From a virus (taxonomy: Duplodnaviria; Heunggongvirae; Uroviricota; Caudoviricetes): a DNA stretch of 45,442 nucleotides. A model generated the notes under the pieces. That model did not search any database and had not been told where the DNA came from. It was given only the letters and a program-made list of their open reading frames with translations. The DNA lies in the IMG/VR virus record IMGVR_UViG_2534681703_000014, positions 1 through 45,442 of that record. One strand, 5' to 3'. Of the stretch, positions 1-45,442 are shown piece after piece. The position numbers were made by a program, and so were the translations under genes. How positions within the stretch are numbered: position 1 is the stretch's first letter; each line of letters begins with the position of its first letter.

Positions 1-123
1 CTTTCTCCAAAACCAGAACGGAATTGATTGATTTTGATAGGATCTATAACGCCGTTACATTAAACGGCAAAACCACTCAAAAACAAACTTAATGCATTGA
101 ATATAAAGGATTAATCATCTAAT
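1..123. repeat. Left copy of perfect 123-bp direct repeat (att-containing; may extend beyond window edge)
   Basis: Bases 1-123 are identical to 45320-45442 by direct comparison; lies immediately outside the integrase gene. Confidence 0.85.
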
Positions 124-184
124 TCGCTCACCTTCTTATTCATAAGGCGGGACACTTTCAGGATTTTGAATTTATTCAATTTTT

Positions 185-222
185 CCTTTCTCCAAAATCT
201 CTCCAAAACGTTTCCCCAAAAC
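185..222. repeat. Reiterated TCTCCAAAA(C/T) motifs next to int; candidate integrase arm-type binding sites
   Basis: Motif TCTCCAAAAC occurs at 4-13 (inside the repeat), 188-197, 199-208 and as TCCCCAAAAC at 213-222; arm-site role is inference. Confidence 0.35.
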
Positions 223-285
223 TAGGCCACGCATTTTACAACACTTTTTTCCTGAGATGGTGACGGATATTCCATATGGTGTTTG

Positions 286-1404
286 TCAAATAACCAACTT
301 AACCCATTCCTGACCTCGAGTATCGTTATAGCGATCGGTGGTTGCCTGGACTTTATGCCCTAGTAATGTTTTTGTATCGATACCCTGTGCACGGTACAGC
401 CGTTCTGATAGAGAGCGTTGTTCATGAAATGTTGGCGGAGTTTTTCCTGCTGGTGGAATTATCCCAGCCAGATCCCGTGCTTTGGCAAAGTAGTCGCTCA
501 GGTTGTCTTTACTCATCGGCTTCGGTTGTTTCTGGTGCCGACTATGGATTAGATATGGACTTAATATTCTGTCTCGGCACCCATCAATAACTTCTTTTAA
601 CGTTATCCCAATGGCATCACAGCGTAGTGTAAGCGGTAACGCCAGACGCATTCCGGTTTTTCCCTGGGTGATATGCAAGTGTTCGTTCCACACATCTGAA
701 AAACGCATGTGGCAAATGTCATCACGGCGCTGACCAGTAACAATCGCAAGAAGCATTGCGTTACGGATAAAGTGTTTTTCAGGCGTTGCATTGTAAATTT
801 TTTGCCAGTCTTCCATGGTGAGCCTGGCTCTGGTTACTTTAGGGATCGGTTTACGGGTAGCCTCCGGAGGATTCCATCCAGGAGGAACTTCCCCTGCATG
901 CTGTGCTTCTTTATAAATATCAACCCATAATCCACGATTTACTCTCGCTGTGCTGACCATGTCTTTATCCAGCCACTCATCCAGTATTAATGCAAAGTCT
1001 CTTACTTCCAGTTCTTTCAATGGGTGGTTTCCCAGACGGGAAACCAGGTATGCAGCCATTCGAGTTTTTTCTTTGTGAGTTGTAGCTGCAATATCTCCAT
1101 TTTTCAGTCGCGCGTCCTGTATTTTCAGATATCGATCAACCCATGCCTTTAATCTGATGCCCCGACGTTTTGTTGCTGACGGACTTTCATCAATTTTGCG
1201 CATGAAATATTCAGCTTCTGCTGCAGCTATTCGCTGATTGGCTGTGGAAGCGATTTTTTCTGCTTTGCCTTTGTCTGTTCCGAGACCGTGAAATTTTCCA
1301 GTCACAGGGTTTTTATACTGGTAGTAAACCCTGCCAGTTCTGCGATCAAACTTTTCGTAAAGACCGGTTACGTCAGTGCTGTTTTTTCGTGGCCTCGGTG
1401 ACAT
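286..1404 (-). CDS. int: Tyrosine-type site-specific integrase (lambda Int family)
   Basis: 372-aa ORF at prophage end, beside the repeat; C-terminal region with R...HxxR...Y-type catalytic layout typical of phage integrases; AAGGAG SD 10 nt upstream of ATG. Confidence 0.9.
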   Translation of the reverse strand: MSPRPRKNSTDVTGLYEKFDRRTGRVYYQYKNPVTGKFHGLGTDKGKAEKIASTANQRIAAAEAEYFMRKIDESPSATKRRGIRLKAWVDRYLKIQDARLKNGDIAATTHKEKTRMAAYLVSRLGNHPLKELEVRDFALILDEWLDKDMVSTARVNRGLWVDIYKEAQHAGEVPPGWNPPEATRKPIPKVTRARLTMEDWQKIYNATPEKHFIRNAMLLAIVTGQRRDDICHMRFSDVWNEHLHITQGKTGMRLALPLTLRCDAIGITLKEVIDGCRDRILSPYLIHSRHQKQPKPMSKDNLSDYFAKARDLAGIIPPAGKTPPTFHEQRSLSERLYRAQGIDTKTLLGHKVQATTDRYNDTRGQEWVKLVI

Positions 1405-1642
1405 GAGTTAAAATCTCCTTCAGTGCATCATCATCGCCAGTATGAATTTCCGGCGCAATTCCCGTTTCACCAGGTCCAACAAATACTGCCCGGCGATCTA
1501 TCAGCCAACGCCCACGAATTTTTTGTGGTCTTGGAACGATGTATCCTAGTTTTCCGTATTTCACCAGGGTAGTGTTTGTTATTGGGAGACTGAACCGTTT
1601 TGGTTTCCACTCGTCGAGCGTTATCAGGTACTGTTCGCTCAT
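1373..1642 (-). CDS. xis: Excisionase (Xis-like)
   Basis: 89-aa ORF immediately upstream of and overlapping int; N-terminus YLITLDEW resembles lambda Xis YLTLQEW; GGAG SD before ATG at 1642. Confidence 0.7.
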   Translation of the reverse strand: MSEQYLITLDEWKPKRFSLPITNTTLVKYGKLGYIVPRPQKIRGRWLIDRRAVFVGPGETGIAPEIHTGDDDALKEILTHVTEATKKQH

Positions 1643-1703
1643 GGCTATCACTCCGGAACGCGCCAGTTGCAGAATACCAACGACAACTGGCGACGGTTGA
1701 ACA

Positions 1704-4175
1704 TTAAAAATCAGCCTGACTCGGGATCAGTTTTTGCCAGATAGCTGAAACGTATTTTGCCTGGTAACGAGCGTCATCAAGTGCATTATGGCGCTCACCT
1801 TCGAATGGGATAGCAGTTCTGGCATCGAAGTCTATGGCTTTCCCCAGCTCAACGATTGTGCGTACATCGCGATCGTTGTAGTAACGCCACGGGCAGGGGA
1901 TCCCCTGCCGCTCGTATGAACGGCGCAAAATAGTGTTGTCGAAGTTGGCTCCATTTCCCCAGACCTGAACAAAAAATTCACCGGAGTTTTCGTCGATAAA
2001 TTCCCGCAATTGTAACAGTGCATCATCTAACGGGATTTCATCGGTCATAATGGCAGATTGCGCTTCGCGTGATTGTTTAAGCCACCATTTAATGGTGTCC
2101 CGATCAATGACTCCGCCAGCAGTTTCCAGATCGATAGTCTTACTAAATTCCGGTCCCATATCTCCGGTTTGCGGATCGAAAAATATTGCACCTATTGAGA
2201 TAATCGGGGCATCGGGATTTTTTCCCATGGTTTCAAGGTCGATCATCAGATGAATCCCCGCTCTGCTGGTGGATGTGAGATTATGATGACCGTTCGCCTT
2301 AATTAAGGGATCTGACGCCTCGCCAGTTTCACTATCGCTGGCATGATGCTGATTGCCGCCAGTGTTCTCCTTGTGCTGATGCGCAGTGCCTTCCATTTCC
2401 TCCGGATCATTTTCCTGAACTTCAGGCTGATTCTCTCCATCGAATATTTCCTGGTATGTTGCGTCACCCATCACCGCACCACAATCAGGGCAGTTGCCGC
2501 CACCGCTCTGACCGCAGGCGGTGCAGATCTTTTCCGGTTCCTGTTGCACTACTGGTTCAGGTTGTTTCGTTTCTGGCTCGTTTTGTTGCGTATTTTGGCT
2601 GTTTTGTTCCGCTTTCTGGTCGTTCTGTTCCGTTTCTTGCTGGTTCTGGTTCGCAGAATCGCGGGTCTGGATCCCCTTAACCCATTTCGGATCATTCGGG
2701 TCGCTAATCCCTTCAACAAATTCACCACGTGATACTGCAAGCAGTTCATCGGCGTCAGGCTGGCTGATATTGGCTGCCTGCATAATTTTGTTTACTTCGT
2801 CAGCGGTAACTTTTACCGGTTCTGGCTGTGCGGTCGTGTCAGATGCACCAGTATTTTGTTGTGAACCTGAGTATGTACCGTTTTTGCGGGCGAAATATTC
2901 TTCTTTCGTGATTTCAGTAGCCCCTGCAGCCAGTGCCTTATCCAGACCAGAAAGTTTGTTTGCGCGACCGTATTTTTCGCCATCCTTGTCGGTGAAGAGG
3001 AAGTAGAACGGCCCCTCACGCTCTACAGATGGTTCGACTTCCACTTTGCATTCGGTTTTTTCGTTGTCCGGAATTGCCGTTTCCACTGCATCAGTTTCTG
3101 GTACTGGCGACGAGAGAGTATCAGTTGCGCTCTGATTTGTTCCTTCATCTTCAAACACGCCCTTTGTAGTCAGGTATTCAGTAATGTATTTGTTCAGTGC
3201 CACAGGATCTTTGTGAATGTCGATCGGACGTCCACGGACAAGGCCAAAAATAGTCTGGCGGTCGTAGCGAAGGGCATCAGGCTGTTTGCGCATCGATGCC
3301 GAGATACGCTTCCAGTCTTCGCGGTCGTTGTCGATAACTTCATTTTTTGCCCAGCGATGGATGCTGCCGTCAATGTTTCCGGCATCCACATCACCAGGCC
3401 AGAGAGCGTAGGCCAGTTCGTCATCCAGTGTTTTCCATGTCTGCTTGTATTCGCGATGAATGACTGCAGTGACAGGGGAGATATTTTCTGCTGAGTTTTC
3501 AGTGTGCTGTCGGTTGACTCTGGCGCGGGCGAGATCAACAGCAGACGTGTATTTTCCGGTTTCCTTGCGTTCACCTTCGCGACGTTTTTTCCAGATGCGC
3601 ATCTCTGCCTGAATTTCGGGCCATTTAGCTCCAGGCTTACATTTATGCTTAACCCACCCGATGGCATGCAACTTAAGTTCTGGATACATGGCGTTAACTT
3701 CTGGCATTTTCATCAACGCTTCAACGATATGTCCGTCGAATGTTGCCATGTCTTCCTGCAACAATTCCTGCGCGCTAATCACCATATCAACGGTGATGTT
3801 TTCACATGTGTCGAACTTAACCATGACAGCGTTCTGTACTTCAGGGGCCAGCTTGTCAAAAGTGACGTTCATCGGATCTGATTCAGTCTCAACCGGGACA
3901 AAGGAAGCAGACTCCTCATCCCAGCGGTTTTCCTGCATATATTCAGCATCCCAGGAATCGAGGGCAGGGCGGGGTATACCGGGTTTATCCTCGCAAACAA
4001 GAAATTTATAAGCGCAGTCCTGAGCAGCCGGATATTGCTCCAGGAATTGCCAGGTAAATTTGGCACGGGCGCGGCGTTCGTCACCGGCTTCAATGGCAGT
4101 GGCTACAGCAACTGCACCTTCTTCCTTTATTGCCTGTTCGTCCGGAATGGCAGCGCAAATAAAGACTTTACTCAT
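1704..4175 (-). CDS. Prophage exonuclease, 823 aa, with C-terminal DnaQ-like (DEDDh) 3'-5' exonuclease domain
   Basis: C-terminal motifs MIDLETMG ... HNALDDA fit the DnaQ/RNase T fold; central Q/N/E-rich low-complexity linker; position matches the exo slot of lambdoid early-left operons. Confidence 0.8.
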   Translation of the reverse strand: MSKVFICAAIPDEQAIKEEGAVAVATAIEAGDERRARAKFTWQFLEQYPAAQDCAYKFLVCEDKPGIPRPALDSWDAEYMQENRWDEESASFVPVETESDPMNVTFDKLAPEVQNAVMVKFDTCENITVDMVISAQELLQEDMATFDGHIVEALMKMPEVNAMYPELKLHAIGWVKHKCKPGAKWPEIQAEMRIWKKRREGERKETGKYTSAVDLARARVNRQHTENSAENISPVTAVIHREYKQTWKTLDDELAYALWPGDVDAGNIDGSIHRWAKNEVIDNDREDWKRISASMRKQPDALRYDRQTIFGLVRGRPIDIHKDPVALNKYITEYLTTKGVFEDEGTNQSATDTLSSPVPETDAVETAIPDNEKTECKVEVEPSVEREGPFYFLFTDKDGEKYGRANKLSGLDKALAAGATEITKEEYFARKNGTYSGSQQNTGASDTTAQPEPVKVTADEVNKIMQAANISQPDADELLAVSRGEFVEGISDPNDPKWVKGIQTRDSANQNQQETEQNDQKAEQNSQNTQQNEPETKQPEPVVQQEPEKICTACGQSGGGNCPDCGAVMGDATYQEIFDGENQPEVQENDPEEMEGTAHQHKENTGGNQHHASDSETGEASDPLIKANGHHNLTSTSRAGIHLMIDLETMGKNPDAPIISIGAIFFDPQTGDMGPEFSKTIDLETAGGVIDRDTIKWWLKQSREAQSAIMTDEIPLDDALLQLREFIDENSGEFFVQVWGNGANFDNTILRRSYERQGIPCPWRYYNDRDVRTIVELGKAIDFDARTAIPFEGERHNALDDARYQAKYVSAIWQKLIPSQADF

Positions 4176-4254
4176 TTTGTTTTACCTCATTACAGATTTA
4201 AGGGTGAACAAATCCCTGCCATTGCTGGCATATAAAAATGAAACTGGATATTAA

Positions 4255-4458
4255 TTACGGCGCTGTTTTTAATCCTGCCGGGATTTCGTTATTATCCATG
4301 CGAATAACTTTCTCGACCAGATAACAGTTACCAGGAATTTTCTGTTCTGCTGCGGCAGCCATACATTCTTTCATTGAACCATATATACCAGTAACCACAT
4401 CAACAGGTTCGCCAGTATTAAGAAAAACAGTCAGAGTGAGGGCAACAGCAGTCTTCAT
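4255..4458 (-). CDS. Hypothetical small early protein (67 aa)
   Basis: ORF in the early-left operon; ATGA start/stop overlap with upstream ORF suggests translational coupling; no recognised domain. Confidence 0.4.
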   Translation of the reverse strand: MKTAVALTLTVFLNTGEPVDVVTGIYGSMKECMAAAAEQKIPGNCYLVEKVIRMDNNEIPAGLKTAP

Positions 4459-4748
4459 TGCCAGCGTCCTTTTTGCATCAGGCGTAAACGGGCCAGCATT
4501 GAAACAATGCATATTTTATTTAATAACTCCCGTTCGTGTTTTCTCTTGTTAATGGCATCTTCAGTAAATACAGGGTTACTGATAGTGACACCAATTTCAA
4601 AACAACCTTCAGACGTATTAACGTTTGGTAATAACGTTTCCATTATCGCGTCCTCAACAATGAATTTTGTGATGCGGTGCCTGGTGCCTCCAGGTGACGT
4701 TAACCAGTTAACAATTAACGCCGGATACAGAGAATCCACCCATAACAC
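4455..4748 (-). CDS. Hypothetical early protein
   Basis: ORF co-oriented with the early-left operon; start codon uncertain. Confidence 0.4.
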   Translation of the reverse strand: MLWVDSLYPALIVNWLTSPGGTRHRITKFIVEDAIMETLLPNVNTSEGCFEIGVTISNPVFTEDAINKRKHERELLNKICIVSMLARLRLMQKGRWQ

Positions 4749-5204
4749 TGTTTTTGGTTTTAACTGTTCCGCGTGCGCTTAGCCGCATTCACCGCATCAC
4801 AAAATTCACTTTAAAAAGGGCGGCAGAGCAGTCACGGAGTAAAACTGATACCGCTAAACGCCACCAGAAAATTGATAACAGAGGGCGTTGCAGCGGGGTT
4901 GTCACTTAAGCGTATGGTCAACCTGACAACCCGGTGTCCTCAACGGGGAAGGAATAACCCCGCCATACTTACCGCCGCGCCATTTCGCGGATTGCCACAA
5001 CCGGAAGCGCACGGTCGACGAAAATTTAACGACAGGCTATCTATGAACCAGCAACCTCGCCGTGCGCTTTCGCGTTATGCTCTGACTTTTCAGAGAAATA
5101 TCCTTTCAGTAAACTGTCAGTACCGGATGCTCACCCGTGTCCGGCGCACGCACTCCACCTCACCCGTGGAGAACTCCTTAAGTACCAACCCTCAGGATGG
5201 TGAA

Positions 5205-5426
5205 ATGACTAGTAAAAATGTAAATATCCAGTTTAACCACGATGTTTCTCCTGCCGGACTTGCGGATGAACTCACTGCTATAAAAACAGCAATTATGCTA
5301 CTTGTTGCTAAGTTGCCAGCAGCATCACAACCATCAGATATTTGTGACTCATTACGTAAGATGAATTCAACAAAATGCAACGAGATGGCATCACTTATTG
5401 AAATAGCTATTGATTTTAATGATTAA
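5205..5426 (+). CDS. Hypothetical small protein (73 aa) encoded opposite to the early-left operon
   Basis: ATG at 5205 with upstream GGATGGTGA; 3' end overlaps by 11 nt the convergent minus-strand gene; the upstream part of the listed 184-aa ORF looks non-coding. Confidence 0.3.
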   Translation: MTSKNVNIQFNHDVSPAGLADELTAIKTAIMLLVAKLPAASQPSDICDSLRKMNSTKCNEMASLIEIAIDFND

Positions 5427-5790
5427 TCGAAATCTCATGGCTAACTGTAACACTCCCGTCTGTGGCGGGATGCTTTAAATCACAGGAGTTAACGCTTTTT
5501 GTTGCAAAGTAATTTTCAAGGGGGTCTATTCGAATCCCTTTCTTTTTCATTAACAAGCCAAACCCCTTATCAATGATGTCCATTAGATCCAGGAAGTATT
5601 TTTTATGTAAATCCTGGTTATCAGAGAGCTGCTTCTCTTCGTACAGACCGATAAAGGCACGACGCACGTTACCGGATATAGTATAGATGGTTTCTTTTTC
5701 TACGGTACTCAGGTCAAGAGTCGCCAGTTGGGAACGAACTATATTCGCTGCCATTTCCTGGAATTGCATTGGTAAATCTTTAAATTCCAT
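5416..5790 (-). CDS. Hypothetical early protein (124 aa)
   Basis: ORF in the early-left operon; no recognised motif. Confidence 0.5.
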   Translation of the reverse strand: MEFKDLPMQFQEMAANIVRSQLATLDLSTVEKETIYTISGNVRRAFIGLYEEKQLSDNQDLHKKYFLDLMDIIDKGFGLLMKKKGIRIDPLENYFATKSVNSCDLKHPATDGSVTVSHEISINH

Positions 5791-5812
5791 TATTAGCCTC
5801 GTTGGTTAGCTA

Positions 5813-6031
5813 TTAACGTGGGTATGTAATCATTCTGGCAATGCTTAATGCCGCTGCTTTTTCCAGCCTGGTGATATCCTGCTCCAGAGCGGACAGATTT
5901 TCAGCCTGCTTAGCCCTGGCTTCATTGGCCCATTTCAGATCCTGCGCTGCATTAATTTTCTGGCGCATCCACTCATAAAGTTCATCATCGGTATAGTCTT
6001 GTGCGATGATGACGGGTTCTCGTTTCTGCAT
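5813..6031 (-). CDS. Hypothetical early protein (72 aa), coiled-coil-like
   Basis: ORF in the early-left operon. Confidence 0.45.
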   Translation of the reverse strand: MQKREPVIIAQDYTDDELYEWMRQKINAAQDLKWANEARAKQAENLSALEQDITRLEKAAALSIARMITYPR

Positions 6032-6060
6032 ACTGATTCCTCGCGGTGCTGTTTCGCTTA

Positions 6061-6189
6061 TCAGCCGTTAGATTTTGCGGAACTGGAAAGCGCCTGTTTA
6101 AATTCGTTGAAGCTGAGAGCTTCTTCGCCTTCGGCAAGACCTTCGAAGTATTCTTCGTAAGCCTTTTCCATGATTGTGTCGAAATCCAT
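6061..6189 (-). CDS. Hypothetical small acidic protein (42 aa)
   Basis: Not in the ORF track (under 60 aa); ATG at 6189 lies 1 nt from the stop of the upstream gene (TGAGTGATATGG), suggesting coupling; translation MDFDTIMEKAYEEYFEGLAEGEEALSFNEFKQALSSSAKSNG. Confidence 0.3.
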   Translation of the reverse strand: MDFDTIMEKAYEEYFEGLAEGEEALSFNEFKQALSSSAKSNG

Positions 6190-6190
6190 A

Positions 6191-6427
6191 TCACTCACCT
6201 GAGTTTCTTTCCAGCCAGCGACGGGCACCATTTTCGGTTTTAAACGTTTTGCTTTTGGTATACGTCATCGCGGTGAACGTACCGTCCTGGTTGGGGAACA
6301 CGCCACATACCAGAGATTCGCTGTTGCCAAGATCGATAGTATCCATGCTGACCTCATTTCCCCTTAACGCCGGGGTAGCGGAACAAAAACCTGCTGCATA
6401 GTTATTAAAGTTGAACCCTGCCGTCAT
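6191..6427 (-). CDS. Hypothetical early protein (78 aa)
   Basis: First ORF downstream of the putative pL region at 6428-6637. Confidence 0.45.
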   Translation of the reverse strand: MTAGFNFNNYAAGFCSATPALRGNEVSMDTIDLGNSESLVCGVFPNQDGTFTAMTYTKSKTFKTENGARRWLERNSGE

Positions 6428-6637
6428 GTTCTTACGCCTCGGGCTGGCTACTTAACCCCTGACCACTGCCTGGTAACTCGAAGTATTGCCCTGCATTATG
6501 TGGGGCGGGGTGGGTTGATATTTTTAGTTTAATAAACATTAAACTTAAGTCAAGTAAAAACTAAACCGCAGGGCGTAACAAACACAACGCTTTTGATAAA
6601 GTCGTTGCGGTTGTTATGTTTCTATTGGTAGTGAAAG

Positions 6638-6916
6638 TTAGGGAAACTGGCGTCTTGCGTGGATCACGTTTACTACTTCAACGCTTGATGTTGTTACGCG
6701 GTATAGAATTATATAGTTAGGGTGGGCTACAATCTCACGCAAGCCAGGTACTCTGTCGCTTGGTGGGTATAAATACGGATGTTCGGATAACGGCAGCACA
6801 CAACCCCTTAATCGCTGCCATAAGCGTTCAGCCGCATCTATGTCGAAACGAGCAATATAACTAGTTATATCATCTAGGTCGGTATCTGCGCTTTCAAGCC
6901 ATAACACGGGTAACAT
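6638..6916 (-). CDS. Type II toxin, RelE/ParE superfamily (92 aa from internal ATG)
   Basis: Size, basic C-terminus (...NVIHARRQFP) and pairing with an upstream small RHH-like antitoxin ORF whose stop is 1 nt from this start; family call from remembered ParE-like sequences. Confidence 0.65.
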   Translation of the reverse strand: MLPVLWLESADTDLDDITSYIARFDIDAAERLWQRLRGCVLPLSEHPYLYPPSDRVPGLREIVAHPNYIILYRVTTSSVEVVNVIHARRQFP

Positions 6917-6917
6917 T

Positions 6918-7109
6918 TTACTGCTTGCTCCGTTCCTTGCGCATTTTAGCAAAGCGTTCTGCCATTCTGCGCTCAACTTCGTCATGGGGAATTGCTGGGC
7001 GTGGATCTGCAAGGCTCGTTGCTACTTTTGCACGCAGCCATTCGTTGTAACTGTTTTCTTGTTCAATGGTTTCAAATTCAGAAACCATTGGTGAAAGGGC
7101 TCTATTCAT
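6918..7109 (-). CDS. Type II antitoxin, ParD-like (63 aa)
   Basis: Small ORF MNRALSPMVSEFETIEQENSYNEWLRAKVATSLADPRPAIPHDEVERRMAERFAKMRKERSKQ with strong GGAGG SD; immediately precedes the ParE-like ORF. Confidence 0.6.
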   Translation of the reverse strand: MNRALSPMVSEFETIEQENSYNEWLRAKVATSLADPRPAIPHDEVERRMAERFAKMRKERSKQ

Positions 7110-7129
7110 GTTTCCTCCGGTTTTATAAC

Positions 7130-7501
7130 TCAGGCGCGGCGGCATTTTTGCGCCGCAATCCATCTCGCTATGAGATCTTCCATTGATTCTTTTTTCTGCT
7201 TTAACTCGCTGATTATCTGGCGTTGCTCATCCTCAGGGAAGGCTGAAAAAATCTGCAATAATTCCAGTTGATTAGACGTTAACCCTGCATGTGGTGGAGA
7301 AACCTCCGGTTGTTCTGCGTATTCCGCATCCAGATACCCTTCCGGCATCCCGTATGTTTGCTCTATTCTTCTGGCAGCCTTTTCTCCAAACGAGGCTCTC
7401 CCACTCATTAGTTGAGATAGGTAGCTCTTCTCTTTGGGTGGCAGAGTTTTATCTTTAAACCACTCCTTGAGACGTAAACGGCGAATTTCTTTTTTTTGCA
7501 T
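7130..7501 (-). CDS. Prophage repressor, short HTH (XRE-like) protein without a peptidase domain (123 aa)
   Basis: HTH-like segment SYLSQLMSGRASFGEKAARRIEQTYG; divergent from a Cro-like gene across a 98-bp operator region. Confidence 0.65.
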   Translation of the reverse strand: MQKKEIRRLRLKEWFKDKTLPPKEKSYLSQLMSGRASFGEKAARRIEQTYGMPEGYLDAEYAEQPEVSPPHAGLTSNQLELLQIFSAFPEDEQRQIISELKQKKESMEDLIARWIAAQKCRRA

Positions 7502-7599
7502 GTGGTAATTATCTTTAGTAATCACTAAACAAGCAAATACTTGACTTAATGGTTTATTAAACACTAAACTCTCAAAAAAAACACTAAACCGAGGAAGGT
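7502..7599. promoter_or_regulatory. Divergent promoter/operator region (OR-like) with three CACTAAAC repeats and a TTGACT -35-like hexamer
   Basis: CACTAAAC at 7523-7530, 7562-7569 and 7582-7589; TTGACT followed about 18 nt later by TAAACT upstream of the cro-like start. Confidence 0.55.
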
Positions 7600-7902
7600 A
7601 TGACATTAAAAGAGTTTATTAAATCATTGAGGGTTGGTGATGCTAAGAAATTCGCAGCCAGACTTGGTGTATCGCCATCTTACTTATCGCAAATGGCGTC
7701 TGGACGAGCAGCTATATCTCCAACACGCGCCCTTATGATCGAATCTGCGACGGAAGGCCAAGTAAGTAGGGCGGAGCTACGACCCCATGATTGGGAGCTT
7801 ATTTGGCCTGAGTATGCGAGCGGCATTCGTTTGGGGCAAACACATGTAGTTCATGCTGAAGGTGATTGTAGTGCATGCTTATCTGATGGAGTTGATTCAT
7901 GA
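7600..7902 (+). CDS. Cro/YdaS-like HTH regulator (100 aa)
   Basis: HTH-like segment KKFAARLGVSPSYLSQMASGRAAISP; first rightward gene after the operator, as in Rac-type immunity regions. Confidence 0.7.
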   Translation: MTLKEFIKSLRVGDAKKFAARLGVSPSYLSQMASGRAAISPTRALMIESATEGQVSRAELRPHDWELIWPEYASGIRLGQTHVVHAEGDCSACLSDGVDS

Positions 7903-8324
7903 AAATCAAGCATGAACACATCCGCATGGCGATGAATGCCTGGGCGCATCCGGACGGTGAAAAAGTTCCGGCTGCGAAAATTACCAAAGCGTATTTCGAG
8001 CTGGGAATGACGTTCCCGGAACTGTATAACGACAGCCATCCGGAAGCCCTGGCTCGCAATACTCAGAAAATTTTCCGCTGGGTAGAGAAAGACACCCCTG
8101 ATGCGGTTAAAAAAATTCAGGCGTTGTTACCAGCTATCGAAAAAGCAATGCCACCTCTGCTGGTGGCCCGAATGCGCAGCCACAGTTCAGCCTGGTTTCG
8201 GGAGCTGGTGGAGACGCGGGAACGGCTGGTGAGAGACGCTGATGATTTTGTCGCAGTGGCGATCGCTGGTTTCAACCAGATGAATCGTGGTGGCCCTGCG
8301 GGAAATATTGTGGCTGTGCATTGA
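7899..8324 (+). CDS. YdaT-like protein (CII-position gene of Rac-type immunity regions)
   Basis: N-terminus MKIKHEHI matches my recollection of Rac YdaT; follows the YdaS-like gene with a 4-nt overlap. Confidence 0.55.
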   Translation: MKIKHEHIRMAMNAWAHPDGEKVPAAKITKAYFELGMTFPELYNDSHPEALARNTQKIFRWVEKDTPDAVKKIQALLPAIEKAMPPLLVARMRSHSSAWFRELVETRERLVRDADDFVAVAIAGFNQMNRGGPAGNIVAVH

Positions 8325-8395
8325 CTCGCAATATTCATACCGGATCACTTCCGGCAATTTGTGAGTAAAAAGATTCGGTATCAAAAGAGGTGAGT

Positions 8396-9436
8396 ATGGC
8401 TAACGCCTGGCTCAGATTATGGCATGACATGCCAAACGATCCTAAGTGGCGAACAATTTCCAGGTTGTCAGGACAGCCAATCGCAACAGTGATGGCTGTG
8501 TATATCCACCTTCTGGTGAGTGCGTCACGAAATGTCACGACATGTCACGGTGTGTCACTACGTGGTCACATTGATGTCACGGCGGAAGATTTAGCAAGTG
8601 CGCTTGATGTGACGGAAGAAGTAATTGATTCAATTTTACAGGCAATGCAGGGACGGGTACTTGATGGAGATTTGATCAGTGGATGGGAAAAACGCCAGGT
8701 ACTGAAAGAGGACAATGGCAACGTTTCACAAACCGCGAAATCCCCGGCAGAGCGCAAGAGAGCGCAGCGCGAGAGGGAAAAATTACGAAAACAGAATGAG
8801 GGGGCGCGCGACGAGTCACGCATCTGTCACGACATGTCACGACGAGTCACGACAGATAAAGATACAGATAAAGAATTAAACCCCACACATAACGCGCGCG
8901 TGCGAGAGAGTGCTCCTGCCAGTGAGGCAAATGGCGTGCCGTTGCAAACAGCGGAACCTGATTACCTGGAAGGCCTGAGCGAACCCATCGGGAAATTTCC
9001 GATGACCGATGGCTGGCATCCGTCGCCGGATTTTCGACGACGGGCTGCGCTGTGGGGCGTGGCTCTTCCTGAGCCGGAATTTACACCAGCTGAACTTTCC
9101 GCCTTCCGGGACTACTGGGCAGCGGAGGGCAAAGTGTTCACGCAGGTTCAGTGGGAGCAGAAATTCGCCCGTCACGTAAATCACGTCAGGGCGCAGGCTA
9201 AACCAGTCAGCAAGGGGGTAAACCATGCAGCAGCACCAGGTGGCACCGCATCACGGGCAGTTCAGGAAATTCGGGCAGCACGTGAGCAGTGGGAACGTGA
9301 AAACGGATTTATCAGCGACGGAAACGGCCTGGAAGCTGTGGGAACTCATGGGGGAGGTTTATTCGAACCGCTGGACCCAGAAGAACGGGGCCGCACCTTC
9401 GAAGCTCTGGATTGCACAGATTGGCGCGATGACTGA
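8396..9436 (+). CDS. Replication initiation protein (YdaU/DUF1376-like N-terminus, DnaT-like C-terminal region); O analogue
   Basis: N-terminus MANAWLRLWHDMPNDPKWRTI; AGAGGTGA SD; internal iteron clusters as in lambda O/ori. Confidence 0.65.
   Translation: MANAWLRLWHDMPNDPKWRTISRLSGQPIATVMAVYIHLLVSASRNVTTCHGVSLRGHIDVTAEDLASALDVTEEVIDSILQAMQGRVLDGDLISGWEKRQVLKEDNGNVSQTAKSPAERKRAQREREKLRKQNEGARDESRICHDMSRRVTTDKDTDKELNPTHNARVRESAPASEANGVPLQTAEPDYLEGLSEPIGKFPMTDGWHPSPDFRRRAALWGVALPEPEFTPAELSAFRDYWAAEGKVFTQVQWEQKFARHVNHVRAQAKPVSKGVNHAAAPGGTASRAVQEIRAAREQWERENGFISDGNGLEAVGTHGGGLFEPLDPEERGRTFEALDCTDWRDD
8522..8853. repeat. Two clusters of (T)GTCACG iterons inside the O-like gene; candidate replication origin
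   Basis: GTCACG at 8524, 8535, 8544 and 8576 with GTCAC variants at 8554 and 8565; second cluster at 8815, 8826, 8836 and 8847; followed by an A/T-rich AGATAAAG-repeat stretch at 8852-8880. Confidence 0.55.
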
Positions 9437-9890
9437 GCAGCAAATCCGACAGGTCTGCCGCCAGTGCATGGACCGCTGCCGGGCGGGTGAAACATGGCCT
9501 CCGGACCTGGCTGAGTTTGTGGCACTGATTTCGGAGAGTGGGGCAAATCCATTTGGTCTGACGGTGGATGCTGTGATGGAGGAGTACCGTCGCTGGCGCA
9601 ATGAGTCCTGGCGATACGACGGAAGCGATAAATACCCATGGACTCAGCCTGTGCTGTATCACATTTGCCTCGAGATGCGTTCAAAGGGGATTGAGCGCCA
9701 GATGACCGAAGGGGAATTAAAACGGCTTGCAGAACGGCAGCTGACGAAATGGGCAAAGCATGTTAGTAACGGCCTGAGCGTTCCGCCAGTCCGGCGACAA
9801 CTGGCGGCACCCAAACGCCCGTCGGGACCAACGCCAATTGAGTTACTGAAACAGGAATATGAACGCCGGAAAGCGGCTGGGTTTGTTTGA
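9225..9890 (+). CDS. Replication protein P-like (helicase loader analogue)
   Basis: C-terminal half has lambda P-like pattern (...YPW...[10 protein letters not shown]...); GGGGG SD before ATG 9225; alternative ATG at 9429 overlaps the O stop. Confidence 0.55.
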
Positions 9891-9924
9891 GTTGAGAAGT
9901 AATTTTTACCGGGAGGAAATTTTA

Positions 9925-10686
9925 ATGGAGACCGTTTTTGACGCACTGAAAGCGATGGGAAAAGCTACGTCGGTAGAACTGGCTGAGCGACTTGATATCA
10001 GTCGTGAAGAAGTGCTGAACGAACTATGGGAACTGAAAAAGGCTGGTTTCGTTGATAAAAGCGCGTACACCTGGCGTGTGGCTGATAACAACGTTCAGCA
10101 GGAACAGCCAGCGCCAGAAGAACAGCCGGAAGAAACCTCCACGGCGACAGTAGCGAAAATCTCAGAGTGCGATTTAACCGCGACGATTGAACAACGCGGA
10201 CCACAAACGGCTGATGAGCTGGCTACATTGTTTGGTACCACATCACGCAAAGTGGCTTCAACGCTGGCAATGGCAATCAGCAAAGGCCGTCTGATTCGTG
10301 CTAATCAGGACGGTAAATTTCGTTACTGTATGCCGGGCGATAATTTACCAGCAGAGCCGAAAGCAGCATCGGTAGCGGAAACTGATGGTAAAGCCTTTCC
10401 TCAGCCTGCATGCGTTGCGTTACCAGTACAGGAAGCTGCAACACAGGAAGATATTAAAACAGAGACTGTGGCGGACATTGTGCAGTCGCTGCCATCGTTT
10501 ACTGAAACGCGAGCGGATGACCTGGTTTTACCATCGCTGCATATGGCAAACCGCGAACTGCGTCGGGCGAAAAATCATGTCCAGAAGTGGGAGCGAGTCT
10601 GCGCCGCGCTGCGGGAGCTGAACAAGCACCGGGATATTGTACGACAGATTACTGATTCTTCCCGCCATGTTGCATCGGAAAAGTGA
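9925..10686 (+). CDS. Hypothetical protein with winged-helix-like N-terminus (253 aa)
   Basis: ATG 9925 with GGGAGG SD; N-terminus [29 protein letters not shown] resembles a DNA-binding wHTH. Confidence 0.5.
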
Positions 10687-10701
10687 TTGCCGGAGGCACC
10701 T

Positions 10702-11118
10702 GTGGCAAAAGTATTTACACCAGAAGAGCGGGAAAAAATTAAAGGGCAGGTTATTGAACTCGTGCGCCAGAGTGGGCGCGAGACGTTACGGCAACTGGAA
10801 GCTAAAACAGGGGCGACAAGATACCTGATGAGCGTTCTCGCCAGAGAGCTGGTTGCCAGTGGTGATGTATACAACTCTGGCTACGGGTTATTCCCGTCTG
10901 AACAGGCTCGTAAGGACTGGATAAAGGCCCGCAAAAAGATGTCGAAAGCAGCAGTGAAAAAAAAGAGCGACCCGGACTTGGTTTATTCATTACCAGACGG
11001 AGAAATACGTCGTTACAACAGACGACAGAACATAATCTGTCGCGAGTGCCGGAAGAGTGAGGTTATGCAGCGAGTGCTGGCGTTTTATCAGGGGAATTTT
11101 GAGGAGGAGGTACTGTGA
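10702..11118 (+). CDS. Hypothetical nin-region protein
   Basis: GTG 10702 preceded by GGAGG; the track's upstream start corresponds to TTG. Confidence 0.45.
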   Translation: MAKVFTPEEREKIKGQVIELVRQSGRETLRQLEAKTGATRYLMSVLARELVASGDVYNSGYGLFPSEQARKDWIKARKKMSKAAVKKKSDPDLVYSLPDGEIRRYNRRQNIICRECRKSEVMQRVLAFYQGNFEEEVL

Positions 11119-11175
11119 GTGAAATTAGCTATCAGGCTTCAATTACCGCTGGCATTCGCATCAAAGGAGAGGAGC

Positions 11176-11535
11176 ATGGAAATAAAACCAGAAGATGAGT
11201 TAAGTAATATTGTTTTATTTCCGGTAAAAGAGGATGACCCACGTAATCAGGTTAATTTTCTTTATGAGCCATCGGAAAGACCATGCTGCCATCACGCTTC
11301 TGTCCGGGTTGACGAAAAAGAGCGTCAGGTCCGCTGTAAAATCTGCGGTGCAGTTGTGGAGCCATTTGACTGGATGCTCTCTGTGGCGAAAAGAGAAACC
11401 AGACTGGCAGATGGTGTAAAACAATTGCGTCAGGAGGAACGGGAAAGACGGAAAAATATAGAAAAGTTAATTCAGATTGAGCGTAACGCGAAAGCGCGGA
11501 TACGCAGGGCGAAAAAAACAGAACTGAATAATTAA
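11176..11535 (+). CDS. Hypothetical Cys-rich (zinc-ribbon-like) protein, 119 aa
   Basis: ATG 11176 with AAAGGAGAGGAG SD; CCHH...CKICG motif. Confidence 0.5.
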   Translation: MEIKPEDELSNIVLFPVKEDDPRNQVNFLYEPSERPCCHHASVRVDEKERQVRCKICGAVVEPFDWMLSVAKRETRLADGVKQLRQEERERRKNIEKLIQIERNAKARIRRAKKTELNN

Positions 11536-11679
11536 ATTTAGCACTGTAAATAATTTTAATCCTTAACCTGAGGGATTTCTGCACCCTCAGAACATCAGTA
11601 GGCCGCCCGAAAGGGCGGGAAGCAGTCACACATTTGTTTCCGATAGTCCCGTTCTAATGCTAGACTATTTGATATTTTC

Positions 11680-12366
11680 ATGACCACAATAAATACGTTT
11701 ATGACAGTTGCTGATTTCAAACGGCCTAAATTGGAGCTCCCAAACGGGGCAAACAAACTACTACTGCACTCTTGCTGTGCTCCATGTTCCGGTGAAGTGA
11801 TGGAGGCGCTTCAGGCCTCGGGAATCGACTACACCATCTTTTTCTACAACCCGAACATTCATCCTCAGAAAGAGTATTTAATTCGTAAGGATGAGAATAT
11901 TCGCTTTGCTGAACAACACGGCGTGCAGTTTATCGATGCTGATTACGACACAGACAACTGGTTTGAACGTGCCAAAGGAATGGAATGGGAGCCCGAGAGG
12001 GGGATCCGTTGTACCATGTGTTTTGACATGCGTTTTGAGCGGACAGCGTTGTACGCTGCTGAAAATGGTTTCAGTGTGATCAGCAGTTCGCTGGGCATTT
12101 CACGCTGGAAAAATATGCAGCAGGTTAACGACTGTGGGCGGCGAGCCGTCGCGCATTATCCGGGAATGGTGTACTGGGATTATAACTGGCGCAAGCAGGG
12201 CGGCTCGTCCCGTATGATTGAAATCAGCAAGCGCGAAAAATTCTATCAGCAGGAATATTGTGGCTGTGTGTATTCTCTGCGCGATACCAATCTACACCGC
12301 AAATCTCAGGGACGCCCTCTTATCAAAATTGGTCAACTCCACTACGGTAAAGAAGAGAAGGAGTGA
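11680..12366 (+). CDS. queH: Epoxyqueuosine reductase QueH family (DUF208)
   Basis: N-terminal [11 protein letters not shown] and later CGCVYS motifs match the QueH/DUF208 Cys signature as I recall it; 228 aa. Confidence 0.7.
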
Positions 12367-12602
12367 TTTTATGGATCACCTTTCTGATTGATTTCATATT
12401 GGCGAGGTAGCAGGAGTTAAGTAGAATTGCTGCGGGTGCTTGAGGCTATCTGTCTCAGGCATGAACACCAAAAGGCAGATAGAGAAAAGCCCCAGTTAAC
12501 ATTACGCGTCCTGCAAGACGCTTAACATTAATCTGAGGCCATATCTATGCGACACATAGAGATTAGCCTCTTACGGACCGAAAGGTCAAGGAGAAGCAGG
12601 CT

Positions 12603-12758
12603 ATGAAGCAGCGAAAGGCGATGTTAATCGCCCTGATCGTCATCTGTTTAACCGTCATAGTGACGGCACTGGTAACGAGGAAAGACCTCTGCGAGGTACG
12701 AATCCGAACCGGCCAGACGGAGGTCGCTGTCTTCACAGCTTACGAACCTGAGGAGTAA
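12603..12758 (+). CDS. hok: Hok/Gef-family type I toxin (51 aa)
   Basis: Translation MKQRKAMLIALIVICLTVIVTALVTRKDLCEVRIRTGQTEVAVFTAYEPEE aligns by eye with Hok ([52 protein letters not shown]); not in the ORF track (under 60 aa). Confidence 0.7.
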   Translation: MKQRKAMLIALIVICLTVIVTALVTRKDLCEVRIRTGQTEVAVFTAYEPEE

Positions 12759-12827
12759 GAGACCTGGCGGGGGAGAAATCCCTCGCCACCTCTGATGTGT
12801 CAGGCATCCTCAATGCACCCGCACTTA

Positions 12828-12853
12828 ACCCGCTTCGGCGGGTTTTGTTTTTT
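12828..12853 (+). terminator. Rho-independent terminator downstream of hok
   Basis: Hairpin ACCCGC-TTCG-GCGGGT followed by TTTGTTTTTT. Confidence 0.55.
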
Positions 12854-12925
12854 CTGAGCATCCTGGTTTACAATCTACAGGCCAGCCTGAACAACTGGCA
12901 CCTGCTGCGCCAGCAGAGAAAACCG

Positions 12926-13198
12926 ATGGCGCACAATACCAAACATCACAATTCTGATACCGACCTTGCCAGCTGGCACGGGCGGCGTTCTCATACATTC
13001 AAATATGACTGGTACCAGCATGCCCCATGCACTGAAGAACAGGCCGAATGGCTGATTCAGAACTACCGCAGGCGTGGGTACGACTTTCAGAAAGACCTCG
13101 GCCCTGACTTCCGACACTGGATAATTTCTGTCAGGCTCCCTTATTCCGAACGCCCACCGCGTCCGTCCCGCACATTCCAGCAACGCATCTGGAGGTAA
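12926..13198 (+). CDS. Hypothetical protein (90 aa)
   Basis: ATG 12926 downstream of the terminator; the longer track ORF would read through the terminator hairpin. Confidence 0.4.
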   Translation: MAHNTKHHNSDTDLASWHGRRSHTFKYDWYQHAPCTEEQAEWLIQNYRRRGYDFQKDLGPDFRHWIISVRLPYSERPPRPSRTFQQRIWR

Positions 13199-13199
13199 C

Positions 13200-14255
13200 G
13201 TGCGGGTATTACTTCGACCTGTTCTGGTGCCGGAACTTGGGGTGGTTATCGTTAAGCCAGGTCGTGAATCCATGCAGGTATTCCATAACGGCAGAGTGCT
13301 GGTTGAACCGGAGCCAAAAAGCATGCGCGGTCTGCCGTCCGGGGTCGTTCCTGCCGTTCGCCAGCCGCTGGCGGAGGATAAATCATTACTGCCATTTTTC
13401 AGCGATGAGCGGGTGATTCGTGCTGCTGGTGGTGCTGGTGCATTGTCTGACTGGCTGTTGCGCCATATTAAATCCTGCCAGTGGCCACACGGCGATTATC
13501 ATCACAGCGAAACCGTCATTCACCGTTATGGTACCGGCGCAATGGTGTTGTGCTGGCACTGCGACAACCAGCTGCGTGACCAGACATCCGAATCACTCGA
13601 GCAACTTGCTCATCAAAACCTGTCAGCATGGATGATTGATGTCATACGCCATGCAATGAATGGCACGCAGGAGCGGGAATTATCGCTGGCTGAATTATCC
13701 TGGTGGGCAACCATAAATAACGTAGCGGACGCACTACCGGAGACGGTATTACGTCGTTCGCTGGGATTACGCGCGGAAAAAATCCGCTCGGTGTACCGCG
13801 AAAGCGACATCATACCGGGAGAGCAGACAGCCACCAGCATCCTGAAACAGCGCACAAAAAGTATTGCGCTACTGCCTCACGCCCACCAGCAAAACCCGCC
13901 ACAGGAAAAGACGGTGGTCAGCATTGCCGTTGATCCGGAGTCACCGGCTCAGTATCTCCAGCGCCAGAAACCACAACGGGAAGAGATGCCCGTATACACG
14001 CGCTGGGTAAAAACGCAGAAATGCATGACGTGTGGCAATCAGGCAGATGATCCGCATCACATCATTGGTCATGGACTGGGAGGGATGGGAACAAAGGCTG
14101 ATGATTTGTTTGTTATTCCGCTGTGCCGTAAATGCCATAGCGAACTACACGCCGGGGTAAAAGATTTTGAAGAAAAACACGGCAGCCAGCTGTTGTTGCT
14201 GATTCGTTTTTTAATGCACGCGAGAAATTCGGGTGTCCTGAAGTGGAAAGCATGA
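13200..14255 (+). CDS. DUF968-family protein (YdfU-like), with C-terminal Cys/His cluster
   Basis: GTG start with GGAGG SD; 351 aa; C-terminal CGNQADDPHHIIGHG...CRKCHSELH motif; immediately upstream of rusA as in Qin/DLP12-type prophages. Confidence 0.6.
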   Translation: MRVLLRPVLVPELGVVIVKPGRESMQVFHNGRVLVEPEPKSMRGLPSGVVPAVRQPLAEDKSLLPFFSDERVIRAAGGAGALSDWLLRHIKSCQWPHGDYHHSETVIHRYGTGAMVLCWHCDNQLRDQTSESLEQLAHQNLSAWMIDVIRHAMNGTQERELSLAELSWWATINNVADALPETVLRRSLGLRAEKIRSVYRESDIIPGEQTATSILKQRTKSIALLPHAHQQNPPQEKTVVSIAVDPESPAQYLQRQKPQREEMPVYTRWVKTQKCMTCGNQADDPHHIIGHGLGGMGTKADDLFVIPLCRKCHSELHAGVKDFEEKHGSQLLLLIRFLMHARNSGVLKWKA

Positions 14256-14633
14256 ATGACTGAACGCATAGAATTTGTTTTGCCTTACCCGCCAACGGTG
14301 AACACTTACTGGCGACGTCGTGGCAGCACATATTTTGTATCAAAAGCCGGTGAGCGTTATCGCCGTGATGTGGCGCTTATTGTTCGCCAGCAGCGGCTGA
14401 AATTAAACCTGTCCGGAAGGCTGGCGATAAAGGTGATTGCAGAGCCACCGGATAAGCGCCGCCGCGACCTGGACAATATCCTGAAGGCACCACTGGATGC
14501 GCTGACGCATGCCGGACTACTTATAGACGACGAGCAGTTTGATGAAATCAATATTGTGCGCGGTCAGCTCGTTCCTGGTGGGCGGCTGGGCGTGAAGATT
14601 TGCGAAATCAGAGGCGATGGTAATGGGGCGTGA
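14256..14633 (+). CDS. rusA: Holliday junction resolvase RusA
   Basis: RRRDLDN motif and overall similarity to E. coli RusA by recollection; 125 aa. Confidence 0.8.
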   Translation: MTERIEFVLPYPPTVNTYWRRRGSTYFVSKAGERYRRDVALIVRQQRLKLNLSGRLAIKVIAEPPDKRRRDLDNILKAPLDALTHAGLLIDDEQFDEINIVRGQLVPGGRLGVKICEIRGDGNGA

Positions 14634-14973
14634 TATGTATGAGGTTTTAGATCGCTGGGGGGCATGGGCTGCAGCAGAAAATAGCGGTGTCGATTGGCAA
14701 CCGATAGCAGCGGGCTTCAAGGGGCTTTTGCCACATGGCAAAAAGTCACGTCTCCAGTGTGATGATGATGAAGGCATCATGATAGACGGTTGTGTGGCTC
14801 GGTTGCGAAAGTATAAACCAGAGGAATATGAGCTGCTCATAGCTCACTTTGTTATTGGTGTTTCTCTACGCTCAATCGCGAAGAAACGCAGGTGCTCAGA
14901 TGGAACTATAAGAAAGGAGCTGCAAACTGCATTAGGCTTTATTGATGGATGTATATGCTTGATTCTATCATAA
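14617..14973 (+). CDS. Late-gene antiterminator Q (phage 82/QuuD-like)
   Basis: VLDRWGAW...IAAGFKGL...SRLQCDDD...CSDGTIRKELQ closely resembles the QuuD-type Q sequence I recall; overlaps the rusA 3' end. Confidence 0.75.
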   Translation: MVMGRDMYEVLDRWGAWAAAENSGVDWQPIAAGFKGLLPHGKKSRLQCDDDEGIMIDGCVARLRKYKPEEYELLIAHFVIGVSLRSIAKKRRCSDGTIRKELQTALGFIDGCICLILS

Positions 14974-14986
14974 GTTATGACTGTTA

Positions 14987-15373
14987 CTACTCGTTTGCTT
15001 GAGCTTTCGATTCGGCGTCAGATAAAGCATCAATACGAATATTTATGTTTTTTAATAGCTTATTGTCTAGATCGATAAGACATTGGTTGTAGTGCGCAAT
15101 TTGGTCTGGTGTTAGGTTAGGGTTGGCCAGGCAGTTCGTGATGAATTTTCTGGCCGTTTTTATTTCCCTTTTCATTCTTACATCATTAAGCGTAGGCAAA
15201 CCTATGTAAGCGATAAGAAGAATTACCACATGAGATAAGCCGACAGCAGCTCCAGGCGCCAATGATTTGAAGAAGGCTAATTGAGGAAGCCAGTCAAAAA
15301 GGAAATTCAATCCCGCAGTGATAAGGGTGGTAAACCATGCCTGCATTGCCAGGTAGGATTTAGTGTTCGCCAT
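14987..15373 (-). CDS. Unknown membrane protein (128 aa, about 2 predicted TM helices); third gene of antisense 3-gene cassette
   Basis: Hydrophobic segments WFTTLITAGLNFLF and AVGLSHVVILLIAYIGL; start codon directly abuts the stop of the upstream gene; AT-rich. Confidence 0.5.
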   Translation of the reverse strand: MANTKSYLAMQAWFTTLITAGLNFLFDWLPQLAFFKSLAPGAAVGLSHVVILLIAYIGLPTLNDVRMKREIKTARKFITNCLANPNLTPDQIAHYNQCLIDLDNKLLKNINIRIDALSDAESKAQANE

Positions 15374-15619
15374 TCACCTTCCTGCACTTGCTTCGTTGCG
15401 AGTTTTGAGTTCGCGTAGCAGTAGCGCCAACTCTTCTGCGTCATTTTCGTTTCTAACGCTGACTTTCCTTTTAGCGGTTCTGCCTTCAGGATCGGTGTAG
15501 GTTAGTTCAATATACGCATTCGGCTTTACCCAAACCAAGAACCTAAGCACAGCATATCTGACCGTCGCTGCGACAGCCATGAATACAGTGATGTAAAGCA
15601 TAATGCTTAGGATTGACAT
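15374..15619 (-). CDS. Unknown small membrane protein (81 aa, N-terminal TM); second gene of cassette
   Basis: N-terminal hydrophobic ILSIMLYITVFMAVAATV; 3-nt gap to upstream gene stop. Confidence 0.5.
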   Translation of the reverse strand: MSILSIMLYITVFMAVAATVRYAVLRFLVWVKPNAYIELTYTDPEGRTAKRKVSVRNENDAEELALLLRELKTRNEASAGR

Positions 15620-15622
15620 GAT

Positions 15623-16534
15623 TTAAAGTAGTTTCCTATCTGCCGCCGCTCTGTGGCGTATAACCTTAGTAATACTATAGCGTGGTTTAGACAGCGCGCC
15701 ATTTGTTTCTTTTGTTGTTTCTGTCAGTTCTACAACAAAAAGATCACCCTTACAGAATGCTGCTTGGTTGTGTTCAACCCGTTCAAGAAAAGCCTCATCT
15801 TTCATAGATGCACTAACTTCTTCGCCATTTGGCAGGATGATATCCCAGCTTTTGCCTTGCTTGAATCGAACATTAGCAAAATGTACATTAGCTTGGCGTG
15901 TCGTTACGTGCGTTTTCTCGACAAAGGTGGATTTTGCAGTTTTAAAACTTACTGCTTCAGCTTGCGTCACCCTGACTACCTTATGCTTCTGCTGTGAAAC
16001 TGAGAACGTGGATGGTTTTTCAGTCTGCAGGGGTTTATAGATTAATTTATCCAGTTCTTTTCGGATGATTGGACTGGTTATTAATTTTTGAATGTCGTTA
16101 CTGCATTTAACCTTCTCACCATCCACTTCGATTTCTGCTGTATCTTTTTGTTCATCGACGACAATGGAGCTGATTTTACGCCCTTTGAGCCATTCGATTA
16201 TCCCGAGTACGCCACCTGCGGCAACTCCACCACCTGCAACGAGGCCAAGGGCGTTAATAGTTTTTATGCTCCCCATCACAGCAACAAGCAAAGTAAATGA
16301 ACCTTCTTTTGTTGCCTTGATGTTGACTTTCGGCTCTGCTGTTTCGCCATTAATTATTTTTTCGGCGTGTTCAATCAGGGCACTAAGAGAGGTTAAGGCT
16401 TCGCCTAATGTTTTCGCGTCGATCTGATTATCTGCGTATGCCTCTCCACCGTAGGCAATTTCGATTTCTGTTATTGGCATGTTTTCGAGTTGCTGCGTCA
16501 TCAAAAGCATCCTTTGCGCAAGAGAAATAGCCAC
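15623..16534 (-). CDS. Unknown 303-aa protein with central Gly-rich hydrophobic segment and Lys-rich C-terminal domain; first gene of cassette
   Basis: Long ORF; hydrophobic FTLLVAVMGSIKTINALGLVAGGGVAAGGVLGIIEWL near residues 80-115; start uncertain (GTG 16534, ATG 16510 or 16480); no family recognised. Confidence 0.55.
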   Translation of the reverse strand: MAISLAQRMLLMTQQLENMPITEIEIAYGGEAYADNQIDAKTLGEALTSLSALIEHAEKIINGETAEPKVNIKATKEGSFTLLVAVMGSIKTINALGLVAGGGVAAGGVLGIIEWLKGRKISSIVVDEQKDTAEIEVDGEKVKCSNDIQKLITSPIIRKELDKLIYKPLQTEKPSTFSVSQQKHKVVRVTQAEAVSFKTAKSTFVEKTHVTTRQANVHFANVRFKQGKSWDIILPNGEEVSASMKDEAFLERVEHNQAAFCKGDLFVVELTETTKETNGALSKPRYSITKVIRHRAAADRKLL

Positions 16535-16539
16535 AGGAT

Positions 16540-16622
16540 ACAGATAATTATGAAAAAATCACTAACGCGTACGCAAAAACTATCTTAATCTGTTAAGAGT
16601 GGTCGCTTCGCCACACAACTTA
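16540..16622 (+). promoter_or_regulatory. Candidate late promoter (pR'-like) feeding a short terminated leader
   Basis: GATAAT -10-like hexamer near 16570 about 50 nt upstream of an intrinsic terminator, an arrangement reminiscent of lambda pR'/6S RNA/tR'; no convincing -35. Confidence 0.3.
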
Positions 16623-16647
16623 AACCCGCATCAAGCGGGTTTTTTTG
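16623..16647 (+). terminator. Rho-independent terminator (tR'-like) upstream of the tRNA cluster
   Basis: Hairpin CCCGCA-TCAA-GCGGG followed by TTTTTTTT. Confidence 0.6.
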
Positions 16648-16766
16648 TGTCACTTATCTCGGATAGACATGGTGAATGCGCTGGTGGAGGAGATAAGGGT
16701 GATTTTTAACCAGGTGATTTTTGAATGCTTGCAACATTGATTTCGTAACGTTATTATCCTGCGCCC

Positions 16767-16842
16767 GGCCCTTTAGCTCAGTGGTGAGAGCGAGCGACTC
16801 ATAATCGCCAGGTCGCTGGTTCAAATCCAGCAAGGGCCACCA
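16767..16842 (+). tRNA. tRNA with CAU anticodon, resembling E. coli tRNA-Ile2 (ileX-like); Met cannot be excluded
   Basis: Manual cloverleaf: acceptor GGCCCTT/AAGGGCC, D-arm GCTC..GAGC, anticodon loop CTCATAA, T-arm GCTGG-TTCAAAT-CCAGC, 3' ACCA. Confidence 0.85.
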
Positions 16843-16843
16843 A

Positions 16844-16920
16844 CCGCCACTAGCTCATCAGGAAAGAGCGTCAACCCTTTAAGTTGAGTGTGCGAGGTTC
16901 GAGTCCCCGGTGGCGGTCCA
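16844..16920 (+). tRNA. Atypical tRNA-like gene, apparent anticodon UUU (Lys) with C33 and U73
   Basis: Acceptor CCGCCAC/GTGGCGG, D-arm GCTC..GAGC, anticodon stem TCAAC/GTTGA with loop CCTTTAA, T-loop TTCGAGT with one stem mismatch, 3' TCCA. Confidence 0.5.
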
Positions 16921-16922
16921 GT

Positions 16923-16998
<76 letters not shown>

Positions 16999-17001
16999 TA
17001 T

Positions 17002-17076
<75 letters not shown>

Positions 17077-17441
17077 GCATTTGCAACAAGCCTTATTGTA
17101 TTGCGGCACTGGTGTATTTTTTATTACGTGGGAGCAGGTTGTTTTGAAAAAGCATTCTGTTCTCTGGCTATAATTTGAGGCCAGGTGTAGCCTCAGTGCT
17201 GATTTTTTTACGACAGCAGAATGGTGCATTATCGGTGGAGATTTTGTATTTCCTGGCAGGGTCGGTGATGCATCATTCTGGTGTTGTAAATCGCACCAAA
17301 GAGGCGCACCTAAGTGCGAGTGTGGTTTAAAGAGTCGGTTTAGCTGGAAATCACAGTATCCATACAGCACGGAATACTTCGGGAGGCGCCAGACGCCTCG
17401 GTTTAATAACAATTAAAAAATTCATCCCTTGCATTGACCAA

Positions 17442-17465
17442 CCGCCATATCTGGCGGTTTTTTTA
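17442..17465 (+). terminator. Rho-independent terminator in the tRNA-lysis spacer
   Basis: Hairpin CCGCCA-TATC-TGGCGG followed by TTTTTTT. Confidence 0.5.
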
Positions 17466-17832
17466 TTCCTTTCTCATGACGAAAAAAGACACGAGCATCC
17501 AGGAATACTCGTGGGACAACGTCCTTTGGATAGCAATTTGCGAGAGGGTGAAAAGTAGCGCGGTCGTCGGATTAAGACCGCGGGACAAAGTCCATGAAGA
17601 ATAATAAGTATTGGTCCCCTTCCGGGGACATGTTCATACTACTAAGATTCAGAAGTGGTTTAAATCCTCAAATTAACATTAATTTCCGATAAGTCTTATT
17701 TCATTTCTTTGCGCCACATCTGGCGCGCATCAAATAACGCCACGCAAAGGGCATCTGCGGATGCCGGTGCTTTTGACGGGGTGTTTTTTACGGGCCGCTG
17801 GTGGCCCTTTTTTATTTACAGGAGAAAAAAGT

Positions 17833-18225
17833 ATGTCTGAACCCTTATCCGGTTCCGGCACGGCTGCGGCGCTCGGCGGGGCGACGGTGTACGGGCTGTT
17901 TACCGGGACGGATTTCGGGATTGTGTTTGGTGCGTTCGCCGGTGCGTTATTTGTGGCAACGATGCCGCAGGCGCTTTCAGCCTGGCGTGTGGCGGCGCAT
18001 TTTCTGGTGTCGTTCATTATCGGCGTGCTGGGGGCAGAGGTTCTGGCGTCCTGGCTGGTAAAGCATACAGGGTTTGACGGTGCACCTGTCGACGCACTGT
18101 GTGCAGTGCTGGTGTCAGTGGTGTCGGTGAAGATTCTGTCGTTCATCCACCAGCAGGATATTGCATCACTGGTGTCCGGTGTGTTCTCCCGCCTGCGGGG
18201 CGGAGGAGGCGGCAATGTTAAGTAA
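17833..18225 (+). CDS. Putative holin (131 aa, multiple TM segments)
   Basis: ATG 17833 with AGGAGA SD; hydrophobic Gly/Ala-rich TM segments; first gene of the lysis cassette ahead of the endolysin. Confidence 0.55.
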   Translation: MSEPLSGSGTAAALGGATVYGLFTGTDFGIVFGAFAGALFVATMPQALSAWRVAAHFLVSFIIGVLGAEVLASWLVKHTGFDGAPVDALCAVLVSVVSVKILSFIHQQDIASLVSGVFSRLRGGGGGNVK

Positions 18226-18493
18226 CCTTCCCGGATTGCTGAATGTGGCGTTATGCACGGTTATCGTGCTGACGCTCTTTTTTTATCGTCGTCGTGACTC
18301 CAGACACAAACCGCTGATGTCATGGCTGGCCTGGCTGCTGATGCTGCTGTATGCCTTTGCGCCCCTCAGCTATCTGTGCGGTCGCCCGTTAGCGGCGAAC
18401 TGGCTGGCGGTGGGGCTTAATCTGCTGTTCTGCGTGTTGGTGATTCGCGCACGCGGGAACGTTTCAAAAATCTTTGTATTACGAAGGCGCTGA
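18215..18493 (+). CDS. Second lysis-cassette membrane protein (holin/antiholin-like, 92 aa)
   Basis: ATG 18215 with GGAGGAGG SD; about 3 TM segments; overlaps the previous gene 3' end and abuts the endolysin start. Confidence 0.45.
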   Translation: MLSNLPGLLNVALCTVIVLTLFFYRRRDSRHKPLMSWLAWLLMLLYAFAPLSYLCGRPLAANWLAVGLNLLFCVLVIRARGNVSKIFVLRRR

Positions 18494-18494
18494 T

Positions 18495-19040
18495 ATGAAG
18501 TCGAAAGATGAAATTTTTGACGAAGTTCTGGGAAAAGAGGGCGGTTATGTCAATCACCAGGATGATAAAGGCGGACCGACAAAATGGGGTATTACTGAAA
18601 AAGTTGCCCGTGCGCACGGATACCAGGGCGATATGCGTGATCTGACGCGCGGACAGGCGCTGGAAATACTCGAGGCGGACTACTGGTATGGACCACGTTT
18701 TGACCAGGTGGCAGCGTTATCCCCTGATATTGCCGCAGAGTTGTGTGATACGGGCGTCAACATGGGGCCAGCCGTGGCGTCAAAAATGCTTCAACGCTGG
18801 CTGAACGTTTTCAACCTGCGCGGGAAACTGTATCCGGATATGGATGCAGACGGACGTATCGGGCCGCGTACTCTTAATGCATTACGGGTATATCTGAAAA
18901 ATCGTGGCAGGGATGGAGAGCTGGTAATGCTGACCGCACTGAACTGTACGCAGGGTGACCGCTATCTGGAGCTGGCAGAGAAACGGGAGGCTAACGAGTC
19001 GTTTGTTTACGGCTGGATGAAAGAGCGCGTAGCAGTTTAA
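18495..19040 (+). CDS. Endolysin, glycoside hydrolase family 108-like with C-terminal peptidoglycan-binding region
   Basis: N-terminal EVLGKEGGYVNHQDDKGGPTKWGIT matches the GH108 signature as I recall it; 181 aa. Confidence 0.7.
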   Translation: MKSKDEIFDEVLGKEGGYVNHQDDKGGPTKWGITEKVARAHGYQGDMRDLTRGQALEILEADYWYGPRFDQVAALSPDIAAELCDTGVNMGPAVASKMLQRWLNVFNLRGKLYPDMDADGRIGPRTLNALRVYLKNRGRDGELVMLTALNCTQGDRYLELAEKREANESFVYGWMKERVAV

Positions 19041-19140
19041 AAACTGACACTGAAGTGCTGAACACCCTCAACTCATGCAGGCTCTTTTTTGGGGTTACGA
19101 TGAGCGAAGATAAGGGGGGGGCAGCATCAGATAGCAAAAA

Positions 19141-19169
19141 CCCCGGCTGCTGGAACAGTCCGGGGTTTT
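19141..19169 (+). terminator. Candidate terminator after endolysin
   Basis: Hairpin CCCCGG...CCGGGG followed by TTTT. Confidence 0.4.
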
Positions 19170-19541
19170 CTGTTTCTGACCCTGGGTAAGGCAAAGGAGA
19201 ACATGAGGAAGTATAAACTAATTCTGTTGAGGTTGACTATGAAAAACGGCCTTGAATTGAAAGCGCCCGTAACTGATGACATCAGCAGAGCGGTGGCTTT
19301 TGCCATTAAGTGGGTGGCTGTCGGTATCACTGTGTCTCCGATGCTGTATGGGATGGCAAAATTGATCATTGCTGTGAAATCGTAAGTGGGGCAGGGGTAA
19401 ATATGTCAGATAGCATTATAAAACTGGCGCGAATTCTCTGTGTGGTTGTTGGCCTTTCATTTTCAGCAATGTTGGTTGCCATTTTCATTTCCACCACCTG
19501 GCGAGTATTGAGCTTATCCGGATTGATTGGTGGATAGTGAG

Positions 19542-19724
19542 ATGAAGCGAAAACACTGGACACACAGAATGCCGCGAACGGCGGCGAAATGGGCACTGGT
19601 AGCGATACTGGTGCCTTTTTTATTGGTGGGATGCGTCAGCCTGGATAAGGCGCGCCAGCTTTTCGATACAGCTTCTCAGGTCTGCAAAATTGTCGACGGT
19701 GTCCGGCATTGTATGCAGAACTGA
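19542..19724 (+). CDS. Small putative lipoprotein (60 aa)
   Basis: Signal-peptide-like N-terminus ending in lipobox LLVGC; downstream of the lysis genes (possible spanin-like or exclusion lipoprotein, unassigned). Confidence 0.35.
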   Translation: MKRKHWTHRMPRTAAKWALVAILVPFLLVGCVSLDKARQLFDTASQVCKIVDGVRHCMQN

Positions 19725-19895
19725 TCGCCTGTAAGAGCAGAATATTTTGCTGAAAAATGAAGGATGCGTCAGCGTCCGGAAAGCATGAAATTCTGTGTTT
19801 GTGGCTACTCAATAAAATAAATTCTTTCTTTCGCCGCGAATACTCAAATGTTGATCAGTGCCCGGTGCGGCGACGGGCTTCGATATCAGGAGACG

Positions 19896-20246
19896 ATGAT
19901 GGAAACAACAGAAAACAAACCGATTGTAATTGGTGCCGCTACTGTCCCGTTTAAGTTTGAGTTGTCTCAACTGGTGGAGATGCGCATCAGTGATGAATGG
20001 GGTGAGGTTAAAGCTCGCGCGCAGTATGCGGATGGCGAAAACCAGTACTTGATCCACTACAAGGCTGCTGATGGTCGCGCCACAACGGCGTGGTTTGGTG
20101 AGTCAATGCTGGGAGCAACAGAAGATGATCGCCATCCGGGCTGTCCGGTATTTGCCGGTATGAAATTACCGGAAGGTGCAGTTGAACTGCAGCCGGGTGC
20201 GGTGTTCGTAATGACAGACATCATTGATGGTAAACCGCAGTATTAG
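19896..20246 (+). CDS. Hypothetical protein (116 aa)
   Basis: ATG 19896 with AGGAGA SD; no family recognised. Confidence 0.5.
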   Translation: MMETTENKPIVIGAATVPFKFELSQLVEMRISDEWGEVKARAQYADGENQYLIHYKAADGRATTAWFGESMLGATEDDRHPGCPVFAGMKLPEGAVELQPGAVFVMTDIIDGKPQY

Positions 20247-20873
20247 CGTATTGAAATGAATAGTAAGAGTGCTCGCCTGATTCGTGAGTAACAGGCATTA
20301 CAGCAGCCCTTCACTCTAAGGGGTTGCTGTAATGTGAGAAATAAAAAACCGGTCACAGGGAGCAGCTACACAGAAGCGGCCGGCGAAGACCGCCAATACC
20401 ACCCATGCATTGATGTAACATACTAATGACAATAGCCGCTATTGATGTAAATGCAATGTTATGCATCGACGAAAATAAAAAACCGGCAGGGGAAATCCAT
20501 TGAAGATTTGCCGGTGGCAAAAGAGGGCCATGTTTTTAACCTTAGTCGCAGAGTTACGGAGTGCAACTACGAATGCTGCCGGTATATGGCTGAATGGCGT
20601 TTCAATGATGTACGTCATCTTATCTGTAAATGTTAATGACAAACGCTCTCATTTGTGCGGGTCCTTCCGGTGGGGTGGCCTGCCACGGGGCGGGAGCGGC
20701 GCGGAAAAAGGCTAGTTTTTGCATTTTTATCGGCCACCATCATCTTTTCATCTTATTGATTATTAATGGTTATTTGTTTTTTGTATGTCTAATTGAGCGG
20801 TTTTTGTTCGACATCGAACGCGTTTTCTTAAAGTTGTTCGCACGATGCATGTTTAAAGCTCTCCGGAGGAAAT

Positions 20874-21365
20874 ATGGATCATGAGTTGAAAAACCTGGTG
20901 CTGAATATTAATCAACTGGCGGCTTTATCTGGTCTGCACCGCCAGACTGTCGTGGCAAGACTGAAAAACATTCGTCCCGCTGGTGGACATGACAAACTCA
21001 AGCTATACCGGTTGACCGATATTCTGACTGAATTTATGGGGTTACCACCGCCGGTTGCTGAGGGCGAAATGGATCCATATGAACGCAAAGCCTGGTATCA
21101 GTCTGAACGTGAGCGTCTTAAGTTCGAACAGGAAACGGCACAACTCATTCCGGCCAGTGATGTCAGACGGGAGTTTGCCATCTGGGCAAAAGCGGTCGTG
21201 CAGGTGCTGGAGACATTACCGGATATTCTTGAACGTGACTGCGGTCTGCAGCCTGCCGCTGTGAGCCGTGTTCAGTCCATTATTGATGATCTGCGCGATC
21301 AGATAGCCCTGCGGGTGACTGAAGCAGGTGCGGATGATGAGGAGGAATTACAGCAGGAGGAGTAA
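20874..21365 (+). CDS. Terminase small subunit (Nu1-like)
   Basis: N-terminal HTH-like NINQLAALSGLHRQTVVARLKN; GGAGG SD; directly upstream of and overlapping (TAATG) the large terminase. Confidence 0.65.
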   Translation: MDHELKNLVLNINQLAALSGLHRQTVVARLKNIRPAGGHDKLKLYRLTDILTEFMGLPPPVAEGEMDPYERKAWYQSERERLKFEQETAQLIPASDVRREFAIWAKAVVQVLETLPDILERDCGLQPAAVSRVQSIIDDLRDQIALRVTEAGADDEEELQQEE

Positions 21366-23467
21366 TGCTGAATCAGGAAACCGCAAAGGCAGCACGAACC
21401 GATTCAGGTTATATCCTTCGCGCACCGAGACGAATGCGGGTTGCTGATGCCGTTGCTCAGTATATGCGGGTGCCCATGGGGGCCGGGAACTCAGTCCCGT
21501 GGGATCCGCTGGTGGCACCGTATGTTATTGAGCCGATGAACTGCCTGGCCTCGCGTGAATACGACGCAGTGATATTTGTTGGCCCGGCACGAACCGGCAA
21601 GACTATCGGCCTGATTGACGGCTGGGTGATTTACAACGTGATTTGCGATCCTGCTGATATGCTGATCATTCAGATGACGGAGGAAAAAGCCCGCGAACAC
21701 TCCAAAAAACGACTCGCCAGAACGTTTCGCGTCAGCCCGGAAGTGGTCAGTCGCCTGAGTCCGAACAAAAATGACAACAACGTTTATGACAGAACATTCC
21801 TTGCTGGCAACTACCTGAAAATCGGCTGGCCGTCAGTCAATATCATGTCCTCATCAGATTATAAATGTGTGGCGCTGACGGATTATGACCGTTTTCCGGA
21901 AGATATTGATGGTGAGGGGGATGCCTTCTCTCTTGCTTCAAAACGTACCACCACATTTATGTCCAGTGGTATGACGTTGGTGGAGAGTTCCCCCGGCAGG
22001 GATGTGAAGGATGTGAAATGGCGACGGACTTCACCGCATGAGGCTCCACCAACCACGGGGATCCTGTCGCTCTATAACCGTGGTGATCGCCGTCGCTGGT
22101 ACTGGCCCTGCCCACACTGTGGTGAGTATTTTCAGCCCTGTGGCGATGTGGTTGCTGGTTTTCGTGATATTGCCGATCCCGTGCTGGCAAGTGAGGCAGC
22201 TTATATTCAGTGCCCTTCCTGTTCCGGGCGAATTATGCCTGACCAGAAACGCGAGCTGAACGGACGTGGGGTCTGGTTGCGGGATGGTGAATCCATCAAT
22301 GCAGACGACAGTCGTTATGGTGAGCCCCGGCGCTCACGTATTGCGTCATTCTGGATGGAAGGCCCCGCTGCGGCATATCAGACGCTGTCCCAGCTGGTCT
22401 ATAAGTTGCTGACCGCCGAACAGGAATACGAGTCGACCGGAAGCGAAGAAACGCTCAAGACAGTCATCAACACCGACTGGGGATTACCTTATCTTCCCCG
22501 GGCCAGCATGGAGCAACGAAAAAGCGAACTGCTTGAGCAGCGGGCAGAGCCTGTTCCTCCCCGAAGTGTGCCGGATGGCGTTAATTTCCTTGTGGCGACA
22601 GTGGATGTGCAGGCGGGACGTCATCGCCGTTTTGTGGTTCAGGTAACGGGCTATGGCAGTCGTGGCGAACGCTGGATAGTTGATCGTTACAACATCACGC
22701 AGTCGCTGCGTTGTGACAATAACGGGGAAAGCCTGCGTATTGACCCTGCCGGTTATCCGGAGGACTGGGATGTTCTGCTGACGGATGTTTTTCATAAAGG
22801 CTGGCCGCTGGCTTCTGACTCCTCTCAGCGCATGCGGGTAATGGCAATGGCGGTGGACTCCGGCGGTGAAGATGGGGTTACCGATAATGCCTATAAATTC
22901 TGGCGTCGTTGTCGTCTTGATGGTCTTGGCAAGCGTATTTACCTGTTTAAGGGCGACAGTATCCGTCGCGCAAAACTGATAACCCGTACATTTCCGGATA
23001 ACACCGGACGAACGGGGCGACGGGCGCAGGCTTCGGGTGATGTTCCACTCTGGCTCCTTCAGACGGATGCCCTGAAAGACCGGGTGAATAACGCGTTATG
23101 GCGTGACTCGCCAGGTCCCGGCTATGTGCATTTTCCTGACTGGCTGGGGAGCTGGTTTTACGACGAACTGACGTATGAAGAGCGGAGCAGTGACGGAAAG
23201 TGGAGCAAGCCGGGTCGCGGTGCCAACGAAGCCTTTGACCTGATGGTGTATGCCGAGGCGCTGGTTATTCTGCATGGGTACGAGAAAATTCAGTGGCCGG
23301 ATGCGCCGGAATGGGCATGCAGGGAAACCTGGCTGGAATACGTCAGTGACAACGCTGAGCAGGCTGTTCTGCCGGAACCAGTCTCTCTGCCTGCCAGAAA
23401 AAAGAAACGAAAAAAAGTGACGCCCGATGAGGATAACCCCTGGGTGACTTCCGGAGGATGGTTATGA
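21365..23467 (+). CDS. Terminase large subunit (GpA-like, 700 aa)
   Basis: Walker A-like FVGPARTGKT near the N-terminus; size and position typical of lambda gpA. Confidence 0.85.
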   Translation: MLNQETAKAARTDSGYILRAPRRMRVADAVAQYMRVPMGAGNSVPWDPLVAPYVIEPMNCLASREYDAVIFVGPARTGKTIGLIDGWVIYNVICDPADMLIIQMTEEKAREHSKKRLARTFRVSPEVVSRLSPNKNDNNVYDRTFLAGNYLKIGWPSVNIMSSSDYKCVALTDYDRFPEDIDGEGDAFSLASKRTTTFMSSGMTLVESSPGRDVKDVKWRRTSPHEAPPTTGILSLYNRGDRRRWYWPCPHCGEYFQPCGDVVAGFRDIADPVLASEAAYIQCPSCSGRIMPDQKRELNGRGVWLRDGESINADDSRYGEPRRSRIASFWMEGPAAAYQTLSQLVYKLLTAEQEYESTGSEETLKTVINTDWGLPYLPRASMEQRKSELLEQRAEPVPPRSVPDGVNFLVATVDVQAGRHRRFVVQVTGYGSRGERWIVDRYNITQSLRCDNNGESLRIDPAGYPEDWDVLLTDVFHKGWPLASDSSQRMRVMAMAVDSGGEDGVTDNAYKFWRRCRLDGLGKRIYLFKGDSIRRAKLITRTFPDNTGRTGRRAQASGDVPLWLLQTDALKDRVNNALWRDSPGPGYVHFPDWLGSWFYDELTYEERSSDGKWSKPGRGANEAFDLMVYAEALVILHGYEKIQWPDAPEWACRETWLEYVSDNAEQAVLPEPVSLPARKKKRKKVTPDEDNPWVTSGGWL

Positions 23468-23676
23468 ATCAGAATGATATTGAAGCCATGATCCAGCGTT
23501 ATATCGATGCGGAAATGGCAGTGCTGGACGGAAAATCCGTCACCTTTAATGGTCAGCAGATGACCATGGAAAATCTGTCCGAGATCCGACGGGGGCGTCA
23601 GGAGTGGGAGCGGCGTCTTGCTGCCCTGACTGCGCGGCGACGGGGGAATCCGGGATATAAACTGGTGAGGTTCTGA
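23464..23676 (+). CDS. Head-tail joining protein (gpW-like)
   Basis: About 70 aa; C-terminus ...RRRGNPGYKLVRF resembles lambda W ...RRRGPAGFYV; ATGA overlap with terminase stop. Confidence 0.6.
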   Translation: MNQNDIEAMIQRYIDAEMAVLDGKSVTFNGQQMTMENLSEIRRGRQEWERRLAALTARRRGNPGYKLVRF

Positions 23677-25181
23677 TGGCAATTCTGGATGATGTGATTG
23701 GTGTTTTTTCTCCAGGCTGGAAAGCTGCGAGGTTGCGATCAAGAGCGTTAATCCGCGCTTATGAGGCCGTGAAACCCACACGCACACACAAAGCCCGACG
23801 GGAAAACCGTTCTGCCGACCAGCTCAGTAAGTACGGGGCGGTTTCCCTGCGGGAGCAGGCCCGTTTTCTGGATATCAATCATGACCTCGTAATCGGCGTT
23901 TTCGACAAGCTTGAGGAGCGGGTGATTGGTGCAAAAGGGATTATTGTTGAACCCCAGCCATTACTGAAAAACGGTGGTGTGGCTACAGAGCTGGCAATGA
24001 TTATCCGTCGTTTGTGGGCGGAATGGTCTGTCAGTCCGGATGTGACCAGACAGCATACGCGCCCCATGCTCGAACGTCTGCTGTTGCGTACCTGGTTACG
24101 TGATGGCGAAGTTTTTGCCCAGATGGTCAGAGGCGCAGGTGCCGGGCTGGCGCGGACTGCCGGTGTGCCTTTCTGGCTCGAGGCTATGGAGCCGGATTTT
24201 GTGCCCATGCTCAGTGATGAGTCTGCGGGAATGAATCAGGGGGTTTTTCTGGATGAGTGGGGCAGACCGAAAAAATACCTTGTTTATAAAAATTATCCGG
24301 TTACCGGACGGCAGAGTGATACCAAAGAGATTGCAGCTGAAAATATGGTGCATCTGAAGTTTACCCGCCGGCTGCACCAGACGCGTGGTACATCCATGTT
24401 GTCGGGTGTGCTGATGCGGATCAGTGCACTTAAGGAGTACGAGGATTCTGAGTTGGTTGCAGCGCGTGTTGCTGCGGCTCTGGGGTTATATATTCGTAAA
24501 GGAGATGGACAGGATTATGAAGATGTTGTGACAAATAAAGATAATGACCGGGAGTTGCATATCACTCCCGGCATTATTTATGACGATCTTCGTAAGGGGG
24601 AAGATATTGGCATGGTCAAATCTGACAGGCCTAACCCTAACCTGGAAACTTTTCGTAATGGTCAGTTGCGGGCTATGGCGGCGGGCACACGTCTGAGTTT
24701 TTCCAGTACAGCACGTAACTATAACGGTACCTACAGCGCCCAGCGACAGGAACTGGTTGAGTCCACCGATGGCTATCTGATCCTGCAGGACTGTTTTATT
24801 GGTGGCGTAACCCGTCCGGTGTACCGGGCATGGCTGAATATGGTGGTCGCCGCGGGGTTACTGAAAATTCCGTCGGATGTGGATATGAAAACGTTATATA
24901 ACGCAACATATTCTGGCCCGGTGATGCCGTGGATCGACCCGGTCAAGGAGGCTGAAGCCTGGAAAATTCAGATCCGGGGTGGTGCGGCGACAGAATCAGA
25001 CTGGGTGCGCGCCAGTGGTCGTAATCCGGATGACGTCAAACGTCGGCGTAAGGCTGAGATTGATGAAAACCGCAGGCTGGAACTGGTATTTGATACCGAT
25101 CCGGCAAGTGATAAAGGAGGTGGTAATGCTGAAACAGAACGCGTGGTTCCGCGGCGAACCGAAGGCCAGCCTGAAGAATAA
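23676..25181 (+). CDS. Portal protein (lambda gpB-like, 501 aa)
   Basis: Size and position between W and the head protease; ATGA-type overlap with W. Confidence 0.8.
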   Translation: MAILDDVIGVFSPGWKAARLRSRALIRAYEAVKPTRTHKARRENRSADQLSKYGAVSLREQARFLDINHDLVIGVFDKLEERVIGAKGIIVEPQPLLKNGGVATELAMIIRRLWAEWSVSPDVTRQHTRPMLERLLLRTWLRDGEVFAQMVRGAGAGLARTAGVPFWLEAMEPDFVPMLSDESAGMNQGVFLDEWGRPKKYLVYKNYPVTGRQSDTKEIAAENMVHLKFTRRLHQTRGTSMLSGVLMRISALKEYEDSELVAARVAAALGLYIRKGDGQDYEDVVTNKDNDRELHITPGIIYDDLRKGEDIGMVKSDRPNPNLETFRNGQLRAMAAGTRLSFSSTARNYNGTYSAQRQELVESTDGYLILQDCFIGGVTRPVYRAWLNMVVAAGLLKIPSDVDMKTLYNATYSGPVMPWIDPVKEAEAWKIQIRGGAATESDWVRASGRNPDDVKRRRKAEIDENRRLELVFDTDPASDKGGGNAETERVVPRRTEGQPEE

Positions 25182-27198
25182 TTCCTGGTTCAGGATGAAG
25201 GCGGGTCATAAAAGTGATGCGGATATTTATATCTACGATGAGATTGGTTTCTGGGGAGTTACGGCGAAGCAGTTTGTCAGTGATCTGAATGCGCTGGGTA
25301 ATATCACCCACATTAATCTCCATATCAATTCACCGGGTGGCGATGTCTTTGAAGGCATCGCCATTTTTAATGCGCTGAAAAATCACGGAGCATCCATCAC
25401 TGTTTATGTGGATGGCGTTGCCGCATCCATGGCATCGGTCATTGCAATGGTGGGGGATCCTGTCATCATGCCAGAAAATGCATTCATGATGATCCATAAA
25501 CCATGGGGAGTGAGTGGTGGCGATGCGGATGATATGCGCGATTATGCCGACCTGCTTGATAAAGTTGAATCGGTCCTGTTGCCTGCTTATGCGCAAAAAA
25601 CCGGAAAAACTACCGATGAAATTGCCGCCTTGCTGAAGGATGAAACCTGGATGTCTGGTGCCGAATGCCTGGCACACGGATTTGCTGACCAGGTGACACC
25701 GGAAGTTAAGGCAATGGCATGTATTCAGTCAAAACGTACAGAGGAATTTAAAAAAATGCCGGAATCCATCCGAAATATGATTATTCCGCCACGCAACAGT
25801 GCAACGCGTGAGCCTGAAAACAAAAATACTGTATCTCAGACACAGGAGCAGACTACGGCTCAGGTTGTCGCAACCGCGACCAGTACCGTGACCACTGCAA
25901 ATGCGTCTTCCGCAGATGAAAGCAGTATCCGTGCACAGGTGCTGGCTGAGCAAAAAGCACGCGTGAGTGGTATTAATGATCTGTTTGGTATGTTTGGCGG
26001 GCGTTATCAGACATTGCAGGCCAGTTGTCTTTCCGATCCGGAGTGCTCGCTTGAGCAGGCTCGCGAGAAGTTACTGAATGAAATGGGTAAGGAATTTTCA
26101 CCATCAAATAAAAATACCCCGTCCCATATTTATGCCGGCAACGGTAATTTTGTGGGGGACGGGATTCGTCAGGCGCTGATGGCGCGTGCCGGATTTGCTG
26201 AGCGTGAACAGGATAACGTCTATAACGGGATGACCCTGCGTGAATATGCCCGAATGTCACTGACAGAACGTGGTATTGGGGTTTCCGGTTATAACCCGAT
26301 GCAGATGGTCGGGGCTGCGTTCACGCACAGCACGTCTGACTTCGGTAATATTCTCCTGGATGTCGCGAACAAAGCCATTCTGCAGGGATGGGAAGAAGCC
26401 CCTGAGACTTACGAACAGTGGACCCGGAAAGGTCAGCTGTCTGATTTTAAAATTGCCCATCGTGTGGGAATGGGGGGCTTCAGTTCTCTGCGTCAGGTGC
26501 GTGAAGGGGCTGAATATAAGTACGTCACCACCGGAGATAAACAGGCCACGATTGCACTGGCGACTTATGGTGAACTGTTCAGCATCACCCGTCAGGCCAT
26601 TATCAACGATGATCTGAATATGCTGACCGATGTTCCGATGAAACTGGGGCGTGCGGCGAAATCCACGATTGCCGATCTGGTTTATGCCATTCTGACATCT
26701 AACCCGAAAATCTCCACGGATAATGTGAGCCTGTTCGATAAAGCGAAACATGCAAACGTGCTGGAGAATGCAGTAATGGACGTGGCGTCACTGGATAAAG
26801 CCCGCCAGTTGATGCGCGTTCAGAAAGAGGGCGAGCGTCATCTGAATATTCGTCCTGCGTTCGTACTTGTCCCGACGGCGATGGAATCCGTGGCTAACCA
26901 GGTGATCCGTTCTGCCAGTGTGAAAGGCGCAGATATTAATGCCGGTATTATTAACCCGGTGAAAGATTTTGCGACCGTTATTGCAGAGCCGCGCCTTGAT
27001 GATAACAGCCAGACCACCTTTTATCTGGCTGCGGCGAAAGGTACGGATACCATCGAAGTGGCTTATCTCAATGGGGTGGATACGCCATATATTGATCAGA
27101 TGGAGGGCTTCAGCGTGGACGGCGTGACAACGAAAGTGCGTATTGACGCCGGTGTTGCACCAGTTGATCACCGCGGTCTGGTGAAATGTACGGCGTAA
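25126..27198 (+). CDS. Fused prohead protease (ClpP/S49-like) - major capsid protein
   Basis: ATG 25126 with AAAGGAGGTGG SD; N-terminal ClpP-like region (GDVFEGIAIFNALK...AASMASVIA); C-terminal 400 aa capsid-sized; upstream part of the track ORF overlaps portal and is probably not translated. Confidence 0.75.
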   Translation: MLKQNAWFRGEPKASLKNNSWFRMKAGHKSDADIYIYDEIGFWGVTAKQFVSDLNALGNITHINLHINSPGGDVFEGIAIFNALKNHGASITVYVDGVAASMASVIAMVGDPVIMPENAFMMIHKPWGVSGGDADDMRDYADLLDKVESVLLPAYAQKTGKTTDEIAALLKDETWMSGAECLAHGFADQVTPEVKAMACIQSKRTEEFKKMPESIRNMIIPPRNSATREPENKNTVSQTQEQTTAQVVATATSTVTTANASSADESSIRAQVLAEQKARVSGINDLFGMFGGRYQTLQASCLSDPECSLEQAREKLLNEMGKEFSPSNKNTPSHIYAGNGNFVGDGIRQALMARAGFAEREQDNVYNGMTLREYARMSLTERGIGVSGYNPMQMVGAAFTHSTSDFGNILLDVANKAILQGWEEAPETYEQWTRKGQLSDFKIAHRVGMGGFSSLRQVREGAEYKYVTTGDKQATIALATYGELFSITRQAIINDDLNMLTDVPMKLGRAAKSTIADLVYAILTSNPKISTDNVSLFDKAKHANVLENAVMDVASLDKARQLMRVQKEGERHLNIRPAFVLVPTAMESVANQVIRSASVKGADINAGIINPVKDFATVIAEPRLDDNSQTTFYLAAAKGTDTIEVAYLNGVDTPYIDQMEGFSVDGVTTKVRIDAGVAPVDHRGLVKCTA

Positions 27199-27222
27199 AC
27201 GTCGCAGACAACAACTCTGATG

Positions 27223-27242
27223 GCCCGTAAGGGCTTTTTTTG
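27223..27242 (+). terminator. Rho-independent terminator after capsid gene
   Basis: Hairpin GCCCGTAAGGGC followed by TTTTTTT. Confidence 0.6.
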
Positions 27243-27285
27243 TACCTGAAATCAGCCCCGTTCAGGGGGCTTTGCGGAGGCTGTT

Positions 27286-27609
27286 ATGGCAAAGAATTTT
27301 GTGGAAGACGGGAAAACGGTGGAGATTGTCGCTGGCGCAAATATCAGTAGCGGAGAGCTGGTACAGGTGGGCGATATTTTTGCTGTGGCACTGACCGATA
27401 TTGCAAAAGGCGAAATTGGGGACGGCATGACTGAAGGTGTATTTATGCTGCCGAAACTGAAAACGGATGATATGAAAACCGGTAAGAAGGTTTATCTGAA
27501 ATCCGGAAAAGTTCAGCTGACGAACAGCGGCTCTGATCCGTTGGTCGGGGTTGTCTGGGCAGATGCCGGAACCAGTGCAGAAGACGTGCCGGTAAAACTC
27601 AATGTCTGA
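27286..27609 (+). CDS. Small head-associated protein (DUF2190-like)
   Basis: 107-aa ORF directly after the capsid gene; family assignment from memory. Confidence 0.5.
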   Translation: MAKNFVEDGKTVEIVAGANISSGELVQVGDIFAVALTDIAKGEIGDGMTEGVFMLPKLKTDDMKTGKKVYLKSGKVQLTNSGSDPLVGVVWADAGTSAEDVPVKLNV

Positions 27610-27877
27610 TCCCTTTTCCCGGTTGGCAGCCCGTATGGATGCTGTCACGATCAGAAAAATGGGGAAAACGGCCTCGATTAATGATGCGGATATGATTGTG
27701 ATCCCGGGAGAAACACTGGCAGAGCTGAATGCGCTGTCCGGATCGGCGGTTTCTCTGGTGGTGTTTTCTTCGGGGTATCGTCCGCGGCGCGGGGACCGCG
27801 TTGTTTATGACGGACAACAATGGACGGTCACACGGCATGAACGCTTTAACTGTAAACCCGTGATCTTTATTGAGTAA
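27602..27877 (+). CDS. Head-tail connector/adaptor protein (putative)
   Basis: 91-aa ORF in the head-completion slot. Confidence 0.5.
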   Translation: MSDPFSRLAARMDAVTIRKMGKTASINDADMIVIPGETLAELNALSGSAVSLVVFSSGYRPRRGDRVVYDGQQWTVTRHERFNCKPVIFIE

Positions 27878-27887
27878 AGGGGGATGG

Positions 27888-28466
27888 ATGAAGGGGCTTG
27901 AGAATGCTATTCGCAATCTGAACAGCCTTGATACCCGTATGGTGCCACAGGCCAGCGCATGGGCGATAAACCGTGTAGCGCAGAAAGCGGTCTCGGTAGC
28001 TACCCGGCAGGTTGCGCAGAATACCGTTGCGGGTGACAACCACGTCAAAGGGATCCCCCTGAAAACGGTGCGTCAGCGCGTCCGGGTATTGAAGGCCAGC
28101 CCGTCAGGAAAAATGTATGCCCGTATCCGGATTAACCGGGGCAACCTGCCAGCCATTAAGCTGGGGGCGGCTCAGGTCAGGCTGGCGCGGCGTGGCGGAA
28201 AGCTACGGTACCGGGGAAGTGTGCTGAAGGTGGGCAAATATCTTTTCCGGGATGCGTTTATTCAGCAACTGGCGAACGGTCGCTGGCATGTGATGCGGCG
28301 TATTGACGGCAAAAATCGTTACCCCATTGATGTGGTGAAAATCCCGTTGTCCGGACCGCTGACGCAGGCATTTACGGAAGCCAGTCGGCATATTGCTGAA
28401 ACGGAGATGCCGAAACAACTGGGTTATGCACTGAAGCAGCAACTGAGGTTATTTCTGACACGATGA
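27888..28466 (+). CDS. Head-tail joining/tail completion protein (putative)
   Basis: ATG 27888 with AAGGGGGA SD; position between connector and tail genes. Confidence 0.5.
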   Translation: MKGLENAIRNLNSLDTRMVPQASAWAINRVAQKAVSVATRQVAQNTVAGDNHVKGIPLKTVRQRVRVLKASPSGKMYARIRINRGNLPAIKLGAAQVRLARRGGKLRYRGSVLKVGKYLFRDAFIQQLANGRWHVMRRIDGKNRYPIDVVKIPLSGPLTQAFTEASRHIAETEMPKQLGYALKQQLRLFLTR

Positions 28467-28864
28467 ACAGACATACAAAAATCCGTCAGGCGGTACTGGC
28501 ACGTCTGTGTGAGGAGTGTGGCGAGTGCGCCACATTTTTTGACGGGCTTCCGGCCTTTATTGATGCACAGGAGTTGCCCGCTGTGGCGGTCTGGCTGAGC
28601 GATGCCCGGTATACCGGAAAAATGACAGATGAGGACGACTGGCAGGCCGTTCTGCATATCGCTGTGTTTATCCGTGCGCAGGCACCGGATTCAGAGCTGG
28701 ATGAGTGGATGGAAAATAGCATTTATCCGGCGCTGAGGCATATACCGGCGCTTTCCGGGCTGATCGACACCATGACACCGCAGGGGTTTAACTACCAGCG
28801 CGATGATGAGATGGCGACGTGGGCGATGGCGGAAATCACGTATCAGATCGCCTACACGAACTGA
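28463..28864 (+). CDS. Tail completion protein (putative, 133 aa)
   Basis: ATGA overlap with previous gene; precedes the major tail protein. Confidence 0.5.
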   Translation: MNRHTKIRQAVLARLCEECGECATFFDGLPAFIDAQELPAVAVWLSDARYTGKMTDEDDWQAVLHIAVFIRAQAPDSELDEWMENSIYPALRHIPALSGLIDTMTPQGFNYQRDDEMATWAMAEITYQIAYTN

Positions 28865-28886
28865 ATAAATAATGTAAGGAGGAGTG

Positions 28887-29657
28887 ATGTCCACACCGAA
28901 TCCACTGGAGAAAACGAAAGGCGCAGGGACAACATTCTGGATGTATACCGGGATGGGAGATCCGTTTGCGTCTGCATTGTCAGACACGGACTGGCTGCGA
29001 CTGGCAATGGTGAAGGATTTGCAGCCGGGCGAAATGACGGCTGATGCGGAAGACGACACGTATCTTGATGATGAGAATGCGGACTGGAAGAGCACATCTC
29101 AGGGCCAGAAAACCGCTGGCGATACGTCTGCCACACTGGCATGGCGTCCGGGCGACAGCGGACAGAAAAAACTGGTTGAGTTGTTTTATTCCGGCGAGGT
29201 TTGTGCGTTTCGCATTCTGTACCCCAACGGCACAGTTGATGTTTTTCGTGGCTGGTTGAGTTCGCTGGGCAAAGCGGTGACGTCAACGGAAGTGATGACC
29301 CGGACCATCAAAATCACCGGGATTGGGCGTCCGTACCTGGCGGAAGAGTGTCAGGAGGTGGTCAGCGTCACCGGTGTGACGGTGACACCGATGGCGGTGA
29401 CACTGCATCCTGGTGAAACGTCCAAACTGACGTTTGTGCTTGTACCGGAAAACGCCTCGGATAAAACGCTCACGGTGTTTTCCACGGATCCGCAGACAGC
29501 AACGGTAAGCCTGAGCGGCCTTGTGGCTACGGTATCTGCCCGCCAGGAAGGGACGGTCAGTATTGTGGGTATGAGCGGTGATGGCCGTACGGGGCAGGTG
29601 GTCAAGGTGACCGTGGCCCCTGCTGAGGAGAAGAGTACCGGACGTACCCGGGGATAA
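28887..29657 (+). CDS. Major tail protein (gpV-like) with C-terminal Ig-like (Big_2-type) domain
   Basis: AAGGAGGAG SD; C-terminal VTGVTVTP...LTFVLVPENASDKTLTVFSTDPQTATVS pattern typical of Ig-like domains on lambda-type V proteins. Confidence 0.8.
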   Translation: MSTPNPLEKTKGAGTTFWMYTGMGDPFASALSDTDWLRLAMVKDLQPGEMTADAEDDTYLDDENADWKSTSQGQKTAGDTSATLAWRPGDSGQKKLVELFYSGEVCAFRILYPNGTVDVFRGWLSSLGKAVTSTEVMTRTIKITGIGRPYLAEECQEVVSVTGVTVTPMAVTLHPGETSKLTFVLVPENASDKTLTVFSTDPQTATVSLSGLVATVSARQEGTVSIVGMSGDGRTGQVVKVTVAPAEEKSTGRTRG

Positions 29658-29678
29658 CAGGGCCATGTTTATCATCAG

Positions 29679-29702
29679 CCCCGGTTCGCCGGGGTTTTTT
29701 AT
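29679..29702 (+). terminator. Hairpin with T-run after major tail gene
   Basis: CCCCGG-TTCG-CCGGGG followed by TTTTTT. Confidence 0.5.
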
Positions 29703-29717
29703 TCGGGGAGAAGAGAA

Positions 29718-30107
29718 ATGTTTCTGAAACAGGATACGTTTAATTACGGCAATCAGTCGGTGGTACTGAATGAACTGTCTGGTCTGCAGCGTGTGGAATA
29801 CCTGGCTTATGCCCGTGAACGCGCGGCGCAGTTTGATGAGGCTTCTGCAGGAATGGAAGAAGGGGCCCGCCAGATTGCTTTTATGGAAATGGGGATGGAC
29901 ATCAACGCCTGGCTGGTTTCCCGTTCGCTGTGGAATGCCGACCAGTCTCAGAATGTGGCGGCGCTTTTTTCCTCCGTGCGCGTGACATGGTCCTGGGATG
30001 CGCTGGGGATGGCGGCGGAAAGCATTCTGGCGCTGAGCGGTATGGCACTGACAGTAGCGACAGAGGGGGATGACGTGAAGGAGGTGCTGACGCCGGAAAA
30101 GTCCTGA
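29718..30107 (+). CDS. Tail assembly chaperone G
   Basis: 129-aa ORF between V and the tape measure gene; followed by overlapping -1 frame ORF (GT arrangement). Confidence 0.75.
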   Translation: MFLKQDTFNYGNQSVVLNELSGLQRVEYLAYARERAAQFDEASAGMEEGARQIAFMEMGMDINAWLVSRSLWNADQSQNVAALFSSVRVTWSWDALGMAAESILALSGMALTVATEGDDVKEVLTPEKS

Positions 30108-30430
30108 CGCAGGAAATGCAGTTTGTCATGCGGCTGGCCCGGGAGTTCCGGCGGGGCGACTGGCGGCGAATGCTGTCAGAAATGTCAGCCACAGAACTGG
30201 GAGAGTGGGGGGATTATTTCCGGCGGCAGAGTTTCAGTGATGTGTGGCTGGATGCGCAATTTGCCACACTGAAAACGCTGATTGTGCAGATGGTTTCCGG
30301 AAAAACCGTGGCGGCGGATATGTTCAGCCTGTTGCCTTCAGAGACAGAAGCGCCCGTCCGGACAGATGAAGAGCTGATGTTTCTGGGGGAAGGTATCGCG
30401 GGAGGAATAAGAATTGAGCCAGATAGCTGA
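30074..30430 (+). CDS. T portion of tail assembly chaperone GT, expressed by programmed -1 frameshift from G
   Basis: ORF in the -1 frame relative to G, open from 30074; conserved G/GT architecture of lambda-like tails; slip site not canonical. Confidence 0.6.
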   Translation, partial: REGGADAGKVLTQEMQFVMRLAREFRRGDWRRMLSEMSATELGEWGDYFRRQSFSDVWLDAQFATLKTLIVQMVSGKTVAADMFSLLPSETEAPVRTDEELMFLGEGIAGGIRIEPDS

Positions 30431-33400
30431 CCTTGTTATTGATTTAAGTGTTGATACGGCTGATTTTAAGGAACAGCTTCCGCGTATTAAAGCGCAACTC
30501 AATGGTACCGCCAGCGAAGCGGCGCGCGCAGAAGCGCGGGTCAGACAGTTTGAAGCGAGTCAGAAGCAGGCGGCGACTACCGCGGTGAAACAGACTCAGG
30601 CACTGGCGGGGAATGCGCAGGCGCATGTTTCGTTGTCAGAGGATGTGGAACAGACCCGTCAGCGACTTGATGCCCTGAACCGGAAAATGCGTGAGGAGCA
30701 GGCGCAGGCGGCGGCACTGGCTGCTGCTCAGGATAAAGCCGCTGCTGCATTTTATCGTCAGATTGACAGTGTGAAACAGGCGGGGGCCGGACTGCAGGAG
30801 CTGCAGCGTATTCAGCAGCAGGTCCGTCAGGCCAGAAACAATGGTGGCATCGCGCAGCAGGATTATCTGGCGTTAATCTCCGAAGTGACGGCAAAAACCC
30901 GCGTGCTGGCTCAGGCTGAAGAATCCGCCACCCGCCAGAAGACGGCCTTTATCCGGCGGCTGAAGGAGCAGGTATCCGCTCAGAATCTTTCATCCACGGA
31001 GCTGCTCAGGGCAAAAGCCGCGCAGCTGGGTGTCAGTAGTGCGGCTGAGGTGTATATCAGCAAAATGGAAAAAGCCGGGAAGGTCACGCATTCGCTGGGG
31101 CTGAAAAGTGCGGCGGCCCGCCAGGAGATAGGTGTTCTGATAGGTGAAATTGCCCGGGGTAATTTCGGTGCGCTTCGTGGCTCCGGGATCACCCTGGCTA
31201 ACCGTGCCGGATGGATTGACGCGCTGATGTCCCCGAAAGGCATGGCTGTCGGCGGGGTTATCGGTGGACTCACTGCTGCTGTTGTCGGGCTGGGAAAGGC
31301 CTGGTATGACGGTCAGAAGGAGGGGGAGGTGTTTAATCGTCAGCTGGCGTTGACAGGGCATTATGCGGGCATCACTACCGGACAGCTGTGGACTCTCAGT
31401 CGCGCCATTTCCGGGAATGGTATCACGCAACATGCTGCAGCCAGTGCGCTGGCTCAGGCGGTTGGCAGCGGTGCATTTCGTGGAGGTGATATCGCCATGG
31501 TGGCGAAAGCTGCCGCGCAAATGGAAAGTTCAGTGGGGCAGTCTGTCAGCGACACCATCAGTCAGTTTAAGCGACTGAAGGATGACCCGGTAAATGCAGC
31601 CAGGACGCTGGATAATGAACTGCATTTCCTGACTGCCACCCAGCTTGAACAAATCCGTGTTCTCGGGGAACAGGGGCGTGCCAGTGATGCTGCCCGGATC
31701 GCCATGTCAGCGCTGGCAGAGGAAACCGGTAAACGCACATCTGATATTGATAATAATCTCAATGCGCTGGGCAGTACGCTGCAAACCTTATCTGACTGGT
31801 GGAAGCAGTTCTGGGATGCCGCCATGAATATCGGGCGTAATGATTCCCTTGATGCGCAGATTGCGGCGCTGCAGGAAAAAATTCAGCGTGCGAAAAAATC
31901 GCCCTGGACAAATGCATCCACCACAGTGGAATACGACCAGCAGCGCCTTGATGAACTTCAGGAGAAAAAGCGCCAGAAAGATTTACAGGATGCAAAAGAG
32001 CAGGCAGAGCGGAATTATCAGGAGCAACAGAAACGCCGGAATGCTGAAAATGCCGCGCTGAACCGGATGAACGAAACGGAAGCGGCACGACATCAGCGTG
32101 AAATTGCGCGTATTAATGCCATGCAGTACGCAGATCAGTCGGTCAGGGACGCAGCGATACAGCGTGAAAATAAACGTCACAAAAAAGCCATTAAGAAAGA
32201 AACGCCTGCCACCCGTAATGATGAGGCCACCCGGTTATTACTGCAGTACAGCCAGCAACAGGCGCAGGTGGAGGGGCAGATCGCCGCCGCCAGACAGTCC
32301 GCGGGACTGACCACGAAAAAAATGACGGAAGCGCATAAGCAGCTTCTGGCCCTGCAGCAGCGTATCAGTGATTTAGCCGGTAAAAAGCTGACGGCAGATG
32401 AAAAAAGCGTGCTGGCGCATAAGGATGAACTGATTCAGGCGCTGACGCTGCTGGATGCAAAACAGCAGGAGCTGCAGAAGCAGACGGCGCTGAATGACCT
32501 TAAGAAAAAATCCATTCAGCTTGCCAGCCAGCTGGCGGAAGAGGAGCGGGTTCTGCGTCAGCAACATGACCTGGATATCGCCACGACAGGGATGGGGGAT
32601 AAACAGCGTCAGCGATACCAGGCACAGTTCAGTCTGCAACAAAAATATCAGCAGCAGCGGGAACAGTTGGAGCGTGACAGTAAGCGGAAAGGAACATATG
32701 GCACAGATGAATACCGGAATGCTGAGCAGACGCTGACAGACAGTCTTAACCGGCAACTGAACGAAAACAGACGCTACTGGCAGGAGCAGGAACTGATGCA
32801 GGCAGACTGGAAAAACGGTGCCATGCGGGCGTTTCAGAATTTTACGGCAGATGCGGATAATGCGGCAGGAACTGCTGAGCAGATGTTTACAGCGGCATTT
32901 AACAGTGCAGGTAATGCACTGGCGACGTTCTGCACGACAGGTAAACTGAATTTCAAATCCTTTACCGCCTCGCTTCTTTCCGACCTGGCAAAAATCATGG
33001 CGCAGATGGCCATTATGCAGGCGGTGAAGGGGATTGGTTCGGCGTTTGGCTGGGGGAGCGCATCCGCTGCCAGTGTGACGCCCAATGCGGATGGCGGTGT
33101 TTATCAGTCTGCGGATTTGAGCCGTTACAGTGGCTCAGTGGTTAACCGCCCGACGTTTTTTGCCTTTGCAAAAGGCGCGGGGGTGATGGGAGAAGCGGGG
33201 CCTGAAGCCATTCTGCCACTGCGTCGTGGTGCCGACGGTAAGCTGGGTGTTGTGGCGGATATTGGTGGTTCAGGCATGGTGATGTTTGCCCCGCAGTACA
33301 ACATCGCGATCAATAACGACGGTACGAACGGGCAGATAGGTCCGGCTGCCCTGAAGGTGGTTTATGACCTCGGGAAAAAAGCTGCAGCGGACTTTATGCA

Positions 33401-33446
33401 ACAGCAGTCCCGTGATGGCGGTCAGTTAAGCGGAGTGTATCGGTAA
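30414..33446 (+). CDS. Tail tape measure protein (gpH-like, 1010 aa)
   Basis: Very long, Ala/Gln-rich coiled-coil-like protein after G/GT; apparent TTG start preceded by GGGAGG. Confidence 0.85.
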   Translation: MSQIADLVIDLSVDTADFKEQLPRIKAQLNGTASEAARAEARVRQFEASQKQAATTAVKQTQALAGNAQAHVSLSEDVEQTRQRLDALNRKMREEQAQAAALAAAQDKAAAAFYRQIDSVKQAGAGLQELQRIQQQVRQARNNGGIAQQDYLALISEVTAKTRVLAQAEESATRQKTAFIRRLKEQVSAQNLSSTELLRAKAAQLGVSSAAEVYISKMEKAGKVTHSLGLKSAAARQEIGVLIGEIARGNFGALRGSGITLANRAGWIDALMSPKGMAVGGVIGGLTAAVVGLGKAWYDGQKEGEVFNRQLALTGHYAGITTGQLWTLSRAISGNGITQHAAASALAQAVGSGAFRGGDIAMVAKAAAQMESSVGQSVSDTISQFKRLKDDPVNAARTLDNELHFLTATQLEQIRVLGEQGRASDAARIAMSALAEETGKRTSDIDNNLNALGSTLQTLSDWWKQFWDAAMNIGRNDSLDAQIAALQEKIQRAKKSPWTNASTTVEYDQQRLDELQEKKRQKDLQDAKEQAERNYQEQQKRRNAENAALNRMNETEAARHQREIARINAMQYADQSVRDAAIQRENKRHKKAIKKETPATRNDEATRLLLQYSQQQAQVEGQIAAARQSAGLTTKKMTEAHKQLLALQQRISDLAGKKLTADEKSVLAHKDELIQALTLLDAKQQELQKQTALNDLKKKSIQLASQLAEEERVLRQQHDLDIATTGMGDKQRQRYQAQFSLQQKYQQQREQLERDSKRKGTYGTDEYRNAEQTLTDSLNRQLNENRRYWQEQELMQADWKNGAMRAFQNFTADADNAAGTAEQMFTAAFNSAGNALATFCTTGKLNFKSFTASLLSDLAKIMAQMAIMQAVKGIGSAFGWGSASAASVTPNADGGVYQSADLSRYSGSVVNRPTFFAFAKGAGVMGEAGPEAILPLRRGADGKLGVVADIGGSGMVMFAPQYNIAINNDGTNGQIGPAALKVVYDLGKKAAADFMQQQSRDGGQLSGVYR

Positions 33447-33775
33447 TGGAGACGTTTCACTGGAAAATTCGTCCTGATATGACAGTGGCATCGGAACCGA
33501 AGGTGTTGACGGTAAAGCTGGGGGATGGCTATGAACAGCGGCGACCGGCAGGACTGAATAATTTATTGTCTGTTTACAGTGTGACTATCCGGATACGTAA
33601 AGGAGAACATCAGTCACTGGAGGATTTTCTGGCGCGGCATGGCGGTGTCAGGGCGTTTCAGTGGGTGCCGCCTTATGGCTGGAAACCAGTCATGGTGGTT
33701 TGTCGTAAATGGTCGACACGCGTTGGGGCGTTATGGGTGACTGTAACGGCAGATTTTGAGCAGGTGGTGAACTGA
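33446..33775 (+). CDS. Minor tail protein M
   Basis: 109 aa; TAATG overlap with H; canonical position. Confidence 0.75.
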   Translation: METFHWKIRPDMTVASEPKVLTVKLGDGYEQRRPAGLNNLLSVYSVTIRIRKGEHQSLEDFLARHGGVRAFQWVPPYGWKPVMVVCRKWSTRVGALWVTVTADFEQVVN

Positions 33776-34473
33776 TGCAGGATATACAGCAGGAAACACT
33801 GAATGAATGCACCCGTGCGGAGCAGTCGGCCAGCGTGGTGCTCTGGGAAATCGATCTGACAGAGGTCGGTGGAGAACGTTATTTTTTCTGTAATGAGCAG
33901 AACGAAAAAGGTGAGCCGGTCACCTGGCAGGGGCGACAGTATCAGGCGTATCCCATTCAGGGGAGTGGTTTTGAACTGAATGGCAAGGGCAGTGCTGCCC
34001 GTCCGACACTGACGGTTTCTAACCTGCACGGCATGGTCACCGGGATGGCGGAAGACCTGCAGAGTCTGGTCGGCGGAACGGTGGTCAGGCGTAAGGTTTA
34101 CGCCCGTTTTCTGGATGCGGTGAACTTCGTCAACGGAAACAGTGACGCCGATCCGGAGCAGGAGGTGATCAGCCGCTGGCGCATTGAGCAGTGCAGCGAA
34201 CTGAGCGCGGTGAGTGCCTCTTTTGTACTGTCCACGCCGACGGAAACGGACGGCGCTGTTTTTCCGGGACGTATCATGCTGGCCAACACCTGCACCTGGA
34301 CCTATCGCGGTGATGAGTGCGGTTATCACGGTCCGGCTGTCGCGGATGAATATGACCAGCCGACGTCCGATATCACGAAGGATAAATGCAGCAAATGCCT
34401 GAGTGGCTGTAAGTTTCGCAATAACGTCTGCAACTTTGGCGGCTTCCTTTCCATTAACAAACTTTCGCAGTAA
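33775..34473 (+). CDS. Minor tail protein L
   Basis: 232 aa with Cys-rich C-terminus; canonical position. Confidence 0.75.
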   Translation: MQDIQQETLNECTRAEQSASVVLWEIDLTEVGGERYFFCNEQNEKGEPVTWQGRQYQAYPIQGSGFELNGKGSAARPTLTVSNLHGMVTGMAEDLQSLVGGTVVRRKVYARFLDAVNFVNGNSDADPEQEVISRWRIEQCSELSAVSASFVLSTPTETDGAVFPGRIMLANTCTWTYRGDECGYHGPAVADEYDQPTSDITKDKCSKCLSGCKFRNNVCNFGGFLSINKLSQ

Positions 34474-34477
34474 TCCC

Positions 34478-35221
34478 ATGACAGAGACAGAATCAGCGAT
34501 TCTGGCGCACGCCCGGCGATGTGCGCCAGCGGAGTCGTGCGGCTTCGTGGTGAGAACGCCGGAGGGGGAAAGATATTTTCCCTGCGTGAATATCTCCGGT
34601 GAGCCGGAGGATTATTTCCGGATGGCTCCGGAGGACTGGCTGCAGGCAGAAATGCAGGGTGAGATTGTGGCGCTGGTCCACAGTCATCCCGGTGGTCTGC
34701 CCTGGCTGAGTGATGCTGACCGGCGGCTGCAGGTGCAGAGTGATTCGCCGTGGTGGCTGGTCTGCCGGGGGGCGATTCATAAGTTCCGCTGTGTGCCGCA
34801 TCTCACCGGGCGGCGCTTTGAGCACGGGTCGACGGACTGTTACACGCTGTTCCGGGATGCTTATCATCTGGCGGGGATTGAGATGCCGGATTTTCATCGC
34901 GGGTATGACTGGTGGCGTAACGGTCAGAATCTCTATCTTGACAATATGGAGGCAACGGGTTTTTACCGTGTCGCACTGACAGAGGCGCAGCCGGGCGATG
35001 TGCTGCTGTGCTGTTTTGGTTCATCGGTGCCGAATCATGCCGCCATTTACTGTGGTGATGGCGAGCTGCTGCACCATATTCCTGAACAACTGAGCAAACG
35101 AGAGAGGTATACCGACAAATGGCAGCGACGCACACACTCCCTCTGGCGTCACCGGGCATGGCGCGCATCTGCCTTTACGGGGATTTGCAACGATTTGGCC
35201 GCCGCATCGACCTTCGTGTGA
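34478..35221 (+). CDS. Tail assembly protein K (JAB/MPN plus NlpC/P60-like)
   Basis: ATG 34478; motifs HSHPGG and NlpC-like Cys region; canonical position. Confidence 0.7.
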   Translation: MTETESAILAHARRCAPAESCGFVVRTPEGERYFPCVNISGEPEDYFRMAPEDWLQAEMQGEIVALVHSHPGGLPWLSDADRRLQVQSDSPWWLVCRGAIHKFRCVPHLTGRRFEHGSTDCYTLFRDAYHLAGIEMPDFHRGYDWWRNGQNLYLDNMEATGFYRVALTEAQPGDVLLCCFGSSVPNHAAIYCGDGELLHHIPEQLSKRERYTDKWQRRTHSLWRHRAWRASAFTGICNDLAAASTFV

Positions 35222-35790
35222 AAACGGGGGCTGAAGCCATCCGCGCACTGGCCACACAGCTCCCGGTGTTTCGTCAGAAACTGAGCGACGGCTGGTATCA
35301 GGTACGGATTGCCGGGCGGGACGTCAGCACGTCCGGGTTAACGGCGCAGTTACATGAGACTCTGCCTGATGGCGCTGTGATTCATATTGTTCCCAGAGTC
35401 GCCGGGGCCAAGTCAGGTGGCGTATTCCAGATTGTTCTGGGGGCTGCCGCCATTGCCGGATCATTCTTTACCGCCGGGGCCACCCTTGCAGCATGGGGGG
35501 CAGCCATTGGGGCCGGTGGTATGACCGGCATCCTGTTTTCTCTCGGTGCCAGTATGGTGCTCGGTGGTGTGGCGCAGATGCTGGCACCGAAAGCCAGAAC
35601 TCCCCGTACACAGACAACGGATAACGGCAAACAGAACACCTATTTCTCCTCACTGGATAACATGGTTGCCCAGGGCAATGTTCTGCCGGTTCTGTACGGT
35701 GAAATGCGCGTGGGGTCGCGGGTGGTCTCTCAGGAGATCAGCACGGCAGACGAAGGGGATGGTGGTCAGGTTGTGGTGATTGGTCGCTGA
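35119..35790 (+). CDS. Tail assembly protein I
   Basis: 223-aa ORF with hydrophobic Gly/Ala-rich C-terminus; overlaps K 3' end; start uncertain. Confidence 0.65.
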   Translation: MAATHTLPLASPGMARICLYGDLQRFGRRIDLRVKTGAEAIRALATQLPVFRQKLSDGWYQVRIAGRDVSTSGLTAQLHETLPDGAVIHIVPRVAGAKSGGVFQIVLGAAAIAGSFFTAGATLAAWGAAIGAGGMTGILFSLGASMVLGGVAQMLAPKARTPRTQTTDNGKQNTYFSSLDNMVAQGNVLPVLYGEMRVGSRVVSQEISTADEGDGGQVVVIGR

Positions 35791-35850
35791 TGCAAAATGT
35801 TTTATGTGAAACCGCCTCCGGGCGGTTTTGTCGTTTATGGAGCGTGAGGA

Positions 35851-38800
35851 ATGGGTAAAAGCAGCAGTAAGGGGCACACTCCGCGCGAAGCGAAGGACAA
35901 CCTGAAGTCCACGCAGTTGCTGAGTGTGATCGATGCCATCAGCGAAGGGCCGGTTGAAGGTCCGGTGGATGGATTAAAAAGCGTGCTGCTGAACAGTACG
36001 CCAGTGCTGGACAGTGAGGGGAATACCAACATCGCCGGCGTCACGGTGGTGTTCCGGGCCGGTGAGCAGGAGCAGACACCGCCGGAGGGATTTGAATCCT
36101 CCGGCTCCGAGACGGTGCTGGGTACGGAAGTGAAATACGACACGCCGATCACCCGCACCATCACGTCGGCAAACATTGACCGACTGCGCTTTACCTTCGG
36201 TGTGCAGGCACTGGTGGAAACCACCTCAAAGGGAGACCGGAATCCGTCGGAAGTCCGCCTGCTGGTTCAGATACAGCGTAATGGTGGCTGGGTGACGGAA
36301 AAAGACATCACCATTAAAGGCAAAACCACCTCGCAGTATCTGGCATCGGTGGTGGTGGGTAACCTGCCGCCGCGCCCGTTCAATATCCGGATGCGCAGGA
36401 TGACGCCGGACAGCACCACAGACCAGCTGCAGAACAAAACGCTCTGGTCGTCATACACCGAAATCATCGATGTGAAACAGTGCTACCCGAACACGGCACT
36501 GGTCGGCGTGCAGGTGGACTCGGAGCAGTTCGGCAGCCAGCAGGTGAGCCGTAATTATCATCTTCGCGGGCGTATTCTGCAGGTGCCGTCGAACTATAAC
36601 CCGCAGACGCGGCAATACAGCGGTATCTGGGACGGAACGTTTAAGCCAGCATACAGCAATAACATGGCCTGGTGTCTGTGGGATATGCTGACCCATCCAC
36701 GCTACGGCATGGGGAAACGTCTTGGTGCGGCGGATGTGGACAAATGGGCGCTGTATGTCATCGGCCAGTACTGCGACCAGTCAGTGCCGGACGGCTTTGG
36801 CGGCACGGAGCCGCGCATCACCTGTAATGCGTACCTGACCACACAGCGCAAGGCGTGGGATGTGCTCAGTGATTTCTGCTCGGCGATGCGCTGTATGCCG
36901 GTATGGAACGGGCAGACGCTGACGTTCGTGCAGGACCGACCATCAGATAAGGTGTGGACCTATAACCGCAGTAATGTGGTGATGCCGGATGATGGCGCGC
37001 CGTTCCGCTACAGCTTCAGCGCCCTCAAGGACCGCCATAATGCCGTTGAGGTGAACTGGATTGACCCGGATAACGGCTGGGAGACGGCGACAGAGCTTGT
37101 GGAGGACACGCAGGCCATTCTCCGTTACGGTCGTAACGTCACGAAGATGGATGCTTTTGGCTGTACCAGCCGGGGGCAGGCACACCGCGCCGGGCTGTGG
37201 CTGATTAAAACAGAACTGCTGGAAACGCAGACCGTGGATTTCAGCGTCGGCGCAGAAGGGCTTCGCCATGTACCGGGCGATGTCATTGAAATCTGCGATG
37301 ATGACTATGCCGGTATCCGCACCGGCGGGCGCGTGCTGGCGGTAAACAGCCAGACCCAGACGCTGACGCTCGACCGTGAAATCACGCTGCCATCCTCCGG
37401 TACCACGCTGATAAGCCTGGTTGACGGAAGTGGCAATCCGGTCAGCGTGGAGGTTCAGTCCGTCACCGACGGCGTGAAGGTAAAAGTGAGCCGTGTTCCT
37501 GACGGTGTTGCTGAATACAGCGTATGGGGGCTGAAGCTGCCGACGTTGCGCCAGCGCCTGTTCCGCTGTGTGAGTATTCGTGAGAACGATGACGGCACGC
37601 ATGCCATCACTGCCGTGCAGCATGTACCGGAAAAAGAAGCCATCGTGGATAACGGGGCGCACTTTGACGGCGACCAGAGCGGCACGGTGAATGGTGTCAC
37701 GCCGCCAGCGGTGCAGCACCTGACTGCCGAAGTCACTGCAGACAGCGGGGAGTATCAGGTACTGGCCCGCTGGGACACGCCGAAGGTGGTGAAGGGCGTG
37801 AGCTTCCTGCTTCGCCTGACTGTAACAGCGGATGACGGCAGTGAGCGGCTGGTCAGCACGGCCCGGACGACGGAAACCACTTACCGCTTCACACAACTGG
37901 CGCTGGGGAACTACAGGCTGACAGTCCGGGCGGTAAATGCGTGGGGACAGCAGGGCGATCCTGCCACCACCACCTTCCGGATTAACGCACCTGCAAAACC
38001 CGCCACCATTGAGCTGACGCCGGGGTATTTTCAGATAACGGCGGTCCCGCGTCTTGCGGTGTATGACCCGACGGTACAGTTTGAATTCTGGTTCTCAGAA
38101 AAACGCATCACGAACACAGCACAGGTGGAAAAATCTGCCCGTTATCTGGGGGCCGGCAGTCAGTGGACTGTCCAGGGGAGCCGGATTAAGCCGGGGACGG
38201 ATTTCTGGTTTTACGTGCGAAGCGTCAACCTGGTGGGAAAATCTGCTTTTGTGGAAGCCAGCGGGCAGCCCAGCAATGATGGTGAAGGGTATCTGGAAAT
38301 TTTCCGGGGGCTGATAGATGAGACGCTTCTTGGTCAGGCACTGAAAGAGCGCATTGATGCTTCAGCGCTGCGTACGGAGGTCACGCAACTGGAAGAAGAC
38401 ATCCGTCAGCGGATGGACACGGATATCGCAGAAGTGACCCGGAAAATCGGGAAGGCGGAAAACACTCTCACGCAGCTGGTTGCGAAAAAGAATGAGGACC
38501 AGGCACTGGCCATCGCGCAGGTGAACCAGAAAGTGGACCGGGTGAGCAGTGAAATCTCACAGACTGTCAGCCAGGGGCAGTCAGAAAACGCCCGACAGAT
38601 AGCACAGGTCCGCCAGTACGTGGATAAAAAAGGGAGTGAAATTACCTCGACCACGGATAAAAAGCTGGGTGACCAGGCCGTGACCATACAGCAAATCCAG
38701 CGGGTTCAGTCAGACACGCGCAATGAGCTGAATGCCATGTATATGCTGAAGGTGCAGAAAACAAAAAACGGTATTCCCTATGTGGCCGGTATTGGTGCAG

Positions 38801-39552
38801 GGATTGAGGATGTTGATGGTCAGACCCTGAGTAACATTCTGCTGCAGGCCGATCGCATTGCGATGATTACCCCGGAGAACGGTAACACCACGCCGCTGTT
38901 TGTGGCGCAGGGGAATCAGCTGTTCATGAACGACGTGTTCCTGAAGCGACTATTTGCGGTGAGCATCACGTCATCCGGTAATCCTCCGGCATTCTCCATG
39001 ACACCGGACGGGCGGCTGACGGCGAGAAATGCTGATATCAGCGGTAACGTGAATGCGAATTCCGGGACGCTCAACAACGTCACGATTAATCAGAACTGCC
39101 GGATCCTTGGAAAACTGTCAGCCAGCCAGATTGAAGGCGATATTGTCAAAACGGTGGGTAAGGCTTTCCCGCGAAATGGAAGTTATGCCAGTGGCACTAT
39201 AACCGTCACGGTTTATGATGATCAGGGATTCGACCGGCAGATTATCATTCCGCCGGTATTATTTCGTGGTACGAAACACCAGAATTTCAACAGTCATAAC
39301 CAACAGTCATACTGGTATTCCACCTGCAAGCTGCAGGTGTTTAAAAACGGGGCTGAGATTTTCCATGAACCGGCAACGGATGTCAGCCGGGTGTTCTCAT
39401 CGGTGATAGATATGCCGGCAGGACGGGGTCATGTCACCCTGACGTTTAATGTGTCGTCGACCGGCGCGAACAAATGGACGCCGACAACGTACATCAGCGA
39501 TTTACTGGTGGTGGTCATGAAAAAATCCACGGCAGGAATCAGTATCAGCTGA
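35851..39552 (+). CDS. Host specificity (central tail fiber) protein J, 1233 aa
   Basis: Size, position after I, overall similarity to lambda J by recollection. Confidence 0.85.
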
Positions 39553-39571
39553 CGATTTATTAACCCGGAGG

Positions 39572-39595
39572 GGCACCCGAAGCGGTGCCTTTTTT
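39572..39595 (+). terminator. Rho-independent terminator after J
   Basis: Hairpin GGCACC-CGAAGC-GGTGCC followed by TTTTTT. Confidence 0.6.
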
Positions 39596-39619
39596 ATTGA
39601 CTGAAAACGAGAGGTAATC

Positions 39620-40231
39620 ATGCGCCATATTTTATTTTTTGTCGCTTTTCTGGCAGGAATGGCCCTTCCTGCGCAGGCTGAAGTCGGACACGGTGCGTTT
39701 TCCGTGGGATATGCTCAGGTTCACCCGGGCGGCGTGCCGGCATTGTCCGGTACCGGTGCCCGTACAGGTGATTTAAAAGGGATTAACGTGAAATACCGTT
39801 ATGAATTCACGGACCATGCGGGTGGTATTGTTTCGCTGAGTTATGCGTCGGCGAAAAAAAGCGACACGATGAAGACGGGTGAAAATACGCTCCATTATGA
39901 AAGCCTGCGCGGTCGTTATGTGAGTCTGATGGCCGGCCCTGTCTGGCAGGTCAGTGAGCAGGTCAGTCTCTATGGCACGGCTGGGATGGCTTACACCCGC
40001 TGGTCTGACAGTGTTCAGGATTACCGACGTGATGAATTGAAACCGGGGTATGTGAAGGAGACGACCACCGCCAGTGATGGCTATACCGCACGACACCTGT
40101 CGCTGGCATGGGGTGCGGGTCTTCAGTTCAGCCCGGCAGAAACGGTGACTATTGACCTTGCTTATGAAGGCTCCGGCAGTGGTGACTGGCGCACTGACGG
40201 TTTCATCGTGGGTGTCGGTTATAAGTTCTGA
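39620..40231 (+). CDS. lom: Outer membrane beta-barrel protein of the Ail/Lom/OmpX family
   Basis: Signal peptide MRHILFFVAFLAGMALPAQA, beta-strand-rich, C-terminal ...GVGYKF; lom position downstream of J. Confidence 0.85.
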   Translation: MRHILFFVAFLAGMALPAQAEVGHGAFSVGYAQVHPGGVPALSGTGARTGDLKGINVKYRYEFTDHAGGIVSLSYASAKKSDTMKTGENTLHYESLRGRYVSLMAGPVWQVSEQVSLYGTAGMAYTRWSDSVQDYRRDELKPGYVKETTTASDGYTARHLSLAWGAGLQFSPAETVTIDLAYEGSGSGDWRTDGFIVGVGYKF

Positions 40232-40258
40232 TTAGCCAGGTAACACAGTGTTATGACA

Positions 40259-40284
40259 GCCCGCCGGTTCAGGCGGGCTTTTTT
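40259..40284 (+). terminator. Rho-independent terminator after lom
   Basis: Hairpin GCCCGCC-GGTTCA-GGCGGGC followed by TTTTTT. Confidence 0.6.
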
Positions 40285-40295
40285 GTGGGGTGAAT

Positions 40296-42419
40296 ATGGC
40301 AGTAAAGATTTCAGGTGTGCTGAAAGACGGGGCGGGTAAGCCTGTCGTAAATTGTGCGATTGAACTGCGGGCCAGAAGAACCAGTCCGACCGTTGTGGCA
40401 CACGTTGTCGCCACTTGTGTGACGGACAATAACGGTGCTTATGTGATTGAGGCTGAGCCGGGGTATTACGAGGTTGCGCTTAACCGTAACGGCTGGCAGC
40501 CAACCCGTGTCGGGGATATTTATGTGGCACCGACTGACACACCTGGGACACTGAACGCGTTTCTGGATGCACCAAAGGATGGTGATTTACGTCCGGAGGT
40601 GATGAAGCGTTTTGAGGAAATGGTGGATGCAGTTACCCGGCAGTCAGAGCAGGTCACTGATGACCGTAAAAGAGCAGAGTCGGCAGCGGATACAGCAACA
40701 AACGCAGCGACCTCTGCTCTTGACAGTAAAAATAAGGCAGAAGAGCTGAAAAATCAGGCACAGCAGAGCGCCGAAGCGGCTGCAAAAAGCGAGCAGAACG
40801 CAAAAAGTCACGCTGATAATGCAGCCGGAAGCGCACAACAGACTGCACAGGATGTGACAGCAACCGAAACGGCCCGTGATGACGCAGAGCGTTTTGCGAA
40901 TGAGGCAGAAAACAGTGCTCAGGCATCAGGGGCAGCGCGGAATGAATCGGTTGATGCAGCCGGACGCGCCAGTCAGTATAAGGAAGCAGCATCTTTGGCT
41001 GCGACCAGTGCAGAAAATGCGGCAAATGTTGCGCTGGGCCATGAAAATAACGCTGCCGAATACGCCCGGCAGGCGAAGGCCAGCCAGGATGCGAGCGCAG
41101 GCAATGCGCAGGAAGCGAAACAGCAGAGGGACGAGGCGCAACGGATTGTTGATGACCTGAAGGGAAGCAATGCTTCCACAACAGAAAAAGGCCTGGTGCA
41201 ACTCTGTAGTGATACAGACAACGACAGCGAGGAACTGGCAGCCACACCAAAAGCCGTCAAAACCGTCATGGACGAGACGAAAACAAAAGCGCCGCTGGAC
41301 AGCCCGGCATTCACCGGCACACCCACCACACCAACCCCACCGGACGATGCTGCCGGTCTGGAAACAGCGAACGCGGCATTTGTTCGCAAACTGCTTGCTG
41401 CGCTGGTTGACTCGTCACCGGAAGCCCTGGACACGCTGAACGAGCTGGCAGCAGCGCTGGGCAATGACCCGAACTTTGCGACAACGGTTACTAAAGCACT
41501 GGCAGGTAAACAGCCGCTTAACAATACGTTAACCAATATCAGCAAGGTAGGGGTGGGACAAAACTCTCTCCTTTATTTTGGTGATAACTTTGAGGCAAAA
41601 GCAATTCCATGCAGCAACAAGGCTCGCTTATTACTGTCACGAAACACGCCTGGAGACATGCGCACGGAGCTTGGACTGAAAGCTGCTGCTACGATGGAAC
41701 CCCAGAGCTATATCCGCGACCGCGCACCGGGCAGGCTGGCACTGTCCGGTATGCATGGGTTCGGTCAGGCATTTGCCAGCACCGAAGCCCTGACATTTAA
41801 CGGGCAGGCCGATTTTGTTGAATGGCTGAAAGTGGCCACGCCGGGGCGTTATGCGGTCAGTCTTGCGGATTCTTCCATGCTGCTGGTAGGCACCAAGAAA
41901 TTTAACGGCATCATTGATGTGATGTGGTCGCCCTTTGATAACGATGAGTCGGACACAATACGCAAATTCAAAACACTGCTGTGTTTTAACCAGTATTACG
42001 AAGGTGAGCATAGTATTCATTTCCTGACTTACCGCTTTAGTGGAAACAACTGGAATGCAACAGTAAGCCCCATTATTTACGACGGCGATTCGCTGGCCTT
42101 CCTGCTGTCCAGGACGGCGGGCTCAGGCTCATATTTCAAATACCCGGCAGTGGGTGTTCCAGTGCTGGCTGTTTATCGCGGAACAACTTTCGGGGATAAA
42201 GAAATCAATATTGGCCTGGGTGATGTGGTGCAGGGGTCACAACTGGGCGGAGTTAATCTTTCGTGCTTAATATCTTCTCCTGGGGTTGGCTCCTACAATT
42301 CCGCACCGAGTGCAGGAGCTACAGGGTACACTTTCCCGGGGCGTTATATGGCGCTATCCGGGGTCAGGGACTCTAAAGGAATAACCGGTCGTATCTGCCT
42401 GTTTGTGCGCATCGAGTAA
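40296..42419 (+). CDS. stf: Side tail fiber protein (Stf-like)
   Basis: N-terminus MAVKISGVLKDGAGKPV... and internal ...LAATPKAVKTVMDETKTKAPLDSPAFTGTPT... match lambda Stf as I recall it; Ala/Ser-rich repeats. Confidence 0.85.
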   Translation: MAVKISGVLKDGAGKPVVNCAIELRARRTSPTVVAHVVATCVTDNNGAYVIEAEPGYYEVALNRNGWQPTRVGDIYVAPTDTPGTLNAFLDAPKDGDLRPEVMKRFEEMVDAVTRQSEQVTDDRKRAESAADTATNAATSALDSKNKAEELKNQAQQSAEAAAKSEQNAKSHADNAAGSAQQTAQDVTATETARDDAERFANEAENSAQASGAARNESVDAAGRASQYKEAASLAATSAENAANVALGHENNAAEYARQAKASQDASAGNAQEAKQQRDEAQRIVDDLKGSNASTTEKGLVQLCSDTDNDSEELAATPKAVKTVMDETKTKAPLDSPAFTGTPTTPTPPDDAAGLETANAAFVRKLLAALVDSSPEALDTLNELAAALGNDPNFATTVTKALAGKQPLNNTLTNISKVGVGQNSLLYFGDNFEAKAIPCSNKARLLLSRNTPGDMRTELGLKAAATMEPQSYIRDRAPGRLALSGMHGFGQAFASTEALTFNGQADFVEWLKVATPGRYAVSLADSSMLLVGTKKFNGIIDVMWSPFDNDESDTIRKFKTLLCFNQYYEGEHSIHFLTYRFSGNNWNATVSPIIYDGDSLAFLLSRTAGSGSYFKYPAVGVPVLAVYRGTTFGDKEINIGLGDVVQGSQLGGVNLSCLISSPGVGSYNSAPSAGATGYTFPGRYMALSGVRDSKGITGRICLFVRIE

Positions 42420-42432
42420 CGGGGAATAAAAC

Positions 42433-43008
42433 ATGAAAATCAGAGCGGTAAAGGGCATCAGAAACGCCCATTATCTTGAAAATGGTGCGGTTGACTGCGA
42501 GGTGTTATTTGAAGGTGAAACGGAATTCGTCCCGTATACCGCCATGCAGGATGATACCGCACCGACAGGCCAGCGCATCTGGGAAGAGTTGCAGAACGGC
42601 AAATGGGGCGAAATCGCCCCTTTCACTGTCACGCCGGAACTTATCGCCGCGGCGAAGGATGCCAAAAAGCAGGAAATCGAGGCATGGCGCACAGAACAGG
42701 AAGCACTGCCGTTCACCTTTGAATGGAACGGTCGCACCTGGAACGCTGGCCCCGACTCAATGGCCCGTCTTTATCCGGTAGTAATGGCGGCGAAATCTGA
42801 TACGGCACTAACCGCCCTTGCATGGGGTGATGCCGATAATCAACAGGTGAAACTGTCAATGCCGGAACTGGAAGAACTGGCGACAGCAATGGCGCAGGCA
42901 CAGGTCGATCGCAATAACGAGATTTATCAGCGTCAGCGGGAGATGAAGGAAGAACTGAATAATCTTGATGATTTACGCTCAATCCGAGCGTTTGACGTTA
43001 CGCAATAA
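42433..43008 (+). CDS. Putative tail fiber assembly/chaperone protein (atypical, not canonical Tfa)
   Basis: 191-aa ORF immediately after stf; lacks the conserved Tfa C-terminal motif that appears in two fragments farther right. Confidence 0.45.
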   Translation: MKIRAVKGIRNAHYLENGAVDCEVLFEGETEFVPYTAMQDDTAPTGQRIWEELQNGKWGEIAPFTVTPELIAAAKDAKKQEIEAWRTEQEALPFTFEWNGRTWNAGPDSMARLYPVVMAAKSDTALTALAWGDADNQQVKLSMPELEELATAMAQAQVDRNNEIYQRQREMKEELNNLDDLRSIRAFDVTQ

Positions 43009-43228
43009 AAAAACATTGATATGCCAGCCCCTTGTAAAAATATTGAACATGGACGCTTTGAGTTGAATTGGATTTACATGGGGCACCTTGGGGCATATAT
43101 GGGACATAAAAAGGCCTCAGACAAACAGCAAAATCGAGTTCAGGAGTTTTTAGAAAAAATACAACCATCTTAAAAAAACTTAGAAAACGCCCAGAAATCC
43201 ACAGGATGGTAAAAAATATCTATGAATC

Positions 43229-43417
43229 ATGGGTTTCCAGTTATATTCGCTCGGCGCAGCGTTAGTGTTTCATGAAATATTTTTTCCTGAATCATCAACG
43301 GCAATGGCGTTAATTCTGGCAATGGGAACCTACGGTGCAGGTTATGTGGCACGTATTGTCGGAGCATTTATTTTCGGAAAAATGGGCGACAGACGCCGCA
43401 GGACGTACTCGGAGTAG
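43229..43417 (+). pseudogene. Fragment resembling the N-terminal region of an MFS (metabolite:H+ symporter family) transporter
   Basis: LGAALVFHEIFFPESSTAMALILAMGTYGAGYVARIVGAFIFGKMGDRRRR parallels ShiA/ProP-type N-terminal TM1-TM2 region by recollection; ORF truncated at both ends. Confidence 0.35.
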
Positions 43418-43763
43418 TAACGCGTATGGTCATTGCGCCGCGAGTGCCAATAACTTCCACCACAGCACCTGCAAGACAAATATTTCCGCAACCTGTATCT
43501 GTAATAACCTTATTATTTGCATAAGCCCATGAGCCTTTGCACATCCAGTAAGGATGGTTAAATGCCCCCTGACTCTCCAGCCACGAAATAAATTGCGCGG
43601 TTGTCCAGATCTGACTATCGCCACCAATATTCAGCCATGCTCTATATGCGCGGCAGGCACCAATATTTTTGGTGAAGGTATCTTTTACCGGAATATCTGC
43701 ACCGTTCTGGTTTTTCTGTAATGCGCCAGAAGCCTGATTTACCGTTTCCTGTAAACCGAGGTT
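43368..43763 (-). pseudogene. Inverted-orientation C-terminal fragment of a tail fiber gene (stf'-like remnant)
   Basis: Minus-strand frame lacking a start codon (...CRAYRAWLNIGGDSQIWTTAQFISWLESQGAFNHPYWMCKGSWAYANNKVITDTGCGNICLAG...); call rests on its position and orientation beside the pin remnant, not on a recognised motif. Confidence 0.35.
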
Positions 43764-43825
43764 TTAGATAATGGCCGTATCCGGCCTGCATGGCATGATT
43801 TGCGCTTTTGGACGGGAGATTCAGT

Positions 43826-44059
43826 GTGCTGATTGGTTATGTAAGGGTATCAACAAATGACCAGAATACAGACCTGCAACGAAACGCTCTTGTTTGTGCA
43901 GGATGTGAACAAATATTTGAAGATAAATAAAGCGGAACAAGGACAGGCCGACCTGGATTAAAACGTGCTTTAAAGCGCCTTCAAAAAGGTGACGCACTGG
44001 TTGTCTGGAAACTGGACTGACTGGGTCACTGTATGCGGCATCTTGTCGTGCTGGTGGTG
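43826..44059 (+). pseudogene. Serine recombinase DNA invertase (Pin/Gin/Hin family) remnant with two in-frame stops, truncated
   Basis: VLIGYVRVSTNDQNTDLQRNALVCAGCEQIFEDK-stop-SGTRTGRPGLKRALKRLQKGDALVVWKLD-stop-LG..MRHL; in-frame TAA 43928-43930 and TGA 44018-44020; catalytic-Ser N-terminus recognisable. Confidence 0.7.
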
Positions 44060-44152
44060 GAAGCCTGGAAAAAGTATCGGGTGTTGCTGAATCGTGTTGA
44101 TACATCAACTGCACCTGATATTGAGTGGCCTACGAACCCTGTCATGGAGTAA
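44060..44152 (+). pseudogene. Tail fiber assembly protein (Tfa) C-terminal fragment fused in frame to the pin remnant
   Basis: [30 protein letters not shown] matches the conserved Tfa C-terminus as I recall it. Confidence 0.65.
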
Positions 44153-44206
44153 TCATTGGGATTATGCCGCAGCACGTCTTAAGCAAGAACGTGCTGCGGT
44201 TGGATG

Positions 44207-44875
44207 CTATTTTTTCCCTGAAGCGGAAAACATTACTACAGTACCTTGAACCTTGGTTTTAACATTCTCGAAATGCTCTGAGAGTATATGCGTTAAGCCT
44301 TCTTCGGAATCTTTTGTGTTTGAAAAGATGCCTTTCTGATTGTAAATGCGCATCAGTTTTTGACCGAAGCTATTGTGCACAACTCCATCGCCAAGAATTG
44401 TGGCTCCGTATAGAGTTCCATCGTCAGTTAAGGCCTGCGCCGCATTGCGTATTACACAGCTTTTTGTAGATATATTTCCAGGCAGGCAGTGAAGAAGGTA
44501 AAACATGGAAATGGAATCAAATTGACCATGTAACGCCGCGGGATAAGGTTCAAAAACATCATGGCTAATTTTATGTTTAATTTTTGATTCCCCAGCCCTT
44601 GTAGATGCCGCGTTCAGGCTAGCTTCGTTCAAATCCATTAAAGATATCAGACTACTCTCAGGTACGTGAGTAAGGTAAAACCCAGTTCCAACACCAATAT
44701 CCAGATGGTTGTTACCTAAATGTTCCAGAAAGTGTGGAAGAAGGTATTCCTTTGTAGGACATCCCCATGCAAGCCGATTTGATACTCCCAAAACCCACCA
44801 GTCATAAAGCTTTAGGGTAAGTGGTGTGTAAATTTTAGCCCCATCATCTGTGTTTTTTTTCATTAATTTCACCAT
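44207..44875 (-). CDS. Class I SAM-dependent methyltransferase (222 aa), AT-rich cargo gene
   Basis: Motif I DIGVGTGFY (Gly-rich SAM-binding loop); low GC relative to flanking phage DNA. Confidence 0.7.
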   Translation of the reverse strand: MVKLMKKNTDDGAKIYTPLTLKLYDWWVLGVSNRLAWGCPTKEYLLPHFLEHLGNNHLDIGVGTGFYLTHVPESSLISLMDLNEASLNAASTRAGESKIKHKISHDVFEPYPAALHGQFDSISMFYLLHCLPGNISTKSCVIRNAAQALTDDGTLYGATILGDGVVHNSFGQKLMRIYNQKGIFSNTKDSEEGLTHILSEHFENVKTKVQGTVVMFSASGKK

Positions 44876-45045
44876 GTTATAGTTTTGTTTGTGAATTAAA
44901 TCAATTATGGCGATGAATTACAAGGGGTTAAATGCTGCCGCAGCATAGCGATATTGAAATAGCCTAGTATGCTTCGATACAGCAGGAGCCGAATGGCTGG
45001 AAGACCGTCACCACACAGTTCTACACCCAGGAATTCAGTGAGTAT

Positions 45046-45198
45046 ATTGCGCCACTGCAGGATGCTGTAGATCTGGAAATCGCAAAGGAGGAAGAAAGAT
45101 CGTTGCTGGAGGCATGGAATAAATATCGGGTATTGTTGAATCGTGTTGATACATCAACTGCACCTGATATTGAGTGGCCGACTTCACCTGCAGAGTAA
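45046..45198 (+). pseudogene. Second Tfa C-terminal fragment
   Basis: [50 protein letters not shown]; no N-terminal part (in-frame stop at 44965-44967). Confidence 0.6.
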
Positions 45199-45319
45199 TC
45201 AACGGCGCAGGGATGATATTTTGTGCTTGAAGTGCCTCCCCGACCATTCAGATAGTCGGGGAGGGGTATTGGGATTATACGCAATCAGTTTTAGTTAAAG
45301 ACCGAAGCTCTCGAAAAAT

Positions 45320-45442
45320 CTTTCTCCAAAACCAGAACGGAATTGATTGATTTTGATAGGATCTATAACGCCGTTACATTAAACGGCAAAACCACTCAAA
45401 AACAAACTTAATGCATTGAATATAAAGGATTAATCATCTAAT
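45320..45442. repeat. Right copy of perfect 123-bp direct repeat (att-containing)
   Basis: Identical to 1-123. Confidence 0.85.

Follow-up and report, generated by a model that had tools for sequence, protein, structure and literature searches.

The 45,442-nucleotide stretch of DNA analyzed here (the window) begins and ends with the same 123 bp, and an integrase gene lies beside the first copy. Identical ends next to int could be the duplicated attachment site of an integrated prophage, the terminal repeat of packaged DNA, or a product of the way in which the record was put together, and the question raised by this locus is which of these readings applies. A first-pass annotation had chosen the attachment site: the repeat, clipped by the window edges and perhaps longer, was read as a long att duplication of the kind that arises when a phage carries the 3' end of its target locus. 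The underlying observation was reproduced exactly, in that positions 1–123 equal 45320–45442, 123 bp is the longest terminal overlap, and the repeat is AT-rich (GC 0.32 versus 0.51 for the whole window).

Table 1. Features of the attachment region and of the neighboring recombination genes (window coordinates; distances of arm-type sites are from the overlap centre)
Feature	Position	Strand	Remarks
Left copy of the contig-end overlap	1..123	+	Most of the attP P arm; phage DNA
Candidate P-arm arm-type Int site, TCTCCAAAA (extended, TTCTCCAAAA)	4..12 (= 45323-45331)	+	-135 to -127
IHF-consensus-like site, AATCAATCAATTC	21..33	-	One mismatch to WATCAANNNNTTR
P-arm hairpin/palindrome, GCCGTT-N6-AACGGC	51..68	+	-8.8 kcal/mol as RNA, local z-score -3.2
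IHF-consensus-like site, ATTCAATGCATTA	90..102	-	One mismatch; within conserved block TTGAATAT
Surrogate potB 3' end supplied by the phage	111..142	-	...LNKKVSELDD* replaces native ...LNKKVELE*
Common core, CACCTTCTTATTCA	129..142	+	Sole attP/attB identity in the four-way alignment of attP, attL, attR and attB
Candidate core-type Int site, CACCTT	129-134		Inverted partner of AAGGCG
Inferred overlap (strand-exchange) region, TTATTCA, 7 bp	136..142	+	Polymorphism at 135 and difference at 143
Conserved P' arm module	143..249	+	Kept in divergent lysogens to 248/249, then divergence or inserted genes
Candidate core-type Int site, AAGGCG	144..149	+	5/6 complementary to CACCTT, 9 bp apart
Candidate P'1-P'3 in tandem, TCTCCAAAA, TCTCCAAAA and TCCCCAAAA	189-197, 200-208, 213-221	+	+50 to +82
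Integrase, lambda Int family, with N-terminal arm-binding domain	286..1404	-	PF09003 4e-21, PF00589 1.6e-18
Excisionase	1373..1651	-	PF07825 23 bits, equal to the cut-off; RefSeq names the identical neighbor excisionase
Weak candidate second P-arm site, TCTCGAAAA	45309..45317	+	One mismatch; -149 to -141
Right copy of the contig-end overlap	45320..45442	+	Other end of AQEY01000011.1

Identical ends of a complete draft contig

The window was found to be the whole of NCBI draft contig AQEY01000011.1 (45,442 bp; assembly GCA_000355295.1). The contig was reached by an exact-protein match of the tail-fibre gene, which has the same coordinate there as in the window, and the two pieces compared, window 30296–45442 and 1–10175, were both identical. 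The repeat therefore lies at the ends of a complete contig, and the window edges, being the ends of a public record, have not clipped it. As in a contig that overlaps itself, both ends of the whole record agree over exactly 123 bp.

When the 123-mer was compared with 5,426 complete E. coli genomes, 940 of them were matched, at a median of one place per genome, and among the matches listed this place was the 3' end of potB. In the lysogens Z0117EC0005 and 700481, the 123-mer has the phage tail-fibre/methyltransferase end on one side and potB on the other. Lysogens almost always carry one copy, on the potB side only, and a repeat on both prophage flanks, as the attL/attR reading required, was not found. 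Integrated siblings run from the right copy into tcgct-CACCTTCTTATTCA-potB: in two sibling assemblies, the last 5,147 bp are identical to the right end of the window and contain one 123-mer each, beyond which tcgct-CACCTTCTTATTCA-gca(g/a)acg leads into potB. When positions 124–1500, on the int side, were used as the query, 1,635 of the 5,426 genomes were matched; in 1,623 genomes, one place covered at least 80% of the query, and every alignment among the matches listed began at position 129, attL being potC sequence up to position 128. The uninterrupted site, present in 3,749 of the 5,426 genomes, shares with the phage only the 14-bp core (in K-12, CACCTTCTTATTCA alone), and no homologue of the repeat was found at the uninterrupted host locus. 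Searching host genomes with the repeat, as had been proposed at first pass, did identify the target locus, potB/potC, but the repeat itself was missing from attB.

In a four-way alignment, the left end of the window reads P-O-P', attL of 700481 reads potC-O-P', attR of 700481 reads P-O-potB, and attB of K-12 reads potC-O-potB, where O is CACCTTCTTATTCA. Taken with this alignment, the lack of the 123 bp at empty sites and their single occurrence in lysogens identify them as phage P-arm DNA, to which the host contributes nothing. Window 1–285 is an intact attP, composed of P arm, core, and P' arm. A true att duplication of at least 123 bp round a single prophage, made through a long phage-borne copy of the target 3' end, would explain why both ends are exactly identical and why Int adjoins one of them, and phages with a copy of the 3' end of their target gene do exist (phage 21 and e14 in icd). 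Against it stand the empty sites and the single copies just described, the potC sequence that attL holds up to position 128, and the status of the window as a stand-alone contig, which together make such a duplication very improbable.

The identical 123-bp ends are instead, with high probability, the self-overlap of a draft contig that gives a lambda-like E. coli phage in its attP form; contrary to the first-pass view, they do stem from record construction. Reads spanning the junction of P arm, core, and P' arm would have led the assembler on until it halted 123 bp into its own start, and both "direct repeats" would be one stretch of the phage P arm written twice. The idea that 123 is an assembler k-mer size was considered and dropped. 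Identical contig ends are also the usual signature of a direct terminal repeat of packaged virion DNA. The phage is, however, a cos-type lambdoid E. coli phage, with a large terminase of the lambda gpA family (which cuts at cos) and a lambda-family portal, and the records of mEp460 and Ayreon open at about window position 20,850, beside the terminase genes. The terminase family and the opening point of these relatives argue that the repeat is not a packaging terminal repeat, and the repeat moreover coincides with attP, so a physical repeat on the virion DNA is scarcely credible. An N15- or P1-like plasmid prophage was ruled out by the presence of int, xis, and attP and by the integrated siblings.

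Since window 1–285 is an intact attP, the template could have been a circle excised in the sequenced culture or an array of tandem prophages. The identity of the contig, the relations among attP, attL, attR, and attB, the length of the core, and the arm with which position 135 travels were seen directly, whereas circle or tandem, binding of Int to the motifs, and use of IHF are matters of inference. The intact P-O-P' junction occurs in 11 E. coli chromosomes, of which the two examined (O26 97-3250 and UTME-9) have it between tandem prophages, and tandem or inserted prophages at potB have been published (PMC9997748). Both observations are consistent with two tandem prophages at potB in the source chromosome that were collapsed by the assembler. 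Spontaneously excised circles are likewise common in lysogen cultures, however, and the window alone gives no distinction between the two, and we regard a collapsed tandem as unlikely, if by no means far-fetched. It would in any case leave the 123 bp as P arm and the core at 14 bp. The contig starts about 130 bp or less from the att core. Had the circle been opened at an arbitrary point, this would be something of a coincidence, and it hints at an influence of assembly-graph branching at att on where the contig was broken.

The junction made by closing the contig ends exists elsewhere in single copy, both at the tandem junctions in E. coli and in a human gut metagenome contig, where P-O-P' with one 123-bp copy is found in the order tail fibre-tfa-attP-int-xis. 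No exact match to P-O-P' was found in IMG/VR or in GTDB representative genomes, and the GenBank phage set and PLSDB gave integrated-type ends only, with no intact attP of this kind. The "plasmid" matches look like parts of chromosomes, since they either include potB or come from very long records. Among the phage records found, only the prophage-derived vB_EcoS-640R1 and vB_EcoS-813R8 share int, and an IMG/VR search by Int returned 80 loci at 99–100% identity, most of which end right at the int stop codon, with no distant relative for comparison. A general caution follows for draft phage-like sequences: identical ends can be assembler overlap on a circular or tandem template, and if such overlap is mistaken for attL and attR, the size of the att core is greatly overstated.

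Several other features of the phage were recorded. Four tRNA genes were identified in a row by ARAGORN at 16767–17076 (Met-CAT, Lys-TTT, Thr-TGT, and Gly-TCC). Units of 10 bp of the TGTCACGAC type, which are likely origin iterons, are reiterated at 8523–8561 and 8825–8853, overlapping the 5' part of the 8390–9436 ORF, which is PF17948 DnaT on the source contig. The early region holds a PaaA2-ParE toxin-antitoxin pair (6638–7109, minus strand; Pfam, source contig). Beside attP lies a decayed tail-fibre switching region (43800–45200) with the remnant of a serine invertase/resolvase (a 40-aa N-terminal part, 43808–43930), two 79-nt copies of a tail-fibre-assembly gene end that are 90% identical (44055–44133 and 45104–45182), and a complete class I SAM methyltransferase gene on the opposite strand (44207–44875).

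The att core and its place at the end of potB

The true attachment core is 14 bp and lies within the last codons of potB. The long core proposed at first pass was therefore a considerable overestimate, the empty site in related genomes giving the far shorter value, whereas the suggestion that the target is not a tRNA gene proved right.

Natural variation narrows the crossover further. In a spread sample of 42 uninterrupted sites, the host attB position equivalent to 135 was T instead of C in 15, a synonymous AAG/AAA change in potB. T135 was seen in attL of 700481, OkiPb01697, and 2013C-3264, and attL matches from two other O157:H7 genomes were identical to the T-allele query; C135 was seen in all attP-type sequences and in all seven attR sequences read. 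For T135 in attR, a 110-nt query gave no perfect match among about 960 full-length matches, the best of which differed only by C135. Position 143 differs between attP and attB, and in T135 hosts the identity between the two is down to 7 bp, TTATTCA. Since position 135 travels with the left arm, be it potC or P, and the identity ends before 143, strand exchange is placed within 136–142, and we infer TTATTCA to be the strand-exchange region. The sites thereby show the short attP/attB identity with a 6–8 bp overlap that characterizes lambda-type systems, and 7 bp is the expected length for this recombinase family. The candidate core-type sites CACCTT and AAGGCG are set apart by a 9-bp gap, which is presumably the spacing of the lambda core-type sites; in attB, the right half-site of the core is poor.

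The integration site is the end of potB, at the potB/potC junction, an ordinary and known lambdoid arrangement. potB/potC is an established lambdoid prophage locus (PMC8190617, PMC9997748, PMC7067040, PMC8065619, and PMC3486847); its occupants include Sakai Sp6, "PP_potB" of O157 clade 8 and O145:H28, prophage J of an O104:H4 isolate, and Stx phages of LEE-negative STEC. No paper giving the core or arm sequences was found among the open papers searched. This int is present in 1,635 of the 5,426 complete E. coli genomes, an occupancy of about 30%, and the site is empty in 3,749. The E. coli equivalent of window 129–142 lies at 2630–2643 of the retrieved attB locus (L002).

A lambda-family tyrosine integrase would recombine attP with attB at the potB/potC junction, and in lysogens integration has swapped the last potB codons for the phage tail VSELDD* and parted potAB from potCD. 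The phage-supplied potB end comprises about seven codons that are not identical to those of the host. Of the proposed phage copy of the target 3' end, it is this short surrogate that stands, and not a 123-bp copy. Roughly 30% of the complete E. coli genomes thus have a rewritten PotB C terminus and a potAB that is no longer coupled to potCD. Three further observations concern the host genes. The att core and the Shine-Dalgarno region of potC overlap, AAGGTG being the reverse complement of CACCTT; in lysogens, potCD is left behind a 45-kb prophage; and no consensus promoter was found in the P' arm.

The same int and P' arm also occur joined to a P arm of a second, strongly diverged class (O157:H7 and attR of OkiPb01697). 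About 646 genomes fall into the corresponding 80–90% identity band of the 110-nt attR query. The class includes O157, in which PotB ends in ...LNKKATEIDN*, and the Stx2a-converting prophage at potB/potC of strain OkiPb01697. In some lysogens, extra genes are present between the end of the P' arm (about window 249) and int, as a DUF2335 pair in some strains and as an AAA ATPase gene with a hypothetical gene in another (lysogen loci L006 6429–7077, L089 2787–3435, and L088 2840–4575). These extra genes near window 249 mark a cargo insertion hotspot just beyond the functional attP.

Candidate binding sites and hairpins in the arms

The integrase combines an arm-binding with a catalytic domain, as in lambda-type systems, and the excisionase gene is next to int. 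Comparison of Int with lambda Int structures gave E 4e-54 over residues 26–371.

The motif TCTCCAAAA was matched exactly four times in the window, versus 0.48 expected, and 0 of 100 shuffles reached four. Two of these matches are the same duplicated copy, and the number of unique sites is therefore three; no shuffle gave more than two. The reiterated motif next to int had been reported at first pass, and the copies at 189–221 hold; an exact copy at 4–12, in the P arm, had been overlooked. Within the window, exact copies are found in attP only, all on the same strand. The three P' copies were invariant in seven diverged attP/attL sequences in which the flanks varied, and in a 50-kb relative the motif was found at attL only. 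When the P arms of O157 and of the Stx2a phage were compared with that of the window, TTCTCCAAAA was the longest invariant block between the strongly diverged classes, and it lies at the same distance from the core; TCTCGAAAA at 45309–45317 is not kept as such in the second class.

By comparison of these sequences, the TTCTCCAAAA-type repeats are most likely arm-type sites for the N-terminal domain of Int, in support of the earlier suggestion. Repeated putative arm-type sites, distinct from the core, are then present on both arms. The same repeats might serve another factor (Xis, Fis, or a host regulator), have a part in transcription or in signalling by RNA, or be low-complexity sequence without function; all copies do lie in an AT-rich region, and one-mismatch copies over the whole window are at chance level (16 versus 12.3 expected). 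Such readings are rather improbable given that exact copies are confined to attP, where they occupy both arms at lambda-like distances from the core, that they are invariant amid diverging flanks and missing from the rest of the 50-kb relative, and that Int has an arm-binding domain. As arm-type sites, one or two in the P arm (about -149 and -135) and three in the P' arm (+50 to +82) would be bound by the Int N-domain in the intasome.

Of IHF-like sites, two were found in the 450 bp scanned, versus 0.31 expected, both with one mismatch and both in conserved blocks of the P arm. The O157-class sequence aligned to 21–33, AATCAAACAGTTG, is an exact match to the consensus. No IHF site was found in the P' arm, nor a clear H'-type site between the core and P'1. 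Located between arm and core, the IHF-like sites would help intasome folding, as in lambda. Altogether, the comparative evidence provides good support for a predicted lambda-like intasome.

The hairpin GCCGTT-ACATTA-AACGGC noted at first pass was recovered at 51–68. No terminator-like match was obtained on either strand, and an intrinsic terminator was rejected for this element. In the alignment, its place is taken in the second P-arm class by an inverted repeat of unrelated sequence, GGCATGCT...AGCATGCC, and a structural role for the P-arm hairpin is therefore possible. A second, GC-rich hairpin, CCTCCCCGAC-N10-GTCGGGGAGG, was observed at 45231–45260 (-24.2 kcal/mol on the minus strand, z -4.9), in the interval that separates attP from the last tail-fibre-assembly remnant. 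In the circular form, it would follow int on the same strand, about 340–370 nt downstream, and it is parted from int by integration; a sib/tI-like position for it is a matter of speculation.

A joint reading of these elements can be offered tentatively, as possible rather than probable: that the potB Int family uses an undescribed arm motif, TTCTCCAAAA, together with the 7-bp overlap TTATTCA, that the P-arm hairpin is a functional RNA element, and that the contig arose by spontaneous excision. If this were true, the hairpin might be where the truncated potAB transcript stops in lysogens, or it could regulate int in a sib-like way on the excised circle, and the contig would directly document spontaneous excision in the culture that was sequenced.

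Comparison with known systems

The closest comparison is with lambda itself. Int is a full-length homologue, including the arm-binding domain, and xis is upstream of int; attP lies just beyond the int 3' end and has a short core, with candidate, imperfectly inverted CAnCTT-like hexamers 9 bp apart; and repeated arm motifs occur on either side of the core, P' having a tandem set of three, over about -149 to +82. The likeness of attP is to the extent and site order of the lambda attP. The systems differ in the core sequence and in the arm motif, the lambda arm-type consensus being approximately C/AAGTCACTAT and the motif of this phage TTCTCCAAAA. In addition, attB of this phage is in a gene end (potB/potC), whereas that of lambda is between gal and bio, and the two candidate P-arm sites here are adjacent, without an IHF site between them.

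Phage 21 and e14 rebuild the 3' end of icd, and the present phage resembles them in inserting within the end of a protein gene and supplying replacement codons and a stop. Here, however, about seven codons are replaced, which are not a host copy, and the identity with the host is 14 bp and not at least 100 bp. Over the structural half of the genome, the phage is related to mEp460, Ayreon, phi458, and cdtI, with about 86–87% nucleotide identity over about 62–68% of it; unlike for this contig, no phage record with this attP intact was found.

Other potB/potC prophages share the locus, and 1,635 of the 5,426 complete E. coli genomes have this int together with its P' arm. The O157 and Stx2a examples differ in their diverged P arm and the PotB tail ATEIDN*, and there are further differences in cargo and structural modules and in form, this record being the excised attP form and not an integrated one. 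The gain is modest: attP and attB are described base by base for a potB/potC lambdoid integrase that is very common in E. coli, and the attP/Int/Xis module is an ordinary one of the lambda type, at a site already known.

Follow-up and report, generated by a model that had tools for sequence, protein, structure and literature searches.

Does a prophage that carries a large DnaQ-fold exonuclease in the slot held by exo/bet in lambda and by recE/recT in Rac, and no annealase beside it, harbor an incomplete recombination module, hide an unrecognised annealing protein among its small open reading frames (ORFs), or recombine by other means? The initial annotation of the 45,442-nt sequence analysed here (the whole stretch, hereafter the window) was right in describing such an exonuclease without an adjacent annealase. 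The early-left operon in which it lies is ordered repressor-ydfA/B/C-DicF-dicB-ydfD-exo-xis-int, with the following features.

286..1404, minus strand: lambda-type integrase gene (int; PF09003 and PF00589), at the end of the early-left operon
1373..1651, minus strand: excisionase gene (xis; PF07825, phrog_629), downstream of the exonuclease gene
1704..4175, minus strand: exonuclease gene, 823 aa from an ATG start (from the ORF list)
4255..4458, minus strand: ydfD (DUF1482; PF07358, E 3.9e-17), immediately upstream of the exonuclease gene
4455..4643, minus strand: dicB, cell-division inhibitor (PF05358, E 1.9e-38, aa 36-97 of the listed ORF)
4818..4869, minus strand: DicF small RNA (Rfam RF00039, 68.6 bits; gathering score, 48)
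5416-5790: ORF124 (124 aa)
5813-6427: YdfC/YdfB/YdfA (DUF1391)

Because transcription of the minus-strand exonuclease gene runs leftward, the small ORFs (4255-4748, 5416-6427) said earlier to follow it in the operon are in fact upstream, and it is followed by xis and int.

Sequence comparison indicates that the 823-aa ORF is the intact counterpart of ydfE, a pseudogene of the Qin prophage of Escherichia coli K-12. K-12 ydfE equals aa 1-256 of the window protein at 93.75% identity and shares its operon context (dicA, ydfABC, dicF, dicB, ydfD, ydfE). In K-12, IS2 cuts the gene after residue 256, leaving it without the domains D2 and D3 described below, the linker, the zinc ribbon, and the nuclease, whereas the window gene is complete. 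K-12 ydfE is also the source of the Pfam families YdfE_N and YdfE_C. In PHROG scans, phrog_2082 ('exonuclease') covered the whole length of the 823-aa protein, and 3534 of 5426 complete E. coli genomes carried the gene, full-length, at a coverage of at least 80%, placing it among the commonest prophage genes of E. coli. No functional study of the protein was found in the literature on ydfE, Rv2179c in phages, or Qin/dicB exonucleases. DLP12 exoD, considered as a C-terminal remnant of the same gene, gave no tblastn match and was dropped.

The C-terminal 180 aa are predicted to act as a 3'-5' exonuclease of the DexA/Rv2179c type.

1737..2252, minus strand: DEDDh 3'-5' exonuclease domain (Rv2179c/DexA family, PF16473), aa 642-813

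PF16473 (Rv2179c-like) matched this region with an E-value of 3.6e-67 and 225.9 bits, above the cut-off of 27, over profile positions 2-177 of 177, which bears out the DEDDh-like domain noticed at the C terminus of the 823-aa ORF from its translation. Residues D646, E648, D746, H796, and D801 align with the five catalytic residues of T4 DexA, were invariant in a four-way alignment, and are nearly invariant among homologs. A PDB sequence search matched the domain to the DexA structures 8kel/8ken (E 1.4e-6), the sole match for the whole protein, with no solved structure returned for the N-terminal region. DexA belongs to the same DEDDh subfamily and is about 27-28% identical, however, it is a stand-alone protein of 227 aa, whereas the window's domain forms the C terminus of an 823-aa multidomain protein. 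The DEDDh part of our full-length structure model had low confidence values, probably owing to the presence in the alignment of relatives whose C terminus differs, and was left unused. Pfam detected no PF12684-type PD-(D/E)XK nuclease in the exonuclease, and the RecE nuclease domain (RecE 596-866) found no tblastn match in the window.

Rather than the RecT/Erf-family annealase that had been entertained for the N-terminal region, aa 1-640 constitute a YdfE/RecE-type scaffold of three folded domains, disordered linkers, a heptad-repeat linker, and a zinc ribbon.

3564..4175, minus strand: domain D1, aa 1-204, Pfam YdfE_N type, alpha/beta fold
3144..3443, minus strand: domain D2, aa 245-344, helical, probably Pfam YdfE_C
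2871..3023, minus strand: mini-domain D3, aa 385-435, GPFYF...GRANK...EITKEEYFARKNG, nearly invariant family-wide
2301..2756, minus strand: RecE-shared segment, aa 474-625, with the SRGEFVEGISDPNDPKWV motif, heptad repeat, zinc ribbon, and acidic linker
2529..2654, minus strand: Q/N/E-rich heptad (21-bp) repeat linker, aa 508-549
2481..2525, minus strand: zinc-ribbon-like motif CxxC-x7-CxxC (C551, C554, C562, C565)

D2 and D3 were predicted with pLDDT values of about 88-91 and 88-90, respectively. By BLASTP, D2 matched RecE 278-351 (E 6e-4) and appears to be a distant homolog of the central region of RecE; the NCBIfam RecE model NF007259 matched aa 244-626 with 269 bits, below its equivalog cut-off of 1269. 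Alignment of D3 with relatives of 28-38% identity identified G388, P389, F390, Y391, G403, R404, A405, N406, and K407 as invariant columns. Similarity to Rac RecE was strongest for aa 474-625 (RecE 453-591, E 1e-58), where it ended at the nuclease-domain boundary, and extended to the DNA, window positions 2302-2751 being 76% identical to K-12 recE over 453 nt (blastn). The four cysteines of the zinc-ribbon-like motif are invariant or nearly so in close homologs and kept in K-12 RecE, and the motif is missing from some DEDDh relatives (P0123, P0140). The repeat first placed at about 2549-2680 was approximately right: Tandem Repeats Finder located it at 2562-2645 (period 21, 4.0 copies, 77% matches, score 94), within in-frame degenerate heptads (ANQNQQE/TEQNDQK/AEQNSQN/TQQNEPE/TKQPEPV/VQQEPEK) that are predicted to be disordered and whose expansion is missing from K-12 RecE. 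Copy number varies among homologs, as had been suggested for comparison, with homolog lengths (816, 823, 830, and 831 aa) that are set apart by multiples of 7 aa within the repeat stretch. Strong purifying selection acts on every folded module of the protein (dN/dS 0.07-0.16; D2, 0.126; D3, 0.069; CxxC-x7-CxxC motif, 0.132; DEDDh domain, 0.155), with values of 0.67-0.78 in the linkers.

Rac RecE (exonuclease VIII) occupies the same genomic slot as the window exonuclease and, like it, begins with a large N-terminal part, which in RecE enhances linear-linear recombination (PMC11611040). The N-terminal heads differ, with PF06630 in RecE and YdfE_N in the window protein. The C terminus of RecE is a PD-(D/E)XK 5'-3' nuclease, and the next gene is recT, whereas the window protein carries its DEDDh 3'-5' domain in exactly the place of that nuclease and has no partner gene, RecT finding no match in the window. 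Other C termini are also attached to this scaffold: of 58 proteins that represent clusters related to aa 1-473, 21 have a Rad52-like annealase as their C-terminal effector, 10-11 a RecE-type PD-(D/E)XK nuclease, and 9-10 a DEDDh domain. The Rad52-like domain was recognised only by fold search, with no PDB match by single sequence or profile. Two such proteins, P0128 from Klebsiella aerogenes and P0284 from Citrobacter koseri, share the window scaffold (43% identity over aa 27-438; Pfam YdfE_N and YdfE_C) and the same slot, between kil and xis, with a GamL gene upstream; NCBI names them 'exodeoxyribonuclease VIII', yet their C terminus has a Rad52/Sak-type annealase fold, unlike the window nuclease. 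The DEDDh domain in turn occurs without the scaffold. In Salmonella phage epsilon34, gp34 (a 'DnaQ' nuclease of the early-left operon, 57% identical to the window domain, E 6e-72) is a stand-alone protein of 182 aa situated between SSB and Abc2 and next to Erf in a canonical Rec module, whereas the window domain is fused to the scaffold and has no Erf, SSB, or Abc2 neighbors.

These family ties bear on what the nuclease might degrade. As with Rv2179c and the nanoRNases, it could act on RNA, short oligonucleotides, or nucleotide second messengers, whether to recover nucleotides or to dampen a host defence signal; the Pfam family takes its name from the 3'-5' exoribonuclease Rv2179c, NCBI labels many homologs '3'-5' exoribonuclease', and T4 DexA also scavenges host DNA (PMC12153337). 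We regard such a role as improbable. At E-values up to 1, the only solved structure matched was that of a DNA exonuclease, DexA, with no match to Rv2179c, and both the position of the gene and its fusion partners indicate DNA-end transactions.

DicB, encoded in the same operon, excludes some phages, and the dic operon has exclusion functions. The nuclease might likewise serve as an HREX-like defence or superinfection-exclusion enzyme that degrades the incoming DNA of competitors, for example cytosine-modified T-even phages, and takes no part in recombination of the prophage itself. Besides the match to DexA, this is favored by EcD (HAK9828821.1), an E. coli DexA homolog and close relative of the DEDDh domain reported as an anti-T4 defence nuclease, which cuts 5hmC DNA and, upon expression from a plasmid, confers protection from T4 (PMC12153337). 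Of the DexA residues that recognise 5hmC, D169 aligns with the conserved D782, but W152 aligns with Y766, which is variable in close homologs (Y/S/H/C/T), the alignment itself being uncertain at 27% identity. Moreover, loss of DexA D90, at the tetramer interface, defines the defensive dimer-only form (PMC12153337), whereas the window protein, unlike EcD, keeps this residue as the nearly invariant D718; EcD, here compared only through the residue numbering of that paper, is apparently stand-alone. The context argues against defence as well, since the gene is part of the prophage's early-left operon, which is repressed, the nuclease is joined to a scaffold that elsewhere bears RecE nuclease or Rad52-type annealase domains, its epsilon34 homolog belongs to an Erf-SSB-Abc2 module, and PADLOC returned only a generic CRISPR-associated DEDDh match (E 1.8e-5). 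On balance, a defence function seems unlikely.

Pfam and PHROG scans of all neighboring ORFs revealed no RecT/Bet/Erf/Sak4/Rad52-type gene, and none of an SSB family in the ORFs tested. When the 45-kb window and 80 related viral loci were searched by tblastn, neither lambda Bet, RecT, and P22 Erf nor a Sak4-like ATPase and a Rad52-like domain found a match, nor did operon ORFs or aa 1-640 match annealase profiles or sequences (RecT/Bet, Erf, Rad52/Sak, Sak4). Within the sensitivity of sequence methods, Gam, GamL, and Abc2 also had no tblastn match in the window. The exonuclease thus appears to be the sole recombination gene of the prophage, with no annealase and no RecBCD inhibitor detected. 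This nuclease-only arrangement is conserved in 78 of the 80 related loci, which are close relatives (92-99% identical) and not independent samples, and is also found in the isolated, viable phages Tritos, Evi, and mEp460_ev081.

The initial annotation had suggested that an unrecognised small annealing protein among the neighbors may partner the exonuclease. These neighbors turned out to be YdfD, DicB, the DicF RNA, and YdfC/B/A, all of a Qin-type dic operon, together with ORF124; YdfA, YdfB, YdfC, and ORF124 are without known function, which leaves some room for the idea. They are, however, only 56-124 aa long, against 205-269 aa for the reference annealases used, and by sequence methods none matches an annealase family in Pfam, PHROGs, or NCBIfam. 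Only YdfD and DicB are consistently adjacent to the exonuclease gene, each in 78/80 related loci (ydfD being so annotated in K-12 and Tritos), and both have described functions unrelated to recombination. YdfB and YdfC occur in 43-45 of the 80 loci and ORF124 in 20, the latter being missing from Tritos and K-12 Qin. A cryptic annealase is therefore extremely improbable.

The other suggestion, an incomplete module, would have the annealase, and perhaps a Gam-type protein too, lost by decay, with the exonuclease a leftover lacking any current role. In its favor, the annealase gene was missing in only nine of the 246 phages with recognisable recombination-module genes in a 2025 survey of lambdoid recombination modules (Genome Res; PMC12315714). 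Against it stand the strong purifying selection on each folded module, the presence of the intact gene in thousands of genomes, and the retention of the same arrangement in 78/80 loci and in viable phages. 'Incomplete' is too strong a word for what, in that survey (PMC12315714), is a published, Chi-rich module type, and we consider decay very unlikely.

The prototype of this type is Tritos, described there as having a recombination module with a nuclease only, no annealase, no anti-RecBCD protein, and many Chi sites; Table 1 of the same source lists nuclease-only as a module type and associates it with many Chi sites (PMC12315714). Tritos gp27 is, like the window exonuclease, 823 aa long, and the two are 89% identical. 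Gene order is the same (int-xis-exo-ydfD-dicB-DicF-ydfC/B/A-repressor), as is the presence of a nuclease without annealase, anti-RecBCD protein, or SSB. An insert of roughly 600 bp in the window (5191-5792) is missing from Tritos, and the window, a prophage copy, differs in its integrase and excisionase; otherwise nothing of substance distinguishes them. At the level of sequence, then, the prophage matches the Tritos-type module.

Chi sites were also abundant in the window, with 13 against 1.71 expected, a number that none of 100 shuffles reached. On the E. coli chromosome, Chi occurs about once per 4.5 kb. The similar density in the window means that Chi is not avoided, without thereby proving that it is used. 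Ten sites are on the top strand, seven of these in the right-hand 45% of the inferred virion map, and three on the bottom strand; one lies inside the exonuclease gene.

2265..2272, plus strand: Chi site GCTGGTGG, one of the 10 top-strand sites

The top/bottom ratio of 10/3 compares with a range of 21/6 to 7/2 for Tritos-type phages in the survey, which treats the orientation predominant in our prophage as the active one (PMC12315714).

The prophage would use host RecBCD, Chi, and RecA instead of encoding an annealase, a reading that is moderately likely and better than that of an incomplete module. The phage would then run no exonuclease-plus-annealase reaction of the Red/RecET style, and host RecBCD-Chi-RecA recombination would make its concatemers, both of which we hold moderately likely. 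More weakly, we suggest that the exonuclease is an accessory end-processing enzyme which the scaffold may bring to DNA ends. There it could conceivably trim 3' single-stranded tails, rendering ends blunt enough for RecBCD to load. Two statements in the survey should be set beside this proposal, namely that DnaQ-like 3'-5' exonucleases usually inhibit, and do not promote, homologous recombination, and that RecBCD-aided growth is shown there only for phage LLS, which is without any Rec module (PMC12315714). For the explanation as a whole (an intact ydfE within a Tritos-type module, its product an accessory 3'-5' end-processing nuclease, in a phage reliant on RecBCD-Chi-RecA), we estimate a probability of about 0.55.

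The finding is real, however, it is not new. Both the exonuclease gene and its annealase-less arrangement were already known, the latter having been cataloged in 2025 and tied to Chi-rich genomes presumably using host RecBCD (PMC12315714), and the significance of the window itself is little. Mechanistically puzzling is the attachment of a nuclease of the usually recombination-suppressing 3'-5' class to a scaffold that elsewhere bears the RecE 5'-3' nuclease or a Rad52-type annealase. Tentatively, the YdfE/RecE-type N-terminal region could be a general delivery platform of lambdoid prophages that delivers exchangeable effectors of DNA ends to a single shared partner or site, these possibly comprising the 5'-3' PD-(D/E)XK nuclease, the 3'-5' DEDDh nuclease, the Rad52-fold annealase, and a fourth, unknown domain. 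If so, the DEDDh version in the window would constitute a route of recombination that needs no annealase and is coupled to host RecBCD and Chi, and hundreds of proteins named 'exodeoxyribonuclease VIII' in databases would be annealases, a widespread misnaming of annealase fusions that the same answer on the scaffold would correct. Knowing the binding partner of the scaffold would clarify the function of the RecE N terminus, whose role in linear-linear recombination that partner could explain, and would be relevant to RecET direct cloning.

The region around the exonuclease gene is the early-left operon of a lambdoid prophage of the Qin/DicB type, transcribed in the order repressor, RelE/RelB pair, ydfA/ydfB/ydfC, 124-aa ORF, DicF, dicB, ydfD, exonuclease, xis, and int:

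7130-7606: repressor gene, first in the early-left operon
6638-7163, minus strand: RelE/ParE-type toxin paired with a RelB-type antitoxin, flanked by ydfA and the repressor gene
ydfA (DUF1391), adjoined by ydfB and ydfC
5416-5790, minus strand: 124-aa ORF, function unassigned, on an insert of about 600 bp (5191-5792)
4818-4869, minus strand: DicF small RNA (Rfam, 68.6 bits), between ydfC and dicB
dicB (PF05358), in the early-left operon
ydfD (DUF1482), directly upstream of the exonuclease gene
1704-4175, minus strand: exonuclease ORF from the ORF list, ATG start, 823 aa

Because the exonuclease gene is transcribed leftward, the small ORFs that the initial annotation had placed after it lie upstream, with xis and int downstream. 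Gene order in Escherichia coli K-12 Qin is the same, and its pseudogene ydfE corresponds to amino acids 1-256 of the exonuclease (93.75% identity) before an IS2 interruption. The insert, absent from K-12 Qin and the viable Escherichia phage Tritos, also holds the end of a plus-strand ORF (phrog_7249), and the RelE/RelB pair was present in only 7 of 80 related viral loci. Three further features lie elsewhere in the window:

11680-12366, plus strand: QueH homolog (epoxyqueuosine reductase; PF02677, E 1.6e-65), inside the prophage
12434-12605, plus strand: sok antitoxin RNA (106.7 bits)
44207-44875, minus strand: class I SAM-dependent methyltransferase-like ORF (PF08242 and related families)

The QueH homolog is a few kb upstream of a four-tRNA gene cluster (16767-17073), while the methyltransferase-like ORF, at the far right beyond the tail genes, may belong either to the prophage, as cargo, or to the host DNA beside it.

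The exonuclease gene is real, intact, and under selection. Amino acids 642-813 matched Pfam PF16473 (Rv2179c-like 3'-5' exonuclease; E 3.6e-67), and a sequence search with the 823-aa protein retrieved T4 DexA (8kel/8ken, E 1.4e-6) as the only solved structures, with the DEDDh set D646, E648, D746, H796, and D801 aligning with the catalytic residues of DexA. The protein has its own PHROG (phrog_2082), and 3534 of 5426 complete E. coli genomes carry at least 80% of the gene, under the annotation "exonuclease". Tandem Repeats Finder located a 21-bp repeat at 2562-2645 (four copies, 77% matches) that encodes, in frame, degenerate Q/N/E-rich heptads at amino acids 508-549; together with the PF16473 domain, this bears out the earlier description of an exonuclease with a Q/N/E-rich repeat linker. 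Repeat copy number, for which a comparison among homologs had been proposed, does vary, since the length differences among homologs (816, 823, 830, and 831 aa) amount to whole heptads in this linker.

An AF2 model built from an alignment of 42 sequences gave confident folded units at amino acids 1-204, 245-344, and 385-435, separated by low-confidence linkers. Residues 436 to about 640 were predicted to be disordered save for a zinc-ribbon-like CxxC-x7-CxxC motif (C551, C554, C562, and C565). Within this otherwise disordered stretch, the short motif SRGEFVEGISDPNDPKWV (window 2679-2732, minus strand; amino acids 482-499) looks like a candidate linear protein-interaction motif; it is conserved in RecE and more diverged but recognizable in P0128, a cluster representative with a Rad52-type fusion, and dN/dS for the surrounding segment (amino acids 474-507) was 0.12. 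Across 78 gap-free alleles, dN/dS was 0.07-0.16 in every folded unit, the zinc ribbon, the SRGEFVEGISDPNDPKWV motif, and the nuclease domain, vs. 0.67-0.78 in the linkers; selection therefore maintains all modules.

Similarity to RecE was confined to part of the protein. Amino acids 474-625, taking in the SRGEFVEGISDPNDPKWV motif, zinc ribbon, and acidic linker, showed high identity to K-12 RecE 453-591 (E 1e-58), and window positions 2302-2751 were 76% identical to recE DNA, with similarity ending exactly at the start of both nuclease domains. The first 460 aa showed only faint RecE similarity (E 6e-4), and the NCBIfam RecE model covered amino acids 244-626 at 269 bits, far below its cut-off of 1269. 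The exonuclease is thus, at the sequence level, not RecE; it shares the RecE central scaffold, with a nuclease of predicted opposite polarity in the position of RecE's own.

No annealase was detected among the exonuclease neighbors or the other early genes with Pfam, PHROG, or NCBIfam profiles, so that the initial reading of a DnaQ-fold exonuclease lacking one was correct. Using tblastn, neither lambda Bet, Exo, and Gam, Rac RecT, and the RecE nuclease domain, nor P22 Erf and Abc2, a Sak4-like ATPase, GamL, Gp157, and the Rad52-like domain described below, matched the 45-kb window or the 80 related loci, taken with 8-kb flanks. DicB and YdfD adjoin the exonuclease gene in 78 of these loci, while the 124-aa ORF occurs sporadically (20 of 80) and is missing from K-12 Qin and Tritos. 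Given these results, a small annealase hidden among the neighbors, as had been suggested, is unsupported within the reach of sequence comparison.

An exhaustive HMMER search with amino acids 1-473 of the N-terminal scaffold yielded 193 clusters, and 58 cluster representatives of at least 450 aa were scored for known modules, with Pfam checks added.

Table. C-terminal effectors on the scaffold.
Third domain (Rad52-like): 21 of 58 representatives
RecE-type PD-(D/E)XK: 10-11 of 58 representatives
DEDDh: 9-10 of 58 representatives
Fourth, unassigned domain: 8-9 of 58 representatives
None: 8 of 58 representatives

Each of the three identified effectors pairs with both heads, YdfE_N and the RecE N-terminus (PF06630). 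No Pfam family scored above threshold for the third domain, carried by proteins that NCBI names "exodeoxyribonuclease VIII"; below it, Rad52_Rad22 matched the motif KKSLTDAxKKALSxLGFSADVWLGLYD (E 0.004), and a Citrobacter gene of this type is flanked by GamL and a Gp157-like gene, with xis and int downstream. From the Pfam match and gene context, the third domain is Rad52-like, a predicted annealase, and many of the proteins bearing it are called "exonuclease VIII". The fourth domain (about 230 aa; P0125, P0209, P0224, P0239, P0249, and P0261) had no Pfam match, and its only PHROG was phrog_26058, function unassigned.

The repeated joining of this scaffold to recombination effectors argues that the DEDDh version, too, probably has a recombination role at DNA ends. 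A separate line of support is gp34 of phage epsilon34, 57% identical to the DEDDh domain and encoded between SSB and Abc2, beside Erf, in a canonical recombination module. Salmonella phage 118970_sal3 encodes a stand-alone 189-aa homolog of the domain (5995-6564 of its locus; 58% identity), again immediately upstream of both xis and int and without an annotated annealase in the vicinity, so that this placement beside xis is also found outside E. coli.

A survey published in 2025 and covering 325 lambdoid phages reports DnaQ-like 3'-5' nucleases among the components of their recombination modules. It describes a functional type, whose prototype is Tritos, that has a nuclease but no annealase, SSB, or anti-RecBCD protein and carries 7-21 top-strand Chi sites; in phages without anti-RecBCD function, growth that depends on recombination makes use of host RecBCD and Chi (PMC12315714). 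Gene order in Tritos matches that of the window, and the exonuclease shares 89% identity with Tritos gp27. The window contains 13 Chi sites (GCTGGTGG) where shuffles predict 1.7. Ten lie on the plus strand, which also encodes the terminase, head, and tail proteins (449, 2265, 8159, 8204, 13425, 16680, 17797, 20979, 21508, and 44050); seven of these ten fall within the rightmost 45% of the virion map as inferred. This content is consistent with Chi-rich lambdoid phages lacking anti-RecBCD function, and, since gene order, gp27 identity, and Chi content agree, the window fits the Tritos-type class.

With its identity and architecture established, the exonuclease belongs to a phage lacking both an annealase and a Gam-type protein, which, judging from Chi content and the published correlation, would rely on host RecBCD-Chi-RecA. 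Host 3'-5' exonucleases have reportedly been proposed in E. coli to trim 3' tails, keeping ends as RecBCD substrates, and the phage exonuclease might conceivably do likewise. The main rival is a defense role, as reported for EcD, an E. coli DexA homolog shown to cut 5hmC DNA and to confer protection against T4 (PMC12153337); yet the equivalent of DexA W152 in the exonuclease is a variable Tyr, that of D90 is kept, unlike in EcD, and fusion partners and gene context point to recombination. Both the exonuclease gene and its annealase-less setting have been described before, and its neighbors are well-known dic-operon genes. To this recombination setting the present analysis adds no new kind of system; its contributions, namely the precise junction with RecE, a map of the domains, the profile of selection, and the predicted Rad52-fold annealase on the same scaffold, provide context for the finding.

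Follow-up and report, generated by a model that had tools for sequence, protein, structure and literature searches.

DicF and an opposite-strand small-protein gene behind a conserved structured leader in the early operon of a Qin-type prophage

What occupies a stretch of some 400 bp that seems to carry no gene inside a leftward early operon, and what is the small gene that runs against the operon right beside it? In the window, by which we mean the whole 45,442-nucleotide stretch of Caudoviricetes DNA analyzed here (IMG/VR record IMGVR_UViG_2534681703_000014), the original prediction described positions 4790-5204 as a GC-rich, ORF-free segment followed by a convergent plus-strand ORF, and proposed a sieB-like exclusion gene and/or a small RNA or antisense regulatory element. 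With a probability of roughly 0.7, we favor an explanation in two parts, in which the segment is the untranslated region of DicF and a real 73-aa gene lies on the opposite strand behind a leader that sequesters its ribosome-binding site. The features are collected in Table 1.

Table 1. Features in and around the segment (positions refer to the window)
Feature	Position	Strand	Basis or remark
dicB, 62-aa cell-division inhibitor, next gene after DicF	4455-4643	-	Pfam DicB PF05358, E 4.4e-39, full length
dicF-dicB spacer / dicB 5' UTR	4644-4817	-	conserved in all aligned dicF loci
DicF sRNA, 53 nt, with terminator hairpin	4818-4870	-	Rfam RF00039
Untranslated DicF precursor region, homologous to K-12 ydfC-dicF gap	4871-5190	-	~92-97% identity to K-12 Qin and phage Tritos
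Long precursor hairpin, probable RNase III substrate	4997-5079	-	MFE and centroid folds
Candidate sigma-70 promoter	5087-5115	+	-35 TTTTCA 5087-5092, 17-nt spacer, -10 TAAACT 5110-5115; prediction
Conserved structured leader of small ORF	5115-5204	+	covariance-model match 5115-5207, 87.2 bits
Hairpin A	5123-5144	+	loop UCACCC 5131-5136
Invariant core GUGUCCGGCGCAC	5137-5149	+	
Hairpin B	5153-5171	+	
Anti-SD CUCCU	5174-5178	+	
602-bp block with 73-aa and 124-aa genes, 39% GC	5191-5792		clean indel vs K-12 Qin and phage Tritos
SD AGGAUGG	5194-5200	+	
Loop-A partner UGGUGA	5198-5203	+	
73-aa protein gene, predicted helical, no membrane span	5205-5426	+	phrog_7249
124-aa operon gene	5416-5790	-	phrog_6937; N-terminal ~55 aa conserved, C-terminus variable
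Terminator-like hairpin and T-run	5518-5551	+	consensus scan; prediction
ydfC, operon gene upstream of inserted block	5813-6031	-	RefSeq annotation in relatives; 96% identity to K-12 region

By megablast, 4,756 of 5,426 complete E. coli genomes were matched, and in the best-matching ones RefSeq lists ydfB, ydfC, two hypothetical proteins, dicB, and ydfD at this place. The order of the operon on the minus strand is ydfA-like, ydfB-like, ydfC, the 124-aa gene, a long untranslated stretch, DicF, dicB, ydfD, and an exonuclease; downstream of dicB these are a DUF1482/YdfD protein and then an 823-aa 3'-5' exonuclease. The DicB reading frame was taken from an internal ATG at 4643, and RefSeq relatives carry the dicB annotation at the same position. 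Identity to K-12 Qin by blastn is 91.6% over positions 4200-5190 and 96.3% over 5793-6300, and Qin (NC_000913.3) has the same gap between ydfC and dicF, 340 nt in length. Judged by these matches, the window carries a Qin-type lambdoid prophage with its early-left (dicBF) operon on the minus strand. It shares with the K-12 dicBF operon gene order and strand, ~92-97% nucleotide identity, a full-length DicF, the terminator hairpin, and the precursor hairpin. It differs in that the window has a 602-bp insertion of two genes between ydfC and the untranslated region, and in two substitutions within DicF.

The segment does lack a credible minus-strand ORF. None reaches 40 aa within 4790-5204, and just two shorter ones, of 38 aa (4789-4905) and 36 aa (4902-5012), are present, both with GTG starts. 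Free of ORFs is not empty, however, as a full-length DicF RNA lies on the minus strand. The Rfam scan that the original prediction had proposed found it at 68.6 bits (RF00039, gathering score 48, E 4e-13), with a match at 4818-4869 that spans model positions 1-52 of 52. The position agrees with dicF (b1574) in K-12 and with the DicF misc_RNA annotated in phage Tritos, and its placement between ydfC and dicB, all on the minus strand, is that of a dicBF-type operon. We regard the identification of DicF as practically certain. A small RNA does exist, as had been suggested, but it is the long-known, trans-acting DicF, co-directional with the operon, and not a new antisense element. The reported gap is known biology, DicF and its precursor, and nothing in the DicF part is new. 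The left end of the segment, 4790-4817, falls inside the spacer between dicF and dicB. A match to STnc100 (RF02076) on the minus strand at 4611-4820 stayed under threshold, at 39.1 bits (gathering score 47). As for base composition, the segment is GC-rich only in comparison with its immediate flanks and not with the window (52.5% versus 51.0%); the true outlier is the adjacent block, with 39% GC versus 51% for the window. A 184-aa ORF with a TTG start (4872-5426), in frame with the 73-aa ORF, was rejected as an artefact, because K-12 has the same stretch with no ORF behind it and because relatives carry indels of 2 and 4 nt.

Two substitutions alone separate DicF from its K-12 counterpart, at nucleotide 10 (A to G, A10G) and nucleotide 16 (G to A, G16A), the second of which results in an A·C mismatch at the base of the terminator stem. 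The 3' stem-loop is present both in the Rfam alignment, with this one mismatch at its base, and in the MFE fold, and is directly followed by UUUUU (4813-4817). In the alignment, the 3' part that pairs with ftsZ is identical to K-12, where this region pairs with the ftsZ ribosome-binding site (PMC5069750). The K-12 operon transcript, which starts at dicBp, is cut by RNase III to give a 190-nt species and by RNase E to give the 53-nt DicF, and no internal sense promoter was found there (PMC10448788). [quoted passage not shown]

The precursor region of the window is predicted to fold into a long hairpin that contains an inverted repeat (5002-5014/5060-5072), and across 12 loci the base of its stem is invariant and its apex variable. 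Counting 190 nt upstream from the 3' end of DicF leads to approximately 5007, in the 3' arm of this hairpin, and the sequence in Fig. S1 of PMC10448788 begins within it. Cleavage of this hairpin by RNase III probably yields the 190-nt DicF species, which fits the published site. [quoted passage not shown] Released DicF would then act in trans, for example on ftsZ. Both processing and action are carried over from K-12, where the steps have been shown, on the basis of the ~92-97% identity.

The block next to the precursor region was delimited by blastn against NC_000913.3 (K-12) and OV696610.1. In keeping with a moron, it is inserted relative to K-12 and Tritos and deviates in base composition. 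The two genes that it carries are convergent. The ORF list agrees with the prediction of a 73-aa ATG ORF on the plus strand that overlaps the minus-strand gene, the overlap being 11 nt and involving the 3' ends of both. An SD-like AGGAUGG stands ahead of the ATG. The homology search that had been suggested for the product returned a family and homologues, but no SieB and no Pfam, NCBIfam, or PADLOC family. It matches phrog_7249 (PHROG 7249) over its full length (E 5e-46), and the homologues share 90, 73 (Salmonella), and 64% identity with it. In Salmonella phage 118970_sal3, a 36%-identical domain is again encoded in reverse orientation with a 3' overlap.

Could the 73-aa ORF be a chance open frame, in a segment that holds DicF-related RNA only? 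The family is small, with 7 matches among 5.8 billion proteins and only ~10 small-protein clusters in a profile search of its alignment against 1.8 billion representatives (the large matches being low-complexity noise), and it has no known domain. However, the frame remains open in sequences that are 64-90% identical, and this is conservation of the kind on which the original prediction had let its case partly depend. Substitutions are concentrated on third codon positions, with 33/54 and 35/64 against the two most distant copies. The ratio of synonymous to non-synonymous codon changes is 26:18 against the Salmonella copy and 20:24 against the other; four of the other five frames have at most 5 synonymous changes, the exception being the antisense frame that shares third positions, with 18 and 19. 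In addition to the full-length PHROG match, an SD is conserved 6-9 nt before the ATG in all cassette types, and PGAP calls the gene, as a hypothetical protein, in each of the 88 complete E. coli genomes (of 5,426) that carry it. A chance frame is largely refuted by these observations and retains a very slim likelihood. We consider the ORF to be coding, and a real gene, with high confidence.

The product has three predicted amphipathic helices and no hydrophobic run long enough to span a membrane. AlphaFold likewise gave three helices at modest confidence (pLDDT 69), and for the 124-aa protein a helical model with a pLDDT of 63.5 and no significant fold match. Searched with Foldseek against the PDB, neither model, both of them small helical bundles, had a match below E = 1. 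Neither protein belongs to a Pfam, NCBIfam, or PADLOC family (for the 73-aa protein, at E up to 1).

These properties bear on the proposal of a sieB-like gene. SieB is a membrane protein of roughly 190 aa, and the kilR-sieB arrangement of Rac and lambda is mirrored by the placement of dicB and the 73-aa gene. The part of the proposal that holds is a genuine gene in reverse orientation within the early-left operon, near a gene for a cell-division inhibitor, which is dicB in this prophage and kilR in L008-L010, with orientation read from the strand of the ORF only. Similar to the sieB-type morons of lambda and Rac, it is a small gene set against the early-left operon, of lower GC and absent in close relatives; a promoter and terminator of its own, which would be a further likeness, are predicted for the 73-aa unit. 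The similarity to SieB itself did not hold up in Pfam, NCBIfam, or PADLOC. The 73-aa protein has no sequence or fold relation to SieB, is much shorter, and looks soluble rather than membrane-located. Moreover, its slot houses many unrelated small proteins, and the promoter and structured leader described below are common to many unrelated ORFs, which is not described for sieB. A SieB-type role in superinfection exclusion for the plus-strand gene therefore seems highly doubtful, and "SieB-like" is best taken as a positional analogy only.

The neighboring 124-aa gene varies in a way that reveals the slot. Its family has a conserved N-terminus of ~55 residues (MEFKDLP...GLYEEK) joined to several unrelated C-termini, and behind every variant examined lies a convergent, 3'-overlapping small ORF that differs by locus. 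Among dicF loci, five different convergent small ORFs follow one common flank, with lengths of 73 aa in this window, 77 aa in PPompW, 92 aa in L011, 100 aa in L014, and 91 aa in L015. The conserved flank stops exactly at the ATG of the small ORF in all types.

Two convergent genes with overlapping 3' ends, brought in by a single low-GC insertion, might constitute a cognate pair, either toxin-antitoxin or toxin-immunity, in which the reverse gene is made in the lysogen and neutralizes its operon-encoded partner. The variable C-termini of the 124-aa family, with different small ORFs beside different variants, would suit such a pair. The partners do not keep together, however. L015 has the C-terminal domain of the window type to about residue 100 and yet an unrelated 91-aa small ORF, and the Salmonella homologue of the 73-aa protein (L005), found in a Cox-type element, has no clear 124-aa homologue, its neighbor being a 129-aa protein of only 37% identity that aligns poorly. 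The partner swap in L015 and the Salmonella homologue argue against a cognate toxin-antidote pair. Leader-ORF units also occur in prophages entirely without the 124-aa family (L005 and L059), and neither protein fits a PADLOC or TA-family model. That the two inserted genes pair as toxin and antitoxin was judged unlikely, since co-occurrence and co-variation of the partners failed in L015, L005, and L059, and we think it improbable that a cognate pair of either kind explains the locus.

The last ~90 nt of the segment, which had gone unnoticed, are a conserved structured leader of the plus-strand gene. It is common to all dicF slot loci and is also present in the Salmonella locus L005 and in an unrelated contig (L007), both without DicF. 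A search of viral contigs for its invariant core, C-Y-GTGTCCGGCGCAC, gave 120 stretches, roughly 90 of them true copies; the window has a single core. The covariance model, built on 25 distinct copies, had one match per locus in 97/99 sources, and the leader-bearing sources include prophages with C4/isrK modules and no DicF; in one of this type, the small ORF is again opposite to its neighbors and overlaps them at the 3' end. In the viral contigs, the leader is followed by 14 or more unrelated ORFs, 57-101 aa long, always 6-9 nt past GGAGG. Those with a PHROG match are all of unknown function, and one has a borderline match to GhoS. The leader-ORF units are opposite to the surrounding operon in every context examined.

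Efforts to connect this leader to a known element gave negative results. A permissive Rfam scan of 4400-5900 returned only DicF and the sub-threshold STnc100, with no family at the leader. A text search of the literature did not find the core sequence in any relevant context, and a survey of K-12 small RNAs has no candidate at the K-12 relic of the leader (PMC3175480). An antiterminator of the HK022 put type was rejected, as a distant blastn search of the phage collection with the element misses HK022 and none of its matches has an annotated feature. Scanning genome contigs for GTGTCCGGCGCAC-N(25-55)-GGAGG gave almost entirely chance matches from high-GC genomes. The leader family appears to be undescribed.

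The conserved structure can be read in terms of the ribosome-binding site. Hairpin A has a CCGGA/UCCGG stem that can be extended on the plus strand by U·G and G·U pairs, and hairpin B is formed in one place by at least six unrelated stem sequences, all of which fold. AGGAG or AUGGAG is the pairing partner of the anti-SD, CUCCU or CUCCAU. The hairpin A loop and the hexamer right after the SD core fall into three covarying classes (UCACCC/GGGUGA, UUAUCC/GGAUAA, and UUACCC/GGGUAA), which are partly linked haplotypes and may go back to no more than two or three independent events. On a MAFFT alignment, 97.3% of cells at the leader pairs are paired versus 90.9 +/- 0.8 in shuffled alignments (0/500), and the covariation score is 0.214 versus 0.096 (0/500); controls in which the pairs were slid reached at most 56.5% paired and 0.122 covariation. 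A single-register covariance-model alignment of hairpin B made for a weaker test (0.091 versus 0.092 at a slide of +3), but it mis-registers two stem types and was replaced by folding each type and counting common pairs. RNAfold predicted hairpins A and B in nearly all of the 25 distinct leaders, with a mean z-score of -2.5, and at least 3 of 5 SD nucleotides were paired in 24/25 of the folds. The window's own SD is degraded, GGAUGG versus GGAGG in most other copies, which counts against the gating reading.

The same ~90 nt might instead act in the minus-strand operon RNA or as DNA, either as a signal for processing, stability, or read-through that precedes the DicF terminator or as a recombination hotspot, with adjacency to a small-ORF start being secondary. 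Loci without the ORF, including K-12 Qin, phage Tritos, and L039, keep hairpins A and B and lack the SD, which raises the possibility of such a role. The element lies inside an oppositely transcribed operon in every context examined, two variants of hairpin A would form G·U on the minus strand where the plus strand has A·C, and Watson-Crick covariation does not tell the strands apart. What does distinguish them is that loop A covaries with the hexamer that separates the SD from the AUG, missing in the ORF-less copies, and that an anti-SD/SD helix exists only if the plus strand is read. The G·U wobbles favor the plus strand overall, and those of the hairpin A extension, hairpin B, and pair 25-95 would be A·C on the minus strand. 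Furthermore, on the minus strand the hairpins have no U-run behind them, and the element has neither similarity to HK022 nor an Rfam family. We consider a function in the operon RNA or as DNA unlikely, and lean toward a plus-strand element that sequesters the ribosome-binding site.

With sequestration as the preferred reading, the plus-strand gene would form a unit separate from the operon. The predicted promoter is weak, matching 8/12 positions, and was missed by the built-in scan at 9/12. A -10-like hexamer nevertheless stands ~6-7 nt ahead of CCGGA, both in the dicF context and where several unrelated upstream sequences precede it; the clearest promoter elsewhere is TTGAGA-17-GATAAT, 10/12 in the scan, and TAAAAT and TAAAGT were seen by eye. 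From this promoter an mRNA would start near 5122, and its leader of ~83 nt would fold into the two hairpins, with the loop of hairpin A and the anti-SD segment both pairing with the ribosome-binding region. Given this double pairing, translation should be gated by default. The transcript would likely end at the terminator-like hairpin and T-run, 92 nt past the 73-aa stop codon and in sequence antisense to the 124-aa gene. Other loci with the 73-aa or 91-aa ORF type have this hairpin behind the ORF, and similar terminator signals are present behind about half of the other ORF types. We infer the promoter, the transcript, and the function of the protein from these signals. The 73-aa protein would most likely serve a prophage-state accessory (moron-type) function aimed at the host or other phages, and we have little confidence in any specific role.

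Among characterized systems, the type I toxin mRNAs (hok/sok, tisB, zorO) offer the nearest regulatory likeness, in that the ribosome-binding site of a small ORF is sequestered by an upstream leader through long-range pairing, in our case as predicted from covarying anti-SD/SD and loop-A/post-SD pairings. A fully complementary RNA from the other strand is common to both. The products differ, as those of the slot are 57-101 aa, mostly hydrophilic, and mutually unrelated, rather than short hydrophobic peptides, and the 73-aa product is no short hydrophobic membrane toxin. A dedicated small antisense RNA gene for the leader unit was not found, nor was any Rfam match at the leader; the genuine sok match of the window is elsewhere, at 12434-12605.

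The presence of one leader ahead of many unrelated small ORFs suggests that a variable accessory-gene slot is served by a common expression module. More broadly, and tentatively, the leader and promoter could constitute an undescribed, widespread RNA module of enterobacterial temperate phages that gates a hypervariable slot for small proteins (57-101 aa, at least 14 families). Because the slot is always antisense in the early operon, its products might be made only in a particular state, either lysogeny or some specific trigger. On this proposal, the dicF untranslated region of K-12 holds a decayed copy from which RNA antisense to ydfC may still be transcribed. In the search for uncharacterized small prophage proteins, which the leader model predicts to be held translationally off by an RNA fold, the invariant GUGUCCGGCGCAC with a hairpin and SD behind it provides a sequence handle. 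If confirmed, this would be a regulatory RNA family absent from Rfam, and part of the K-12 dicF precursor region would be suggested as the relic of an opposite-strand gene unit, which would bear on how dicBF processing and antisense effects are interpreted.

The DicF copy of the window, the 53-nt small RNA encoded between ydfC and dicB, carries two substitutions. G16A, found in the window alone among the 12 aligned loci, replaces the basal pair of the terminator stem by an A.C mismatch. A10G falls in the 5′ part of the RNA, through which K-12 DicF acts on xylR and pykA. The Rfam score for DicF is 68.6 in the window versus 76.7 in K-12. The spacer between dicF and dicB matches the Rfam family STnc100 at 39.1 bits, below the gathering score of 47; this Salmonella 'sRNA' family may be a counterpart of the dicB 5′ UTR.

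Among related prophages, KilR (PF27398) replaces DicB downstream of DicF in loci L008-L010 and L015-L016, which have ydfC, the cassette and the DicF region in common with the window. In several ETEC-type genomes (matches H2-H6 and H14-H17), the dicF locus is broken by one or more IS1B-like IS1 elements, and the insertion splits the locus match into two or three pieces (e.g., NZ_CP022912.1, 2844428-2847660).

The small ORFs that stand as cargo behind copies of the conserved structured leader also vary. The 94-aa ORF of locus L087 scores 21.2 bits against the Pfam model of GhoS, an endoribonuclease antitoxin, a borderline match at a cutoff of 21; this ORF and the 100-aa cargo type both fall in phrog_8894. 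The 91-aa small ORF, the cargo type at L015, is called as 145 aa in L016 and 214 aa in L017; the extension crosses the non-coding dicF leader, and both longer versions are probably annotation artefacts.

Features of the dicF locus, its relatives and the wider prophage
Feature	Location	Strand	Basis
DicF substitutions, nt 16 and nt 10	window 4855 and 4861	minus	alignment of 12 loci
STnc100-like match	window 4611-4820	minus	Rfam, sub-threshold
Leader relic, K-12 Qin	L004 (NC_000913.3) 2046-2138	minus	covariance-model match
Cargo ORF, 94 aa, MAKFTVRIELRD...	L087 about 262-546	minus	behind leader
Extended 91-aa small ORF calls	L016 3299-3736; L017 3299-3943		gene-caller annotation
sok antitoxin RNA (hok/sok type I toxin-antitoxin)	window 12434-12605	plus	Rfam, full-length, 106.7 bits
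tRNA genes Met-CAT, Lys-TTT, Thr-TGT, Gly-TCC, clustered	window 16767-17076	plus	
PaaA2-type antitoxin and ParE toxin	window 6638-7163	minus	PF21217, E 2e-19; PF05016, E 5e-16

Elsewhere in the window, the PaaA2-type and ParE genes lie where the early-left operon begins, with the immunity region on one side and a ydfA-like gene on the other. The sok match runs up to an ATG, presumably the mok/hok start, and the cluster of four tRNA genes is situated within the prophage.

K-12 Qin itself retains a relic of the leader: hairpins A and B are still there, as is the candidate promoter, and both the Shine-Dalgarno sequence and the ORF are lost. Its predicted transcription start lies near genome position 1,649,130 (NC_000913.3), and any RNA that starts there would extend into ydfC in the antisense direction.

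Follow-up and report, generated by a model that had tools for sequence, protein, structure and literature searches.

What is encoded in the short A/T-rich words that recur between a prophage repressor gene and its divergent cro-like neighbour, and again ahead of the leftward early genes, and which unit would the repressor recognise? In the window (the whole 45,442-bp stretch of DNA analysed herein), the original prediction took three CACTAAAC copies in the first of these regions, and AACTAAAC in a 210-bp noncoding gap at the second, for operator motifs of OR and OL. Reading of the sequence confirmed the three copies at 7523-7530, 7562-7569 and 7582-7589, AACTAAAC at 6559-6566, and the gap itself at 6428-6637, between the start of a ydfA-like ORF (6427) and the stop of parE2 (6638). 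The region is very probably the immunity switch of a CP-933P/Sp12-type lambdoid prophage, with the motifs as its OR and OL operator half-sites. The operators, promoters and regulators of the CP-933P-type switch were already mapped experimentally in 2021 (Jurenas et al., 2021); the feature is thus correct, but not new.

The gene content of the locus follows the CP-933P arrangement. On the minus strand lie the ydfA-like ORF (6191-6427; Pfam DUF1391), the toxin gene parE2 (6638-6916; Pfam ParE_toxin, E=1.9e-16), the antitoxin gene paaA2 (6918-7109; Pfam PaaA2 PF21217, E=1e-19), and paaR2 (7130-7501), an ORF starting MQKKE that encodes a 123-aa CI-analogue repressor with an N-terminal HTH. Both paaA2 and parE2 are identical to the CP-933P alleles, and this toxin-antitoxin (TA) pair is placed between the repressor and PL, as had been proposed and as in CP-933P. 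On the plus strand, ydaS (7600-7902; Pfam YdaS_toxin/HTH_3), the Cro analogue, is followed by ydaT (7899-8324; Pfam YdaT), and a CII-type activator box, the YdaT box, is located at 7892-7909. No Pfam domain was found in the 123-aa PaaR2, which is without an S24 peptidase domain. Its residues 1-71 match PDB entries 7NKV, 8C3K and 8C3L, named 'Phage repressor protein CI' (E=1e-39 for 7NKV/8C3K), while YdaS matches 8C7K, 'Phage antirepressor protein Cro' (E=7e-63), as well as 8CO2. Structures of YdaS and of the N-terminal domain of PaaR2 have been deposited; in the literature collection searched, no paper on these five entries was found. Directly 3' of the parE2 stop and upstream of PL, an inverted repeat with 19-nt arms forms a hairpin (6576-6616, minus strand), and the RNA fold of 6545-6640 has an energy of -22.1 kcal/mol (z=-3.3). 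This hairpin is plausible as a putative terminator of the paaR2-paaA2-parE2 operon.

The repeated words are confined to the two regulatory regions. In a whole-window search of both strands, CACTAAAC was found only as the three copies at OR (1.05 expected window-wide), and the 7-mer ACTAAAC occurred four times in 45,442 bp (both strands), all four within the 308 bp of OR and OL, including 6560-6566; a similar spread of the motif throughout the prophage is thereby ruled out. Each of the 8-mers makes up the right half of an 18-bp dyad of the form GTTTAGT-N4-ACTAAAC, at IR1, IR3, IR4 and OL dyad b. With up to two mismatches, the dyad GTTTAGTNNNNACTAAAC has four matches, starting at 6527, 6549, 7513 and 7552, against 0.08 expected; none of 100 window shuffles reached four, and when every position was scored against GTTTAGTNNNNACTAAAC, these four sites stood far above all others. 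Furthermore, half-sites with at most one mismatch number 12 in the 308 bp of OR and OL and 78 in the other 45 kb, a density about 22-fold higher. Two candidate sites elsewhere in the prophage, dyad matches with three mismatches at 10981 and 17401 (1.13 expected by chance), were treated as noise. An IHF-type site, considered by eye, found no support, AATCAC being incompatible with WATCAR.

The OR region (7502-7599) contains four sites that start at 7513, 7533, 7552 and 7572, with a spacing of about 20 bp as in the published four-repeat set. The published account describes four inverted repeats of 18 bp at equal spacing (half-site GTTTAGTAA), of which IR1 overlaps PRM933P, IR3 overlaps PR, and IR2 and IR4 are without a conserved left half-site; it also describes a second, overlapping operator class of three 'pseudosymmetrical operators' (OR1-3, with OL1-3 at OL) (Jurenas et al., 2021; PMC8630535). 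In the window, IR1 (CTTTAGTAATCACTAAAC; 7513-7530) has one mismatch to GTTTAGTN4ACTAAAC, its left half at 7513-7519, and holds the first CACTAAAC copy. IR3 (GTTTATTAAACACTAAAC; 7552-7569) likewise has one mismatch to the dyad, with its left half at 7552-7558, and holds the second copy. Between them, a possible IR2 (GCAAATACTTGACTTAAT; 7533-7550), placed by reconstruction from the published text, is degenerate, with two mismatches to the core in its right half and a degenerate left half, and it overlaps both -35 elements. IR4 (TCAAAAAAAACACTAAAC; 7572-7589) is a right half-site only, holding the third copy as an exact 8-mer; within it, AAACACTAAAC is an 11-nt direct repeat of 7559-7569. From IR1 to IR4 the sites cover 77 bp, in agreement with the published protection of about 78 bp by PaaR2.

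These sites are interleaved with two divergent promoters. A promoter scan placed the equivalent of PR933P, which drives ydaS-ydaT, at 7541-7570 on the plus strand (TTGACT-18-TAAACT). The equivalent of PRM933P occupies 7501-7536 on the minus strand and gives a leaderless mRNA, starting at the A of the paaR2 ATG (7501); from the published leaderless start we infer a -35 element TTGCTT (7536-7531) and a -10 element GATAAT (7513-7508), and both hexamers are kept in relatives. The spacer of PRM is taken up by IR1. At PR, IR3 falls between the -35 and -10 elements, and IR4 follows the -10, covering what is presumed to be the start region and the 5' UTR. The arrangement is therefore one of divergent repressor and cro promoters with reiterated operators, in which dyads fall within both PRM and PR.

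A second operator cluster is present at the leftward early promoter, with its centre about 1 kb from that of OR. Here PL, the PL933P equivalent, was found by promoter scan at 6526-6553 on the minus strand (TTGACT-16-TAAACT), with hexamers identical to those of PR, and it drives a leftward operon that includes the ydfA-like gene (DUF1391) and DicF. At least two dyads are present at OL, within 6527-6566. Dyad a (GTTTAATAAACATTAAAC; 6527-6544) has two mismatches to the dyad and sits between the PL -35 and -10, whereas dyad b (GTCAAGTAAAAACTAAAC; 6549-6566), also with two mismatches, overlaps the PL -35 and has AACTAAAC as its right half (6559-6566). The proposal of operators at both OR and OL thus held, but it had overlooked the left halves and the whole of the dyad at 6527-6544, inside PL.

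The degree to which published experiments can be applied to the window depends on its identity with the allele of E. coli O157:H7 EDL933. Most of the EDL933 CP-933P primers (Table S3, PMC8630535) map onto the window with no mismatches, across OR and OL. The EMSA primers FL2 and FL1 map exactly to 7502-7523 and 7580-7599 and so bound 7502-7599; the PL933P cloning primers F-PL/R-PL fall at 6520-6541 and 6617-6637, making the published PL933P-gfp fragment 6520-6637, with OL dyad b inside it; and the leaderless-start primer F-1-PaaR2 maps to 7474-7501, ending at 7501. A locus from E. coli strain 124 (L001) was used as a stand-in for the published allele because every primer matches it exactly, including those that fail on the window. 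Compared with L001, the OR of the window has two differences, neither of them in the repeats: a T for G at 7572 and an extra A. The extra A, between IR3 and IR4, makes the run at 7574-7581 A8 rather than A7, and the paaR2-ydaS intergenic region 98 bp rather than the published 97 bp. At OL (6519-6569) the window is identical to L001, and the operator repeats are base-for-base identical to those of the published allele. PaaR2 is identical to the CP-933P allele over residues 1-65, its sole differences (EV vs GG) being at 66-67, after the DNA-binding domain; YdaS has a single substitution, A37T, and YdaT 23 amino acid differences. Since the operators and the DNA-binding N-terminal part of PaaR2 are identical, the experimental results carry over to the window, with the reservation that all of them were obtained with the EDL933 allele and that the window allele has one extra A between IR3 and IR4.

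In those experiments, PaaR2 and YdaS each shifted the 97-bp paaR2-ydaS intergenic fragment by EMSA. DNase I footprinting at OR showed continuous coverage of about 78 bp by PaaR2, and two stretches of 27 and 32 bp covered by YdaS (Jurenas et al., 2021; PMC8630535). The Cro analogue YdaS therefore binds the same intergenic region as PaaR2. Both PR933P and PRM933P were repressed by either protein; PaaR2 activated PRM about 4-fold at low dose and repressed it at high dose, in an autoregulatory manner, while YdaS repressed PRM first and PR second, and the paaR2-ydaS locus was bistable. Downstream of parE2, PL933P carries the OL1-3 operators and hexamers identical to those of PR, and PL933P-gfp was repressed about 100-fold by PaaR2 or YdaS; footprinting was done on OR only, and binding at OL was inferred from this reporter repression. 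The paaR2 mRNA was found to be leaderless by 5' RACE and the N-terminal sequence MQKKE, and a 5' RACE start agreed with the predicted PR933P. In addition, PaaR2 octamerises, is without a RecA-cleavage motif and shows no response to mitomycin C, and paaA2-parE2 occupies the position of lambda rexAB. According to the authors, direct and inverted repeats may both serve, and the precise bases contacted remain to be determined (PMC8630535). The proposal that the repressor recognises this motif is hence borne out for the motif region, by published EMSA and footprints on near-identical DNA, but the unit is most likely the 18-bp dyad rather than the 8-mer.

The choice of unit can be addressed by comparison across genera. 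A scan of one genome per species yielded 27 loci encoding PaaR2 relatives with 44-76% amino acid identity, from Xenorhabdus, Photorhabdus, Arsenophonus, Yersinia, Erwinia, Morganella, Raoultella, Enterobacter, Mycoavidus, Glomeribacter, Massilia and others. For each locus, the 220 bp preceding the repressor gene were aligned, and per-column counts were made over 26 sequences (the window and 25 relatives), L015 and L028 being left out as poorly aligned. In this 26-sequence alignment, IR1 shows conservation of 96% or more in TTAGT and TAAA(C), with TTAGT in at least 25 of 26. The back-to-back -35 elements, AAGCAAAT.CTTGAC, are nearly invariant, as are positions 7531-7545. At IR3, GTTTA and TAAAC are each present in 26/26, and TAAACT in 25-26/26. 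The promoter hexamers by themselves explain some of the conservation seen at IR3 and at 7531-7545, and the two -35 hexamers could account for the latter. Past 7571 the commonest base falls to 35-73%, so that 7571-7599 is not conserved, and the columns of the third CACTAAAC (IR4) are gaps or variable in relatives. The left half of IR2 is likewise not conserved there. Most relatives carry IR3 as GTTTAGTGTTTAATAAAC, which is exactly the reverse complement of the IR3 of the window and argues for a dyad and not for an oriented repeat.

The same pattern is seen at OL. Within the 5-kb loci of these relatives, TTAGTN4WMTAAAC was found only in the 110 bp or so that precede the repressor gene, or about 260-1,360 bp past its end, and the second clusters have the OL layout of a dyad, then GTCAAG, then TAAAAANTAAAC. 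Dyads homologous to OL dyad a are present at the OL of five loci (L024, L026, L027, L029 and L016), and sequences similar to dyad b (GTCAAGTAAAAAATAAAC / GTAAAGTAAAAATTAAAC) at those of L029 and L016. The interval between the repressor and OL is empty in L016, whereas L029 has an Arc/RHH-family ORF there and L024 has two unknown ORFs. This variability is in keeping with paaA2-parE2 as cargo in a slot like that of rexAB. In L024, moreover, the PaaR2-type HTH of the repressor is joined to a Peptidase_S24 domain. The published work is extended only by this cross-genus footprint and by the finding that, among the sequences examined, IR4 occurs in those of E. coli type alone. The footprint narrows the authors' question of which bases are recognised, pointing to the GTTTA(GT)...(AC)TAAAC dyads IR1 and IR3 as the core sites.

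Several other explanations of the repeats deserve consideration. An unlikely one is that the CACTAAAC copies act in one orientation, as direct repeats or as the other operator class of the published study, for a single regulator such as YdaS or octameric PaaR2, with dyad symmetry being secondary. The three exact copies do all point one way, 39 and 20 bp apart, IR4 is without a left half-site, and use of both direct and inverted repeats is allowed for by the authors (PMC8630535). Against this, left and right half-sites are equally well conserved across genera (GTTTA in all 26 sequences at IR3, TTAGT in no fewer than 25 at IR1), relatives do not have the third direct copy, and orientation is not kept, the reversal of IR3 in most of them being what would be expected of a dyad.

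That the repeats stem from promoter modules related by duplication or shared ancestry, and do not constitute a repressor recognition sequence, is still harder to accept and has very little probability. PR and PL share identical hexamers, of which the -10 TAAACT overlaps the motif; the second CACTAAAC copy overlaps the PR -10 and OL dyad a overlaps the PL -10. However, the first and third CACTAAAC copies lie off any -10 element in that orientation, the conserved GTTTAGT bases sit in promoter spacers, which normally drift, and the published footprints span exactly this stretch (PMC8630535). Finally, the high A+T content of OR (70%) and of the OL core (79%) raises the question of whether an A/T-rich word might recur by chance in intergenic DNA that is itself A/T-rich. 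When the 98-bp OR was shuffled with its composition kept, an 8-mer was present at least three times in only 16 of 20,000 cases, and these local controls, the window shuffles described above and the conservation of the motif across genera leave chance a negligible probability; it was ruled out by the window-wide and local shuffle controls. An operator dyad bound by the repressor is accordingly the preferred reading.

The anatomy and its conservation suggest a recognition unit in the form of an 18-bp, partly symmetric dyad, GTTTAGT-N4-ACTAAAC. Bound to such dyads at OR and OL, the repressor would occlude RNA polymerase at PR and PL, and occupation of IR1 would shut off PRM. The paaA2-parE2 pair is carried on the repressor transcript, in the slot held by rexAB in lambda. 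Octameric PaaR2 might plausibly loop the DNA between OR and OL, a distance of about 1 kb, although this is hypothetical.

Altogether, these results raise a broader proposal, for which we consider the case evenly balanced: the OR core of about 60 bp (IR1, the back-to-back -35 elements and IR3) and the OL dyads may form an immunity cassette that is kept nearly base for base in prophages whose hosts are distant from one another (Enterobacterales and Burkholderiales, fungal endosymbionts among them), while the C-terminal module of the repressor is swapped (PaaR2-type oligomerisation vs LexA-like S24) and the slot between repressor and OL is either empty or takes varied cargo (paaA2-parE2, an Arc/RHH-family ORF or unknown ORFs). 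If this proposal is true, cross-immunity would be predicted among these phages, and IR4 would have been added recently, in the E. coli lineage, with tighter control of PR as its effect. At a coverage of at least 80%, the CP-933P/Sp12 immunity type is found in 590 of 5,426 complete E. coli genomes, and it also occurs in a Stx2k-converting prophage and in phage Evi. Since the module is common to the Stx2k prophage and to these E. coli genomes, its control logic bears on the biology of Shiga-toxin phages.

Comparison with known systems places the switch among lambdoid prophages with a specificity of its own. The Rac prophage of E. coli K-12 has the same layout of a repressor gene followed by divergent ydaS-ydaT, with a leaderless mRNA and multiple intergenic operators (PMC9638921; PMC11879457), but one RacR operator overlaps the racR coding sequence and no TA pair follows racR. 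The YdaS and YdaT of CP-933P share only 26% and 31% identity with their Rac counterparts (PMC8630535). RacR operators have the form (T/A)TAGGC-N3-GCCTA(T/A) (PMC9638921); this consensus is absent from OR and OL, its sole match in the window with up to two mismatches being at 16394, against 4.25 expected by chance. A Rac-type identity of the OR and OL motifs is ruled out by this absence, from which it follows that Rac and CP-933P-type prophages have different immunity specificities.

The switch operates in the manner of lambda OR/OL. Like the window, lambda has divergent PRM and PR whose dyad operators are reiterated, and a further operator cluster at PL; its repressor mRNA is leaderless, accessory genes are carried on the repressor transcript (rexAB vs paaA2-parE2), and a CII-type activator box is present. 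Its operator sequences, however, are unrelated to those of the window, and no detectable protein similarity was found. Furthermore, lambda has three 17-bp sites where the window has four 18-bp sites about 20 bp apart, its OL and OR are separated by 2.3 kb instead of about 1 kb, and PaaR2, in contrast to the lambda repressor, is without the S24 autocleavage domain and is not SOS-inducible.

Closer to the window are the PaaR2-like relatives (e.g., L024, and loci of Xenorhabdus, Photorhabdus, Yersinia and Erwinia), which have a homologous N-terminal HTH with up to 76% identity, the same core of IR1, -35/-35 and IR3, and OL-type dyads past the repressor gene. They differ in the C-terminal domain (LexA-like S24 in L024), in having no third CACTAAAC, and in carrying other cargo or none before OL. 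The closest match is CP-933P itself (Sp12 in Sakai), which, although its flanking prophage is a different mosaic from that of the window, has the same genes, gene order, promoters and repeats, the same leaderless repressor mRNA, and the TA pair in the same position between the repressor and PL.

The CII-analogue YdaT has a single exact match to its box, TTGATTCATGAAAATCAA, in the window, which lies at the ydaS/ydaT junction (7892-7909) and is the counterpart of the published OM site at PRE933P (PMC9986795). On the other side of the switch, a stable hairpin is found on the minus strand at 6576-6616, directly 3' of the parE2 stop codon and ahead of OL/PL. Folding of the RNA spanning 6545-6640 gave -22.1 kcal/mol with a z-score of -3.3, and the hairpin probably terminates transcription of the paaR2-paaA2-parE2 operon; no mention of it was found in the sections consulted of the CP-933P switch paper (PMC8630535). 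Two further sequences resembling the operator dyads, GTTTATTCATTACCAGAC (10981-10998) and GTTTAATAACAATTAAAA (17401-17418), each with 3 mismatches, were rejected as operators, since their number falls within the chance expectation of 1.13.

Comparison with the CP-933P allele revealed several differences in the switch region. At position 7572 the window carries T where CP-933P has G, and the nearby A run (7574-7581) comprises eight residues instead of seven. This additional A accounts for both the 20-bp spacing between copies 2 and 3 of CACTAAAC, the right half-sites of IR3 and IR4 (19 bp in CP-933P), and the 98-bp length of the paaR2-ydaS intergenic region (97 bp in CP-933P). Slippage within this homopolymer, which lies at the PR start region, could explain the difference. 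Within PaaR2 itself, residues 66-67 are Glu-Val in the window, Gly-Gly in the CP-933P allele and Glu-Ala in the STEC711 allele, and constitute a variable linker directly past the crystallised N-terminal domain.

Among complete genomes, the nearest copy of the immunity region (99.1%) resides in the Stx2k-converting prophage of E. coli STEC711. An isolated phage, Evi (LR597642.1), has the region as well (98.3%), so cryptic prophages are not the only carriers of the module. For window positions 1-25000, coverage by any complete E. coli genome was 65% at most, with 94% identity; as a whole, this mosaic prophage is absent from the complete E. coli genome collection. Its RNA genes include the DicF sRNA (4818-4869, minus strand, 68.6 bits), located inside the PL-driven leftward operon, and further right the sok antisense RNA (12434-12605, plus strand, 106.7 bits), part of a hok/sok module. 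In addition, a Met(cat)-Lys(ttt)-Thr(tgt)-Gly(tcc) tRNA cluster is present at 16767-17076, whereas the CP-933P-like and Stx2k prophages (L001 and L002) bear an Ile-Arg-Arg cluster in the corresponding position.

At 2501-3133 of L024, a locus from a record titled Martelella alba, lies a gene for a fusion of a PaaR2-type N-terminal HTH (76% identical to PaaR2 over 58 aa) with a LexA-like Peptidase_S24 domain. The locus has the same OR dyads as well as a pair of OL dyads (4200-4246), and represents an SOS-inducible form of this immunity type. Two Erwinia loci (L020 and L022) likewise combine the 76% N-terminal PaaR2 match with these OR dyads. In Xenorhabdus khoisanae (L015), a tandem array of approximately 21-bp, ACACATAACACTATTTACCGT-like units directly upstream of the repressor gene occupies the place of the OR core seen in other loci, with a dyad-pattern match upstream of the array at 2162-2177. 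The slot between the repressor gene and the OL or OL-like dyads seems to accept varying cargo: paaA2-parE2 in the window, nothing in another Xenorhabdus locus (L016), an ORF of the Arc/RHH family in Massilia (L029), and in L024 two unknown ORFs of 83 and 125 aa.

Follow-up and report, generated by a model that had tools for sequence, protein, structure and literature searches.

The paaR2-paaA2-parE2 operon in the immunity region of an apparently complete lambdoid prophage

What is a toxin-antitoxin (TA) pair doing directly behind the repressor gene of a phage? The question is raised by three small genes in a 45,442-nt stretch of viral DNA (IMG/VR record IMGVR_UViG_2534681703_000014; the whole stretch is referred to here as the window). 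A first-pass annotation had described a repressor gene followed by a ParD/ParE-like pair, compared the arrangement with cI-rexAB of lambda, and proposed that the pair is expressed together with the repressor in the lysogen. The three open reading frames (ORFs) were found exactly where it had placed them: all are co-directional on the minus strand, with spacers of 20 nt and 1 nt (position 6917), and a GGAGG ribosome-binding site, read from the sequence, stands 4 nt 5' of the antitoxin ATG (Table 1). A regulator, an antitoxin, and a toxin in this arrangement make up a PaaR/PaaA/ParE three-component system. The best explanation of the locus is a CI-like immunity operon that carries a TA pair as cargo, with a likely role in addiction, and we put the probability of this reading at roughly 0.93.

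Table 1. Genes, promoters, operators, and other features of the immunity region (window coordinates)
Feature	Position	Strand	Description
paaR2	7130..7501	-	123 aa, CI-analogous HTH repressor; ATG 7501-7499, TGA stop 7132-7130
paaA2	6918..7109	-	63-aa antitoxin; ATG 7109-7107, TAA stop 6920-6918
parE2	6638..6916	-	92-aa ParE-family toxin; ATG 6916-6914, TAA stop 6640-6638
paaR2-paaA2 spacer	7110-7129		20 nt, minus-strand sequence GTTATAAAACCGGAGGAAAC; GGAGG at 7114-7118
OR region	7502..7599		98 bp; divergent promoters and operator repeats
PRM	7536-7508	-	TTGCTT 7536-7531, 17-nt spacer, GATAAT 7513-7508; read from sequence
PR	7541-7570	+	TTGACT 7541-7546, 18-nt spacer, TAAACT 7565-7570; promoter scan
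OR repeats	7513-7530, 7552-7569; 7582-7589		two inverted repeats and a half-site; GTTTAGT-N4-ACTAAAC type
OL/PL	6526..6566	-	TTGACT-16-TAAACT (6553-6526), overlapped by repeats 6527-6544 and 6549-6566
ydaS-like	7600..7902	+	Cro analogue, 100 aa; Pfam YdaS_toxin E=3.9e-12, and HTH_3
ydaT-like	7899..8324	+	CII analogue, 141 aa; Pfam YdaT_toxin E=1.4e-9
YdaT operator OM	7892..7909		TTGATTCATGAAAATCAA at the ydaS/ydaT junction; predicted from sequence
hairpin	6576..6616	-	imperfect, between the parE2 stop and OL; conserved in loci L001, L002, and L003

All three products were identified by comparison with profiles and solved structures (PDB identities at E=7e-60, 5.5e-37, and 1.3e-39 for the toxin, antitoxin, and repressor queries, respectively). 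The toxin matched Pfam ParE_toxin (PF05016) with E=1.9e-16 and 60.9 bits against a cut-off of 23, over profile positions 1-89 of 89, and agreed with ParE2 in the PDB (5CW7_B and 5CZE) at all 92 of its 92 residues (100% identity). Its fold is therefore that of the ParE/RelE family, as had been supposed; weaker PDB matches were returned for 3KXE, 6X0A, and 5CEG. The antitoxin was 100% identical to PaaA2 of PDB 3ZBE/5CW7 (residues 2-63 are those of 3ZBE_A), belonged to the Pfam family PF21217 PaaA2 (E=1e-19, 70.7 bits against a cut-off of 27), and matched NF050103 of NCBIfam ('RelB family antitoxin'). In the Pfam and NCBIfam profile searches at E<=0.01, the 63-aa antitoxin drew neither a ParD nor an RHH model. 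The profile search that had been suggested as a check on the pair thus bore out the toxin, with ParE_toxin above its cut-off, and spoke against the ParD/RHH antitoxin, for which PaaA2 is to be substituted.

Longer versions of the genes produced by mechanical ORF calling (158, 81, and 124 aa) were rejected, as it is with the shorter starts that the proteins line up with the PDB chains from residue 1 onwards. Because of this match, and because the PaaR2 N terminus, MQKKE, was established by protein sequencing (PMC8630535), the short versions are taken to be the real genes. In a comparison with locus L003, the CP-933P prophage of an O157:H7 genome, ParE2 and PaaA2 were identical and PaaR2 agreed at 121 of 123 residues, differing only at linker residues 66 and 67. 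On the identity of its proteins to solved structures and its agreement with CP-933P copies, the locus is the paaR2-paaA2-parE2 ('RAE2') operon known from E. coli lambdoid prophages. The finding as such is already known: the genes, the structures, the operon, the operators, and the analogy to cI-rexAB have all been published. A single operon, a toxic ParE2, and a lambda-like switch were shown by Hallez 2010 (as cited in PMC8630535), Jurenas 2021 (PMC8630535), and Prolic-Kalinsek 2023 (PMC9986795), and the same three papers draw the cI-rexAB analogy explicitly for this locus, in agreement with the first-pass annotation. What the window adds is only that the cassette occurs also in an apparently complete prophage.

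The properties of the two TA proteins have been described. PaaA2 and ParE2 form a complex, PaaA2 is degraded by ClpAP and ClpXP and lacks any DNA-binding domain or motif, and ParE2 localises to the nucleoid and induces the SOS response (PMC8630535). For ParE2 toxicity and SOS induction, PaaA2 degradation by ClpAP/ClpXP, and the structure of the complex, that paper cites Hallez 2010 and Sterckx 2016. In the window, translational coupling of parE2 to paaA2 is likely, since the parE2 start lies 1 nt past the paaA2 stop. Recent insertion of the TA pair found no compositional support, the GC content of the TA genes (0.45-0.48) being no different from that of their neighbours.

Next to the operon, divergent repressor and cro-like genes with repeated operators between them, and a second operator cluster with a leftward promoter beyond parE2, give the locus the layout of a lambdoid immunity region. 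Repeats of the GTTTAGT-N4-ACTAAAC type occurred six times in the window against 1.1 expected, and four of the six lay in OR or OL; an operator pattern with other spacing, TTTAGTRWWNNNCTAAA, gave zero matches, and the N4 form was used instead. In the promoter scan the PL hexamers were the same as the PR hexamers. By our own reading, the PRM hexamer GATAAT is followed by 6 nt and then by the A of the paaR2 ATG, and a transcript with its +1 there would be leaderless. OR differed from that of CP-933P by one substitution and by an additional A between repeats three and four (98 bp versus 97 bp), and OL/PL was near-identical to the CP-933P copy. DNase footprints of PaaR2 and YdaS cover the 97-bp intergenic region, with its four 18-bp inverted repeats and half-site consensus GTTTAGTAA (PMC8630535). 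Both proteins repress PRM and PR, low PaaR2 activates PRM, and either protein represses PL933P, a promoter beyond the operon with three operators and hexamers identical to those of PR, about 100-fold (PMC8630535). The immunity region is bistable, and the switch needs both PaaR2 and YdaS (PMC8630535).

The YdaS-like product differed from CP-933P YdaS at one residue, and the YdaT-like product matched the PHROG family 'CII-like transcriptional activator' at E=4e-45. A YdaT operator, TTGATT-N6-AATCAA, has been mapped and footprinted (Prolic-Kalinsek 2023, PMC9986795), and between ydaS and ydaT lies a PRE-like promoter that YdaT activates (PMC8630535). The operator pattern had a single zero-mismatch match in the window, which is the predicted OM of Table 1, and this site would be that of a PRE-like promoter giving an alternative leftward transcript of the operon. 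At the other end of the operon, the minus strand of 6500-6660 folded with z=-3.2, and 0 of 200 shuffles folded as well. The terminator scan called no intrinsic terminator after parE2, and the hairpin between parE2 and OL has no canonical U-tract; with low confidence, it may be a candidate end of the operon transcript, positioned like lambda t_imm.

The repressor, PaaR2, was identical in residues 1-66 to the PDB entries 7NKV/8C3K/8C3L, which bear the name 'Phage repressor protein CI', and its C-terminal part was weakly DicA-like (NCBIfam, E=9e-7). A Pfam search of PaaR2 gave zero matches, S24 peptidase included. PaaR2 thus works like CI and yet is not a member of the CI/LexA family, because the S24 peptidase domain is absent. 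In published work, PaaR2 is a CI analogue and the paaR2-paaA2-parE2 genes of the CP-933P copy form one operon driven by PRM933P; 5' RACE puts the +1 of the leaderless paaR2 mRNA at the ATG; and PaaR2 lacks a peptidase or RecA-dependent autocleavage motif, the prophage being unresponsive to mitomycin C (PMC8630535). Since PaaR2 is non-cleavable, induction would need an undiscovered antirepressor or a stationary-phase switch. The strict LexA box pattern CTGT-N8-ACAG had no match anywhere in the window, and so there is no evidence there for an SOS-controlled antirepressor.

DicF sRNA lies at 4818-4869 on the minus strand (Rfam, 68.6 bits), and just downstream of it is an ORF at 4455-4748, also on the minus strand, whose C-terminal 62 residues (METLLPNVNTSEGCFEIG...) we take to resemble the cell-division inhibitor DicB. 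Because DicF and the DicB-like ORF belong to the leftward operon that would be controlled by PL/OL, silencing a division inhibitor is probably a further task of PaaR2, comparable to that of DicA in Qin.

How the operon would work in this prophage is read across from the CP-933P copy, for which the steps of the mechanism were shown and in which ParE2 and PaaA2 are identical and PaaR2 is near-identical. PRM would fire at the paaR2 ATG. PaaR2 would occupy both OR and OL, about 1 kb apart, shutting PR and PL, and would stimulate PRM at low level. Its repression of PR would silence ydaS and ydaT, and its repression of PL the leftward operon that includes DicF and the DicB-like gene. The paaR2 mRNA would carry paaA2, with its own strong ribosome-binding site, and parE2, both in the rexA-rexB position. 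PaaA2 would sequester ParE2 without binding DNA, and because PaaA2 cannot regulate transcription, transcription of the TA pair would be left wholly to the phage switch. If the cassette were lost, labile PaaA2 would decay and ParE2 would be freed, resulting in nucleoid damage and the SOS response.

The role of the pair is, in our estimation, likely to be addiction: cells losing or swapping the immunity cassette would be poisoned, and the prophage and its immunity region would be stabilised. The idea of 'immunity-cassette addiction' is that of Jurenas et al. The locus stabilises an unstable mini-F plasmid, and post-segregational killing is its only demonstrated phenotype (PMC8630535); addiction in a chromosomal prophage is extrapolated from these plasmid-stabilisation assays. 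Under steady conditions ParE2 activity was not detected in either transcriptional state, and the TA genes were transcribed in the PaaR2-on and YdaS-on states alike in the published reporter (PMC8630535). Co-expression of the pair with the repressor in the lysogen, as proposed in the first-pass annotation, therefore holds as far as the operon is concerned, which was shown for the CP-933P copy, but its transcription is not limited to the lysogen-like state.

Addiction is not the only role that could be proposed for such cargo. In a Rex-like defence, the TA pair would mainly protect the lysogen from superinfecting phage by abortive infection, with stabilisation secondary, and ParE2 would be released upon host transcription shut-off or PaaA2 degradation during infection. 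The place of paaA2-parE2 between OR and OL, as for rexA-rexB, would suit this, labile PaaA2 would supply the trigger, and the cassette occurs both in the genome of phage Evi and here, in a prophage whose integrase and large terminase look intact. However, none of the three proteins matched a PADLOC-DB v2 defence model (E<=0.01), and post-segregational killing stands as the sole demonstrated phenotype; defence as the main role is thus unlikely. PaaA2-ParE2 may also serve active phages, either by punishing replacement of the immunity region through heteroimmune recombination or by Rex-like exclusion. The basis for such a role is that the cassette is found here in a prophage whose integrase, replication, and packaging genes look intact, which sets it apart from the defective CP-933P, and that unrelated backbones, three or more in number, carry it too, as does the deposited genome of a phage; we regard such a role as similarly improbable.

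A different question is whether PaaR2 controls the prophage at all. It could be the detached DNA-binding half of a split antitoxin, autoregulating a stand-alone three-component TA system. This was the original description of 2010, as cited in PMC8630535, and the missing DNA-binding domain of PaaA2 is in keeping with it. PaaR2-type operators, however, occur outside the operon at PL and also cover PR, the promoter of the divergent cro/cII-like genes, and paaR2 stands in the place of cI or dicA, while PL has a DicF/DicB-type operon under it; moreover, PaaR2 represses PR and PL, and bistability requires PaaR2 together with YdaS (PMC8630535). The stand-alone reading, largely refuted by the footprints and reporter assays of PMC8630535, is very unlikely. 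That the genes are chance ORFs or decayed pseudogenes without function has next to no probability. Nothing speaks for it, the one relevant point being that CP-933P is itself a defective prophage. Against it, crystallised proteins agree with the toxin and the antitoxin at every residue (100% identity), the N-terminal domain of the repressor has an identical counterpart among solved structures, 576 genomes conserve the locus at >=99%, and the ribosome-binding site and the coupled stop and start are intact. The evidence is best accounted for by the CI-like immunity operon with its TA cargo.

Among known systems, the closest is RAE2 of CP-933P/Sp12 of O157:H7, where the system was first described. 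The window copy shares its gene order and spacing and has essentially identical OR, OL, PR, PL, ydaS, and YdaT operator, while the surrounding prophage mosaic is different, as are the C-terminal half of YdaT and the replication genes; the integrase is frameshifted in the O157:H7 copy examined and is a full-length ORF in the window. Lambda cI-rexA-rexB is like the window locus in being a leftward operon between OR and OL with the repressor first, a leaderless PRM transcript, two accessory genes co-transcribed in the lysogen, divergent cro/cII analogues, and a CII-type activated PRE. The two are unlike each other in sequence, which shows no similarity; in the repressor, as a RecA-cleavable peptidase domain is missing from PaaR2; and in the cargo, here a ParE-type TA pair instead of RexAB. 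Lambda also has three OR operators versus the four inverted repeats of the PaaR2-type OR, and its OR and OL are about 2.4 kb apart, a distance of about 1 kb in the window.

Canonical parDE systems (RK2 ParDE, Caulobacter ParDE1, and Vibrio ParDE2) have in common with this pair a ParE-family toxin and a small, upstream-encoded antitoxin that neutralises it. They differ in that PaaA2 has neither an RHH domain nor a ParD match, and in that a separate phage repressor replaces autoregulation by the TA complex. With DicA/DicC-dicB of Qin and RacR/YdaS/YdaT of Rac, both in K-12, the locus shares the repressor slot, the weakly DicA-like C terminus of PaaR2, divergent YdaS and YdaT family proteins, and DicF with a DicB-like gene in the leftward operon. 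To our knowledge, neither Qin nor Rac has a TA pair behind the repressor gene.

The distribution of the cassette was examined in 5426 complete E. coli genomes with a 962-bp query comprising paaR2, the OR region, and the TA pair. Matches were found in 633 of these genomes (about 11%), 576 of them at >=99%, and the best match was 99.5% identical. Counted separately, paaR2 with OR gave 593 genomes and the TA pair gave 633, and about 595 genomes covered at least 80% of the query. From the 593 genomes with paaR2 and the roughly 595 with at least 80% of the query, paaR2 is essentially never seen without the TA pair. In about 40 genomes, paaA2-parE2-like DNA (80-95% identity) was present and megablast gave no match to the paaR2 of the window; these TA copies may be the paaR1/CP-933M-type homologue of the literature or copies behind other repressors. 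The result is useful mainly for annotation, as public labels lag the literature for a cassette of this frequency.

A segment of about 2 kb (6357-8313) was common, at about 95%, to CP-933P (by ynfA), a RecET-type prophage (by yebY), and phage Evi, whose backbones are otherwise different. Among unrelated lambdoid backbones, the immunity cassette moves as a unit of about 2 kb that consists of OL, parE2, paaA2, paaR2, OR, ydaS, and the greater part of ydaT. The right-hand mosaic junction lies inside the C-terminal half of ydaT, which diverges from the CP-933P copy. Over the first 25 kb of the window, coverage of 80% or more was reached by none of the complete E. coli genomes (the best covered 65%), and the exact prophage of the window was found in no complete E. 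coli genome and in no deposited phage.

At the homologous loci (L001, L002, and L003), RefSeq lists PaaR2 as 'hypothetical protein' and YdaT as 'toxin YdaT family protein'. In PHROGs v4 the label for the families of ParE2 and PaaA2 is 'unknown function', and in phage Evi parE2 is unannotated despite an identical 92-aa ORF.

As a whole, the window looks like a full lambdoid prophage: genes for an integrase, a large terminase, and an exonuclease are present, and so are replication genes of the O-like and P-like kinds. Two plus-strand ORFs, one O-like (8390-9436) and one for a P-like helicase loader (9225-9890), overlap by 212 nt in different frames, and each matches the 482-aa phrog_15931, at profile positions 1-347 and 281-482, respectively. 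A frameshift within a fused replication gene could explain the overlap, as could a mis-called start. A sok antisense RNA was found at 12434-12605 on the plus strand (Rfam, 106.7 bits), aligning with the hokD and MokW regions of CP-933P and Evi; the sok locus is a predicted second TA system, of type I, in the same prophage. Four tRNA genes, for Met-CAT, Lys-TTT, Thr-TGT, and Gly-TCC, were located at 16767-17076 on the plus strand by ARAGORN and Rfam, whereas CP-933P carries Ile/Arg/Arg tRNAs after its Q gene.

Follow-up and report, generated by a model that had tools for sequence, protein, structure and literature searches.

Short direct repeats inside a phage replication gene may mark the site at which replication starts, or may follow from the protein that the gene encodes, and the locus described here raises the question of which of the two applies. 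The window, the whole stretch of 45,442 nt that was analysed, is a lambdoid prophage carrying a lambda-type integrase, a gpA-type terminase, a portal of the lambda family, a tape measure and a J protein. Its initiator gene lies within the rightward early operon, after a divergent racR-like gene and after ydaS-like (Cro/HTH) and ydaT-like genes, and the next gene encodes a lambda P domain. Sequence reading and pattern search place ten GTCAC cores on the + strand of this gene, in two clusters. Taken together, the evidence set out below makes it probable that the locus is a bipartite iteron replication origin of the prophage, situated within the gene that encodes its initiator. The features of the locus are the following:

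7541..7570, + strand: promoter-like site TTGACT-18-TAAACT, found by consensus scan only, upstream of the operon (ydaS-like, ydaT-like, initiator and loader genes) that reads through the candidate origin
8396..9436, + strand: replication-initiator gene, 346 aa, with ATG at 8396 six bases after AAGAGG; it encodes a winged-helix-like N-domain, a basic helix, a disordered linker and a DnaT-like C-domain
8524..8581, + strand: iteron cluster 1, six cores at 8524, 8534, 8544, 8554 (GTCACT), 8565 (GTCACA) and 8576; it encodes the N-domain loop, aa 44-62
8815..8851, + strand: iteron cluster 2, four GTCACG cores at 8815, 8826, 8836 and 8846; it encodes disordered linker, ~aa 140-152
8852..8880, + strand: A/T-rich, purine-rich stretch ACAGATAAAGATACAGATAAAGAATTAAA, candidate DNA-unwinding element; also the mosaic joint at which the N-terminal module (origin-specific) meets the C-terminal one (loader-specific)
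8996..9199, + strand: coding sequence of the DnaT-like ssDNA-binding domain, aa 201-268 (Pfam PF17948; partial NCBIfam DnaT NF002770; sequence and fold matches to PDB 6aep/4ou6)
9429..9890, + strand: lambda-P-like helicase-loader gene (Pfam Phage_lambda_P PF06992, 60.7 bits; PHROG 109 'P-like helicase loader')

The loader gene is annotated after STEC388 and Rac-SA53; its start at 9429 follows the RefSeq annotation of the orthologue (an ATG overlapping the initiator stop), and the open frame reaches upstream to 9225. Promoter-like sites of the kind listed do not exceed the shuffle expectation in number in the consensus scan.

The initial annotation had described about ten copies of GTCACG in two clusters, followed by an A/T-rich repeat stretch, and had proposed a repeat finder as a check. 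The description holds: eight cores are exact and two degenerate, at the positions first given, and Tandem Repeats Finder detects arrays of period 10 at 8524-8549 and 8825-8854 and one of period 12, ACAGATAAAGAT in 1.9 copies, at 8852-8874, within an A/T-rich stretch that is real but short. Successive cores are spaced by 10, 10, 10, 11 and 11 bp in cluster 1 and by 11, 10 and 10 bp in cluster 2, which is about one helical turn, and the orientation of all ten is identical. The two clusters are separated by ~235 bp. Over both strands of the whole window GTCACG is found 31 times against 21 expected, and for eight copies on one strand in a span of 328 bp the Poisson P is ~3e-14, or ~8e-12 after correction for scanning. 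Pattern search of the 45-kb window revealed no other iteron cluster or comparable element. The GTCACG at 9171 was treated as a chance occurrence; it is also present in the Rac-SA53 ydaU gene, which is itself without iterons. Likewise, the near-copy in inverted orientation at 8609, GTGAC (which in many relatives is CGTGAC, encoding D-V-T), was rejected as a part of the origin, being absent from several loci of the GTCACG class (L094, L099 and L100). No DnaA boxes with one mismatch or fewer occur in 8300-9500, and there is thus no evidence for an involvement of DnaA at this site; no known RNA families were found in 7000-10500.

The cores lie in coding sequence, and relatives conserve the peptide segments SASRNVTRGHxxVT and SRNVT, as would be expected if the repeats were a by-product of a peptide motif (SRNVT/RGH/VT, CHD/SR/VT) or of chance, without any function at the DNA level. 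The reading frames of the cores, however, are 2, 0, 1, 2, 1 and 0 in cluster 1 and 2, 1, 2 and 0 in cluster 2; all three frames are used, and one hexamer is therefore translated as S-R, V-T, C-H or G-H. When the amino acid sequence was kept fixed and the codons were redrawn 20,000 times, the mean number of cores expected in the zone of cluster 1 was 0.63 against six observed (P<5e-5), and that in the zone of cluster 2 was 0.53 against four observed (P=4.5e-4). In an ungapped codon alignment of 270 nt from 22 non-redundant relatives (<90% nucleotide identity), the entropy of third codon positions is 0.18 bit inside the cores and 1.46 outside them (Mann-Whitney p=5.9e-5), and the difference persists when invariant amino acids only are considered (0.16 against 1.30, p=6.5e-4). 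Inside the cores, valine is encoded by GTC, threonine by ACG and glycine by GGT, each in 22 of 22 cases, and elsewhere the same residues use all codons. The copy number of the repeats varies in repeat-sized units of 10/11 bp, which add residues to the domain: the six cores of cluster 1, here and in E. albertii, represent a 21-bp insertion of seven amino acids (TCHGVSL) relative to the usual four cores. Homologues without recognisable iterons have a different loop peptide in place of the corresponding one, and hence the objection that the initial annotation had raised against itself, codon repetition of a motif kept in iteron-free homologues, falls away. The frames, the frozen synonymous sites and the resampling refute an origin of the repeats as a by-product or by chance, and with the improbability of the clustering itself added, that explanation retains practically no probability.

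Directly after the last core the sequence reads (ACAGATAAAGAT)x2-AATTAAA, at 8852-8880. The A+T content of 8852-8885 is 71%, and by nearest-neighbour energy no 30-mer of the gene or of the operon (7600-10700) is less stable than 8851-8880 (GACAGATAAAGATACAGATAAAGAATTAAA), which falls within the least stable 0.2% of all 30-mers of the window. The element is short, ~30 bp, and a 60-bp window placed at it drops just to 40% GC. Most loci of the GTCAC class have the element starting 2 nt 3' of the last core, in the form (N)NAGATAAAGA. Across 41 loci the 40 nt past the last core have a mean GC content of 34%, against 56% for the genes, and the codon usage of the first 60 nt is shifted in the same direction: GAT accounts for 93% of Asp codons, compared with 49% elsewhere (p=3e-24), and AAA for 74% of Lys codons, compared with 51% (p=4e-7), figures which can only be diluted by the six loci (L004, L139, L113, L127, L133 and L137) in which a stray downstream match was taken as the last iteron. 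The bias towards GAT and AAA extends to GC-rich hosts, Bordetella and Acidovorax among them, which argues that selection on the DNA keeps the stretch A/T-rich, as would be expected of an unwinding element. The A/T-rich repeat is a mosaic joint too, and its conservation could partly reflect the history of recombination. On the evidence of the compared sequences, the repeats and the A/T-rich stretch are maintained by selection acting on the DNA itself.

The two-cluster layout recurs in phages of E. coli, Aeromonas, Pseudomonas and Ralstonia and in ~45 prophages. In the E. coli, Aeromonas and Pseudomonas phages and in ~30 gamma- and beta-proteobacterial prophages drawn from a one-genome-per-species collection, the clusters occupy ~nt 116-180 and ~376-450 of the gene, with 3-6 copies in the one and 3-6 in the other, and the rest of each ~2.8-kb locus contains 0-8 GTCAC on both strands. 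Escherichia phage Tritos has 4+5 cores, Aeromonas phage pAEv1818 4+3 at 69% nucleotide identity, and Pseudomonas phage P7869 4+4 at 67%. In IMG/VR, 80 close relatives show the combinations 6+5 (49 loci), 6+4 (25), 4+5 (4) and 5+3 (2), and the spacing within clusters is 10 or 11 bp throughout, save for two gaps of 21 bp across a degenerate copy. In one relative, L125, cores occupy the second position only. The distance from the last core of one cluster to the last core of the other, worked by hand from the positions, is ~249-270 bp with no constant helical phase between the clusters, and for this reason a phased loop is not claimed. The class can be defined by the N-domain signature WLRLWHDMPNDPKWR...GWxxRQ, the same 6-bp core at 10-11 bp in both the loop segment and the linker, and AGATAAAGA after it, a combination found in the window and in ~30 phage and prophage loci of gamma- and beta-proteobacteria. 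The initiator family as a whole comprises more than 580 loci in IMG/VR, and 947 proteins of a clustered protein collection match it at E<=1e-5.

Diverged subfamilies with the same N-domain family and the same architecture have other cores. GTAACG/GAAACG is found in five loci (L106, L108, L118, L119 and L124), CGAACG in 12 loci of the genome collection and in a Manatee Spring phage, and GCAACG in Ralstonia phage Firinga, with 5+4 cores at 39% amino acid identity. The core differs between subfamilies, yet within a genome the two clusters share one core: in ~45 of 56 loci, the pentamer found most often in the first zone is also the shared pentamer found most often in the second. Every class of cores has ACG at its 3' end, and the 5' half varies. 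The genes around the initiator (repressors, Cro, Rha, CII-like genes, loaders) differ between phages, which leaves the N-domain as the only constant companion of the repeats. Within this domain the helices of the helix-turn-helix are nearly identical among subfamilies with different cores, and the main segment to differ between iteron classes is the loop encoded by cluster 1, which reads SRNVTRGHxxVT with GTCACG, NATERGRTQ with CGAACG and NAVKRGETQCNA with GTAACG/GAAACG. A 9-aa insert, GNPETGAKS, located after RQxKRED, was considered as a determinant of specificity and rejected, as it does not track the iteron class cleanly.

The protein bears out the designation of the gene as O-like, made in the initial annotation, by position and function but not by homology. 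No match to Phage_rep_O (lambda O) was found in scans of Pfam, where the sole match is DnaT PF17948 (aa 201-268, 65.2 bits against a cut-off of 25), and of NCBIfam, which returns DnaT and a weak phage_rep_org_N. The initiator matches PHROG 1408/3729 'replication initiation protein', and its close homologues are named 'phage replisome organizer' in NCBI sources. The N-domain matches PHROG 4880 'replisome organizer' at E=1.7e-5 and TIGR01714 (phage_rep_org_N) over aa 5-131 at 18.4 bits (E=0.0019); the latter score is far below the curated cut-off of 49.8, and the match denotes a distant resemblance and not an established membership of the replisome organizers.

In an AlphaFold2 model built on 56 homologues, the N-domain has helices at 2-14, 16-25 and 29-45; then come a loop of low confidence (aa 46-62), a helix-turn-helix (63-70 and 74-84), a beta wing (85-96) and, beyond these, a basic helix at 117-135. 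Residues 137-200 are mostly of low confidence, with pLDDT <50 for aa 137-173, and are followed by a confident C-domain. This domain has a three-helix fold and superposes in Foldseek on the DnaT ssDNA-binding domain 6aeq_A with a TM of 0.89 at 59% identity, the range for 6aeq_A and 4ou6 being 0.88-0.93 at 58-59% identity. No solved structure matches the N-domain by sequence, and a fold search with it returned only weak winged-helix matches with E>0.4 (CAP, MepR and the RepA_N-type 4pta/4pql); the description of the domain as winged-helix-like is drawn from the topology of the AlphaFold2 model only. In the same model, cluster 1 encodes a surface loop of the N-domain, lying between helix 29-45 and the helix-turn-helix with pLDDT ~64-68, and cluster 2 together with the GATAAA repeats encodes part of the disordered linker. 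The iterons thus appear to sit where the protein would tolerate them, cluster 1 in a loop, and cluster 2 with the A/T-rich element in a disordered linker. The initial annotation is to be corrected in one more respect: the origin is probably bipartite, with cluster 1 in the coding sequence of the N-domain and not in the linker between domains.

The gene is a mosaic of two halves. Positions 8396-8874, which hold the N-terminal half and the iterons, are ~84% identical to phages Evi, Tritos and their relatives, and positions 8854-9436, the C-terminal half, are 93-97% identical to Rac-SA53 ydaU and similar genes, in which the N-terminal parts are unrelated and GTCACG is absent. The change of partner takes place exactly at the AGATAAAGATACAGATA element, which is common to all six aligned phages, and the flanks change around it. 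The N-module with its iterons is joined to a DnaT-like domain and a lambda-P-like loader in the window, to a DnaT-like domain and a DnaC-like loader in pAEv1818, and to other C-termini in P7869 (primase/helicase) and Firinga (DnaB-like helicase). As judged from these alignments, the GTCACG cores and the A/T-rich element travel with the N-domain of the initiator as one module, and the arrangement is lambdoid in its logic, the N-module being specific to the origin and the C-module to the loader.

The locus displays the features by which an intragenic iteron origin is recognised: at least three direct repeats of the same orientation in the initiator gene, an adjoining A/T-rich region of low stability, and a helicase-loader gene directly downstream. 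The presence of phased cores in two clusters and of an easily melted stretch within an initiator gene, conserved at the DNA level in many relatives, makes this very probably a replication origin. We infer that the initiator binds GTCACG. Several copies of it would use their N-terminal winged-helix-like region to bind the cores, which each cluster presents on one face of the helix, and the two protein-coated clusters, ~235 bp apart, might then be bridged into a loop or a wrapped complex. The resulting stress, aided by transcription through the gene, would melt the adjacent AGATAAAGAT stretch; the DnaT-like C-domain might hold the single strand, recruit the neighbouring lambda-P-like loader, or both, and the loader would bring in the DnaB helicase of the host.

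A function of the repeats at the DNA level may also be regulatory, the repeats serving as binding sites of the initiator or a partner, as a roadblock in autoregulated transcription or in the control of copy number by handcuffing, with replication starting elsewhere; in a mixed version, cluster 2 and the A/T stretch form the origin, and cluster 1 would serve regulation or act as an enhancer. Iterons of plasmids have roles in both initiation and control, and several properties of the locus agree with such a role: cluster 1 lies ~235 bp from the A/T-rich element and within the coding region of the N-domain, the one relative with cores in the second position only dispenses with it, and the copy numbers of both clusters vary independently among close relatives. 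The least stable element is nevertheless fixed at 2 nt from the last core of cluster 2 in most GTCAC-class loci, as expected for an unwinding element, and the window has no other cluster or comparable element from which replication might start. Moreover, the same arrangement is the origin in lambda and SPP1 (PMC7466680, PMC6316719). We consider a purely regulatory or mixed role unlikely. It is less probable still that the repeats have no role in replication and are read by another factor, such as a host protein, a repressor or the terminase, or that they are a recombination 'linker' for the exchange of modules. The linker version draws on the position of AGATAAAGATACAGATA, which is the exact joint of the modules and is common to initiators with unrelated N-domains such as Rac-SA53 ydaU. 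Recombination linkers, however, need neither a strict phasing of 10-11 bp nor a single orientation, and sites for a host factor would not change their core between subfamilies that share host groups. The GTCACG cores occur only with this N-domain, and other cores occur in diverged subfamilies of the same domain, while the repressors and other neighbours that might read them are exchanged from phage to phage. The reading as an origin recognised by the N-domain of the initiator therefore remains the preferred one.

In lambda and the Stx phages the origin lies in the middle of gene O and consists of iterons and an AT-rich region, with P as the next gene (PMC7466680), in agreement with what the initial annotation had taken as established. 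The likeness to the present locus extends to the direct repeats with a downstream A/T-rich region in the initiator gene, to the P-type loader next to it (PF06992 here), to the division into an origin-specific N-module and a loader-specific C-module, and to the variation of iteron copy number between relatives, which is four in lambda and six in the Stx phages (PMC7466680). The differences are equally clear. The initiator is not homologous to lambda O, and its C-domain is DnaT-like; its cores are asymmetric, 6 bp long and repeated with a period of 10-11 bp, whereas the lambda iterons are ~19 bp long, contiguous, internally dyad-symmetric and located in the inter-domain linker; and the sites are split into two clusters ~235 bp apart, the first of which is inside the N-domain coding sequence. 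The window origin is very probably a variant of the lambda design built on an unrelated initiator protein. The proposal that the prophage has an origin with an iteron sequence unlike that of lambda is thus supported by comparison, through the conservation at the DNA level, the covariation of the cores and the layout.

In phage SPP1, where gp38 is the origin-binding protein, gp39 the loader and gp40 the helicase, oriL consists of direct repeats together with an AT-rich DUE within gene 38, and SPP1 resembles the window in carrying both in its own initiator gene and in belonging to the 'replisome organizer' type (PMC6316719). It differs in having a second origin copy, oriR, elsewhere in its genome, the window having a single repeat locus, and in belonging to a Gram-positive host group (Bacillus). 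In several lactococcal P335-type phages the origins map to repeats inside the replisome organizer gene. The replisome organizer N-terminal family of lactococcal and other Firmicute phages (TIGR01714 / Phage_rep_org_N) shows weak similarity to the N-domain, and its iteron sequences are unrelated.

The Rac prophage, for which an active origin, oriJ, has been reported (PMC3945230), has its initiator gene in the same genomic position, after racR/ydaS/ydaT-like genes. The comparison with ydaU-type genes, suggested in the initial annotation, is apt for one half of the gene: relative to Rac-SA53 ydaU/ydaV, nucleotide identity is 93% over the C-half and the loader gene, and the GATACAGATA...AATTAAACC linker is common to both. 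The N-terminal domain of YdaU, on the other hand, is unrelated and Rac-SA53 ydaU has no GTCACG cores, the match being limited to nt 8854-9436; a perfect inverted pair, TGTTCAAACA/TGTTTGAACA, is found there just upstream of the shared linker. An identity of the initiator with the Rac ydaU type was accordingly rejected, the C-terminal half alone being shared. In the satellite phage P4, ori and crr carry the same short repeat in two separated clusters, both of which are bound by the initiator (alpha protein). The window resembles P4 in having one short repeat in two separated clusters, but the clusters of P4 are kilobases apart and its initiator is a primase-helicase, whereas those of the window are ~235 bp apart in one gene. 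No published description of an origin for initiators of the GTCACG class was found in the literature searched, in which older work is thinly covered.

A very common family of initiators in prophages, for whose N-domain Pfam has no model, is assigned a probable origin by this analysis, and with it a DNA signature: a 6-bp core in two phased clusters, with AGATAAAGA after them. The locus illustrates clearly how constraints can overlap, the same bases serving to encode protein and, putatively, to bind protein, and its mosaic joint lies exactly at the candidate unwinding element. Its most unusual aspect is the overlap of the iterons with the coding of the initiator's own N-domain loop, together with the four natural classes of specificity, GTCACG, GTAACG, CGAACG and GCAACG. 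These classes could serve in the study of the evolution of initiator-origin specificity, in the prediction of the replication compatibility of co-resident prophages, and in the construction of orthogonal replicons. A tentative and rather doubtful extension is that the origin and a part of its reader are written in the same nucleotides, cluster 1 encoding a loop of the DNA-binding domain that recognises it. If this loop helps to read the 5' half of the core, which varies between classes, a change to the iteron would alter its reader in the same step, and such simultaneous changes would provide a built-in route to new origin specificities.

A layout of two clusters, one in the N-domain part and one in the linker, is also present in TL-2011b, which belongs to a family without detectable similarity in the N-domain. 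Given TL-2011b, the bipartite layout may be a general design of phage initiators of the replisome organizer type.

The bipartite layout of the candidate origin recurs in Escherichia phage TL-2011b, and an inverted pair lies in the Rac-SA53 ydaU initiator, whose N-terminal domain is unrelated to that of the window and whose C-terminal half is common to both. These elements, and an inverted near-copy of the core in the window, are as follows:

TL-2011b locus, 2240-2267 and 2449-2476: two copies of the 28-nt element GTAACGCTGGCAGCGTTACAAAAGGAGT
Rac-SA53 ydaU locus, 2441-2473: perfect 10-nt inverted pair, TGTTCAAACA and TGTTTGAACA
Window, 8609-8613: GTGAC, a single inverted near-copy of the GTCACG core, encoding D-V-T

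The N-terminal domain of the window initiator and the TL-2011b initiator share no detectable similarity (BLASTP E=1.5). The two copies of the 28-nt element are 209 bp apart, one in the part of the gene coding for the N-terminal domain and the other in the linker, followed by GAAGATATATATAAAACC. TL-2011b thus shows the same bipartite design in another initiator family. The inverted pair of Rac-SA53 is located directly upstream of the GATACAGATACAGATCTAAAAGAATTAAACC linker shared with the window, and is a candidate site for the initiator of ydaU-type modules. The inverted near-copy in the window, 33 bp downstream of cluster 1, takes the form CGTGAC in many relatives and is kept in most, though not all, GTCACG-class loci.

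The N-terminal domain of the window type is also found fused to a different C-terminus, from position 1501 of loci in a Serratia metagenome-assembled genome and in a Pantoea sp. (L130 and L136). This C-terminus (YVYYV...GISRNPWAR) resembles, by eye, the motif of GIY-YIG nucleases. Neither locus has iteron clusters, which suggests that this domain has also been recruited into proteins other than replication initiators.

The 3' end of the initiator gene is overlapped by the reading frame of the lambda-P-like helicase loader:

Window, 9225-9436: overlap of the P-like open frame with the initiator gene

Open from 9225 onwards, the P-like frame shares 212 nt with the initiator gene, in the +1 frame. 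The orthologous P gene in RefSeq starts at an ATG overlapping the initiator's stop codon (9429 in the window). The Pfam lambda-P match, however, sets in at residue 56 of the long frame (~9390), ahead of the RefSeq-type start, and a single continuous profile, PHROG 15931 (482 aa), covers 1-345 of the initiator together with 4-221 of the long P frame. It is therefore possible that the P start is wrongly annotated, or that O and P also occur in fused form.

Escherichia coli genomes with any match to the 3-kb replication region contain a median of 2 and a maximum of 9 matching places per genome. Many database entries for E. coli homologues of the initiator are labelled 'partial' and lie at the end of a contig, possibly because assemblies break at the initiator gene.

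Two further features lie elsewhere in the prophage:

Window, 6638-7163, minus strand: RelE/ParE-like toxin and RelB-like antitoxin reading frames
Window, 11680-12366, plus strand: homologue of QueH, epoxyqueuosine reductase (PF02677, E=1.6e-65)

The toxin and antitoxin frames, assigned after the annotation of the orthologous region in E. coli STEC388, have the early-left genes to one side and the racR-like repressor to the other. The QueH homologue, in the early/nin-like region, is unusual cargo for a lambdoid prophage.

Follow-up and report, generated by a model that had tools for sequence, protein, structure and literature searches.

Why does a lambdoid prophage carry a gene for what appears to be an enzyme of queuosine (Q) maturation, when its host already has an enzyme for the same step? 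The question is raised by a 228-residue open reading frame (ORF) on the plus strand, at positions 11680-12366 of the window, the 45,442-nucleotide stretch of Caudoviricetes DNA analyzed here (IMG/VR record IMGVR_UViG_2534681703_000014). A first-pass annotation of the letters alone had assigned this ORF to QueH/DUF208 from a cysteine motif, located it in a nin-like region and noted the lack of a Shine-Dalgarno (SD) sequence. The ORF is present as described, with the Cys motif at residues 27-37. The window has a lambda-type integrase at its left end and lambda-like head and tail genes at its right, and the right arm matches annotated structural genes. queH is preceded by a DnaT-domain O-like gene, a lambda-P-like replication gene and the genes for DUF1627 and DUF977 proteins, and it is followed by hok, a DUF968/HNH gene, RusA and the antiterminator Q. 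This arrangement, with replication genes on one side and hok, RusA and Q on the other, bears out the nin-like location: queH occupies the nin-equivalent region of this lambdoid prophage.

The only Pfam family matched by the ORF is PF02677 (QueH), with an E value of 1.6e-65 and a score of 220.9 bits against a cutoff of 23.5, and the match covers model positions 1-174 of 175. The solved QueH of T. maritima (PDB 7lc5) is matched across residues 27-203 with an E value of 3e-22. An AF2 model of the phage protein, built from a 41-sequence alignment, has a pLDDT of 95.3 and a pTM of 0.91, and superimposes on 7lc5 with an rmsd of 1.2 Å and a TM score of 0.92-0.93. The top five PDB matches of the model are all T. 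maritima QueH (target-normalised TM 0.90-0.93, rmsd 1.2-1.9 Å). Well behind them, at E values of about 1e-4, come PP-loop/AANH-type enzymes such as TtuA and LarE. A QueG-type architecture is absent by Pfam, and the fold search returned neither QueG nor reductive dehalogenases. Searching NCBIfam with the ORF gave zero matches, though PGAP names the protein QueH, and we regard that search as uninformative.

The residues that define the family are also in place. All seven conserved cysteines (CCxPC...RCxxC...CGC) are kept, at C32, C33, C36, C111, C114, C194 and C196 in the 228-residue numbering, as are the near-invariant residues H30, N57, N59, R110, R118, S141, Q191, Y193, G195 and S199. Each of these positions is conserved in about 80-99% of 85-141 family representatives; the full set of 150 representatives was obtained by clustering 4,736 proteins with E<=0.001 at 50% identity. 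In the 41-sequence alignment, the phage protein matches every invariant column. The cysteines that would ligate the metal are assigned from this conservation and from the titles of PDB mutant entries. Domain, fold and conserved residue set are thus those of T. maritima QueH 7LC5 (DUF208, PF02677, COG1636; EC 1.17.99.6). The two proteins are 31% identical, and they differ at the C-terminus, where the phage protein has a 20-25-residue tail in common with its enterobacterial homologues, and in the first Cys motif, which is CCAPC in the phage protein and CCAPD in T. maritima. The Asp of the latter, Asp13, is the residue mutated in PDB entry 9dco. We considered whether CCAPC marks a divergent or neofunctionalised active site and rejected this idea, because 113 of 118 informative representatives have Cys at this position and three have Asp; Cys is the family norm.

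Judged by profile, conserved residues and modeled fold, the ORF is a bona fide member of the QueH family, with the reaction presumed for that family, oQ34-tRNA to Q34-tRNA without cobalamin (oQ, epoxyqueuosine). The first-pass annotation, which had called for a family profile search, had read the family correctly: the profile matches end to end, the predicted fold is that of QueH, no conserved cysteine is lost and the gene is borne by a phage.

Two in-frame ATG codons, at 11680 (ATG1) and at 11701 (ATG2), are candidate starts. An SD-like purine run is absent before both (TTTGATATTTTC-ATG at 11680 and AATAAATACGTTT-ATG at 11701), confirming the earlier observation for either start. Comparison of copies favors ATG2. 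The first codon of chromosomal queH homologues aligns with ATG2, and ATG2 is also the PGAP start call for queH of E. coli 042. The seven codons between the two ATGs vary among copies (MTTINTF, MTPIKIF or MNLINTF), whereas the remainder of the protein hardly varies, and in one copy a 1-nt indel falls inside this interval. Furthermore, ATG1 is missing in plasmid copies, chromosomal copies and copies of a second phage allele described below, and ATG2 is aligned in all of them. On these grounds ATG1 was rejected as the start in favor of ATG2, at which translation probably begins (Table 1).

Table 1. Features of the queH locus, in window coordinates.
Feature	Position	Strand	Description and evidence
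Mobile single-gene queH cassette, minimal shared module	11630..12372	+	~0.75 kb; breakpoints relative to relatives
Conserved block TTCCGATAG with weak -35-like hexamer TTCCGA	11638..11646	+	17 nt upstream of TAGACT
Extended -10-like element TGCTAGACT (TGn + TAGACT)	11658..11666	+	~35 nt upstream of ATG2; comparative alignment
In-frame upstream extension, ATG1 plus 6 codons	11680..11700	+	Probably 5' untranslated leader, not coding
queH coding sequence, likeliest start	11701..12366	+	221 aa plus stop; Pfam, PDB, AF2, dN/dS, start alignment

Comparison with related phages shows that queH is a discrete insertion, with breakpoints at 11618/11630 on the left and 12372/12415 on the right. The alignment of the queH-less relative vB_EcoS-640R1 with the window is interrupted between 11618 and 12415, where this phage has three small unrelated ORFs in place of queH. 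Homology starts at exactly 11630 in 56 of 82 queH-carrying loci, and on the other side the alignment of Escherichia phage HannyBb with the window breaks at 12372. The cassette is found in at least five upstream and at least three downstream contexts; hok/sok is the usual downstream neighbor (67 of 79 loci). In a generic scan, the terminator-like site closest to the stop codon (12366) on the plus strand was at 12827-12844, past hok; none lay between the gene and the hok region. Like the morons of lambdoid phages, the queH cassette is a single-gene insertion that is missing from relatives, sits between varied flanks and has a candidate promoter of its own. It departs from a typical moron in that the scan found no flanking terminator and in its cargo, which is a housekeeping tRNA-modification enzyme and not a virulence or exclusion factor. 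queH fits the moron concept as a discrete insertion and probably as a gene with a promoter of its own, but it does not share the feature of a dedicated terminator.

The candidate promoter comes from comparative alignment alone; a generic promoter scan around the gene called nothing upstream of queH. The sequence TGCTA(C/G/A)A(A/C)T is found at equal distance from the gene in both phage alleles, in plasmid copies and in chromosomal copies of Enterobacteriaceae, and outside this -10-like element the upstream regions of phage, plasmid and chromosomal queH do not align. When TGnTAnnnT matches were counted across 79 species loci, 14 fell in a single 10-nt bin, compared with 0-3 in each other bin over 400 nt. 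A second element, TTCC(C)GATAG, located 17-18 nt upstream, is common to the type-1 phage copies and to queH copies on Klebsiella and Salmonella plasmids. Its hexamer, TTCCGA, agrees with TTGACA at three of six positions, and the -35 assignment is tentative. The left edge of the cassette, 11630, falls just outside the TTCCGATAG block.

Based on the conservation of the -10-like element with chromosomal and plasmid copies, and on the orientation of the second phage allele, which is antisense to the phage operon and would be expressible by its own promoter alone, we infer that the native queH promoter is part of the cassette. The predicted transcription start is near 11672-11675, which would give an SD-less leader of about 27 nt. 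Chromosomal queH copies have an SD-less leader as well. From this putative promoter, queH would be transcribed in the lysogen.

How widespread is the gene? At a threshold of >=90% nucleotide identity, queH is present in 995 of 5,426 complete E. coli genomes, almost always on the chromosome and in single copy, and PGAP annotates it there as 'epoxyqueuosine reductase QueH'. The carriers include ST131 (EC958, JJ2434), O104:H4, O157:H7, O111:H11, APEC O1 and 042. In E. coli 042 the gene sits in a Rac-like cryptic prophage together with recE, kilR, sieB, ydaS-V and trkG. E. albertii has the same lambdoid queH cassette at 99%. IMG/VR contains 188 near-identical copies. A profile-based scan of 2.9 million viral contigs detected only 206 QueH-encoding stretches, so QueH is rare in viruses apart from this cassette; among the isolated phages of a phage collection, HannyBb is the one carrier. 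Matches labeled as phage outside E. coli consist of unannotated fecal contigs, 280-380-kb 'phage' records and Staphylococcus or Listeria records, and look unreliable as evidence for phage carriage. queH is also found on 302 plasmids, many of them conjugative, including 99 Klebsiella and 67 Escherichia records. In two IncF-type examples, the gene lies among IS elements, TonB-family genes and fec genes, and phage genes are absent.

Outside the cassette, Scandinavium, Kluyvera, Enterobacter and metagenomic Enterobacteriaceae have the nearest relatives, chromosomal queH genes that are 86-92% identical and have no phage genes within 6 kb. The chromosomal genes of Scandinavium, Kluyvera, Enterobacter, Erwinia and Pantoea share 88-92% protein identity with phage queH and resemble it in start, leader and -10-like element. 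They differ in setting. The chromosomal genes occupy core neighborhoods, for example purL-queH-glrK in Erwinia, where the full order is purL-queH-glrK-glrR-glnB-hmp-glyA, whereas phage queH sits in the early region of a lambdoid prophage as a cassette of 0.75 kb.

A second queH allele, 87-89% identical, was found in six other lambdoid prophage contigs and has no match in the complete E. coli genomes. It lies between DnaC-like/DUF1627 genes and nin/RusA/Q genes. Directly downstream, and next on its own strand, is an AIPR/AbiU-like gene, and the locus also contains a PDC-S15 candidate defence gene. In a neighbor-joining (NJ) tree without bootstrap support, the E. coli allele clusters with the genes of Scandinavium and Kluyvera, whereas the antisense allele clusters with those of Enterobacter, a placement that points to a host of the second allele near the latter genus. 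Each of the two alleles lies closer in this tree to chromosomal genes than to its phage-borne counterpart, a pattern suggestive of independent captures. We propose that queH was captured from the chromosome of a related member of the Enterobacteriaceae as a cassette of ~0.75 kb, with the native promoter region retained.

What could QueH add to a host that has QueG? QueG is known as the textbook enzyme of E. coli. Corrinoids are generally plentiful in the gut, so the main habitat of E. coli may seldom be limited in B12. The host background, which the first-pass annotation had recommended checking, is uniform: queG is present in 5,426 of 5,426 complete E. coli genomes and is core, whereas queH is accessory (995 of 5,426), and E. 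coli 042, for example, has both. The setting therefore differs from that of T. maritima QueH in that the prophage resides in a host already equipped with QueG. We know of no established physiological difference between oQ-tRNA and Q-tRNA. Because QueG needs a cobamide, which to our knowledge E. coli cannot synthesize de novo, a prophage QueH would free the last step of Q synthesis from external B12. In one reported assay, deletion of queG left growth unaffected. The full Q pathway has been established in E. coli (PMC5372724), in which Tgt and QueA would supply the oQ34-tRNA substrate, and the step from oQ to Q in E. coli and Salmonella is reported to be cobamide-dependent (Frey et al. 1988, via PMC4646009 and PMC5175355). 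Cobamides are taken up through BtuB (PMC11841063). QueG is cobalamin-dependent, and QueH is its cobalamin-independent, non-orthologous replacement (PMC5615194, PMC4646009, PMC5372724). The two enzymes have the same reaction and the same substrate tRNAs in the same cells, but are unrelated in fold and cofactor, and QueG alone needs the cobamide (PMC5615194, PMC4646009).

We suggest that, on the host tRNAs for Asn, Asp, His and Tyr, the phage enzyme would reduce oQ to Q at the wobble position, 34; family knowledge leads us to expect that it does so with an Fe-S centre and no cobalamin. As a moron, an accessory gene expressed on its own in the lysogen, queH would make the last Q step independent of external B12, and the lysogen would keep Q, not oQ, when corrinoids are scarce. 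On balance, we believe that the prophage supplies a functional, moron-like QueH that gives the host a cobalamin-independent route from oQ to Q, with appreciable room for doubt. The most likely role, from the genomic pattern, would be that of a host-benefiting backup of QueG. Occurrence on plasmids, persistence in the cryptic prophage of 042 and presence in nearly a thousand E. coli genomes are all signs of a host-directed benefit. That the benefit under selection is B12 independence is our hypothesis for mobile queH.

Alternatively, QueH could serve the lytic cycle. As a delayed-early product of pR it would convert oQ to Q rapidly and improve translation of late genes, which are richer in U-ending codons for Asn, Asp, His and Tyr. 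This role is compatible with the reading given above, and we give it a minor but real chance. In the window, queH is co-oriented with the early operon that runs from the replication genes to Q, so lytic-phase expression from pR is equally possible. Late genes use NAU codons at 59.5%, compared with 49.9% in 28 host core genes; this difference is modest, a difference between oQ and Q in decoding is not known, and as support for translation tuning the codon usage is weak. Infection of Shewanella by a phage raises the Q/oQ ratio through induction of queG, so regulation of this step does occur in the course of infection, but the rise is reported as a host response tied to phage resistance and not as a gain for the phage (preprint 10.64898/2026.03.05.709803). 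Three observations speak against a purely lytic role and for one that benefits the host or lysogen: the antisense orientation of the second allele, the plasmids without phage genes that carry nearly the same gene and upstream element, and the retention of queH in a Rac-like cryptic prophage.

The first-pass annotation had taken queH together with four phage tRNAs to suggest that the phage tunes host translation. Such tuning remains plausible as conversion of oQ to Q on host tRNAs, but is disfavored as a lytic-cycle device. The connection to the phage tRNAs fails. Their genes, at 16767-17076, lie 4.4 kb from queH and beyond the Q antiterminator, in a separate module, and their anticodons are CAU, UUU, UGU and UCC. 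Queuosine is confined to tRNAs with GUN anticodons, those for Asn, Asp, His and Tyr (PMC9508795, PMC5372724). As none of the four has a GUN anticodon, the phage tRNAs cannot serve as QueH substrates.

A further question is whether queH is selected at all. Redundancy with the universal queG, the frequent adjacency of hok and the lack of a known phenotype of queH would be in keeping with a gene that has no selected function in E. coli and is carried along by successful prophages and the adjacent hok/sok addiction module. The substitution pattern argues against this. The 82 full-length copies comprise 22 nucleotide haplotypes but only 7 proteins, contain zero internal stops, and vary at 8, 2 and 49 sites in the first, second and third codon positions, respectively. 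Pairwise comparisons give a median dN/dS of 0.03 and dS values as high as 0.31, and none of the 82 copies is disrupted. The protein is maintained under strong purifying selection. Together with the end-to-end Pfam match, the almost wholly synonymous variation among copies also indicates that the ORF did not arise by chance. In addition, the gene appears to have been acquired repeatedly, by two prophage lineages and many plasmids, and its upstream element is conserved. We therefore consider passive carriage improbable.

Still less probable is a function in conflict, in which QueH would alter the tRNA or 7-deazaguanine state of the cell and thereby block superinfection or counter a defence that senses or uses queuosine intermediates. 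QueC-family proteins do act in QatABCD and type IV CBASS defence (PMC13639016). The second allele runs in the same direction as the AIPR/AbiU-like gene that directly follows it, the PDC-S15 candidate belongs to the same locus, and the window itself contains a PDC-S42 candidate defence gene. However, such adjacency is expected of any cargo in a prophage accessory hotspot, and QueH matches no PADLOC model. Its 88-92% identity to housekeeping chromosomal enzymes and the retention of all conserved residues give no sign of a new function.

The least probable alternative is that QueH acts on 7-deazaguanine bases of DNA or on free nucleosides in a phage DNA-modification pathway. In its favor, preQ0-pathway genes for DNA modification are common in phages (PMC6884629), and one QueH structure has free queuosine bound (9deu). 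We rejected a role in DNA modification because the partner genes did not turn up: Pfam, PHROGs and PADLOC searches of the window ORFs detected neither a DpdA/TGT-like transglycosylase nor FolE, QueD, QueE, QueC, QueF or QueA. Action on 7-deazaguanine derivatives, which had been raised at first pass, thus finds no support in the window. Moreover, we know of no epoxyqueuosine-type DNA base, which also counts against this alternative. The known 7-deazaguanine sets of phages (DpdA with FolE, QueD, QueE and QueC, as in phages 9g and CAjan) resemble phage queH in that enzymes of the queuosine pathway have been borrowed; they differ in that the phage DNA is modified, by the early preQ0 half of the pathway and a DNA transglycosylase, whereas queH encodes the last, tRNA-specific step and stands alone (PMC6884629). 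The survey of phage deazaguanine genes by Hutinet et al. 2019 found no associated QueA, QueG or QueH, nor homologues of these in the viruses analysed (PMC6884629).

If the prophage enzyme does back up QueG, the consequences would extend to Q biology in E. coli. Queuosine affects how Asn, Asp, His and Tyr codons are decoded, and biofilm formation, virulence, and metal and oxidative stress have all been connected with it (PMC10570037, PMC9508795). It is conceivable, although we lean against it at present, that mobile queH, carried by ~18% of E. coli via prophages and by IncF-type plasmids in Klebsiella, Salmonella and E. coli, is a conversion factor that uncouples Q maturation from cobalamin supply. 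If so, the tRNA balance of oQ and Q would vary between strains where B12 is scarce, as in urine, blood and water, or once BtuB is lost, and oQ-tRNA should be functionally inferior to Q-tRNA, a difference not known to have been demonstrated. Natural pairs of lysogens and cured strains make the comparison of oQ and Q directly testable. With a functional bypass in nearly one fifth of strains, the oQ/Q state under B12 limitation would be strain-dependent and transmissible by phages and plasmids, and work on Q phenotypes in non-K-12 strains, queG mutants included, would have to reckon with queH. A bolder extension, given the Abi-type neighbors of the second allele and the induction of queG in Shewanella, is that the Q/oQ state is contested between phage and host.

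The QueH enzyme family, its function and the RefSeq annotation of the gene are already known. A literature search for prophage QueH found no description in the searchable literature, against which several points are new: a Q-specific late-pathway gene is present on temperate phages and also on plasmids; many E. coli genomes have it, invariably in addition to queG; and more than one capture, promoter included, appears to have taken place. Prophage queH thereby amends the 2019 statement on viruses without Q-specific late-pathway genes. The gene has also gone unrecognised by phage annotation resources, which need an update: the protein from Met41 onward falls into phrog_3217, labeled 'unknown function', and the HannyBb copy is annotated as hypothetical.

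The queH gene is carried by several kinds of element. In E. coli 042, it lies in a Rac-like cryptic prophage whose other genes include recE, kilR, sieB, ydaS/T/U/V and trkG, with a tRNA-Thr and a tRNA-Gly downstream of queH. The Rac prophage of K-12 is not known to carry the queH-bearing segment of 042. Plasmids form another group: 302 carry queH, of which 99 are Klebsiella records and 67 are from Escherichia. On two plasmids of the IncF type (L234 and L235), the neighbors of queH are IS elements, TonB-family genes and fec iron-uptake genes. Both of these copies retain the upstream element, TTCCCGATAG...TGCTACACT, and both lack ATG1, the upstream in-frame ATG.

A second allele is found in other lambdoid prophages (L105, L097, L098, L112, L114 and L115), oriented antisense to the phage operon and followed on the same strand by an AIPR/AbiU-like abortive-infection gene. 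In the tree, this allele groups with chromosomal queH of Enterobacter. More divergent QueH copies, with identities of 53%, 75% and 79%, are present on four viral contigs of IMG/VR (L089, L090, L095 and L093); no phage gene from the window was detected near QueH on these contigs. Because the L093 gene sits at the very edge of its contig and groups with Enterobacter MGH24 in the tree, the QueH-bearing end of L093 may be host flank.

Features of the window and of compared queH loci
Feature	Location	Strand	Remark
queH in Rac-like cryptic prophage	L001, E. coli 042, NC_017626.1 1537335-1556021		
Plasmid queH	L234, K. pneumoniae pHNGS471-3, 4946-5614		
Plasmid queH	L235, S. enterica pCFSAN024441_02, 7001-7669		
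Second queH allele region	L105 9944-12527; also L097, L098, L112, L114, L115	antisense to phage operon	87-89% identical
FRG-domain PDC-S15 candidate defence gene	L105 6801-7601		
Two adjacent GC-rich hairpins	window 11566-11622	+	just upstream of the left boundary of the queH cassette
hok/sok-type toxin module	window 12399-12758	+	Hok/Gef Pfam E=1.2e-23
823-aa early-left gene	window 1704-4175	-	Rv2179c-like 3'-5' exoribonuclease (DEDDh) domain
303-aa gene	window 15623-16534	-	PADLOC PDC-S42 E=3e-53; PHROG 3243
tRNA Met (CAT)	window 16767-16842	+	ARAGORN call

Directly 3' of queH in the window is the hok/sok-type module, with a promoter-like site at 12399-12427. Because 67 of the 79 loci have hok as the downstream neighbor, the two genes frequently move as a pair. 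On the other side, the paired hairpins are restricted to the window-type upstream context (21/81 loci). One stem reads CTGAGGG...CCCTCAG and the other, CCGCCC-GAAA-GGGCGG, closes a tetraloop. Neither hairpin has a T-tract, and neither was called in a terminator scan around queH.

There is a gap in how QueH is annotated in phages. PHROG 3217, labelled ‘unknown function’, corresponds to the window QueH cut at Met41 (11800-12366), and the copy in phage HannyBb (PP925841, 33011-33697) is annotated ‘hypothetical protein’. PGAP, in contrast to both labels, names the same gene QueH.

Elsewhere in the window, the 303-aa gene lies antisense to the phage late operon, with the antiterminator Q on one side and the tRNA cluster on the other. 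It matches a PADLOC candidate defence family but has no Pfam match, and the PHROG family it matches is labelled unknown function. It is probably a further accessory or defence moron. The exoribonuclease domain of the early-left gene occupies its C-terminal part; a Pfam search of the large N-terminal region gave no match, and the counterpart in E. coli relatives is annotated ‘exonuclease’. The tRNA assigned to Met may be a tRNA-Ile2, as its sequence resembles that of E. coli ileX. Once modified with lysidine, tRNA-Ile2 decodes AUA, and Stx phages carry it in their tRNA clusters.
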